Positions 1 to 64,000 of a stretch of DNA of 64,000 nt are shown here, piece by piece (within the stretch, counting starts at the first letter, position 1; the number at the start of each line of letters is the position of its first letter). Position numbers and translations under genes: made by a program. This stretch comes from Camelus dromedarius (taxonomy: Eukaryota). The stretch covers positions 5,952,001-6,016,000 of the forward strand of contig NC_087446.1 in NCBI RefSeq assembly GCF_036321535.1, given 5' to 3'. The notes beneath the pieces are model-generated. The model had not been told where the DNA came from. It did no database searches and was given only the letters and a program-made list of their open reading frames with translations.

Positions 1-20
1 TCCTGCTGCTCCACGTCCAA

Positions 21-105
21 TGTTAAGCACATTCACATTGTTGTGCAGCCGAGCTCCAAAACTTTGGCATGTTGCCAAGGCAAAGCCCTGTGCCCATAAG
101 ACAAC
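21..105 (-). mobile_element. Old LINE-1 3' end fragment
   Basis: ttaagcacattcacattgttgtgcagcc...aaactttggcatgttgcc resembles the antisense L1MA/MB-type 3' UTR; family recalled from memory. Confidence 0.45.
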
Positions 106-107
106 GA

Positions 108-620
108 GAGGCGGCGCCCAGTTCGTGGCGCTCCTCGGCCGCGCCCTCCGGCGTCCTCCCGGGGAACTGCAGACGCAGCCGCCCAGCGGGGCCTCCACCT
201 GGATCCCAGCGGGCGCGGAGCGAGTCGGTACCGCGAGTCAGGTGAGACCGCTGGGCCCGCGGCGCCCCGACTAGCTAGACGCAGCTTCCAGTCCTCCCGT
301 CCCCAGGGAGGAGCGGGAACTGGGGGGTTTGTGCCGCGGGGGGGGGGGCAGGGTGGTGGAGAGCGAGCAAAACGCCGCCAACTCTCCCAGCGCCCTCGCT
401 GGGGGCTGCGACTCCCTCCCGGCTCCCTGGGGCTCTGCGGAGGGGTTGCTCCGCATCCCGCGGGGTTCCCGGCCTGGGTCTCGGTGCTTGGGGGACCCAG
501 GGCCCCGCGCTTTCTGATCCGCTATCTTGCTGACGTCACGCTGGAGTCTGAGCCTCAGGTCAGTGTCCAGATGAGCCTTCCCTGTGCGGGTGATTCCTGT
601 GGCGCGGGGGCAGGGGCTCA
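108..620. promoter_or_regulatory. CpG-rich island about 3.2 kb upstream of the CYP2D ATG; candidate promoter / non-coding first exon
   Basis: Dense CpG and high GC. Plus-strand donors CAG|GTGAGA (241|242) and CAG|GTCAGT (558|559). Full CRE TGACGTCA at 531-538. Confidence 0.55.
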
Positions 621-2115
621 TCCCTCCAGCCCCAGTAGCTCCTCCGGGGCAGAAGCCCACCAGGGAAGGCGGTGTATGTTTCTAAAATAATAAATCTCAG
701 TAACTTAAAAAATTTCCCTCATAGAAGTTTGTGTCCAGTGTAGAGCATAGATAAGAGCATGAGTTTTGAGACAGACCCTAGTGGTACTCTGTAACTTTGA
801 CCCCCCTAGCATGATCCCTGAGACACTGCCTTGGCGACCATAAAGCCACCTGCCTTACAGGGTGTGGGGAGGACCGGGGAGAGTGAGCAGCCGTGCCTGG
901 CACGTGAGTGCCGCGTGAACAGAGGCAACGATTGCACAATGATTGCAAAAGGCTGTAGTCCTCATGATTGCAGGTTTTCCTCAAGGCCGCCTGTCCTGGA
1001 CAACAGGTCCCTAGTATCAGAAGGGTACTGCTTCAGGCATGTCTGTCACTGCCCTTATGTCCATCAGAATGACTGCTTGGGGAGAGCATGACACATCCAA
1101 TACAAAGCATAGATAAAGGCAGTTTATTGAGAGCCACTTTGAGGAACACTTGGACCATCCTGCCAGCCCCACTCACACCACCTGGTTCTCTGGCTGTCCT
1201 GGGTGGAAAGTTACTGCTGGGACAGGAACATTCAGCTGAGGCCAAATGAGAGACCACAGGCAGGATCTGAGAAATCCCCAGGGTGCCCAGGGGTCTCACC
1301 CTCTTGGTCTGTTGACTGGCCTCAAAACTGATCTCCCTGCCTCCTTGAGGCCCAGGGACCCCAGTTCCCCACAATCCAGTCCTCGGCCAGACTTGCAAAG
1401 CCCTAGCCTCAAGCTGCCTGCCTCCTGCTGTTTCCCAGTGGTGCTTTAGTCCTGCTCCAGGTCACCCTGTCTTGCAATACCAAGCCAGCTGAAGCCCTCT
1501 AGGAAGTCTTCCTAGAAAGTCCTGCTCCATCCTAGAGCAATGTCCCCATGACCCTCAAAGCAGTCCCAGCACTGCTGGCCTGGTATGTCAGCTCTCCGGC
1601 TCCCAATCCTCCACTTGGTCATGAGCACCTTGGAGCAGGGACCCACCATTGCCTTCCCACCATGTGGCCAGTGCCTGGCCCAGCAACCAGCACAGGGTAC
1701 ATCCAGACAGGGTGGCACAGAATCCAAACCTTGGCCAAAGCAAGATGCAGGGAAAGCAGGTAAACTGAGGAAGACCCATTTGGGCCCCAGCTAGCTACCC
1801 TCTGGTCCTGGGCCTGACAGGAGAGTGGAGATGTTGAAATTTGGAAGGGCAGGAGCAGCTTTCACAAACCAAGCAGTAATTGCAAATGTTGAAGCCAATA
1901 CCTGGAAACCACAAGCACTCCATGTCCTGTCTGAAGGTGCCCTGGGAAGAACCTGGTTCTCTCACTGTTGGGGAGTAGTGGGGGAGGGAGGGAACCAGGG
2001 GGGACAGGGATAGGGAGTGTAAGTTGGGGGAGAGCACCTCCAAGACCCTGGAATAGTCTAGCAGTTTTCAGAAAGAGAGGTTGCCTCACATACCCCTGGG
2101 ATGGGTGAGGAGGCC

Positions 2116-2123
2116 TGACGTCA
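2116..2123. promoter_or_regulatory. Palindromic CRE (TGACGTCA)
   Basis: Exact 8-mer; second copy at 531-538. Function not shown. Confidence 0.3.
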
Positions 2124-3117
2124 CCTTCCCTCCCCTCCGAGCTCCTGTGCCTGTACACTTGAGGAGGTTTGGGCGTCAGAGTTCCCATCAGCTTTACTGA
2201 TTTAAAAACTCCGCCTCAAATCTCACCCCTTTCATTGTTGGAGGAGGATACTGAGGCCAGCGGGCTCTGTCCTGGCATGATGTCGTCACCCCCCTGCTTT
2301 GGGAGTGGTGAGAGGCTGAGCACAAGGGAGGGCCTGGTAGCCACAATTCCAGCCTGGAGGTGGCATGCACTGGTGCAGGGTGGTACCAAGGTTTGCACCT
2401 TTCCTTGAGGGCTGGAGCCACTGAAAGAGACCAGAGTCAGGGTTGGAAGGAGTGGGGCTGGAGCCAGGGCAGACTTGGCCCAGAGGGAGGGAGAAGGCCA
2501 GCCTCTTGAGAATCCATTCCTTGTGGTCCTCAGCAAGAATCTGAGGGCATAAATTACTTTTCCACCTGGTTTCCAACCCTTTGTCTTCTAGAGTTTGAAC
2601 AGCTGATGTTCAAGGACAGATAATGAGGAGGAGGAATCAGTCCCACTCCTCCGAGGACAGTCACATCCTATGCTAAGCTACCCTAGTGCCCTGAGCTTAT
2701 TGGCAGCCTGGTCAACAAAGGAAAGCACCCACCCCACATTTCTTCGAGTCAGGAAATGGACACAGGCAAGAAGGAGATTCATCACCTGGATGGCCACAAG
2801 AGCTGGGAGGTCCTTGGACCAACTTGTAACAAACTTAGGAAGGCGTCTCTGGGCCATGGAACTGGCTAGTCAGGGAGACCAGGGAATCTGAAAACAATCC
2901 TGCTGCCTCCCCACCCCTAGCTTCAAACTCACCGCAGCCACAACCACAACTAGGCGAAAACCAGGCCAAGGAAAACAAACAAGGTGAAAACAAACCAAGG
3001 AAGCTGAGCCAGCAGCCAGCCAGGTGCGGGCCCCCAGCAGTACTGCCAGCAGCCTCAAGGTGGGAGGAGGGGGGTTGGGTCCAGGCAGGCCCTGAGAACT
3101 AGAGGGCTTGATGCTGG

Positions 3118-3250
3118 GTCTGTGTGTAAGTGGTACATGTGTTAATGTGTGTGGTTTCGTGGGTGTGTAAATATGTGCATGTGAGTAGTATGTGAGGGTG
3201 TGAATGGTTTAGGGGTGTGTGATTCTGTCTTTTGAGTGTACTCATGTGAC
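3118..3250. repeat. TG-rich low-complexity tract
   Basis: Degenerate (TG)n-rich sequence upstream of the CYP2D promoter. Confidence 0.6.
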
Positions 3251-3654
3251 GTGAGGGGACACCGAGAACTTCATCCCCCCTACAATGGTCTTTCTGATCA
3301 CTGTGACCTCCTAGAGCACCAGTGAAGCCCAGTAACAAACCTGGGAAGTGAAGGCCACTCAGGAGGAGACAGGTGATAATGAGACGGTAGGGACATGTTC
3401 TGGGGATGAGACTGTGACCACATTAGGGAGTGTGAGCCTAAAGTGACCAGTGGATGGCAGGATCAAGTCCAAAGACCCCTGATTCTTCTTTGGAATCTTT
3501 ACAGAGCTGGAGAGTCAGGCTTGGGGGAGGGGAGGACTTCCCAAATCCTAACCCCCACTCCCTTGGGATAAGCACCTGGAGCGAGCAGGAGGGACAGCGG
3601 CCACCCCTGCACCCTTTGACTACACAATCTCCCTGGCAGGTTGGTTCAGGGCTG

Positions 3655-3667
3655 AGGGCAAAGGCCA
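3655..3667 (+). promoter_or_regulatory. DR1 / HNF4A element of the CYP2D promoter
   Basis: AGGGCA-A-AGGCCA, matching the known human CYP2D6 proximal DR1, 125-137 nt upstream of the ATG. Confidence 0.85.
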
Positions 3668-3680
3668 GTCTCACCTCCCT

Positions 3681-3688
3681 TGATAAAG
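3681..3688 (+). promoter_or_regulatory. TATA-position element reading TGATAAAG (GATA-like)
   Basis: Lies 14 nt after the DR1, where human CYP2D6 has its TTTATAAG TATA box. Confidence 0.55.
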
Positions 3689-3791
3689 AGGGTCCAGGCT
3701 GGTCGAGCCCTCGGGATGTGGTGAGAGTGCCTGCCTCTCCTGGTCCTACGTGCCTGGTGTGGTGAGGAGCCCAGCCCACTCTGAGGCAACC

Positions 3792-6700
3792 ATGGGACTG
3801 CTGACTGGGGATACACTAGGGACCCTGGCCATGGCCATCGTCATCTTCCTGCTTTTGGTGGACCTGATGCACCGGCGCTCACTCTGGGTTGCACACTACC
3901 CACCAGGCCCCATGCCACTGCCTGTGCTGGGTAACCTGCTGCAGGTGAACTTCCAGGACCCAGTTCACAGCTTTAGCAAGGTGAGAAATGAAGGCAGGGT
4001 TGGAGGGTGGGCAGCAGAGGGGCTGGGGACCCCACCTAGCAGCAGTGGGTGGTGGATGAAGTCACAGGCTGGACAAGGAACTAGACTGATGAGGCTCCCT
4101 GACGGAGGGCATTCGTGCAGGGCCTGAGGACAGTTTGGATTTTCCAAACAAAGTTCAGAGAAGGCAGAGGCACTGAGGGAAGGTGGGGACTTGGCAGCAG
4201 GTTGGGGATTCAGTTGGCCAGCACTTAAATTATGTGAGCCTGAGTCCTTTCTGAATACATCAGGAGGAAAGGTCTTGAGAATGGGGGAGAGGAGTCTGGT
4301 TATGAGTTGTATTTAAATCAGAAGTTGAGGTTGAGAGAGGTATAGCGATCTGGTTCAAATCTTGCTGCTGTGAGACCTTGGGCCTCCTGTAAAATGGGAC
4401 GCTAATTTGACAGTTTTGGTAACCTTTGCACAGTCATAGCTGGGTAGTCTGATCCAACATGGAGTCCTTGACCATAGCGGATGTGACCCTCCTCCCGGGC
4501 TTACAAGCTGGATAAAGTCCTTGCACTCACTCCCTACTGGTGGCCCAGAGGCCCCCCAAGACTAAGGCCATGATGCTGGGCCAGCACCCTCGCGGGTCGA
4601 GGCTTGACGATGCTCCTTGACCTTTGGCCTGCAGCTGCGGCGTCGCTTCGGGGACGTGTTCAGCCTGCAGCAGGTGTGGACGCCTGTGGTCGTACTCAAC
4701 GGGCTGGCGGCTGTGCGCGAGGCGCTGGTGTACCACAGCCAGGACACCGCTGACCGCCCACCTGCGACTGTCTACGAGCACCTGGGTTTGGGGCCGCGCT
4801 CTGAAGGCAAGCGGAGGAAGGAAGAGACCGCATCCTGGCAGGGACAGGGCCAGCAGTGAGGCGATGCCGGCAGGGCCAAGCGGAGGCAGGGTCGTGAATG
4901 TTCGGTGCAGGAAAGAGCGAGCGAATCTGAAGGGGCGCACGGTGGAGAAAGAAGCCCGAGTCGCCCGAGTCAAGGGTGGAGGGGGAGGAACATGGGCGGG
5001 GAGAGGGCGGGACCTTGCTGAGAGGGAGGCCCTGGGTCACTGAGCACAAAGGGGACGTCAGTATGGTTAGGAATGAGGAGGACGATGTCAGAGTGGGCGG
5101 GGCAGGGGGCGGGCCAGGACCTTCCCCTAATGAGGAAGGGGCCACGGTGGGCAGAACAAAAAGTGGATCCGAGACCTGCCCCTAGCAGGGGAGAGTTGGC
5201 GAGCAATGCGGGAGGGCACAGTGAGACCTGTCCCCAACTGGAAGGGGGTGTCAAATGGGGAGGGACTTGGGAGAGGGAGGAGGGCGAGGTTAGCAGGGAC
5301 GGAACAGGTGGCGCGACCTGCCCAGAAAGGGGGCGGGGCTGTGAGCAGAACAATGGGCAGGGCGGGGAACCCGCGGGCACAGTTTGCGGCAGAGGGCGGG
5401 GCCGCGGCTCATCCAAGCCCCGCCCACGTGCCCGCCCCGCCCCCAGGAGTCATCCTAGCGCGCTATGGGCGCGCGTGGCGCGAGCAGCGGCGCTTCTCCG
5501 TATCCACACTGCGCAACTTAGGCATGGGCAAGAAGTCTCTGGAGCAATGGGTGACCGAAGAGGCCTCGTGCCTCTGTGCTGCCTTCGCCGACCAGGCTGG
5601 TGAGTACTGGGGCTAAGGGGCAGGAGAAGAGACAAGTTTGGAGAAGCTGGGGAAGAGGAGAGAGAGGCGACGCCCTGACCCGCATCGTCCCCTCCTAGGA
5701 TGCCCTTTTAGCCCCAACGCCTTCCTGAATAAAGCGGTGAGCAACGTGATCTCCTCCCTCACCTTCGGGCGCCGCTTTGAGTATAACGATCCTTGCATCC
5801 TCAAGCTGCTGGAACTAATTGAGAAGGGACTGAAGGAGGACGTTGGCTTCTTGCGCCAGGTGAGGGGAGGTAGGCGCCGAGGAGCCCTGCAGGGCGAGTT
5901 CCGTTGAGGAGGCCTCAGCCCTGCAATGGGCCTTCCTGCAGGAGGATTAGTGTAGGGGGCCAGAGGAGAAAGGGCATTCCCAGAGAGGCAACTGCAAGGG
6001 AAAAGGCCTAGAACTGAGGAAAGGACAAACACTGAAGGGAGAGGCGGGGCCCGGGTCAGCGGGCTTAGGAGGGCTCCCTCACTGGCAGGCAGCTGCGCCC
6101 ATGAGATGTAGACTTTAGGTTTATCCTGGGCCCAGGGTCAGGAGAGAGGGTGAAGGCCAGAACTTAGGGGGGTACAAGGTCAATAACGGGGACACCCTGG
6201 AGATAGCTGGGGCCTGACTGGTCAAGGTGAACACCTTGAGCACCAGGAGGCCGCAGGGCCCCATAGCTGTGACCTGCACAGGTGCTGGAAGCAGCCCCAG
6301 TTCTCCTGCGTATCCCGGGGCTGGCCGCCAAGGTCTTCTCGGGGCAGAGGGCTTTCGTGGCCATGATGGATGAACTGATCACCGAGCACAGGATGACTCG
6401 AGACCGGGCCCAGCCTCCCCGAGACCTGACTGACATCTTCATGGATGAGATCGAGGAGGTGAGCTGACAGGGACAAGGGTGTGCGTTGAGGACCCCAGGA
6501 GGCGAACCCAGGCAAGGTGGGGCCTGTGTATTACCCTGTGGTCATGCACCCGTCCGGGCTGACAGGAGCAGAGTGGGAAGCCATTTGGGTCTTCCTCCCT
6601 CTGCCCCTGAGCTCACCTTCCCTCCCTCTGCCCCTGAGCTTACCTTCCCTGCATGGCCCAGGCCAAGGGGAACCCCGAGAGCAGCTTCAATGACGACAAC

Positions 6701-8114
6701 CTGCGCATAGTGGTGTTTGACCTGTTCTCTGCTGGGATGGTAACTACCTCAGCCACGCTGGCCTGGGCCCTCCTCCTCATGATCCTGCACCCAGACGTGC
6801 AACGTGAGCCTAGCCCAGGGGGGCCGGGTGGGATGGGTGAGGGAGGAAAGGGACAGTCTGAGGCCCCTGAGCTTGGCTGATTTGGCCACCAGCAGCAGCT
6901 CTGTGCTGAGGCTAAGCCCCAGCTCAGAGGTCACAGTGACCTCCTCCTCCATGCGGGCACAGCCCTATACAGGAGGCAGGAGGAGGTTGGGGCCCAGACC
7001 TTGGGTCTGACCACTGAGGATACTTACCTTTCCAGGACGTGTGCAACAGGAAATCGATGAGGTGATAGGGCCGGCACGGCGACCAGAGATGGGGGATCAG
7101 GCCCTCATGCCCTTCACCATGGCCGTGGTGCATGAGGTGCAGCGCTTTGGGGACATCGTCCCACTAGGCTTGCCCCACATGACATCCCGTGACATTGAAG
7201 TGCAGGGCTTCCTCATCCCAAAGGTAAGCCTACAGCCCTCCTCATCCCAGCTCAGCACCACCTGCCACCGGTAGCCCCAGTATGGCCATTGCTAGGTGGG
7301 GCCAGGATGGGAGCTGAAGGCATCCAATCCTCATTTCCACAGGCAACAAATGTCCCAGCCCGGGTGGGTGTGGGGATGAGCAGAGGCAGGGCCTGCCCTG
7401 TCCATTCAGAGCCCCAGTCAGGTGGGGAAGACAAACTAAAGTGTGCCACTGCAGTGTGTTGGAGGAGCCCATGCATGCAAGGACATGTGGCAGTCAGGAC
7501 ACCCATGGGAGGCAGGTCACTTGGCCCTGCCATGGGGACAGGGAGGGTGCCAAGAAGCTTCTTGGGCTGAGGGTCACTTGAAGAGTCCAGGTATGTGCCA
7601 GGCAGTGTGTGTGCTCCCCGGGTGTGTTTGGTGGCAGAGGTCCAGGCACCCCCCCCCAGTCCACACCCACCCATGCCAGATATCTCCTGCCAGGGGACAA
7701 CGCTCATCACCAACCTGTCATCGGTGCTGAAAGATGAGACCATATGGAAGATGCCCTTCCGCTTCCATCCGGAGCACTTCCTAGATGCCCAGGGCCACTT
7801 TGTCAAGCAGGAGGCCTTCATGCCTTTCTCAGCAGGTGCCTATGGGGTGCCTGGCTTGCCTCCCCCTCCCAAGGGAGTCTTGGTGGGGTGGAGCGAAGGC
7901 CCCCAGGCTCACAGAGCCCCTACACCTGCACATAGGCCGCCGCTTGTGCCTCGGGGAGCCGCTGGCCCGCATGGAGCTCTTCCTCTTCTTCACCTGCCTC
8001 CTGCAGCGCTTCAGCTTCTCGGTGCCCCCTGGGCAGCCCCGCCCAAGTGACCATGGTATCTTTGCCTTCCTGGTGACCCCAGCCCCCTACCAGCTCTGTG
8101 CTGTGCCTCGCTAG
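3792..8114 (+). CDS. CYP2D6: Cytochrome P450 2D (CYP2D6/CYP2D14-like orthologue), 500 aa, intact
   Basis: Exons 3792-3980, 4635-4806, 5447-5599, 5699-5859, 6282-6458, 6662-6803, 7036-7223, 7694-7835, 7936-8114 (189/172/153/161/177/142/188/142/179 nt = 1503). Motifs: N-terminal anchor plus PPGP, I-helix [14 protein letters not shown] (ExxR), FHPEHF, heme motif [11 protein letters not shown]. Intron 2 is GC-AG. Exact camelid paralogue name uncertain. Confidence 0.97.
6594..6650. repeat. 27-bp tandem duplication in CYP2D intron 5
   Basis: cctccctctgcccctgagctcaccttc (6594-6620) followed by cctccctctgcccctgagcttaccttc (6621-6647); one mismatch. Confidence 0.9.
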
Positions 8115-8164
8115 ACGGGGACACCAAACCCTCCACCCACTCCTCAGGAGTAGCTCTGATGTAC

Positions 8165-8170
8165 AATAAA
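8165..8170 (+). terminator. CYP2D polyadenylation signal
   Basis: AATAAA about 50 nt after the TAG stop. Confidence 0.85.
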
Positions 8171-9179
8171 CCAGTCTGGTGGCTGCAACCTGGCTTGAGT
8201 CCCACCTGGGGCCCCTGACCAGCCCCTTGGCAGTGACGGGGCCTAAGCAGCCTCCCTGGGTCCAGCTTCTGCCCTAGCCTGATCCATCCTTACCTGTCAT
8301 TTGACCCCATTTGAGAGAGGGGTATACTGAGGCTCAGAAAGTGAGAGATTATCCCCTAGTCACCTTTAGAAACCCAATGCTGATTACCTGGGTTAGTGAC
8401 AAAGTCTATAAATAGATCCTGGTTTCTGCTGTGAGGAGCTCGAATAGGCTGGTGAGAGCTGTCAGGCCCCGATGGGGATGGGGAGGGCCCCACTCTGCCT
8501 AGAAACTCTGCCTAGATGCCCACATTTCAGGCCCAGCCACACCCAGCTTGTACCATGGGCCAGCAGCTCAGCCAGCACCACAAGCTGCTGCCCCAAAAGG
8601 TGGGGAACTCAGGGATGGCTGGGAGGCGACAGGCTGAGTTATTACCCAGGGCTCAGTCTTCAGATGCCAATGCTCTCCCTGGGAGGCCTGACAGCAGCCC
8701 AGGAATGAGCTGCCCCAAGATCTGATGGGCTTCCTTTCCCAGCCCCTTAGGGATGCTCATCCAACCCCTGCCCAGTAGAAGTTGCCACTTACGGCCACAC
8801 CAGAGCAGGAGGAGGACACTCATCTGGGCTCCAACTTGGGGCTCCATCCTGAGTGGCCAGGTCAGTCTGGGCTCTCGAGAGGCTTGGGCAGGACAGGGAA
8901 TAATAAGCCCTGTGGGCCGTAGGGATGACCTAGGGACAGTGGTCAATCTTGAACCCATGTGACAATGAGGTGGCCAGAGCAGGAGAAGGCCATGTGGGGA
9001 CCTTGGAGGAGACATCTTGGCCCTAGTCTTTGCTCTGCTATGACACTGTGTAACCTTGTACTGCTTGTTGGGGCAGGGAGCGTGGACAAAGCCACACTCA
9101 GTTTGTGGGAATTTGAGGCCCCTGAAAGGAGGCAGCCAGACCTGCAGAAGCAGCAGCTGTGGATTTACTGGACACTCTG

Positions 9180-12100
9180 TCATTCACGGTTCTGAGTCTT
9201 GGGGAAGTCAGAGGCTGGGAACCAGCCCAGCCAGAGCTTCCTCAGCAGCTGGGGGACCCAGCCCTCAGGCGTTTCTTCCTTGATGTCCACCTCAGAGGCC
9301 TCTAAAAAGCACAAACAGGCAAGCCCAGTGGGTCCACTTCTGGAAGGAACCTTTCCCCAGGGCCAGGGCACCCTCTGTACCAGGGGAGCAGGGCAGCATT
9401 GATAAAAGGCTAGGGTATTCCTCCAGCACAAGGGGAGTGGTCCCCGAGTCCTGCCAAACCAGGAAGGAGCCAAGGGGGCTCATTCAGGGAAGATAAGGCA
9501 TCTGGCTACCTGGGTTTCTTCCCTCCCCTCCCTGGGGCAGGAGAGTCTGAGAGGAGCTGGGCTATCTGTGACCTCTGCAGGGTCACTGAGATTAGGGAGG
9601 AGGGCAGCCCTGCTACAGCAGGCTGTGGTCAGTTGTCTTACCAGAAGTATATACAGCAATCTCCTTTCGGGCCTTTTTAGTTTCCTGGGAAGGAAGAAGG
9701 GGCGTGGTGGGGGCAAGGTTCTACATTGTGCAGATGGGGAAACTGAAGCCGCACTTAACAAGAAGTCGGGGGAGGCCAGGATTCAGAGCCACTCCGCTTA
9801 CACATGTCTGCTCCTCTCAGCTCCACACAGAGCTGTTCCTCCACTGGGATAGCAGTTTGGCCCAGTCATCTTGGGGGTGCCCCAGCACCCCCCACCACTG
9901 CCCTCCTTCCCCATGGCCTCTCCACCCTGCAGCGCCCTGGGGCTTCTCAGTAAGAGCCATGCTGGGATGTCCCAGTTGAGGCAGGGGCTTCCTTACCTCC
10001 CCTCCTGGAGGCACTGACACAGCCTCCTCCTCAGCCACCTCCTGCCCAGCTGGAATTGGGCTGGCCGCTTCCTCCCCTGGGGATCTCACTTCGCCCTCAT
10101 CCTGAGACAAGACATCCGTCTCCTCCTTGGGGGCAGCATCATTTGGCCCTCCCGTTGTCTTGGGGGTCATGGCCTGCAGGGAGGGTCAGGAGGGCAGAAA
10201 AAGGCAGAAGGGCCCTCTGCTCACCTAACCCCTCCCCATCCTCCACACTTGGAGTGTGTATAGTTCTTTATTTTCAACAGATTTCCCTCCCTTCTCAGCT
10301 TGGGCCGTGGTAGGGCTGTGAGTTTCCTAGAGGGGCCCTGCCACTCTGCCGGGGACTCCTGGCTGTGAGCTCATGGAGCCAGCAGGAGAGAGCCCCAGCC
10401 CTGGGCCCTTCCGAGCAGGCCTCACTTACCTCGGAGTCTTGCTTCTTCCCATTCTTGACTCTGTGTCTCTGCGTAGGGAAATGGGACGTGACATACAGCT
10501 CTGAGTGTGTGGGAGTCGGGCCCATCTTCTTACTGTGTGTGCCTCCCAAGGGTGCCCAGGACAGCCACCCTACGCCAGGGGAAGAGAGGTCCCCAGCCCT
10601 TACCCACCTGGGTAGTCACAGGATAGCACTTATCCATCTGCCCCCACACTGGCCTTAAGGTCTCCCCTATGGGCTGCACAACAAAGAGAGAAAGGAGAGA
10701 GGGAAGGTGAAGTGACATCTTAAGTGCTCAGCGATGCACTAGTCTCCACAGTCAATGCCTGCTGCACAGAGACTCAAAGACTACAAACCAACAATAATTG
10801 ATGTCTTCAGGAAGATAAAACTTTGCATTTATGAAACAAGAGTAGGCTCTGTTCAAAGAGCAATCTCTAAGTCTTTTGTGTGTTGGGGGGGGCAGTAATT
10901 AGTTTTGTTTATGTTTTTATTTATTTTAATGGAGATACTGGGGATTGAACCCAGGACCTCATGCATGCTAAGCACAAGCTCTACCACTGAGCTATACCCT
11001 CCCCCCCTGAATTCTTTAAAAACAAAAATATGATCATGGGAATTAAAAATCCAATCAAAGTGTAGAAGATAAAGTTGAAAAAAGCATTCCCCAGAAAGAA
11101 CAGAGAGAAGAGGTCAGGAGCTCCCACAGCGAAATCAGAAGGAAGAGAGTCAACACTTGAAGTGGCAGGGGGAGAGACCAAGTAAGTATGTGAGCTTTTT
11201 AAGACAGTTTCCCAAAGACGAGGGACATGAGTTTCCAGAAAAGAAGGAATCACCAAGTGTCCAGGACAACGGATGAAGGAGACCCACCCCAGATTATGTC
11301 ATTAATAGATTTCAAAACACTGAGGATGAAGAGAAGAACCTAAAAACTTCCAGAAACACACAGAAAAAAGTCTGTTTTAGGAATTCGACTTTCATCAACA
11401 CCAATCTTTGAGGTCAGAAAACAGTGAGGATCTTCAAAATCTGTGAGAAAATTATTTCTAGTCTAGAATTCTAACCTAGCCAAACTCTTAGCTAAGTATG
11501 AAGTAAGACCTTTTCAGACATACTACCTCAAGACAACCCCTCAGGAAGGAACCAGAGGTTATGCTCCACCGAAAGAGAGAGTAACACGGGCTCCCACACG
11601 TAACAAAAGTGAAGCGTCCTCCAGAATGACAGCGAAGGGAGGCCCCAGCTGCGCAGCAGGCCTCAAGGGCATCCTGTCCAGATGGAAACAGGATGGAGGG
11701 CTCCATGAGGTAATGTCTCCAGGAAAATGATCATATTGATAAACAGCCTAATTTGTCTAATTGTATTGCAAGGAAATTTTTTTTTTGTTAGAGAGCTTGG
11801 GTGAATTAATTATAGGTACAGAGAAAACTAAAAACAATTTTAAAGAGGAAAAACCAAAATTATACACAACTATGGTATGCTACATGATTCAGCTAGGAAT
11901 ATTATTTATATAGTCTAAAAATTACAATATACACCTATTAGAATGGCTTTTTTTTTTTAAGGCAAATACTGGAAATGATGTAGAACAAGTGGAACCTCTC
12001 ATCCATTGCTGGTGAGAATGCAGAATGGGTACCAGACACTTTGGGAAAGCTTGACAGTTTCCTACAAAACCAAATATACACTTCCCACATGGCCCAACAA

Positions 12101-13790
12101 CCCCACTGCGAGGAATTTGCCTAAAGTGAAAGGAAAGCCTACTTTCACATAAAACTTGTACAGGAATATTTATAGTGGTTTTATCTGTAATTGTCAAAAA
12201 CTGGAAACAATCTAAGTGTCTCAACTGGTGAATGGACAAACCATGGAACATCTACACAGTGGACAACTACTCAGCAATAAGAAGGAACAAACCACTGCTG
12301 CACACAGCTACTGGGTGGACCTCAAATGCACTGTGCTGAGTGAAAGAAACAAGACTCAAAAGACCACATATATTGGATGTTTCCATTTATATGACAGTTC
12401 TGCAAAGGCAAAACTACAGGAACAGAAAACTGTCCACTGGATGTCAGGGGCTGGGAGTGGGGGAAGAGTTGACTACAAGTGAGTATGGGGGAGTTTTTTG
12501 AAATGATGGAGCCGTTCTGCATCTTGGTTGTGGTGGCAGTTACACAACTGTATACTTTGTCAAAACTCATAGAACTGTACACTAAAAAAGGATGAATTTT
12601 AATCTATATAAATAATACCTTAATTTTTAAAAAAGTGAATAAAAAGAGACCACTCTAGGGGAGGGGCTTAAAAGCCAAAATGATATAAAAATCAGGAAAA
12701 AAGCAATATGATACGTAAATTTTTTTCACAATTGAAAATGTCATTACTCAGATTAAAACATTTACAGTGCCAAAAATTAGGCTGTAACTATGCTGGAAGG
12801 CTGGAGAGAGATGAAATGTGTGTTGGCAATAAGTGTGCACTTGTTAGAAAGCTAAATCCTCATCTTCCATTGTAGGAATTCACTGGATAATGTTTAAATC
12901 TGAAAAATCAAGACAAATAAGGATAAGCTTTCTACTTAGAACCATAGGGGCAAAACCAAAGGCTATGACTAGAAAGGCTGGAAGCTGGAAAGGTGGTGAG
13001 AATCGTGGATGGAGATGGTTGGTGTAAAATGCATCTAGTTTTTTGTTTCAAGTCTTAAAACTTTGACTCATCAAACTATATGGATACCTTTGGAGACAAT
13101 AAAACTTTTTAAGATGGAAATTTGGTGTATATATATATATACACATATATTTTAAAGGAATCAACATTGGACTCAGTGATCCCCAAGGCACCTGCCAACA
13201 TGGGCCTCGTTAGGGGCTTTCCAATCTCTGAATACACTCCCTAAATGTGTAGCGCACACTTCTCAGTGTTGCTCAGTCACAGATAACCTTGTCCCCATGA
13301 AAATCCCCTCTTCCCAACAGCACTAGGCAGAGAGCAGAAGGCCTCCAGAGACCAGGTATGTAGTTCTGTCCTGTCACCTTGGGCATCCTGGGTCAAGTCA
13401 CTGTCCGTCTGGGAGCCTAAGATTCCTCATCTACAAAGTGGGAGCTTCTGAGTTGCTGTGAGGTTTAAACGGCGTAATAGATGGGCAACACCTAATCTAG
13501 CACGTGGCCCTCAGTGAGCATCCAGCATCCATTTGTGTTTTCCTCACAGAGGGCTGGGAGTAGGGGCTTCTGCCACAGGTTCTCGAACCTGGCACATGAA
13601 AGAGGGTATGTAACCCCAGGCAAGTGTCCTGCTCACCACCACCCCATTCACATATGAGTACAGAACCACATTTCAGGGCTACTCATACCCGTTAGGGGTT
13701 ATATGTTCCTTAAGGTTTGTCTGGGTCACTGCCACAGAGCCCTGAAGTTACCATATAGCCAGCCTGTGAGGGGCAGGGCCTCCTTGACAG

Positions 13791-13826
<36 letters not shown>

Positions 13827-15315
13827 GTTGGTTGAACATTTGAGGTCAAATAACATGACCTCTATTTGGGCTACAGTGAGATAGTCCCAGCCTCCTGACC
13901 CTGACAGAGGTCCCTACCTGTGATGAGCCCCCAGCAATCTCATGGTCAGGGTCTGCTTTCCCCAGAGACCCCTGAAAATAGTAGTACACCACTCCTGCAA
14001 GTAGGTGAAAAAAGACTAGTTAAAACATTTAGAAGAGTGATGCAGTTATTTTTAAATGTCAGTATTTACAATATGCCAGAAATCATATCCTTTAAAACTA
14101 TTTAAATGTGTGATGAAAGATACTAGGTATTAACTTAAAATGTGTGAGGGGGTAGTTTTTCAAAAGATACGCAAGCAAGTTGCAGATCATGCTGTGGGAC
14201 ATTATTAGGTTGTATGGGGTTTTCTGGTTTCTCTGTGGGTGTTTGGGGGAGGATGCAGGGGGTTTAGAGTGAGACATGAGTTCAAATCCCAGTTTCACTA
14301 TGAAAGTGCAGAGGGAAGAAAGGGAGAAATAAGGCCAGCCGTGGCTCCGAGCAGCGTGGCCAGCCCTGGGCAGCCAGGTACATGGCAGTTTCAGGAGGCC
14401 TCTGGGAATCCTGGTGGGGAGCAGCAGACTGGGGTGGCTCTGAGAAGAGAACTTGTTCACTGAGTCCTGCCATCATCCCCAACTCACCCCAGCACCCAGG
14501 CCCTTACCTGCAAGGATGAAGATTTGTACTACATACAGGAACTTGTAGAGCCTGGAAGGAAAGCAGAGCTGAGTGTGAGGCTGGGGTCTCTTGTGCCCTC
14601 ACCAGTGGGTGCTGGTTTTCTTCCCAGTCCAAGCCCCAAGACCTACTCTTCCAGGGAAGGTCCAATCAATACTTGTGGATGAATAAATCCATCAGCTGTA
14701 ATGGGGCTCAGCCTGGGCTCCCTGCTGACTAGCCGGCATGACTCTGTGCCTCTGCCTACTTAGAAAGTCAGACGTGGAGCATGGAGCCACAAGAACCCCT
14801 GCTCCCCTCCTTTCTCCTCTCCTTCTTTACTTGTTTATATAGGTCCATCTTGCCTCTCCAGCCAGAAGGCAGGGACTCAGCCTTGGCTGGGCATTCACAG
14901 TTGTTTATTCAAGTGCTGGATTAGCTCTTCTCCCCACAGCCCTCCAAAGCCCTCTCTACTCTGGACTGACAGATCCCACAACCTGGATTAGAAATAATAT
15001 TCCATTGTCCATCCTGTTCTTTTAGGACCCCTCCCTTGGGACAAACAGAGCATTTTTGCACTGCTAAGATGATGGCTCCCTGCCTACACACATACACACA
15101 TACAAAAGCACATCCCACCTGTCAGAACCAGGCCCTCCACTCTGACCCTAAGTCCCAGAGACACTATAACACTCAGGGAAAGGGGAATATAGAATCCTAT
15201 TTTCCCTTCCTCGTGAGACCAAGTTGGGGGGTTCCCTTTCCTGATCTTTCAGGGCATGGCAACAGGGCCCACCTAAACTTTACCTCTCTCTCTGGCAGCA
15301 CATACCAAGCACCAT
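9180..15315 (-). CDS. Predicted unrecognised 8-exon gene encoding a 199-aa single-pass membrane protein
   Basis: Coding exons (minus): 15315-15284, 14551-14508, 13994-13918, 10673-10608, 10468-10430, 10173-9997, 9684-9642, 9301-9180 (32+44+77+66+39+177+43+122 = 600 nt). All introns GT-AG with long pyrimidine tracts; phases 2,1,0,0,0,0,1 join without stops; start aaaATGg. Protein: MVLGMCCQRERLYKFLYVVQIFILAGVVYYYFQGSLGKADPDHEIAGGSSQPIGETLRPVWGQMDKCYPVTTQRHRVKNGKKQDSEAMTPKTTGGPNDAAPKEETDVLSQDEGEVRSPGEEAASPIPAGQEVAEEEAVSVPPGGEETKKARKEIAVYTSEASEVDIKEETPEGWVPQLLRKLWLGWFPASDFPKTQNRE. No expression data. Confidence 0.7.
10872..11007 (-). mobile_element. Camelid tRNA-derived SINE (Vic-1-like)
   Basis: Minus strand reads gggagggtatagctcagtggtagagcttgtgcttagcatgcatgaggtcctgggttcaatccccagt, with A box, B box and A-rich tail. 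Confidence 0.85.
11020..12640 (+). mobile_element. Decayed LINE-1 fragments (ORF1-like, then L1MC/ME-type 3' end) in intron 3 of the predicted gene
   Basis: Typical L1 3' text (ggaacctctcatccattgctggtgagaatgcag; aaaactcatagaactgtacactaaaa); no intact ORF. Confidence 0.65.
13792..13823. repeat. (AC)16 microsatellite
   Basis: Direct reading. Confidence 0.95.
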
Positions 15316-16598
15316 TTTCAGTCTAAGAAGAAAAGATAGGCAGCAGTCAGTGCATCACACAGGCCCAGGATCCTGGTGTTCCTTTACCCTGTGGCTTGCA
15401 GGGAGACTGCAGTGGGCTAGAGGCAGTTAGGGGAACGGCAGGACCTCCACCAGCAAGGTTCATCCAGGGGAAAGCCTGCTGGTCACAGCAGGAGGCCAAA
15501 CTCAGGATGGAGTGGGCTAGCACTAGGAGCTTAGAAAATGCTCGGGAATTTCTCCCAAGACCTCAGAGCCCCAGACAAAAGCTGTTTCAATGTCCTCAGA
15601 GTTGGAAAGGTAGGTCCTGGGGAATCAGGATGGAAAAGGGGGGGTGGGGTTGAGAGTGGATTAAGGAAAAAGGTAGAGTTCTATTGAATATTTGGTGCAA
15701 AATGACCCCAGGTGTAGGCGGCTAAGTATAATAGTAAATAAAAACAATTAAAAACTACCAACAATTTAAAGCATTTTCCAGGTTATGCAGCGTTTTTGGG
15801 ATCATCTTGGGAGCACCGGGAGGAGACTCCCTGGCCTCCGCAAAAGCGCCCTGTCTAGAGGCCTGCCTTCAGTGTTGAGCTGCGTATGAACAGACACACT
15901 GTGAAGCCACGGTCCCGGGGGGAGATGGCCCTCAGTGTGGCCTCGTAAGGCTCCGTCTCCCAAGTGAGTTCCCCGTTCTCCACAGAGACTATTTCAGAAT
16001 CTCTCTTTAAACCTCTAACCCCTCTTCTGCCTCCCTCACTTTTGGCAGGAACACAGGTACCATCAGATGCACGTTCCCTAGACTTTCTGCTACCAAACTC
16101 ACCCATCCTCTGCTTCTCACAGGTCATTTCCTCTTCAGGGGAGGAGGCTGTGACCCTTCTCTGGGGCCATCCCCCTCCTGTGCCCCATCCACCCAGATTC
16201 TCCAACCGGGGTATCTGGGGGTCTCCTCCCTCACTTGTATATTCAGCCGTCCCTTCTCTTGTGGCTCCTCCTCATCAGCATTTGAACACATTACCCATGT
16301 CTTCCATTAAAAGAAAAAGACTTCTCCCTTGAACTCATATCCCTTCTCCAGATACCATTCTAATGGTCCCCTACCCTGCACACCAGTCTCCTTGAGAGAG
16401 CTGTCCAGGGTATCTGTCTTCACTCCACTCCACCTCTCCGTCACTCCACAACCCACTTCAATCTGTTTCTGTCCCCCTCAAACTTGGAAATCTCTCTCAC
16501 CAGGTCGCCAATATCCTCCCTGTCACCAAATCCAAGGGGCCTTTTTCAGGCCTCAGCTCACTGCATCTCTCTGCAGGACACCCTTCACATCGACTCAC

Positions 16599-16686
16599 CT
16601 TCCCTGAGAATACTGCCAGCAACATGTTCAACAGTAAGCTTTTTAGTCACCTGTAACTGGGTGTGAGCGGAGTCATCAGGTTTTTT
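16599..16686 (-). other. Candidate 5' UTR exon of the predicted minus-strand gene
   Basis: Long pyrimidine tract ending ttctctcag, 88-nt body, donor AAG|GTGAGT. It has an in-frame TGA relative to the main ORF, so it would be non-coding. Confidence 0.45.
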
Positions 16687-17539
16687 CTGAGAGAAGGTTT
16701 TGAGTGAGAGAAGAAGAGGAGGAAAGGGGAACACTAAGCAGGAGGGATACAGAAAAGGTGGCTAAGAGTCGCAAAGACAAATTTCACCTGCTTGGGTGGT
16801 TTACTGAGGGCAGCCTTTTGAAACTGCTTACCAAATCTGCCAACCTTGATGATCTGAGCAGTTTGCAGTACACAGGCAGTATTCACCTTCCCTCAGACTC
16901 CAGGACTGAGACTGAGAAGGGCACAGGAGCCCAGCTAAGTCTGGGAGTCCAATCACAGACCCTCCCTTCCACAAGCTGTGTGGTGTCTGTGTGTGACATC
17001 ATGTCTTAGGGGGCTTTATGACAGGACAACCTCTCCTACCTTGACAGAGTAGTATGTCATTGCCACAGGGTGGTTTTAAATCCCCGTGTCAGAGGCAGCA
17101 CCTTTGTAGTATCTCTTCAGTTCCATTCAATGCCATGAATTCTGCTTGAGCACCTACAATGTGCCAAAATCTACGCAAATTCCGGTAGGGACACAAAGAC
17201 ACAAAGGTGTGTAAGACTCAGTCTTGTCACATAACACAATACTCTTATTTTTCAAATCAAAAACAAGAACACAGCCTGACTATAAGTGTCATCCATTCGT
17301 CCATTCATTCAACCAGTGTCTGCTGAACTTATATTTCGGGCCAGGAATAATGCTGAGAGGATAGAAAGGTAAACAGGACGCAGAGATGGCCCTTAAGGAG
17401 CTTGAAGACATCAAATAGACAGCTTCTGATTCAAGACAATAACTTCTATACCCTCCCCAAAAAACTATGAATGTAACAAAATAATAATTACAAAACTATG
17501 GTGGTTAAAACTGAGGAATGCCTTAGTTTCACAAACACA

Positions 17540-19746
17540 TAAAATATTTACCAAGATGGATCATATTCTCAACCATAAAACAAGCCTCAATAATTTAAAA
17601 GATTAAAGTCATTTAAAGTATGTTCTTTGACCACATGGAATCAAAATAGAAATCAGTAACAGAAAGATCCCTGAGAAATCTCCAAATATTTGGAAACTAA
17701 ACAACACACCTTTACATAATATATGGGTGAAATAATCAAAAGGAAAGAAAGTATTTTGAACTAAATGAAAAGAAAAAAAATCTCAAAATTTGTGGGATGC
17801 AGCTAAAACAGTACATAGAAGGAAATTTACAAACTAAAACATCTATATGAGAAAATAAGAAATGTCTCAAATCAAGGACCTCAGTTTCTACTTTAAGAAA
17901 CTAGAAATGGAGAAGCAAATAAAAGCCAAAGTAAGCACAAGAAGGGAAATTTTAAAATTCAAAGTGGAAAGAAATGAGGTAGGAAACAGAAAAATAGAAA
18001 AAATCAATAAAACGAAAAGAGCAACAGAATGTACAATCTTCTAGATAGAATAGATCAGGAAAAAATAAATCAAATGCCAATGTTCAACATCAAGAATGGT
18101 AAAGGTGATACTGATGCAGATTCTATAGATACTAAAATGATCATAAGAGAACATTATGAACAATGAGATGCCACTAACTTTGACAATGTAGATGAAACAG
18201 ACAAAATCTTAAAAAAAAAAAAAAAAGCCCAGTACCAAAGCACATGCAAGAAGAAATATACAACCTGAATCATTCTGTATCTGTTAAAGACATTGAACTT
18301 ATTTAACTTCCCCACAAAGAAAACTTCAGTTCCATATGGCTTCACTAATAAATTCTATCAAACTTTTAAGGAAGAAATAATATCAATTCTATATAAACTC
18401 TTCCAGAAAAATAGGAGGAAATATTTCCCATCTCATTCTATGAGGGCAGAATTATCTGATATCAAAACCAGACAAAGATGACATAAGAAAACTACAAAAC
18501 AACTTCTTTCATAAATATAGATGCAAATATTATTAACAAAATCTTATTAAACTGAAACCAACAATACATAAAAAGGATAATACACCATTACCAAAGGAGT
18601 TTACTTTCAGGAATGTAAGGTTGGTTCAACATTCAAAAACCAACCATTATAACTCACCATACTAGTAGACTAAAAAAAAAAATCATGTGGTTATCTCAAC
18701 AGATACATAAATAACATTTAACAAAATCAACATTTGTTCCTGAAAACAACCTCCCAGAAATCTAGAAGTAGTTGGAACATCCTCAACCTGATGAAGGACA
18801 TCTACGAAAAACTTAGAGCTAACAACATACCTGATGGTAAAATACTGAATGTTTTCCCCTTAAATTCAGGAATAAGGCAAGGATATCTGCCCCTGTTGCT
18901 TCTATACAACATTGTCCTGGAAGTTTTAGACAATGAACTAAGTTGAGAAATAGAAGTAACTGCCCCTTACTCTATCAGTAAACCTACAACACTCCTGAAT
19001 ATGGCAATGATGTCAGTGAAAAAGTGTAAGATCAGACTTCCCTTCCCATGCCTAATCTAGTCCAAAAATCAACCTAACATTTGAAAATCTGATTTATTAT
19101 CACTTGTCAATTTTTCTCCTGAAGTCAAATTGTACCCTTTGAGTAACAGAGTTCTAGAATCAGAGCCTCATGACTACAATGATTCAGCCCTTTACATATA
19201 TCACTTATATTATTTGTGTTAATTTCTTAAGAGAGCTGTAACATTTTCCCCATCAATTTCGGCTGCAAACTGCAAATGAGACAAAACCCTTTCACTTGCA
19301 TATATATCATAATGTTGCTCACTGATTATACTAATATTTTTCAAATTTGATAATCACAATTAGTCATTAAATGATGATCACTTTTTTCAATGAATTACAA
19401 AGATTAAAATTTTAAAAATAAAAGAGAGAAGTAAAAGGCAACCAGATTAGAAAGGAAGAAGTAAAACTGTCTTATTTTGAAGACAACATGATTGTGTGTA
19501 AAATCCTACAGGATCATCCAAAAAGCTACTAGATATAGCAAGGTGAAGGATACAAGATCAATATATAAAAATCAATTATATTTTCTGTGAACCTAAAACT
19601 GCTCTAAAAATTGTATTAAAAAATCAATTGTATTTCTATAAAATAGCAGTGAACAATTCAGCATTGAAATTTTAAAAACACTAATTATAATAGCATCAAA
19701 AATATGAAATACTCTGACAAAATGTGTGTAAAATCTGTACACTAAA
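17540..19746 (+). mobile_element. Old LINE-1 ORF2 (EN/RT region), degenerate, interrupted by insertions
   Basis: Short ORFs resemble L1 ORF2 (MSQIKDLSFYFKKLE; KLRANNIPDGKILNVFPLNSGIRQGYLPLLLLYNIVLEVL); many stops and frameshifts. Confidence 0.85.
18960..19420 (+). other. About 460-bp non-L1 insert within the L1 ORF2; possible retroposed mRNA 3' end
   Basis: L1 text breaks after agaagtaa (18952-18959) and resumes at agaagtaa (19427-19434). Insert ends with ATTAAA (19403-19408) and an A-rich run. Confidence 0.45.
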
Positions 19747-22700
19747 GAGATTTCTGGTCAAGACAGTGGAGTGGTAGGACCACGAGACTGCCTCTCTTCT
19801 TGAGTACAACAAAACCATAACTGAATGCTAAACAACCATTGAAAAAAGACTGGAACCTAGCAAAGATCTTCTGCAAATGGAGTCATAAGGAACCACAGCA
19901 GGACGGTAGGAGGGGCGTGCTTACGATATAATTGGGCCCCATATCTCTCGGGTGGGCGACCCGCAAGCTGGAGGTTTGTTAAGTCACAGAGGCCCTCACA
20001 CAGGACTGAGAACTCTAAGCCCCACGTCAGTCTCCCCAGCTCGGTCTCAGCATTGGAAGAGAAGGAGACCCCAGGATACCTGGTTTTGAAGGACAGGGGA
20101 GCTTGGCTCTGGGACCCTCACAGGACTAGGGGAAATGGAGACTCCACTGGCTTGGGAAGCATACACGGAAACTCACGTGCACCAGGTCCAAGGGCAGAGG
20201 CAGTGATTTCATAGGAACCTGGGCCAGACCTGCCTGCTGGATTTGGAGAGTCTCCTGGGGACGTGGGGTAAGGCTTTGGCTCACTCAAGAGACATAAAAG
20301 CCGGTGGCAGACATTTAGGGAGTGCTAATCTACCTGAGCTTTCCTGGAGGCTGACATCTTGTTTGGATCATTAGCACCAAGACCTAGACCCACCCAACGG
20401 CCTGTAGGGAAGCCTCAGGCCAAACAACATACAGGGTGGGAACACAGCCTCACTCATCAGCAGACTTCCTAAGCCACAAAGACCTCTAGACACAGCCCTA
20501 CCCACAAGAGGTTCAGGACCAAGCTTCAACCAGCAGTGGGCAGGCACTGTCTCCTCCTGCCAGGAAACCAGCATATGCCTCTAGTTCAGCTTCATCCACC
20601 AGGGGGCAGATACAAGAAATAAGAAAACAATAATCCCAAAGCCTGTGGAAGGAATCCACAAACACAGAAAGATAGACGATATGAGGCCAAGGCAGAAGAT
20701 AAAATCCCAGAAGAAGAAATAAATGATGAGGAAATAGGCAATTTATCTGAGAAAGAGTTTAAAGTAATGATGGCCAAGATGTTCAGAGAACTCAAGAGAA
20801 GTACAGATGCACAGAGCGAAGTTTTTAGCAAAGAGCTGGAAAATATAAAGAATACCCAAACAGAGTTGAAGAATAAAATCACTGAAGTGAATAATACACC
20901 AGAGGAACCAAGAATAGACTAAATGAGGCAGAAGAAGGGATCAGTGAGCTAAAAGACAGATTAGTGGAAATCACTACTTCAGAACAGAAAAAAGAATGAA
21001 AAGAAATGAGGATAGGTTAAGAGAACTTTGGGACAGCATGAAGCGTGCTGATATTTGCATTACAGAGGTCCCAGGAAGAGAAGAGAGAGAGAAAAGACCT
21101 GAGAAAATTTTTGGAGAGATAATCACTGAAAACTTCCCCAACTTGGAAAACGGAACAGTCAAACAAGTCCAGGAAGCACAGAGAGGACCACACAGAATCA
21201 ACACAAAGAGGAACACACCAAGGCACATCATCATCAAATTGACAACAAGAATAAGGAGAAAATATTAAAATCAGAGAGAGAAAAGCAATAAATAACATAC
21301 AAGGGAACTCCCATATGGTTATCAGATGATTTTTCAGTAGAAACTCTACAGGCCAGAGGGAGTGGCACAATATACTTAAAGTGATGAAAGCGGAAAACTT
21401 ACAACCAAGAATACTCTATCCAGCAAGGCTCTTGTTCAGAATTGACGGAGAAATCAAAAGCTTCACAGATAAACAAAAGCTAAAAGATTTCAGCACCATC
21501 AAACCAGCTTTACAACAAATGTTAAAGGACCTTCTCTAGTCATCAAACTATAAAAAAAGAGAACAAAAAGAAGAAAGGGAAAAGAAAAGAGAGACCTACA
21601 AAAGATTGCTTTGGCTGTTCAGGGTCTTTTGTGGTTCCTTATAAATTTTGGAGTTGTTTGTTCTAGTTCTGCGAGGAATGTCATGAGTATTTCGATGGGA
21701 GTTGCGCTGGATCTGTGGATTGCTTTGGGTAGTGTGGCCATTTTGATAGTGTTGATTCTTCCAATCCAGGAACACAACAAATCTTTCCATTTCTTTGTGA
21801 CATTTTGGTTTTTGGAGTATAGGTAATCGCCTTTGTTAAGTTTACTTCTCGGTATTTTGTTGTTTTTGATGTAATGGAAATGTCTCTGCCAGTTATAAAA
21901 TTCTGGTTTTTGAAGTGAATAAAAAAAAAAAAGAATGAAGGGCTGCAAATGGCAAAATATCCTTCTTTATTATGGGTGAATTGTATTCATACACACACAC
22001 ACACACTGCATCTTCATTTTCTATTCAACTATTAATGTGCACTTAGGATGCGTCCATATCTTGGCAATTATAAATAATGTTGCTGTTAATAGCAGGCTGT
22101 ATGTATCTTCTTGAATTCATTCTTATTTTGTGGTTGGCTTTATTCCTTTGACAACTATGTAAGTTTGAAAAGCTAAAGCTCTAAACATCCTTAGAAACAA
22201 TGAATAGTACATATATGTAAATTTAAAAATATATGTGCAGTAAAAAAAAAGATCTATCAAGCTATGAAAGACATGGAAGAAACTTAAAAAGACATATTAC
22301 TAAATGAAAGAAGCCAGTCTGAAAAGGCTACAAACTGTACGATTCCAACCAAATGACATTCTGGAAAAGGCACACCTACAGAAACAATAAAAAGATCATG
22401 GTTTTTAGGGGTTTGGGGATAGGGAGGTAGGGAGGAATGAATAGATGGAGCACAAGGGATTTTTAGAGCAATGAAATTATTCTCTATGATACTATAGTGA
22501 TGGCTACATGTCATTACGCATTTGTCAAAACCCATAGAATGTACAACATCAAGAGTGAACCCTAATGTAAACTATGGACTTTGGTTGATAATAACGTGCC
22601 CATGTTGGTTCATCGATTGTACCAGATATGCACACTGATGAGGGATGTTGAGGGTAGGGGAGTGTATATGTGTGGGTGGGGAGGGCTATGTGCAAACTCT

Positions 22701-22756
22701 CTGTATTTTCTGTTCAATTCTTCTGTGAACCTGAAACTGCTAAAGTCTATTTTAAA
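19747..22756 (+). mobile_element. TSD-flanked, internally deleted and rearranged LINE-1 (5' UTR, ORF1, inverted ORF2 piece, 3' UTR)
   Basis: 17-bp direct repeat aaaatctgtacactaaa at 19730-19746 and 22757-22773. ORF1-like ORF MKRNEDRLRELWDSMKRADICITEVP at 20996. Minus-strand ORF2 peptide [24 protein letters not shown] at about 21604-21885. Confidence 0.8.
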
Positions 22757-24990
22757 AAAATCTGTACACTAAAAACTACAAAACACTGTTGAGAGAAACT
22801 AAAGACCTAAATAAATGAAGAGATATACAATGGTCATGAATCAGAAGATTCAGAATTATTAAGATGTCAATTCCACCCTCAAATTGATCTACAGATTCAA
22901 AGAAATTGCATTTTAAAATTTCAGCAAAATTTTTTGGCTGTTGAAATTGATATGCTGTTTCTCAAGTTCATATGGAAGTGCAAAGCACCTACAATAGCCA
23001 AACAATTTTGAAAAAATAAAGTTGGACAGTAATCAAGACAGTATGAGATTGTTGATGTCAAGATAGATGGAACAGAATAGAGTCTAGACATATATTGTCA
23101 ATTGATTTTAGACAAAGGTGCAAATGCAATTTAGTGGAGGAAATACAGTATTTTCAATAAATGGTCCTAGAACAATTGGGTATTCATATAAAAAATGAAC
23201 CTTGATTCACATCTCACACTATATACAAAAATTGACTCAAAATTGATCACAGAACTAGATCTAAAACCTAAAATTCCAGAGAAAATCTAACTTGAAAAGA
23301 TGCNNNNNNNNNNNNNNNNNNNNNNNNNNNNNNNNNNNNNNNNNNNNNNNNNNNNNNNNNNNNNNNNNNNNNNNNNNNNNNNNNNNNNNNNNNNNNNNNN
23401 NNNNNNNNNNNNNNNNNNNNNNNNNNNNNNNNNNNNNNNNNNNNNNNNNNNNNNNNNNNNNNNNNNNNNNNNNNNNNNNNNNNNNNNNNGCAACATGGCT
23501 GGAACTAGAGATTATCATTTTAAGTGAAATATGTCAGACAGAGAAAGACAATTATCATATAACACCTATACATGGAATCTAAAAAAAAAAATGACACAAA
23601 TGAACTTATTTATACACCAGAAACAGAGTCACAGATATAGAAGACAAACTATAGTTACCAAAGGGGAAAGGAGACAAAGGGAGGGATATATTAAGAGTTT
23701 GGGATTAACATATACACACTACTATATGTAAAATAGATTATCAACAAAGACCTATTGTATAGCACAGGGAATTCAATATCTTGTCATTATCTATAACAGT
23801 AAAGAATCTGAAAAAGAATGTGTATATATATTCCTACACACATATATGTACAATTTTTAAATCCTAAAATTATTAAACTTCCAGAAGAAAACATAGAAAA
23901 TCCATTGACTAGGCAAAGATTTCTCAATATACCACCCAAATCATGATCCATAACCAAAAAAACCTGATAAACTGGCCTTCATCAAAAGAAAAAAATCTGC
24001 TCCTCTGAACACTGTTCAGAGAATAGAAAGGGAAGCCACAGACTAGGAGAAAATATTTACAAATTGTATGTCTAATAAAGAACTTTTTGTCTAGAATTTT
24101 AAAGTACCTTCAAATTTCAAAATTAATTAAGTAAATAATTAATTATTTAATTGGACAAAAGATCTGAACAGATACTTCACAAAAGAAGATAGACAGCAAA
24201 CAAGTATATGAAAAGACCTTCAACATTATTGGTCATTAGGGAAATGCAAATTAAAACCGTAGTAAGATAACACTACACACCTGTTAGACTATCTCAAATC
24301 AGGAAGACTAATCATACCAAATATTGACGAGAAATGGAATAACTGAAACTCTCAACCACTGCTGATGGGAATATAAAATGATACAAGTACTTTTTGGAGT
24401 TCAGAAGTTTCTTTAAAAATAAAAACATACACCTACGATATCACATAGCCATTTCACTCTAGATATTTACTCAAGAAAGAAAGCATATTCCATACAAAGA
24501 CTTGCACACAAATATTCGTAACAACTTTATCTGTAACAGACCCAAACTGGAAACACTCCAAATGTCCATGAGCCAGTAAATAAATAAACAAGTTGTGGTA
24601 TATCTACATAATGGAATATACTCAGCAGTAAAAGAAATGAACTATTGATATCTGTAACAGTAGGGATGAATCTGAATTTTTTTCTGAGTGAAAGAAGTCA
24701 AAGAAGAATACATACTATATGATAATATAAAACTTTACAAAATGTAAATAAATTTCAGTGACAGAAAGTGTATCAGTGGTTGCCTGGGAATGGGGGTGCA
24801 GACAGGGAGAGATGAGATGAAGAGATTACAAAAGTGTATGAGAAAGCTTTTGGGGTGATAGAGATGCTCATTCTCTTAACTGTGGTGATGGTTTCACAGG
24901 TGTATAATACGTTAAAATATCAAATTATACACATTAAACATGTGCAGTTCATTATAAGTCAATTATATACCAATGAAGTTCTTTTTAAAA
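22757..24990 (+). mobile_element. Continuation of the old LINE-1 (ORF2 end and 3' UTR) with a nested younger L1 3' end at about 23490-23850
   Basis: L1 ORF2 text resumes after the TSD. Nested piece reads caacatggctggaactagagattatcattttaagtgaa... N gap at 23304-23489. Confidence 0.75.
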
Positions 24991-25299
24991 AAGAGTGAAG
25001 TTATATGAACTATTCTATTCTCTTTCTCTAGACCTTCAACATTTTAAATATCTCTAAACATTTTAACAGGTACTCATATAATCTCCCAACATAGAACATA
25101 GATATTTCTTTATAAGGATAAGAAACAAAGTCCACGAAAAGAATGGCTGTCCAAAAGAAGGAATTCAGCATGATTCAGAGCAATGGTCCCCTATGTAACA
25201 GTTACCCAAAAAATAGGAGAAAACTAGAAACATTCTATTTTATATTCTCAACAGTGTTCAAGAAGACGTATCTATGAAAGAGCAGACAGTAATAAAAAT

Positions 25300-27710
25300 T
25301 TCATCTGATATAGGGCAACAGCTAAATTTTAAAATGTAATAGAAGCAGTGAACAGCAAGTTGGATACTACAAACAACTGAATTAGTGAATTAAAAGAGAA
25401 ACCCAGGAAATTTTTCCAGACTGCAGAAGCAAAAAGTAAAGAATAGAAATATTGAGCGAAAAGGTGAGAGATATGGAGATTCAAATGACTGAATTGAACA
25501 GACATATAATAAGAATACCAGGAGGAAACAAGTCGAGGGAGAAGAAACAAAATAAATAAAAGAAAAATGTTCCTTGAAATGAAAGAAGCCTTGACTCTTA
25601 AATCACATGCTTTTTAATTAATGAGGCAAAGGTAACATACAGGGTTCCATACACACACATATCCTGGTAAGATTTTTGAATGTTAAGAACTAAGAAAACA
25701 TTAAGGCAGGAGAAGGAAAAAAAATAGGTTCTTACTCAAAAAAGAATAAAGAATCAGAATGGCATCAGAATTACTACATGAAATACTAAGTGTTAGAGGA
25801 CAGTGGAGTAATGCTGTACAGAATTTTGAGGGAAAATGATTGTGACTCAAGAATTCTATGCTGAGCCAAGTCAGCTTTCAGTGTCAGGTCAACAGTAAGG
25901 TTTTCAGGACCTGCTGAGTCCAGACATCAGACTGCCACTCATGTACACTGCCTCTCTCTTCTACCTAAGCAACAGAGGTAAAAGAAAGTAGATCTCAGAA
26001 TAAATCCATAGTAGTGCTGGAAAGCAAACAGGGGTGCCCTGCTGAACCAGAAGCCATAAGGAATCTCTCAAAAATGGAAGACAGGCAGCATAAGGTTGGC
26101 AGAGAAAATGAAAGCACAAAATACACGCAGGAGAACATCACTGTGAAAGGTGGAAGGTCTCTGAAAGTCTCTGTGCATCAAAGTGACAGATCTGGGGAGC
26201 AGGAAAAAAACCTGTCAGGATGATTGGTTGGGGGGATTCATGTGAAGCAAAAATGTGAAGCAAAATTGACTTTCTTTCCCCACCTGTGGCAAGCAGACAA
26301 AAACAGATGCTTCAATCACCAGGTGAGAGCCATGAATGTGAGAATCCTTGGCCAGAGAAGCGCTAGATGGCTGCTAACACCCAGCAGGAATGGGGAGCCG
26401 CAGTTCTCCAAAGTCTAACCACAAAGTACCCTACCTAGCAATGTCATGCCTTGACTCCACAGAGACTAATGGCACTCCACAGTAAATAAAATCATTCAAG
26501 GAGAATCCATCAGAGAATTTCAAAGACAGACTTGAGCATTTAGCCAGAAGTTGCCAAACATTTGAAGAAAATCAACACTAGAAAGAGACACCAAGCTATA
26601 TAAGTTAAAAAAACTAATGACTAAGGAAAAGAGTTAATAGAGAAAATCAAAGGAGACTTTAAAGTAAGTATTATTAAAATCCTCAAAAAAGATAAAAGAA
26701 GACATGGTACCCATCAAACGTGACTTGTCTGTTAGGGAAGAGAAACAGCTATAATGGAAATAAAAACCGAGCTGGTGAAACGTTGGCTTCCCATTACACT
26801 TAGGCTTTTCAAAGACTTTCAGCCACAAGGGAGTAGTTGATACTGGATTTACCTTCCCACAATGAACAAACATAAAAGGGGACAAAATACATCTAACTAC
26901 TTATATGCATGGAAAGCAACCAATGCAGGGCTGTCTTACATCCACCCAGGTTTACTCCTGAAGATATTTTCCTAAGTATGACCTGAAGCGGTGGAGCCAA
27001 GACAGAGAACAGAATTCTTACTGGGTATAGAAGGCAGAGACTGAAGTTTAGGGCTGCTAATGCTACAAAGATCTGAAGGTCAGGGAACTGAAGAGGAAAG
27101 AACCATAGACAAGGAGTCTAAAAGGTCTGCATATAGATGTTCCTCAAGTACTGACCAACTGCCAGGTTGAGCAGATAAGATACCCTCGCACACAGCTTCT
27201 GGGAGCTGAGAGCTGGTGGAGAAATTCAGAGTCACACAGAGCTGGAGTGACACTGGAGACTGGGCCTGGCCAGAGTGAAGAGATCTTGGTGCATACCTCA
27301 GGCACTCAGTTAAGGCTCCAGAAAAGCATCACCCTAGGAATTAGGACTACTAGAAGTATGGGCAAAACTAAAATAGTTCCTATCGATTGAAGCCTAAATT
27401 CAAGCCTCAAAGCCTACCAAAACAAAACCTGATATTCCTTTAGAGAAAGTTAACAGAATCTACAACATATCCACGATGTCCAGCTTAAAATAAAAAGTTA
27501 CTAAGCTCACAAAGAAGCAGGACAAATTAACTGATAATTAAGAGATAGTCAAAGAAGTTGATACATGGATAATCTAGACATTGGAGTTAGCAGAGGACTT
27601 TTAAAAATAGCTGTAATTAGTACGTTAAAGAAAATAGACAAAAAGGTAGACAAAACAGATGAAGAACTACAGTAATTCAACAGAGAATTAGAATCTGTAA
27701 AAAATCAAAT
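25300..27710 (+). mobile_element. Highly decayed L1 5'/ORF1-type remnants
   Basis: A-rich purine skew and L1 ORF1-like phrases; subfamily not resolved. Confidence 0.4.
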
Positions 27711-27715
27711 AGACA

Positions 27716-28380
27716 CTGTGGTAGGGCAACCACTAAGACAGTCCCTAATAATCTCCGCTTCCTAGTAATCATTTGAGTGTGACTTGGATTTATAGAATAA
27801 ATTTGGTAGAAGTGAGATGTCACTTCCAAAATAAGTTTACAAAAAAGACTATATAGCGGGGGAGAGGGTATAGCTCAGTGGTAAAGTGCACACAAGGTCC
27901 TGGGTTCAATCCCCAGTGCTTATATGTGTATGTATAGATACACATGTATACATGTATATACATTTATTCATACACACACACACACACACACATATGTATA
28001 CATATACATATGTATGTATACCTAACTACCTCCCCGCCCCCCAAAAAAGTCTGTGGCTTCCATCTTGACTATTTACTCTCACCCTCTGAATGCTTGCCAT
28101 GGGAGAAAACAGTTGCCATACAATGAGGCAGCCCTGTGAAGAGGCCCATGAGTGGATACCACCTCACACTCTCTTCCCCAGCCCAGCTGAGCCCTCAGTG
28201 AGACCACAGTGCCAGGTGGCTGACTGCCACCTCCTGAGGGATCTTGAACCAGAGGAACACAAATAAGCCTATACTGGACTCCTAACAGGGCCCACAGGAA
28301 ACTGTGAGATAATAAATGTTTGTTGTTTTTAGCTGATAAATTTTGAGGTAATTTGTTCATAGCAATAGATAAAATAGACA
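27716..28380 (+). mobile_element. MaLR (MLT1-type) solo LTR interrupted by a SINE
   Basis: Starts tgtggtaggg. Contains gagatgtcacttcc, gaggcccatg, and gaaactgtgagataataaatgtttgttgttt...gcaatagataa, typical of MLT1 3' ends. Confidence 0.7.
27856..28040 (+). mobile_element. Camelid SINE (Vic-1-like) with internal deletion and a TA/CA microsatellite in its tail
   Basis: gagggtatagctcagtggtaaagtgcacacaaggtcctgggttcaatccccagt, then (TA)/(CA) repeats, then cctaactacctccccgcccccc. Confidence 0.8.
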
Positions 28381-28689
28381 TTCTAAACACAAAATACAAA
28401 GCGTGACATCAAGAACTCACTGGACCAAATGGTTTAATAGCAGACACAGCAGAAAACAGAAGTAGTGTGGGGAACAGGTACAATATGCTTTATGGGTAAT
28501 AAATGCTCTGTTCCCTGAACGCCATCCAGAGGTCTTGTATTTCTCTTAGGGTCTGAATATACATACACATACTATGTGTAAAAAATGCTATGTTCCTGTT
28601 AGGAAGACTCAGTGGTATAAAAATATCATTTCTATGTTCAATTACAATCTATATTCAGTGTACTCTCAATCAGAATCCTGATGAGATTA

Positions 28690-31600
28690 TGTTATTACTT
28701 TGCTTACTTTTTTATTTGGTTTACAGTTTTACTGAGAAATAATTGACATGCGTCATTGTATAATTTTCACACATACAGCATTACGGTTTGATTTACATAC
28801 ACTGTGAAATGATTACCACAGTAGGTTCAGCTAACATCCATCTTCTCATATAGATACAATAAAAAGAAAAAAGAGAAAGTTTTCTTCTTGTAATAAGAAC
28901 TCTTAGAATTTACTCTCATGGACTTTCCTATGTATCACACAGCAGTGTTAGTGATAGTCATCATGTTATACGTTACATCCCTAGAACTTACTTATCTTAA
29001 AACTAGAAGGAGTTTTGACCTCCTTTTCTCTAATTCTCCCTCTCTCCTCCCTCCGCCTCTGGTAACCCCAAGTCTGATTTCTTTTTCTATGAATTTGGTC
29101 TTGTTGTTGTCATTTATTAGATTCCACATATAAATGAGATCATACAGTATTTGTCTTTCTCTGTATGACTTATTTTACTTAGCAAGGTCCATCCATGCTG
29201 TCGCAAATGTTAGGATTTCCTCATTTGTTATGATCGAATAATATTCCATTGTATACTTATGCCACAACTTCTTTATTCATTCTTCCATCAACGGATATTT
29301 AAGTTACTTCCACGTCTTGGCTATTGTAAATAATGCTGCTATGAACATAGGGATGCAGATATCTTTTCAAGTTAGTGTTTTTGTTTCCTTTGGATATATT
29401 CCCAGAAGTGGATTATATGGTAATTCCAATTCTTAATTTTTTAAGGCTCCTCCATAGTGTTTTGCATACTGGCTGTCTATTTCCCCTGCTGAAATGGTGT
29501 CAAAGGAAGCTAGATAAAAGAGAATGTTTAAGTAAGATCCAGGGTCTCTTAACATAATAGCCAAAACATCCAGGTTTCAATTAAAAATCACTCATCATAC
29601 CAAAAACAAGGAACATCTTAAACTGAATGAAAAAAGACCACTAGGTGCCAACAACAAGATGACAGAGATGGCAGAATTATCTGACAAAGATTTTAAAGCA
29701 GCCATCATATCTTTACACTAACAATGAAGTATCAGTAAAGGAAAGTAAAGAAATGATCTCTTTTAAAATTGCATCCAAGAAAATAAAATAATTAGGAATA
29801 AATCTGACCAAGGAAGTGAAACACCTTCTCTGTGGAGAACTACAAAACATTGACTAAGGAAATTACAGATGACTTAAAGAAATGGAAAGATATTCCATAT
29901 TCTCAGAATGGAAGAATTAATTAAAATGGCCATACCACCCAAAGCAATCTAGGTTTAATGTGATCCCTACCAAATTACCCAGGACGTTTTTCACAGAACT
30001 AGAACAAATAATCCTAAAATTTATATAAAATCACAAAAGACCCAGAATTGCCAAAGCAACACTGAAGAAAAAGAATGAAGCTGGAGAAATAACCCTCCCA
30101 GACTTCAGACAATACTACAGAGCTAGAGTAATCAAAACAGCTTGGTGTTGGAACAAAAACAGACATATGGATCAATGGAAAAGAATAGAGAGCCCAGAAA
30201 TAAACCCACAAATTTTTGATCAATTAATCTTTGACAAAGGAGGTAAGAACGTACAATGAAGTAAAGACAGTCTCTTCAGCAAACGGTGTTGGGAAAACTG
30301 GACAGCTGCATGTAAATCAATGAAGTTAGACTACTCCCTCACATCATACACAAAAATAAACTCAAAATGGCTTAAAGACTTAAACTTAAGACAAGACATT
30401 ATAAACCTCTTAGAAGAAAACATAGGCAAAACCTTATCCGACATAAATCTCGCAAAGTTCTCGTAGGGCAGTCTACGCAGGCAATACAAATAAAAACAAA
30501 AATAAACAAATGGGACCTAATTAAACTTACAAGCTTTTGTACAGCAAAGGAAAACAAAAAGACAACCTATGGAATGGGAGAAAATACTTGTAAAAGATGA
30601 GACTGACTGTTGTATAAATTCTTTACATATTTTAGATATTAAGCCCTTGTCAAATGTATGATTTGCAAATATCTTCTCCTATTCAGTAGGCTGGCTTTTC
30701 ACTTTGATTATGGTTTCCACTGCTGTCCAAAAGGTTTTTTTTTTTTTATTCTTTCTTTTTTTAATCGAAATACAGTTGATTTACAATATTGTGTTAGTTT
30801 CAGGTGTACAGCAAAGTGATTTGGTTATTCTTTTCCATTATAGTTTATTATAAGAAACTTTTTAGTTTGATGTAGTCCCATTTGTTTATTTTTGCTTTTG
30901 TTTTCCTTGCCTTTGGAGTTAGATCGATAAATATATAGCTAAGATTGATGTCCAGGAGTTAACCACTCTGTTTTCTTATGGAAATGTTATGANNNNNNNN
31001 NNNNNNNNNNNNNNNNNNNNNNNNNNNNNNNNNNNNNNNNNNNNNNNNNNNNNNNNNNNNNNNNNNNNNNNNNNNNNNNNNNNNNNNNNNNNNNNNNNNN
31101 NNNNNNNNNNNNNNNNNNNNNNNNNNNNNNNNNNNNNNNNGTTCTTGGTTCTTTTGTTGTTAATTAATTGTTCATATTATACGTGGGTTTATTTCTGGGT
31201 ACTTTCTCCACTGTATGTTCTTGGTTCTTTTGTTGTTAATTAATTGTTTATATTATACATGGGTTTATTTCTGGGCTCTCAATTCTGTTTCATTGATCTG
31301 TGTGTCTGTTTTTTGTGCCAATACCATACTGTTTTGATTATTACAGCTTTCAACTGAATTTTGATAAAGGTGCAAATGCAATTCAATGGAGAAAAGCTGG
31401 CTTTTCAACAAATGGTTCTACAGTAATCCACCCATAGGCAAAAACAAAACAAAACAAAACAAAATCTCCGTCTAAACCTAACACCTTATATGAAAATTAA
31501 CTCAAAATGGACCCTGTCTTAAATGTAAAACATAAAACTCTCAGGGAAAAAATCATAGATCTTCTCAACCTAGGGCTAGGATTCCTAAGTTTTACACCAA

Positions 31601-34240
31601 AAGCACAATCCATAAAAGGAAAATAAATTATAAACTGGCTTTCATCAAAATTAAATACTTTTCCTCTGTGAAAGANNNNNNNNNNNNNNNNNNNNNNNNN
31701 NNNNNNNNNNNNNNNNNNNNNNNNNNNNNNNNNNNNNNNNNNNNNNNNNNNNNNNNNNNNNNNNNNNNNNNNNNNNNNNNNNNNNNNNNNNNNNNNNNNN
31801 NNNNNNNNNNNNNNNNNNNNNNNNNNNNNNNNNNNNNACTAGAGAGAACATAAGATGAGAAATAAGCATGAGAAGGGATGTTCAACATCACTAGCCATAA
31901 GGGAAATGCAAACTAAAACAACAATGAGATATCCCTACACATCTATCAAATGGCTAAAATAAAAATGTGCTGCACTAAATGCAGATAAGAATTTGGAGAA
32001 ACTGGATCACTCATATACTGCTGATTGGAATGTAAAATGGTACAGCTGCTCTGGAAAACAACTTAGTAGTTTCTTAAACAACCAAATATGCAACAAACAC
32101 ATTGCCCAGCAATTGCGCTCCTAGGCACTTATACTAGAGAAATAAAGACTTGTGTTAACATAAAAGCTGTACAGAAGTGTGTGCAGGTTTATTTATAACA
32201 CCCCCGAATTGGAAACAACCCAGATGTCCTTTAAGGGGTGAATGGTTAAACCGTGGTACCTCCACACCATGGAATCCTACTCAGAAATAAAAAGGAATAA
32301 ACTACTGATACACATAACAACCTGGATGAATCTCAAGAGAATCATGCTGACGGATGAAAAAAAATCTATGCAAAATGTTACATACTGTATGATTCCATTT
32401 ATATAACATCCTTGAAATAACAAAATTACAGAAATGGAGTCCCCTTATCAGGGAGGGACTAAGGTAGGAGAAGGGCAACATGAGGGATCCTTGTGGCAAC
32501 AGAAATATTTTGTATATTGATTACATCAATGCCAGTCTCCTTGCTGTGATATTATACTATCATCTTACAATATGTTCATTGAATTTTAGTATATTTACAA
32601 AGTTGTACACTATCACCATGAACGAATTTTAGAGCATTTCCATCAGCTGAAACAGGAATCTTATGCTACACTCACTCCTCATTTCCACTCAGCCCACTAA
32701 TCTACTTCTTGTCTCTACAGATTTGCCTTTTCTGAACCCATCATAAATATGGTATCATACTATACATGTTTTGCATCTAGCTTCTTCCACTGAGCATGTT
32801 TTCAAGGTTCATCGTGGCTGTTGAGTATTCTGTTGTATGGATATACCACATTTTGTTTATCCACTTTTCTGGAGTGCAGTTCATCCAGTTGATGAACTTT
32901 GTGGTTGCTTCTACTTTTTAGTTATTGTGAATAGTACTGCTATAAACATTCACATACAAGTCTGTGTGGACAAATGTTCTCATTTCTCCTGGATAGATAC
33001 CCAGGACTGAAACTGCTAGATCATATAACANNNNNNNNNNNNNNNNNNNNNNNNNNNNNNNNNNNNNNNNNNNNNNNNNNNNNNNNNNNNNNNNNNNNNN
33101 NNNNNNNNNNNNNNNNNNNNNNNNNNNNNNNNNNNNNNNNNNNNNNNNNNNNNNNNNNNNNTTTTATTCTAGTGGGTAANNNNNNNNNNNNNNNNNNNNN
33201 NNNNNNNNNNNNNNNNNNNNNNNNNNNNNNNNNNNNNNNNNNNNNNNNNNNNNNNNNNNNNNNNNNNNNNNNNNNNNNNNNNNNNNNNNNNNNNNNNNNN
33301 NNNNNNNNNNNNNNNNNNNNNNNNNNNNNNNNNNNNNNNNNNNNNNNNNNNNNNNNNNNNNNNNNNNNNNNNNNNNNNNNNNNNNNNNATAGCCCCTTGC
33401 CCTGCTGCCTTTCAGCCTCCTCCTCCAGAGAGGTACATTTGTTAGTGGAAAAACCTATACTGACGTATCACTGCCATCCAAAGTCCACTATTCACCTTAG
33501 GGTTCACTCTGTGGGTTTGGACAAATGTATAATGACATGTATCCACCATTATAGTATCATACAGAATGGCTTCAAGGCCTTAAAAACCGTGTGTGCTGCA
33601 ACTGTTCCTCCTTCCCTCCACCCTAGTTTCTAACAACCAATGATCTTTTTTATTGTCTTCATAGTTTTGCCTTTTTCCAGGGTATCATATAGCTAGAATC
33701 ATACACTATGGAGCCTTTTCAGACTGGCTTCTTTCACTTAGAAATATCCATTAGAGTTTCCTCCACGTCTTTTCATGCCTCATTTCTTTCTAATGCTCAA
33801 GAATATTCCATTGTCTGATTGTGCCACAGTTTATTCATTCACCTCCTGAAGGGCTTCTTGGTGGCTTCCAAGTTTAGGGAATTATAAATAAAGCTGCTAT
33901 AAACATCTGTGTGCAGGTTTTTGTGTGGACATAAGTTTTCAACTTATTTGGGTAAATACCAAGGATTGTGATTACTGGATTCTATAGTACAAGTATGCTA
34001 GTTTTGTAAGAAACTGCCAAACTGTCTTCCAAACTAGGTGTATGATTTTATATTCTCACCAGCAATGAGAGGTCTTGCTGCTCCACATCCTCATCAGCAT
34101 TTGGTGTTGTCACTTTTGCATATTTTTAATAGGGCTATTTGTTTTTTATTATTGAGTTATGAGTCTTATATATTCTAGATACAAGTTCCTTATGAAACAC
34201 GATTTGCAAATATTTTTTCCCAGTTTGTGAGTTGTCTTAG
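28690..34240. mobile_element. Nested LINE-1 fragments in both orientations
   Basis: Minus L1 3' end at about 28690-29475; plus ORF2 at about 29710-30610; further minus and plus pieces to about 34240. N gaps at 30993-31140, 31676-31837, 33031-33161, 33180-33388. Confidence 0.8.
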
Positions 34241-35299
34241 AGACTTTTTTTTTCAATGAATAAGGATATTAAACACTAAATTCATGATAGCGGTGACTCC
34301 TAGAGGAGGCAGGAGCATAGACCAGGTTAGAAATATGCAGGTAGCTATCAGAGGTAGAGCACAAACTCTTGGAGCCAGCTGAGTCTCAACCCAATATTGT
34401 CAAGTAACTTAGTCTCTGCGTCTCAGTTTTCTCATCTCTAAAAGGGGTATAACAGAGCTCAACTCATGTGTCATGAGGCTTACACAAGTTAATGCGCCTG
34501 AAGAATGTAAAACACTGGTAACCAGCAGCATGTTAACCAATGACATAAACCTTAACTGTATTACAACTACTTGAGGTGGGTACTGAAGTTCAAAAGTTTC
34601 CATTCTATTATGCTTTATAACTACGTATCTTACACGCTTTAACGCATAACTCATTTAAATGTACAAATACATTAAAAATAATACAGGAAAAAATTCAATT
34701 TTTTACCCTTTAAAATGGGAAAGACTGGGCTAGATGCAGGTCCGTCTCCCATGCTGGCTGGGGTCCCTAAGCCCTGATCCCTGCTCTTTCCCCAACACTC
34801 ACAAGGTGCCTGTCAACTGCACTTTCAGAAAAGACCAGTGGACTCCAGGCAGGAGTCAGAGGAGAAACCTAACATGGCAAGTGACCTAGACTGCACCACC
34901 TCAGTTTCCCCACCTGTAAAATGGGGGCACTAACCGTAGCCACCTGATCTAGGAGATTAATGATGACTAATCAGAATATCTATGCCCGGCCTAACATGTC
35001 GTTAGCTGTTATATTTCCCTTTACCCTTCCAGGCTCCCCTTGATGTTCAGAGAGAACCTCAGTAGGAAAATGTCAGGAGAGAGACCCAGAATATACGACC
35101 TAAGGTTCCTCCCAGCACCACAATTCTGTGCTGTTTTTTCATAGTCTGGCATAAAAACGTCCTTGTCTAAAATGAGCTGGTGATATAACCTACCTCCCTG
35201 GGCTGTGTTAGAAGCGTCGAGAAGCCAAAGGCCAGGAAAGCGCTTTCACATCTAGACCGCACTTCAAAAGAGTTGGTTAATGGAGAAAAAGAAAAAAGT

Positions 35300-42121
<6,822 letters not shown>

Positions 42122-42171
42122 AGTCACCCAGTGGGAAGGTGCATGTTGATATTTAAATATTTTACAGCACA

Positions 42172-42177
42172 AATAAA
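42172..42177 (+). terminator. NDUFA6 proximal polyA signal (second AATAAA at 42761-42766)
   Basis: AATAAA about 50 nt after the stop. Confidence 0.75.
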
Positions 42178-43294
42178 CTCTATATGATGGTCACTTCATG
42201 ACAGAATTCCACTGGTGAACCAACAGGAAACTCCTTCTGCAGTCTCTCACTTTTTGTCTGTGCACGTTGGGTCCCGTATACACGCCACCTGTTCTTTCCC
42301 TTCTCCTGAAGTGTGGTGCTTCCAGTAAATTAGATTCTCTTTTCTCAGTCTTGCATGTTGGTAAACAGGAAGGATGAGGCCATCTGCTCAGAAACTGTCA
42401 TTCTGGGTATGATACTGGATGGCTTTGTTAACTTAGTGATGTTTCTGCAGCCGCCGGATTGGATAGCTTGGTGTCACTGTACAGATTACCCAGAATTAGC
42501 CAGCTCTTGGTACTGGAGAAGGATCAGAAAAGCACTGAGGCCCAGAAGCAGAGCTGACAGGCTGGGCTGTTTCTCCTGGGCTCTAAGAAAATGGCTGCTC
42601 AGAACCCTAGCCCTCTACTTGCAACAAGCCGTGGTCCTTAAAACGAGGTTAACTTCCTACACCATGAGGCAGTCTACTAGGGACACAGCTGTTCAGTGCA
42701 CACACTGAACAGAAATATCTTCACTGTTTTTGCAAACGAATGTGGCTCTAGTGACGAGAGAATAAATCTTGACCCAGGTTAAAGAACTGATCTCTGCTTG
42801 CTTTGGACAGTAGTCTTCTCAGTTCCCTCCCCAGATAGTGTCAATGCTGGAGAAAGGGGTTCAGTGTCTATAGGTATAATCACCCTGAGGAGTCTCACAT
42901 TTTTCAACACCAGCTCTTTTTATTATTTTTCCATCTAAGGAACCCAAGTTTTGAAAGAATTCTAAAAATTATATATTTCTTAAGGAGTTTTAATCAGTCA
43001 AGTTCCTTGTTATTACATGCGATAATGAGCCAGTGTTACTCAACACAAAAAAAGCTCGAGGCTTTAGTTAGCCTGTGCAGCTTTACTGAGGGAAAAGACC
43101 TTCTGTTGGACTTTTGTAAGTAATGAAAATTGGTGCCAGGTCCCCTTAATTACCTTGTGGATCCATTAGGGACTGGAGATTCTGGATTGTAAATCAAAGA
43201 CCTCTATGGTCAGCTGATAGAGAAAGAACAAGGACAAGAAACTGCAACCAGAGCCTGCTTGTACTGAGACGCTCCAGCCATCACTCAGTCATAC

Positions 43295-43512
43295 AGAGCT
43301 GATGTTTATTATGTTTATTCATAATTTGATTGTGCTCAGTGGACAGCACATCTCTGGGAGCCTCCGAGAGCCTGGGGATCTGAGCTGTGGTCACAGACCA
43401 TGCAGAAGGCTTCCCCTGCACCCATTTGCTGATAGGGAAGGAAGAGAGGCTGCAAGCATCATCGTTTCTTAATTAAGTTAGGGCTTTCTCCTTTCTGTAC
43501 TTCCTCCATGCC
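43295..43512 (-). other. SMDT1: SMDT1 terminal 3' UTR exon
   Basis: Acceptor tttcttgcag| ending at 43513. Minus text acagaaaggagaaagc...caatcaaattatgAATAAAcatAATAAA resembles the human SMDT1 3' UTR as recalled. AATAAA at 43314-43319 and 43305-43310. Confidence 0.75.
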
Positions 43513-44632
43513 CTGCAAGAAAGGAAAGCAGCAGTGAACTGGGTGACAGAACAGTCCTCTAACCATATACCAGAAGGGAATTCCAGAGTAGTTCTAACAA
43601 ACATGGCAGGAGAAAGGCAGTTTTTAGTACATTTGATTATTCATACATATATTTACTGAACATTCACTAGAGACCAGGCACTGGGGGCCCAAAGGTATAA
43701 AAAACATGTTCTCTGCCAGCAAGATTAGAGTTTAGGGTACATCTGTGTACTTAAGCATATAATACTGAGTGTCACAAGAGAGGTACTGGTCACTTGGGGC
43801 GGAGTAGTCGCTTTCAAGTGGAAGAATGAGGAAAGACTTCATCAAAGACAATGAAGAATTGGTGGGAATAAGAGCAATGGGAAACAATCTTTCAACTGAG
43901 ACGAATAATGAGTCACTGCTTGAGAGTGTGTAAGAGTATGGGTCATTCAAGAAATCGTGAATACTGGGGATAGGTATGTGGTTGTGTAGGTAGGTGAGTG
44001 AATGTGGAAGATAAGGCTGGAATAATAGGTGTGACCAGACTGTGGCAAGTCTTAAATGCCACATTAAGGAAGCAGGAGTGACCTTATTTACAACAGTAAT
44101 GCAGCCCATCGGCACATACCAGAGCATGGAAGTCAACCCAAGAAAGCTGAATGGAACGGGGACAGGGTAAGGGTTTATGAACAGCATATGAACCAGGTTG
44201 CAGTGCCTGTGTTTTGCCTATACTGACACAGCTTGGTAAGCAGAGCTCACTGGTGAGGACCTGCAGTTTCTAAATTTCAATGTGGAGCTGCTGAGATGAA
44301 GCTATTTGTGGTGAGTGTGTAAGGTATATTAAATTGTCTAGAAAATTTGTGGGTTAAGAGAATGAGGGTACACAAAGGGCAAATGAAAAGGCTGGCTAGG
44401 ATCCAATTTAAGAGACCCCAGTAAATTTGTGAGTCAATGATAGTTTCCTTCATCCAACATAGAGAAAAGGTGAAATAAAAATATAAGTCACCAAGTGAGT
44501 CAGTTCATTAAAGGTCTGTGCTTCTGCTTTGAGTGTCCAGATGCTGCCACCAGGCCAAACAGCATCGCAGTTCAGATGCTCCACCCCCCTTACTGCTGCT
44601 GGTCTACATAGGGAANNNNNNNNNNNNNNNNN

Positions 44633-46355
44633 NNNNNNNNNNNNNNNNNNNNNNNNNNNNNNNNNNNNNNNNNNNNNNNNNNNNNNNNNNNNNNNNNNNN
44701 NNNNNNNNNNNNNNNNNNNNNNNNNNNNNNNNNNNNNNNNNNNNNNNNNNNNNNNNNNNNNNNNNNNNNNNTGCAGAGGGTCAGAGTAGTGGCTGTGAGC
44801 TCCAGAGCTCATTCTGGTAGGACCACAGAGGGCCTGACCCTCTGAGGGTCATTCCCTCCTGTGGACCTGAGACCCATCATAAGCAACTTGATTTTAAAGT
44901 CCTTGGAAAAATTCAGAGCAAGAAAAATAATTAGAAGAAATAGTGATTTTATGGCCATCAAACTATACCAGAAAGAAAAGTATAAGGCACTTTATAGACA
45001 TCTAAAAATTGGGGCACAACCTATTAATTATTTGCAGGTACTTATAAAACAGCTGAGAAAGTACTGAATTGGACTAGGGAAATAGAGTTCAGCTTTATTT
45101 TAAGACACTACATGAAAATAGACTACAAAAGGATGTACAGTGAACTTCGACACAGTTCTTTAACTGGTTCACTGGTACCTGAGAAATTTGATTTCATCAC
45201 ATTAAATTTTAGGAACAGGTGTTTTGAAATTCGAGCATGTCTTTGTATTAAAAGGTTAGCTATTTGGATGGACTGGCAGAGATTCCGTAAAATCTCAACA
45301 TTTCCTCTCATATTTTACTACGGAATTAACAACAACAACAACAACAACAACAACAAAAAGTTTCATTTGTGTCTCTTGAAAAGCAGCTCTTCTGCAATAT
45401 GACCCTGCTTCCTGCTGTAAAACAACCCTAAACGCACTTCTCTGTGTCAGTTTGCATTGGCCAGACTAGCTTTAAAAGAATTTGGTTTTGTTAAGTCCCA
45501 CACAGCCCTGGAGTCAAAAGGCCAACTTGTTTGGTATAAGGGACTGTTACTGTTTTACTGAGAAAAGCCAAGGGTACTGAGGGCAGGAAACCTGGATTCC
45601 GGAACCTAACTCAGCTGCTAGCTTTGGACACTGGCTTTGCCACTCCCGCCCCTGATTCTTCATTTGTAAAAACACTGATTACAATACTTCCCTGCACACC
45701 TAATCACATGAACTAAATACTAAGTTAAAACTCACAAAAAGATATCTGTCCCACGTACCCTTCGTTTACAAAGTCCTTCCACAGTTCGCTATTTCATCCC
45801 ATTCAACTCTAAGTTACATGGCTTGTCTACATTGGATATATAAAGCAGAGCCCTGTGGCTCCCGAGAGCTAGGACATCGCGCTCCTTACGATAAGCTAGT
45901 GCAAAGTGCCGTCTTTCTCAGCTCTACCCTCCTACCCCCTAACTTCTGCCTCCCTGCACCCAGCTCTACACCGGGATCCTACCCGACCATTTCCTCTCAC
46001 TTGTCAAAATTAGCAGCATTATTAGCGCAAAACTTTGTCCTTGATCCGTCTTCCGGTCTAAGGAGGTCGTACGACTGGTCTCTGCGCCTATCAATCAGTG
46101 TCGACCCGCACACACTCCCCACAACGATTGGCCTCGGCCCCTTCGCCCCGCCCCTTGGGAGACACTCACTTTCACCGGTTTGGGCAAAATGGCGCCGCTG
46201 CGAGTAACGATGACTGACCTCGACGGTACCAGGCTCCGACCTGAGCCGCCCCGTGCGGCGGGGACATCACCACCTTTCCTCAGGCTCAGCCCACTCCGGA
46301 AAGCCCCAGATCGGACGGGTGCTAATGCCAGCCAGCGAGCCGCTCCGGACGCCAT
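44633..46355 (-). CDS. SMDT1: Essential MCU regulator EMRE (SMDT1); exon 2 inferred inside an N gap
   Basis: Exon 1 CDS 46355-46170: MASGAARWLALAPVRSGAFRSGLSLRKGGDVPAARGGSGRSLVPSRSVIVTRSGAILPKPVK|gtgagt. An acceptor ctgaccctctgca[g] runs directly into the 156-nt gap 44616-44771, which fits the expected exon of about 140 nt. The lower coordinate is inferred, not seen. Confidence 0.9.
45328..45354. repeat. (AAC)9 microsatellite in SMDT1 intron 1
   Basis: Direct reading. Confidence 0.95.
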
Positions 46356-46620
46356 CTTCCAGCTCCGCCCCTAGCCCGGGCACCTGGTCCCCACCGCCCG
46401 GCCCCGGTGACGCCCCCCGGAAGAACGTCGCCCCAAACCTCGCGAGGCTTTCGGGATTTGACGAGAGATCCAGTTTACAGACTCGCGCGGTGCGCTTAGT
46501 TCCTGTTGCGGAAGGAAAGAGGTATTTGTCACCGGCCCGACGTGGTGATGTCACGAGGATGTCGCCGATGCCCGGTACACCCCTCATATCTAGCCTGGTG
46601 GGCAGGACCATCAGATGGGG
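46050..46620. promoter_or_regulatory. SMDT1 CpG-island promoter / exon 1
   Basis: CpG-rich; YY1 core AAGATGGCG (minus, 46350-46358) overlaps the start codon. Confidence 0.7.
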
Positions 46621-47311
46621 TTCGTCCGGCGTGAAGCCTTCTGATTTCTGTCATTGTTCCTGCACCAAGGACAGTCAGGGCTTGGCAGAGCAGGTAGTTG
46701 TTGAAATGAAAAAATCACTTTAATTGAACTTCAAGCTGTTGTATTTTTTTAAAAATACAATTCAGATTTACTACTCCTGCTACTTGGTTCTGGAATTTTA
46801 TTTCATGTCAAGAAATATGTATAGCCAAATGAAAAATATATCTGAAAAGGAAGAATATGGGGGCTTTCACATAAATTGACTGTCTAGGTGATTACTGAAA
46901 TAAACTTGAAGAACCAAAATGAGTAATTAAGAAAACATAATGTTTTAATAGTATATATAAAAAAAGGCCGTAACAATAGGAATGATAACAAAAGCCTGTA
47001 GTATCTGTGTATAAAACAAGGTACAGTGGGCTGTGGGGCTCCTATACAGGGCTGGGAAGGTGGGCTCTCTCCCTGGGAACCCGTCCTGGACCCTGGGTGG
47101 CATCTCAGCCTCCTGGGCTTAAAGAGGCTCTGAGCCCAAGCCTCTAGCACAGTCGGGCCCTCGTCAGGCTGCCCAAGGCCCCAATAAGGCAGAGAGTCTA
47201 GGAAGGGGGAGGTTGTTTCTGCTGGGGAGGAGTAAACATTAAACTCTTGAAAAAGCACTGGCCCTGGTGTCCTGACCAGCAGGACAAGGGCTGAACCAGA
47301 AGGCGGAAGGC

Positions 47312-48091
47312 TTAGGGCCTATCCTGTTCCTCGCAGTCTGGCTGGCTCCCCTGGGCCCTCTGCAGCCATACCCGCCTCAGTTCCATAATCTCCTGGCCAT
47401 ACCAGTAGTGCAGGGTAGAGAAGCAGGAGGTCTCAGGGGACACAGGGCTCTGCCCCCTACCTAGGAGGAGGCTGGCAGGACTTTGCAACTCCCACTCAGA
47501 CAAGCCCCGCCCTGCTGGCCTGCTGCCCGCTTCTTCCACCAAGCCCACAGAGCTACAGTCCGTGGAGAGGGAGTGGCCATTCTCCAGGCCAGAAGACCAG
47601 TGGTCAGTAGCCTGAGCCTTAGGGCGGCTGGGAATGGCCTTCCAGGATGAGCGACGATGCAAGTCCAGGCTGTGGCGGGCATCACGCAACTGGCTCTCCA
47701 GCTCACGCACTACCAGGCGCATGTAGCCGAAGCTTGCCCTAGATAGTGCCTTCACCCATGCCTCCTGGGCTGCCGGCCCATCTGCTGCAAGTAGGTGTGG
47801 ACGCACGCCAGGGGCGTCGAAGCGGATGGCAAAGGCAAACTCTTCAGGCATGGGAGCCTCAGCCAGCTCCACTGTGCAGCCCTCCAGCACCACCAGGCTC
47901 AGCGGGGCCCGGCCTTCTCGATTCTCAAAGGCGAAAAGCAGGTTGCCCTTGAGGACAAACCAGCACCTTCGGCCAGCGCCACTGGGGGTTGGTGGGGTCC
48001 CTGCGCCCCCCCAAGTGCGCAGGAAGCCCGTGTGGTCTGCTGGGGAGTCACTCAATGCGTAGTGGGCCACACTCCTCTCGTTCAGCTTCAT
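47312..48091 (-). CDS. PHETA2: PH domain-containing endocytic trafficking adaptor 2 (sesquipedalian-2 / FAM109B), 259 aa, single coding exon
   Basis: [25 protein letters not shown]...[13 protein letters not shown]...LEGCTVEL...EAWVKAL (PH domain), coiled coil, F&H motif FSTLH. Acceptor tttcccctcacag| precedes 48107. Confidence 0.96.
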
Positions 48092-49849
48092 GGCTCCCAT
48101 AAGAACACTGTGAGGGGAAAGAGGCAGCCGCAGATCAGAGAGGGAGCAGCCTCTGTGCCCCTGTGGGGAAAAGAACATGGGCTCTGGAGGAGACCTGGGC
48201 CCCAACACTGTTGCCTCTTCTCATTTGCTGTGCTCTGAGGCTCTCAGTGTCTTCATCTGTGAAATGGGCTCATCTCCCCTGCCTTTTCTCAAAGGGTTGT
48301 TGTGAGGATCATGGAAAAAACAACTTCAGAGAACTCAAGAAAAGGATAATGTGATTGTATCAGACCAGGAAATATGTCAGGGCTGTAACATTACTTTTTA
48401 AAACTCAAAGAAAAAAGGTATCAGCTGAGCTGAAATGGACCCCAATCCTATAGAAACCATTGTGCTTAAACTATCCCCTAATTTGAGGGCCCCTTACCTC
48501 CAACCCTGAGGCCAAGCCTCCAGGGTTTCCGTGACCCCTGTAGGCCCCTGCCGGCCTCGCATTTATTAATGGTACAGTTGTCCTTTAGTATCCTTGAGGG
48601 CTAGATGGGGCTGGGGTGGGGCAGGCCTGCCTCATTCCTCCATCAGTGGGGCTCGGATAGGAACCTGCTCATTAAAGAAGAGGGTAGTACAAACCAGGGC
48701 ATGGTTGAGTAGAATCAACCTCAGCCACTGAATGTTGGTGCCCTACAGATCACAAGTGGCATCTAATCCAACTGTCCTCCTGAATCATGGGAAACTGAGG
48801 CCAGAACAATGAAGGTGAACTGCCTAAGGTCATATGGCAAGTGAGAAGCAGAGCTTCGTCTCCTGATCCCCTCACACCCTTTGGGGGCAAGTCTTGGCAG
48901 TGACCCACTTACCAGCAGAGCTCAGTGGGCAGGGGCAGGAGCCTCTCTTGTCTGGCCACACAGCTCAGCCCTTAGACCACATGGTTTCCAGGGCACCTGC
49001 AAAAGAATTTTCAAACCCAGTCAAACCATCCTAAAGGATGAGTCTGCTACTCAGCCCCTGGGGTCAAATGAAACCACCACCTCCTCCAGGAAGCCTTCCC
49101 TGACCCCTGATAACCCCCCACCCACCCACCAGGCCACCCAGGCCCCTTATGAGCAATTTAAGGAGCTAAGTCCCATTGTCCTGATCATCACACTTCAGAC
49201 CTCAGCTCCCTGCTCCCTAAGGCTAGAGTTAAGTGCCCTCATAGCTTTTCCCTTGTAGCATTTGTCACAGTTTATTTGTGGTCTTTAAGTAACCTAATCT
49301 GAGAGGCCTGCCCTGATCACTCTATCTAAGGTGGTCCTGATCACCAAGGTGGCCTGATCTAAAGTGACCCAACCAGCAGCCCCCTCACTTCTGTTTTCAT
49401 TTCCTTCATTCAGCAATGATCTCTGTGTTTACAGCGCTGTCCCCAGCCCCATAATGCCTAGGGCAGGCCTGAGCTTGGCTCCTAGTGGAACCCCCAATAT
49501 ACAGTCCCTTCCAGAGGGAGGCCCTCTGGAAATATTTGTTTAAAAACTGGGAATACAACAGTGGACAAAATACAGTCCCTCCCTCCCTATATTTCAGGGG
49601 CAGAGACACTTTAATAATAATTAGTGCATTTTAAATTTTAATTAAATAATAAATAATTTAAGGACTAGTATGATAAAGGCTATGGAAAGAAACAAGCAAG
49701 GTCCTGGGATGGGGGAGGGGCCATTCTGGATGACGAGGGGGAGATCACAGATGTTTGCCCGAGAAGTGGCTCATCTCCCTTCCATTGGGCGCAGGGAGAG
49801 AGGGCCAGGAGCTCACAGAACTGTCTCCCCTCCCCTGCCGCGTGCCTGG

Positions 49850-50750
49850 GAAAGGGCGCCCCACCCCCACCCCCGAACAGGGATGCGAGGCCCGGACCTC
49901 AACCCCCGGGTACACCGCGTCTTTATAGATTCTTTTGTTAGAGGTGCGGTGGGCTGGGGCGTGGGACCCGCCGGCCACTGGCCACCCGCGCTGGGCCCCT
50001 GACGCTCTGTCACCTTGAAACAAGGGTTTCCTCACCAGGAACTCCTGGGTGAGTGCCGCAGACTCGGGGTGCGGATGCCGCCTTGGTTTCCCCATCGCGC
50101 ATGGGGCTGACCTGCCACGTCCCCGCGGGCCACGCCTTCCCTGCGGCCACCTCCTCCCGAGCCCGCCGGGCCTGCTCTCACCTCCGCGCTGCTGCAGCCC
50201 AGGAGCGCGGCCTGCGGGGTGGGCTGCGACCGCAGCCCGGGGGCGATCTTGGCTGGCTCCGGACCCCACGCCTCCGCCAGGGCCGCCAACGTGGCCGCGG
50301 GAGCCGGGAGACCCCGCCCGGGCGGCTGGAGTTACCGCCCCCGCCCTTCCCCGCCCACGACTCACTAGGCCTCGCGATCCGCGAAGCCGCCCCTTGATCC
50401 ACGCGGGAGGGAAACTGAGGTCTATAGGCCGTGACCTGCCCGAGCCACACTGTTGGTCAGTGGCAGAAGGCCTCTAACTCAGAGTCCCACCTCAGGCGGT
50501 CCGGGGGCCTCGGCCCCAGCCCACCTCCCAGAGAACTCGGAGACCTTCTCTCCCCGCCTCCAATCCCCCTCTCCCCGCCCGGCCCAGTTCTCCCGCAGAG
50601 CCAAGCTTGGGAAGGCCTCAGCCCAGCCTGGGCGGGCCCTATCCAGTCTGCGAGGCTCAGCCCAGCTTCCCAGCCACCCAGCCTGGCCCCTGGAGTCGGT
50701 GGGATCTCTGCTTCTGGGGATTATCCGTTTCTGCTTCCGCCACTCCCGCC
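49850..50750 (-). promoter_or_regulatory. PHETA2 CpG island with non-coding 5' exons
   Basis: CpG-rich; minus-strand donors CTG|GTGAGG (50036|50035) and CTA|GTGAGT (50366|50365). Exon limits not certain. Confidence 0.6.
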
Positions 50751-50929
50751 CACCTGCAAAGCAGCTTCGGCGCCCAGTCTCTGAGGAGAGTCGGTCCGTA
50801 GTTATGCCTGCGGTGAAGGTTGCAGAAGGGCACAACCAGACGGAGGATAGCCCTGGAAGCGGGTGAGCTGAGACCGTTTGCCCATGAACTTGCCGTTTCC
50901 CACCTCAAAGTTTTGGCCTTTGCAGTTTC

Positions 50930-51900
50930 TGCAGCCTAGAATGCTCTTCCTCCTCAACTCTACTCCCTGGCTCTAACGCCTCAGGACTCCTTCACATCAC
51001 TTAGATCTCAGCTCAGATATCCCCTCCCTGACCATGAGATGTAAAGTAGCGTACCCAGAGGTCTCTATCACATCCCTGGGTTGTATTTTCATTATAGCAC
51101 TAACCACTTATTTAAAAACTTTCCAACACTTATGTTTTTATTTCCTGTTTATTACGTGTCTTCTCCACTAAATTTTATTAAGTTAATAATAGAAACCATA
51201 ATAAATGTGTTAGAAGGCAGTAAGTTCTGTGAAAAATATAGAGCAGGGACAAGGAGATTCGGAATTGGAGGAGTTGGGAGGTGGCAATTTTAAACAGAAT
51301 GGTAAGGATAGGCCACACTGATAAGATGACATTTGAGAAATACTTGAAGCAAATGAGGGAACTAGTCTTGCCAAAATCTGGAGGAAGAGCATTCCAGGCA
51401 GAGGGAGCAGCTACTGCAATGGTCCTGAGGCTTGTTGTGTTTGAGGAACTGCAGGCAGACGAGTGTAGCACAGTGTAGCACAGAGGCGGTGAGCAGGGGA
51501 GAGCAGTAGGAATGGGGTCAGAATGTGTGGGGTGGGGCTTTGTAAATCTGTGAGGGCTGTTACTCCGGACTGAAATGAACAGCCATCACAGAATCTTTAG
51601 TGGAGGTTTTGACCTATGTAAAACATTCTTTAAAAAAGGATTACTCTGACTGCTAAAAAGAGAAAAAAATGTAGGTGGAAGCCTAGTGAGGACCAATGAG
51701 GAGGCTGCTGGAGTAATCCAGGCAAGATGTGATGGGGGCTGGGAGAATAGAGAGAGGTGACCAAATTCAGGATGGGTTTTGAAGGCAGAGAAGGCAGGGT
51801 TTGCAGAGAGATTGGATGTAGGGAGTGAGGGAAGGAGAAGGAAAGGAGGACTCCAAGGTTTTGGCTTGAGCACCTGGAAGGAGATCTGCCATTACCTTAT
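50930..51900. mobile_element. LINE-2 fragments
   Basis: gaaggaagagcattccaggcagagggagcagc and gaggaccaatgaggaggctgctggagtaatccaggcaagatgtgatgg are L2-like. Similar pieces near 43620-44120 and 48900-49450. Confidence 0.65.
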
Positions 51901-52299
51901 GGAAGTGGCAGGTGTTCGGGTTGGGGCCAGTAATGTTCGAGAGTGTCTAGCCAAGTGAAGGTGCCAGGAATAAAGTGTTTGGTATCTAATAGTTGCTTAA
52001 TAAATATTTGATGAATGAAAGAGGAAGGAATATTAGAGCAGCTAGATAAGCATAATCGGTGCCCCAAGTGTCAGGCAGGAAAGGAGAGGCTCCCGGCTTT
52101 TCAACAGCTGTGTCCCCACCTGGTTTGCTTTCCCCACGCATCCTCCTCCTAGTGCCTATTCATCATACTGTTTCTGAGCCTCTTGCTAAGGGCCATGCTT
52201 CAGCACATTCTCTTATTTTTCTTAACAAAGCCTGCAGCAGGTATTCAGCGATTTATAGAGCATCTACAGTGCACTATCCTTGCCTTCAGGGGCCCCGCA

Positions 52300-53072
52300 G
52301 AGATGAAAGGACTAGCCTCAGAGGGAACCTGGCTCACGCCTGCCTTGGGAGAGCGCAGAGCTGATGCTCAAAGGAGGCGGGGCCTTGGGAGGTTCGGAGG
52401 GCTTACTGGGACCATAGAGGGCGAGGCACGACGTTGCTAGGGGATTCTGATAGGTTTCGCTGGTTTGCCGCCGTCAGGCCCCGCCCCTCTGGAACGCTGT
52501 AAGCAAATCAGGTGACTGCCGCCGTAGTCGCCTCTGGAGGCAGAAGCGGGCGGAAGGGGTAAGTGCCGTGGGTTGTGGCCTCTGCGAGGAACGGGGAGGG
52601 GGTCCCCACGCTAAAGCGCTGGGCCTGCGGTCCTTGGGGGCGGGGGACGACAACATAGACCGAGTGGGAGTCCGGAGCCTGGTCCCGGCCCGACGCCTCC
52701 GTTCTTCCCGGGTGTCCTCGAGCCTGTTGCGACCTTTCTCTGGCCCCGACCTGGCAGAGGGCCGCCCTTGGGCGCTTGGCGTTCCAATCACTGGAGAGGG
52801 GGTGAGGTCTAACGTCCAAGACATCTTGTTTAGTATTTATGAAGAAAGAAACCAGGCTAGCGGAAGTGATGGCCGGAGGAGGGGGTAGGGGCTGTGAGGG
52901 CGGCTTGAGAACCCAATGTGGGATCTACACCCAAGGTTAAGGGCGGCAGGGCTAGCCAGGCAGTAGTGACCTCAGTGCTTTTCTAATGTTTCTTAGCTTC
53001 CAAAGCCCGACATATAAAGCTGGTAAAAGCAGAGCAGATCTGGTCAGGTCCTGAGACGCTGAGTCCAGAGCA
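52300..53072 (+). promoter_or_regulatory. NAGA CpG promoter with a probable 5' UTR intron
   Basis: CpG-rich. Donor GGG|GTAAGT (52558|52559), acceptor ttttctaatgtttcttag| (52996|52997), ETS site cggaagtg at 52861-52868, CCAAT near 52783. Confidence 0.65.
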
Positions 53073-59936
<6,864 letters not shown>

Positions 59937-60440
59937 GGAGCTGGCACATATGATAGGCTGTGGCAGCACCACTGAGCCCAGACCATGGTGGTTCCACGTG
60001 CTGAGGGCCAGGAGGTGGGGTTCTCTGCTACCCAGGCCTGCTCGGTGACCTGACCCCATCAGACCCAAAGTGCAATCCCAGGGCTAGGTTCTGTGCCCTG
60101 CCCGTGCATGAACTCTCTTGGAAACTTGTCTTGGGTAAGTTTCCTGTAGCCTTTCTGACCCTCTACCTCACCCCAGATGCACAGCCCCAAATGTTGCTGA
60201 ACAACTCAGCCAGCCTCCTGAGCCCCCACAGGCAGGGGCATTAATACCCATCAGGACTCTAGCCTCTGACCTTCTTTTTGTTGACTTTGGAATCAGGATT
60301 GGGAATTTTTCTTATAATTAGGCGAGGAGCTCTGACCTTTTGTCAGGAACTCCTATGAATTGTGTGATTGACTTTCCTGCCCGGAGAAGGCCTTGCAGGC
60401 TGACACTGCCTGGGCGTGACCTTGGTCTCCTTGGGTCACC

Positions 60441-60446
60441 AATAAA
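60441..60446 (+). terminator. NAGA polyA signal
   Basis: AATAAA about 500 nt after the stop, followed by GT/T-rich sequence. Confidence 0.7.
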
Positions 60447-61466
60447 GCTGTTCTTTGGTCTAGTAGTTGTAATATGGATCTGGGGCCATGGGCATCTTCA
60501 GGTAGGGACTCTGGGTGGCACTACATAAGGTGCTGGTTTCAAATTTCGCCTCACATGGAAGATGAGTGACATCTTCTGGCCCCTTATTCCACAGTGACCT
60601 ACAGATTGTATGTCTAGCCATGCCAGACTTCCCTCACACCACAGTCATCTCTCTCTGCCCAGCACAGTGGTGGTGGTGACGACACAGTGAGTCAAAGCAG
60701 TGATGTTCCCAGGCCCTCTTCCCCACCTTCAGATGTTACAGGGTCTGCCAGCCACTAACCCCACTTACCAGCCCCTCTGCTTTACAGCGAAAGGCCCTCA
60801 TCTACTAAGGAACTTTGTCTTATTGTCTTTGGCACCTTTCAGCTCATCTCCGCATTTCCGTTGAGTGGCACTCAGGGTTGGGTGCAGGTGAGGGCAGTCA
60901 GCTCTGCCTTTCTCCTACAGGGCCTGTACAGCTTGTCCTCTGGCCACCAGGGCTCCCCAGGACCCCCCAGTTTCTCTTCTCCTAACCTGGCTGTAGAGGA
61001 GATTCAAATCGCTCAGCTGTGTCCAAAGAAAGGTCTAGGGGCTCTTTGTGTTTTTAAATATATTTCCTGCTCCTTCTCCTAGGGAAAGGGGTATCAAAGT
61101 AAAAAGGATGGCAGGTTCTTGACTGCCTTCCTTTGGTTCCTATTGTCCAATTCCTCTAAGGCCTCAGGGCCCCTGTCTTCCCTGGTGGCTCTCATTCCTC
61201 TTTGGAAAGCTGGCAGCAGAGCAGGACAGGTAGGTTCTCCTTGTGCTTTGAATGTGGGAGCACCCAGTGCCCCAGGCTTTGCACCATCCTGCCCTGTGGG
61301 AACTCTTCTGGGTGGATCTCCCATGTTCCCTCCTTTGGGATTTGAGGTCCTTAAATATTTAGAGTATAGTGTAAAGAACTCACAAGTGCACCTTTCATTT
61401 AAGGTTACTGGAGCTTCACTGATTGAGTCTAGGGTTATCAGAGAATGCTCCCTTTCCCCAGTTGAT

Positions 61467-61596
61467 TTTTTTTTTTTTTTGGTGGGGGGAGGTAATTAGG
61501 TTTATTTATTTATTTCTAGAAGAGGTACTGGGGATTGAACCCAGGACCTCGTGCATGCTAAACATGTGCTCTACCCTTGAGCTATACCCTCCCCCT
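61467..61596 (-). mobile_element. Camelid SINE (Vic-1-like), with TSD and poly(A)
   Basis: Same head as the other two copies; poly-T on plus strand; TSD cccagttgat at 61457-61466 and 61597-61606. Confidence 0.9.
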
Positions 61597-62419
61597 CCCA
61601 GTTGATCTCTTGAGCCTGGGAGTCACTCAGGAGGACAGAATCCTACCTCATCCCAAGCCTCTGCCCTTTGAGGCCTGTCACCCTGTGCACAGCTCCAGCT
61701 TTGGGTCTTGGTCATAGTGCTGTTCAAGCCAAATGGAATGGTCTCAGGTGGGAACACTTCTTTTGCCAGCCCCAGGAAAGAAATCTCCACCACCCTGAGA
61801 TATGCTGGAGTACAGTGGTTGAGACCAATAGACTTAGGAGTTGGGGCCAAGGACCAGCTTGGATTTGACCAGTCAATTCCTTTCCTTTCCAGACCCAGAG
61901 ACAGTTACATGTCTTTACTTGCTGTATAACTTGTCCTTCTATTCTGAGGGTACCTGATTTATTCTCTTTAACGTTTATTCTCTTAACACACACCCTACCT
62001 ATCTTCCAAGACATTGTTTTACTCCCTATCGCCCAAGGTCAGTTAGGGACTCAGTTATTTTTTTCCCCCGTTTAAGGCAGCCTTGTTTGGACCCAAGGGT
62101 ACACTTTCCCTTTTAAAAAACTTTTATCATAGAAATTTTCAAATACAAAAATAAAATGGTGAGTGAACCTCCATGTATCCATCACCCAGCTCTAACAACC
62201 ATCAACATGTGCAAGTATTTGAAAGCAAATAAAAGACTACTCTAAACACCACTGTGTAGCTCTAACAGATAGGGTCTTTAAAAGTATGTATGATTAGTAC
62301 AATTTTCCTATCCAACAAAATAAAAATTTTAATCTTATAACCAGTCTGTGTTCATTTTGCCCGTTGTTTCAAAACATTTTTTCCATAGTTTATTTGAATC
62401 AAAATCCAAGCAAAGGGTC

Positions 62420-63840
62420 AACAAAAATGGTCCAGTAAGAACTACCAAAAGTTTGCTGTCTCTATAAAACCGATGAAGATCCTACCATATATTATCAGAA
62501 TCAACTTTCACAGAACTCTGGAAATTAACCAAAGGCTTGCAATAACCCAGAGAGTGTTCAGTCAAGGACAGTAGACTCTTGGTAAGAACAGCAAGCTTTG
62601 CACTATTTTTAACTTACCCTAGTACCAGATTTTAAATCGGCTATTTAGAATATGTTCAAAGAGCTAAAGGAAACCATGTGGAAAGAACTAGAGGAAAGAA
62701 TAGAATGATAGATATATTCTCACCAAATAGAGAGTATCAGTAAAGAGAAAGAAATTACAGAAAGGAACCAAATAGAAATTCTAGAGTTGAAAAGTATAAT
62801 AACAGATAAAATTTCACTAGAGGGGCTCAGCACACATGACCAGGCAGAAAAAATAAGCAAACCTGAAGACAGGTCTGTTGAAATTAACTATCTGAGGAAT
62901 GTAAAGAAGAATGAAGAAAAATTAACAGAGGCTCAGAGACCTATGAGATACCACCATGCAATATACACAGAGAAGAGAAAGGGCAGAATATTTGAAAAAA
63001 TAATGGCTCAAAACTTTCCATATTTGATGACATCAAAAAGCTCAACAGAATCCCAGTAGGATAAACTCAGAGATCCATACCTAGACACATAATCAAACTC
63101 TCAGAAGACAAAGGGAGAATTTTGAAAGCAAGACAGAAGTGACTCATCACATATGAGGGAAAATACTTCGAGATGAATGAAAACGAACATACAACGTACC
63201 CCAAATACTAAAACACAACCTACCAAAACTTACGGAGTGAAAGTAGTGATCAGAGGGAAATTAATAGCTATAATTTGCCTATATTGAAAAGAGTGAAAAG
63301 ATAACCCACACAATGGGAGAAAATATCTATAATTAAAATATCTTATAAGGGACTTGTATTTAAAATATTAAAGAACTCATAGCTCAATAAAAAGACAACC
63401 TAACTTTAAACTGGGCAAAGGATCTGAATAGACATTTTTCCAAGGAAGATAATGCAAATGGTTAATGCTCAACATCACTAACCATTAGGGAAATGCAAGT
63501 AGAAACAAGAGTGAGATACCACTTAACACCCAAAAGGGGGCTAGAATGAAAAAGTCAGATAATAATAAATGCTGGCAAGGATGTGGAGAAATTGGAACCC
63601 TCGTACGCTGCTGGTAGGAATGTAAAACTGGTACAGCTACTGTGGGAAATGGTCTGGCAATTCCTTGAATGATTAAACAGAGTTACCACATGACCCAGCA
63701 ATTCCACATCTAGATGTGTACCCAAAAGAAGTGAAAACATATGTTTACACAAAACCGTGTACACAGATGTTTCTAAAAGCATTGTTCATAATAGCCAAAA
63801 AGTGGAAGCAAGTTACATGTCCTCCAGCTGATTAATGAAT
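62420..63840 (+). mobile_element. Decayed LINE-1 (5'/ORF1 and ORF2-end fragments)
   Basis: ORF1-like MKSIITDKISLEGL...IFEKIMAQNFP and 3' text gtggagaaattggaaccctcgtacgctgctggtaggaatgtaaa. N gap at 63841-63980. Confidence 0.75.
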
Positions 63841-64000
63841 NNNNNNNNNNNNNNNNNNNNNNNNNNNNNNNNNNNNNNNNNNNNNNNNNNNNNNNNNNNN
63901 NNNNNNNNNNNNNNNNNNNNNNNNNNNNNNNNNNNNNNNNNNNNNNNNNNNNNNNNNNNNNNNNNNNNNNNNNNNNNNNNCACGTGAAAATCCAGGATAG

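Follow-up and report, generated by a model that had tools for sequence, protein, structure and literature searches.

The window, a 64,000-nucleotide stretch of Camelus dromedarius contig NC_087446.1, very probably carries on its minus strand the camel copy of an old, already annotated and functionally uncharacterised mammalian protein-coding gene. Great apes have lost the three 5' coding exons of this gene and retain the rest in a decaying state, in keeping with the annotation of the human locus as the long non-coding RNA (lncRNA) NDUFA6-DT.

A sequence-only reading had proposed an eight-exon gene on the minus strand from 15315 to 9180, and scripted exon location confirmed this structure to the base. 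The exons of 32/44/77/66/39/177/43/122 nt are joined into 600 nt, corresponding to 199 codons and a TGA stop codon, and the interval 9180-15315 is free of N runs. The coding exons and the adjacent poly(A) signal variant are as follows.

15284..15322, minus strand: coding exon 1, with 32 nt of CDS from the ATG at 15315-15313; donor GTAAAG
14508..14551, minus strand: coding exon 2, 44 nt (44 nt in 8/8 species); start of the predicted transmembrane helix
13918..13994, minus strand: coding exon 3, 77 nt; end of the predicted transmembrane helix (invariant YYY) and juxtamembrane segment
10608..10673, minus strand: coding exon 4, 66 nt; most conserved motif
10430..10468, minus strand: coding exon 5, 39 nt; basic cassette exon
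9997..10173, minus strand: coding exon 6, 177 nt; predicted acidic disordered region
9642..9684, minus strand: coding exon 7, 43 nt (43 nt in the seven species with complete models, sloth excepted)
9180..9301, minus strand: coding exon 8, 119 nt plus the TGA at 9182-9180; Trp-rich C-terminal helix and conserved tail
9164..9169, minus strand: poly(A) signal variant AGTAAA, 10 nt past the stop codon

The seven donors were as originally quoted (GTAAAG, GTAAGG, GTAGGG, GTGGGT, GTAAGT, GTAAGG, and GTAAGA), and in all seven introns the acceptor AG is preceded by a pyrimidine-rich stretch. The start context aaaATGg was verified, as was the observation that only the required frame is open in the 66- and 177-nt exons, which likewise holds for the last exon. 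The short exons let ORF scanning miss the gene. Exon 1, whose coding part yields the N-terminal MVLGMCCQRE(R), has a 7-nt 5' leader between an acceptor AG (15324-15323) and the ATG. This acceptor is conserved, and the whale model, which contains an upstream coding exon, splices there; thus, exon 1 is internal, and the transcription start lies further upstream. In exon 4, the residues R58, P59, W61, G62, K66, C67, Y68, and Q73 are invariant among the orthologues.

The descriptions of the gene as hidden and of its product as unrecognised were not borne out, as the exact 199-aa product has been deposited as XP_031319224.1, KAB1269693.1, XP_032348238.1, and XP_032348240.1. Whether an automated LOC model existed had been left as a question, and the answer is LOC105091983 (C. 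dromedarius), with an identical protein at LOC102520392 (C. ferus) and a 97% identical one at LOC116277507 of the alpaca (Vicugna pacos). These three and LOC105073055 (C. bactrianus) represent the same gene with the same exons and do not differ from the gene in the window; genome annotation therefore gains nothing here, the gene and its exact protein being already in RefSeq. The deposited Camelus and Vicugna entries are named only 'uncharacterized protein' or 'hypothetical protein', with no function attached, and the database search matched the 199-aa protein to about 120 mammalian 'uncharacterized protein' models. Literature searches on the LOC identifiers returned one incidental list entry only; the pig LOC110260835 is among the differentially expressed genes in a kidney and liver RNA-seq study (PMC10578457), which, like the existence of multiple RefSeq isoforms, is an indirect hint of expression. 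The protein is a candidate for a first functional characterisation in cells of dog, pig, or cattle.

Several isoforms could be related to the window. The 186-aa RefSeq isoform skips exon 5 and threads exactly onto the window. Exon 6 contains an internal alternative donor (GTGAGA) after its first 84 nt (10173-10090), giving a short form that is found in one deposited isoform threading onto the window and is annotated in degu and sloth. The 256-aa C. ferus and 171-aa C. bactrianus isoforms thread inexactly, with few-residue differences in each, which is compatible with a C. dromedarius origin of the window.

The placement of the gene between CYP2D and NDUFA6 was correct, with CYP2D exons on the plus strand at approximately 3.8-8.1 kb of the window, NDUFA6 on the plus strand from approximately 35.8 to 42.1 kb, and SMDT1 as the next gene. 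The camel transcript models begin at, or within, the promoter region of NDUFA6, read from the other strand, and run as far as a conserved poly(A) signal, where they stand tail-to-tail with CYP2D. Two alternative 5' exons were located.

35194..35355, minus strand: alternative first coding exon of C. bactrianus LOC105073055 X1; exact threading, donor GTAGGT
36110..36232 (approximate tblastn limits), minus strand: upstream exon of the 256-aa C. ferus X1 RefSeq isoform; 95% identity, E 3e-23

The first of these is spliced straight to exon 4 and is separated by approximately 460 bp from the start codon of NDUFA6, which is read from the other strand. The second lies antisense inside NDUFA6 intron 1; a further piece of the 256-aa isoform falls at 38045-37995. 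With alternative 5' exons starting approximately 0.5 kb from NDUFA6 exon 1, the gene occupies the position that NDUFA6-DT holds in human. The tail-to-tail arrangement is shared by every orthologue fetched: a p450 gene lies downstream in convergent orientation in whale, dog, degu, hippo, wapiti, Myotis, and sloth. The gorilla locus showed the order NDUFA6, gene, p450 directly, and the orangutan copy is also flanked by NDUFA6.

The short distance between the alternative first exon and the start of the oppositely oriented NDUFA6, together with SMDT1 as the next gene along, might be read as a sign of a mitochondrial role with NDUFA6 and SMDT1, in which co-regulation from a shared promoter reflects shared function. 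We consider this quite improbable, since many genes share a bidirectional promoter without this implying a common function, the N-terminus of the protein is not presequence-like, the charges flanking its helix suggest ER-type N-in insertion, and apes do without the gene while keeping NDUFA6 and SMDT1.

The exon pattern 32/44/77/66/39/84-189/43/122 with GT-AG introns recurs in whale, dog, degu, hippo, wapiti, and Myotis, and sloth shares it for exons 1-6. All differences in exon length among the orthologues are multiples of 3, with phases kept; exon 3, for example, is 77 nt long in seven species and, still in frame, 71 nt long in degu. An AATAAA stands at the site matching the camel poly(A) signal, 6-10 nt past the stop codon, in whale, dog, degu, hippo, wapiti, and Myotis. 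A dN/dS analysis of the exons had been proposed as a check, and the codon model gave an omega of 0.45 with rejection of omega=1 (2dlnL=42.6, p~7e-11), the pairwise dN/dS values ranging from 0.35 to 0.60. The N- and C-terminal blocks both yielded an omega of 0.39 (p=2e-6 and 7e-6, respectively), and the middle block, corresponding to the exon 6 region, had an omega of 0.68, which is not significantly below 1. The constraint on the ORF is only moderate (omega 0.45). Differences at the three codon positions numbered 663/708/967, indicating weak periodicity, and among close species the exons were barely above short introns in conservation. Since seven other mammals share the exon structure and the frame, with significant purifying selection, the structure is beyond chance, and these two lines of comparative evidence argue for the genuine protein-coding gene that the sequence-only reading had proposed.

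That the camel locus is itself an lncRNA, with the 600-nt ORF a splicing accident lacking a translated product, would agree with the literature treating the human counterpart solely as an lncRNA, as well as with the moderate constraint and the near-neutral middle of the ORF. This reading is very improbable in our estimation, as the ORF and exon phases are intact in at least seven further species over about 100 My with all indels in frame, neutrality is rejected as above, and conservation extends to the start context and to the poly(A) signal beside the stop codon. A marsupial homologue, moreover, retains the N- and C-terminal blocks. Where the gene decays (apes and sloth), lesions are visible, which makes the absence of lesions elsewhere meaningful.

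The protein-coding gene is also widely distributed. Homologues were found in carnivores, bats, horses, hedgehog, pangolin, rodents, lagomorphs, elephant, xenarthrans, and one marsupial, with models recovered from elephant, sloth, and Tamandua. The Tasmanian devil protein G3WHN0 matches the family profile with an E of 8e-32 and retains the exon-4 motif and both terminal blocks, which implies that the gene was already present in the therian ancestor. A profile search of 1.84 billion representatives yielded relatives in therian mammals only and gave no sign of a paralogous family. The proposal that the gene is lineage-restricted is therefore refuted, the family spanning Laurasiatheria, Glires, Afrotheria, and Xenarthra in addition to a marsupial. 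A young gene restricted to camelids or artiodactyls would account for the absence of a human protein and for nothing else, and homologues in so many placental orders and a marsupial leave this explanation practically no probability. No mouse or rat models were among the named matches; the gene may have been lost in murids too.

In the great apes, nhmmer searches of gorilla and orangutan found exons 4-8 (E 1e-29 to 1e-57) in a degraded state. They lie at 41.4-42.9 kb of the fetched gorilla locus, and the orangutan locus holds two copies of them, at 51.8-53.4 and 63.9-65.4 kb. Exons 1-3, which encode the start codon and the membrane helix, were undetectable by nhmmer across the whole NDUFA6-CYP2D interval of both species; leave-one-out positive controls detected the same exons in degu and sloth (E 1e-25 to 1e-45). 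The gorilla lesions include a change of the exon-5 acceptor from AG to GG and of the stop codon from TGA to GAA. Comparison of gorilla exons 4-8 with other species gave dN/dS values of 0.46-0.91, against a median of 0.45 among intact species, a suggestive though not decisive sign of relaxation. Neither database search returned a primate protein with the N-terminal part, and no human protein was among the matches. As for the earlier suggestion of a gene lost in humans, the loss is indirectly supported by the gorilla and orangutan lesions and by the human lncRNA annotation, and human loss itself would follow from these by parsimony.

NDUFA6-DT had been named as what the syntenic human interval carries, and its position is supported by a published description of it as downstream of CYP2D6 (PMC10324673). 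This RNA (formerly NDUFA6-AS1) is divergent from or antisense to NDUFA6 and runs to the 3' side of CYP2D6, and great-ape models at this position contain the homologous exons 4-8; it differs from the camel gene in that it has been annotated and studied in humans only as a non-coding RNA. The locus resembles the fossil lncRNAs of lost coding genes (Hezroni et al. 2017, PMC5577775; PMC10195156), being transcribed and carrying remnants of coding exons of a gene that is intact in other mammals. It differs from those cases in seemingly being unlisted there, as neither NDUFA6-DT nor NDUFA6-AS1 appears in the supplements of PMC5577775 or the main text of PMC10195156, and a report of loss to lncRNA for NDUFA6-DT was not found in the literature searched. 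On balance, NDUFA6-DT is probably the transcribed relic of a therian coding gene at least ~160 My old, which encodes an orphan single-pass membrane family with neither a Pfam entry nor a publication, is still under selection in most placental orders, and was independently degraded in great apes and sloths. The great-ape locus, as a decayed transcript unit at the NDUFA6-DT position, is relevant to studies of human gene loss and of NDUFA6-DT, which has featured in many cancer-signature papers.

The description of the product as a membrane protein is supported by the prediction of one hydrophobic helix at residues ~12-32 (KD 1.66), with flanking charges of +2 on the N-terminal and -2 on the C-terminal side, in a protein of pI 4.9 whose remainder holds no second hydrophobic segment. 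An AlphaFold2 model built with a 23-sequence alignment was of low confidence overall (pLDDT 49.7), with helices only at residues 5-35 and 176-183 and the rest below a pLDDT of 50. The first helix is among the most conserved parts of the protein, with invariant residues L16, L24, G26, and YYY29-31. Pfam scans of the camel protein and 23 orthologues yielded no match, and a PDB profile search found no chain at E<=1. The predicted architecture comprises an N-terminal transmembrane helix, a conserved motif with a cysteine, a disordered acidic middle, and a Trp-rich helix at the C-terminus. There is some comparative value in an orphan family of membrane proteins, without name, domain, or publication, that is conserved from marsupials to camels.

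The single helix with its positive N-flank and negative C-flank predicts a type II (N-in signal-anchor) orientation. By such sequence rules, the product would be a bitopic protein with its short N-terminus in the cytosol, where the paired cysteines 6-7 at the cytosolic face would be candidate palmitoylation sites. The ~165 residues beyond the helix would be luminal or extracellular, comprising the motif with its single invariant cysteine (a candidate for an intermolecular disulfide), an acidic and intrinsically disordered spacer of variable length, and an amphipathic Trp-rich C-terminal helix that might engage a partner or turn back onto the membrane. We offer this mechanism as a whole, including the topology, palmitoylation, disulfide, and helix roles, only as a tentative proposal.

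Alternatively, the hydrophobic segment could be a cleaved signal peptide and the product secreted, with the acidic part released and possibly processed at the exon 5 basic cluster. The N-terminal location of the segment, the basic cluster following the conserved motif, and the lack of a further hydrophobic segment would all suit secretion. We nevertheless regard it as unlikely, given that a 14-residue n-region precedes the segment and that AlphaFold2 predicts a long helix at 5-35 with an ~18-residue hydrophobic core and no small-residue cleavage motif after it. The degree of helix conservation would be unusual for a signal peptide, and the basic cluster does not follow the R-X-K/R-R pattern and belongs to an optional cassette exon. 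The product, a putative signal-anchor protein, has no sequence relationship to any Pfam family or PDB chain; its likeness to small single-pass membrane proteins with disordered ectodomains or tails, such as the products of small integral membrane protein genes, is architectural only, consisting of a length of ~200 aa, one transmembrane helix, a disordered remainder, and short exons.

The eight-exon minus-strand gene between CYP2D and NDUFA6 (RefSeq LOC105091983) was placed by minus-strand reading of 9000-15500 and by script, and the positions, lengths, donors and ORF of the sequence-only reading were reproduced exactly. The spliced coding exons, numbered in transcript order, yield a 600-nt ORF (199 aa) that starts in the context aaaATGg.

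Coding exons of LOC105091983 and neighbouring features (window positions)
15315-15284 (-), exon 1, 32 nt
14551-14508 (-), exon 2, 44 nt
13994-13918 (-), exon 3, 77 nt
10673-10608 (-), exon 4, 66 nt
10468-10430 (-), exon 5, 39 nt
10173-9997 (-), exon 6, 177 nt
9684-9642 (-), exon 7, 43 nt
9301-9180 (-), exon 8, 122 nt
~3.8-8.1 kb (+), CYP2D exons
~35.8 to 42.1 kb (+), NDUFA6
46098-46370 (-), open frame presumably resembling SMDT1 (EMRE) exon 1
47315-48220 (-), open frame that we take to be PHETA2-like
53.8-57 kb (+), open frames presumably resembling NAGA exons

The acceptors were of the polypyrimidine-AG type, the required frame was the sole open frame in exons 4, 6 and 8, and no assembly gaps were found within the exon interval (9180-15315). 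SMDT1, PHETA2 and NAGA, recognised by eye from translations, were taken to lie to the right of NDUFA6, presumably in the gene order of human 22q13.2. The orangutan locus independently has PH-domain and DDDD-domain genes adjoining NDUFA6. Two tRNA-like elements, at 10930-11001 (-) and 61520-61591 (-), attained the Rfam tRNA gathering score; the former sits in intron 3 ahead of an A-rich tail and resembles a tRNA-derived SINE, not a tRNA gene.

The gene is already annotated and is not the discovery of a hidden gene. Searching a 5.8-billion-cluster protein collection returned 120 homologues, of which the source-named ones were all generic 'uncharacterized', 'hypothetical' or 'unnamed' mammalian protein models. 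By exact look-up, the identical 199-aa sequence was found deposited as XP_031319224.1 (LOC105091983) and KAB1269693.1 in C. dromedarius and as XP_032348238.1 / XP_032348240.1 (LOC102520392) in C. ferus, with additional isoforms beside it. The description of the gene as hidden and unrecognised thus does not hold, and the question whether an automated LOC model exists is answered in the affirmative. Two public models of this locus are misleadingly named, namely P0212 from Pongo abelii ('essential MCU regulator, mitochondrial isoform X1', a model merged with SMDT1) and P0145 from Manis pentadactyla ('Inactive Ubiquitin Carboxyl-Terminal Hydrolase Mindy-4B'); in both cases the sequence lacks the protein it is named for.

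The coding interpretation proved right, given the conserved exon pattern and an omega of 0.45. Orthologous loci were compared from Rice's whale, dog, degu, hippopotamus, wapiti, Myotis and two-toed sloth, and a convergent p450 gene lay downstream of the orthologue in all seven. With each protein threaded onto its own species' DNA, the pattern 32/44/77/66/39/variable/43/122 recurred with GT-AG introns, and the only length differences (77 vs 71, 66 vs 69, and 84/156/177/189 for exon 6) were multiples of three. Pairwise dN/dS was 0.35-0.60 (Nei-Gojobori), and the codon model for seven species (omega 0.45) gave lnL -2148.44 vs -2169.76 for omega=1 (2dlnL 42.6, p about 7e-11). Omega was 0.39 in both exons 1-4 (p 2e-6) and exons 7-8 (p 7e-6), and 0.68, indistinguishable from neutral, in the acidic middle (exons 5-6). 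Differences by codon position numbered 663/708/967. In close relatives, exons were hardly more conserved than short introns, and the contrast widened with distance (camel-dog, 0.83 in the CDS vs 0.67-0.71 in introns); constraint on the ORF is moderate, not strong. AATAAA occurred 6-10 nt past the stop codon in 6/6 other species checked, the camel variant being AGTAAA at 9169-9164 (-). Judged from these comparisons, LOC105091983 is a real protein-coding gene.

Several RefSeq isoforms of the gene threaded exactly onto the window.

Alternative forms of LOC105091983
186-aa isoform (-), without the 39-nt exon 5; exact threading
202-aa isoform, C. bactrianus LOC105073055 X1 (-), start at 35355-35194, spliced straight to exon 4; exact threading
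Older model (-), donor inside exon 6 after its first 84 nt; exact threading
256-aa C. ferus isoform, upstream pieces 36232-36110 and 38045-37995, antisense within NDUFA6 intron 1

The internal GT donor divides exon 6 into a short part (10090-10173) and a 93-nt extension (9997-10089, both minus strand). The short form is annotated in degu, sloth and some ape models; laurasiatherian models include the extension, whose evolution is close to neutral. Because a conserved acceptor precedes the first coding exon, transcription starts further upstream. The gene occupies roughly 9.1-38 kb of the window and is tail-to-tail with CYP2D at its 3' end; its 5' exons lie near or inside NDUFA6, making it a divergent or antisense partner of that gene. 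Human NDUFA6-DT (formerly NDUFA6-AS1) has this layout; a CYP2D6 long-read paper placed it 'downstream of CYP2D6' (PMC10324673). The ~20 kb from the first coding exon to the NDUFA6 promoter (16000-34000) is AT-rich (GC 0.28-0.43), contains five N runs along with fragments of LINE-like ORFs, and lies entirely within the long first intron of the isoforms that begin close to that promoter.

Named homologues came from Cetartiodactyla, Perissodactyla, Carnivora, Chiroptera, Eulipotyphla and Pholidota, and also from several rodent families, lagomorphs, elephant, sloth and Tamandua; neither a mouse nor a rat model was among the named matches. Against 1.84 billion representatives, a profile search matched the Tasmanian devil protein G3WHN0 (E 8e-32), which retains the N-terminal helix, exon-4 motif and C-terminal block without the acidic exon-6 region, and found neither relatives outside therians nor a paralogous family. 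The gene is therefore older than the marsupial-placental split, and this distribution, which refutes a lineage-restricted origin, identifies the family as an ancient therian gene.

Neither the protein-cluster search nor the profile search found a primate protein with the N-terminal part. Gorilla LOC115931941, orangutan LOC100458161 and chimpanzee LOC134809697 showed homology to exons 4-8 only, with unrelated N-termini. The gorilla locus had the expected order (NDUFA6, gene, p450 gene), and exon HMMs from eight species matched exons 4-8 (E 1e-31 to 1e-57) and gave no hit to exons 1-3 across the whole 53-kb interval. The orangutan locus, from PHETA2 to beyond two CYP2D genes, likewise gave matches to exons 4-8 and none to exons 1-3. 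Leave-one-out controls recovered exons 1-3 in degu and sloth (E 1e-25 to 1e-45), which gives weight to their absence in apes. Orangutan exons 4-8 occurred in two copies (L009 51819-53367 and 63870-65422), each immediately downstream of one of the CYP2D paralogues; the gene's 3' half was therefore co-duplicated in the CYP2D tandem duplication in apes. Gorilla lesions included GG for AG at the exon-5 acceptor, GAA at the stop codon and a scrambled C-terminal helix motif. The proposal that humans lost the gene is thus supported through gorilla and orangutan; by parsimony, the loss would predate the great-ape ancestor and so include humans. In sloth, the exon-8 homologue (L007 15856-15975) had an in-frame stop within the C-terminal motif and replacements of two conserved tryptophans, and the RefSeq model bypasses the stop by reading into intron 7; the gene probably decayed independently in sloths. 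Tamandua models likewise look aberrant.

No Pfam or PDB relative of the 199-aa protein was found. The protein (pI 4.9; cysteines 6, 7 and 67; no N-glycosylation sequons) has a single hydrophobic segment at residues about 12-32 (Kyte-Doolittle 1.66; net flank charges +2 N-terminally and -2 C-terminally). AlphaFold2 with 23 orthologues predicted only helix 5-35 and a short helix 176-183, the remainder having pLDDT < 50. Invariant residues were L16, L24, G26 and Y29-31 in the N-terminal helix, R58, P59, W61, G62, K66, C67, Y68 and Q73 in the exon-4 motif, and W186. Under the positive-inside rule, the protein may be an N-in signal-anchor (type II) protein, with a predicted exoplasmic region that would be mostly disordered and acidic, with a single conserved cysteine, and a putative amphipathic, Trp-rich C-terminal helix.

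Among the matches listed, papers naming NDUFA6-DT or NDUFA6-AS1 treat it as a lncRNA throughout, usually as an expression-signature biomarker. NDUFA6-DT was absent from those supplements of a 'fossil lncRNA' study (PMC5577775) that were searched and from the main text of a 2023 gene-loss-relic study (PMC10195156). What interest remains lies in evolution, as a lncRNA fossil case for which no listing was found in the literature searched, and in an uncharacterised orphan membrane protein family. Of the family's LOC identifiers, a literature mention was found for one alone, pig LOC110260835, which is listed with other differentially expressed genes of kidney and liver (PMC10578457).
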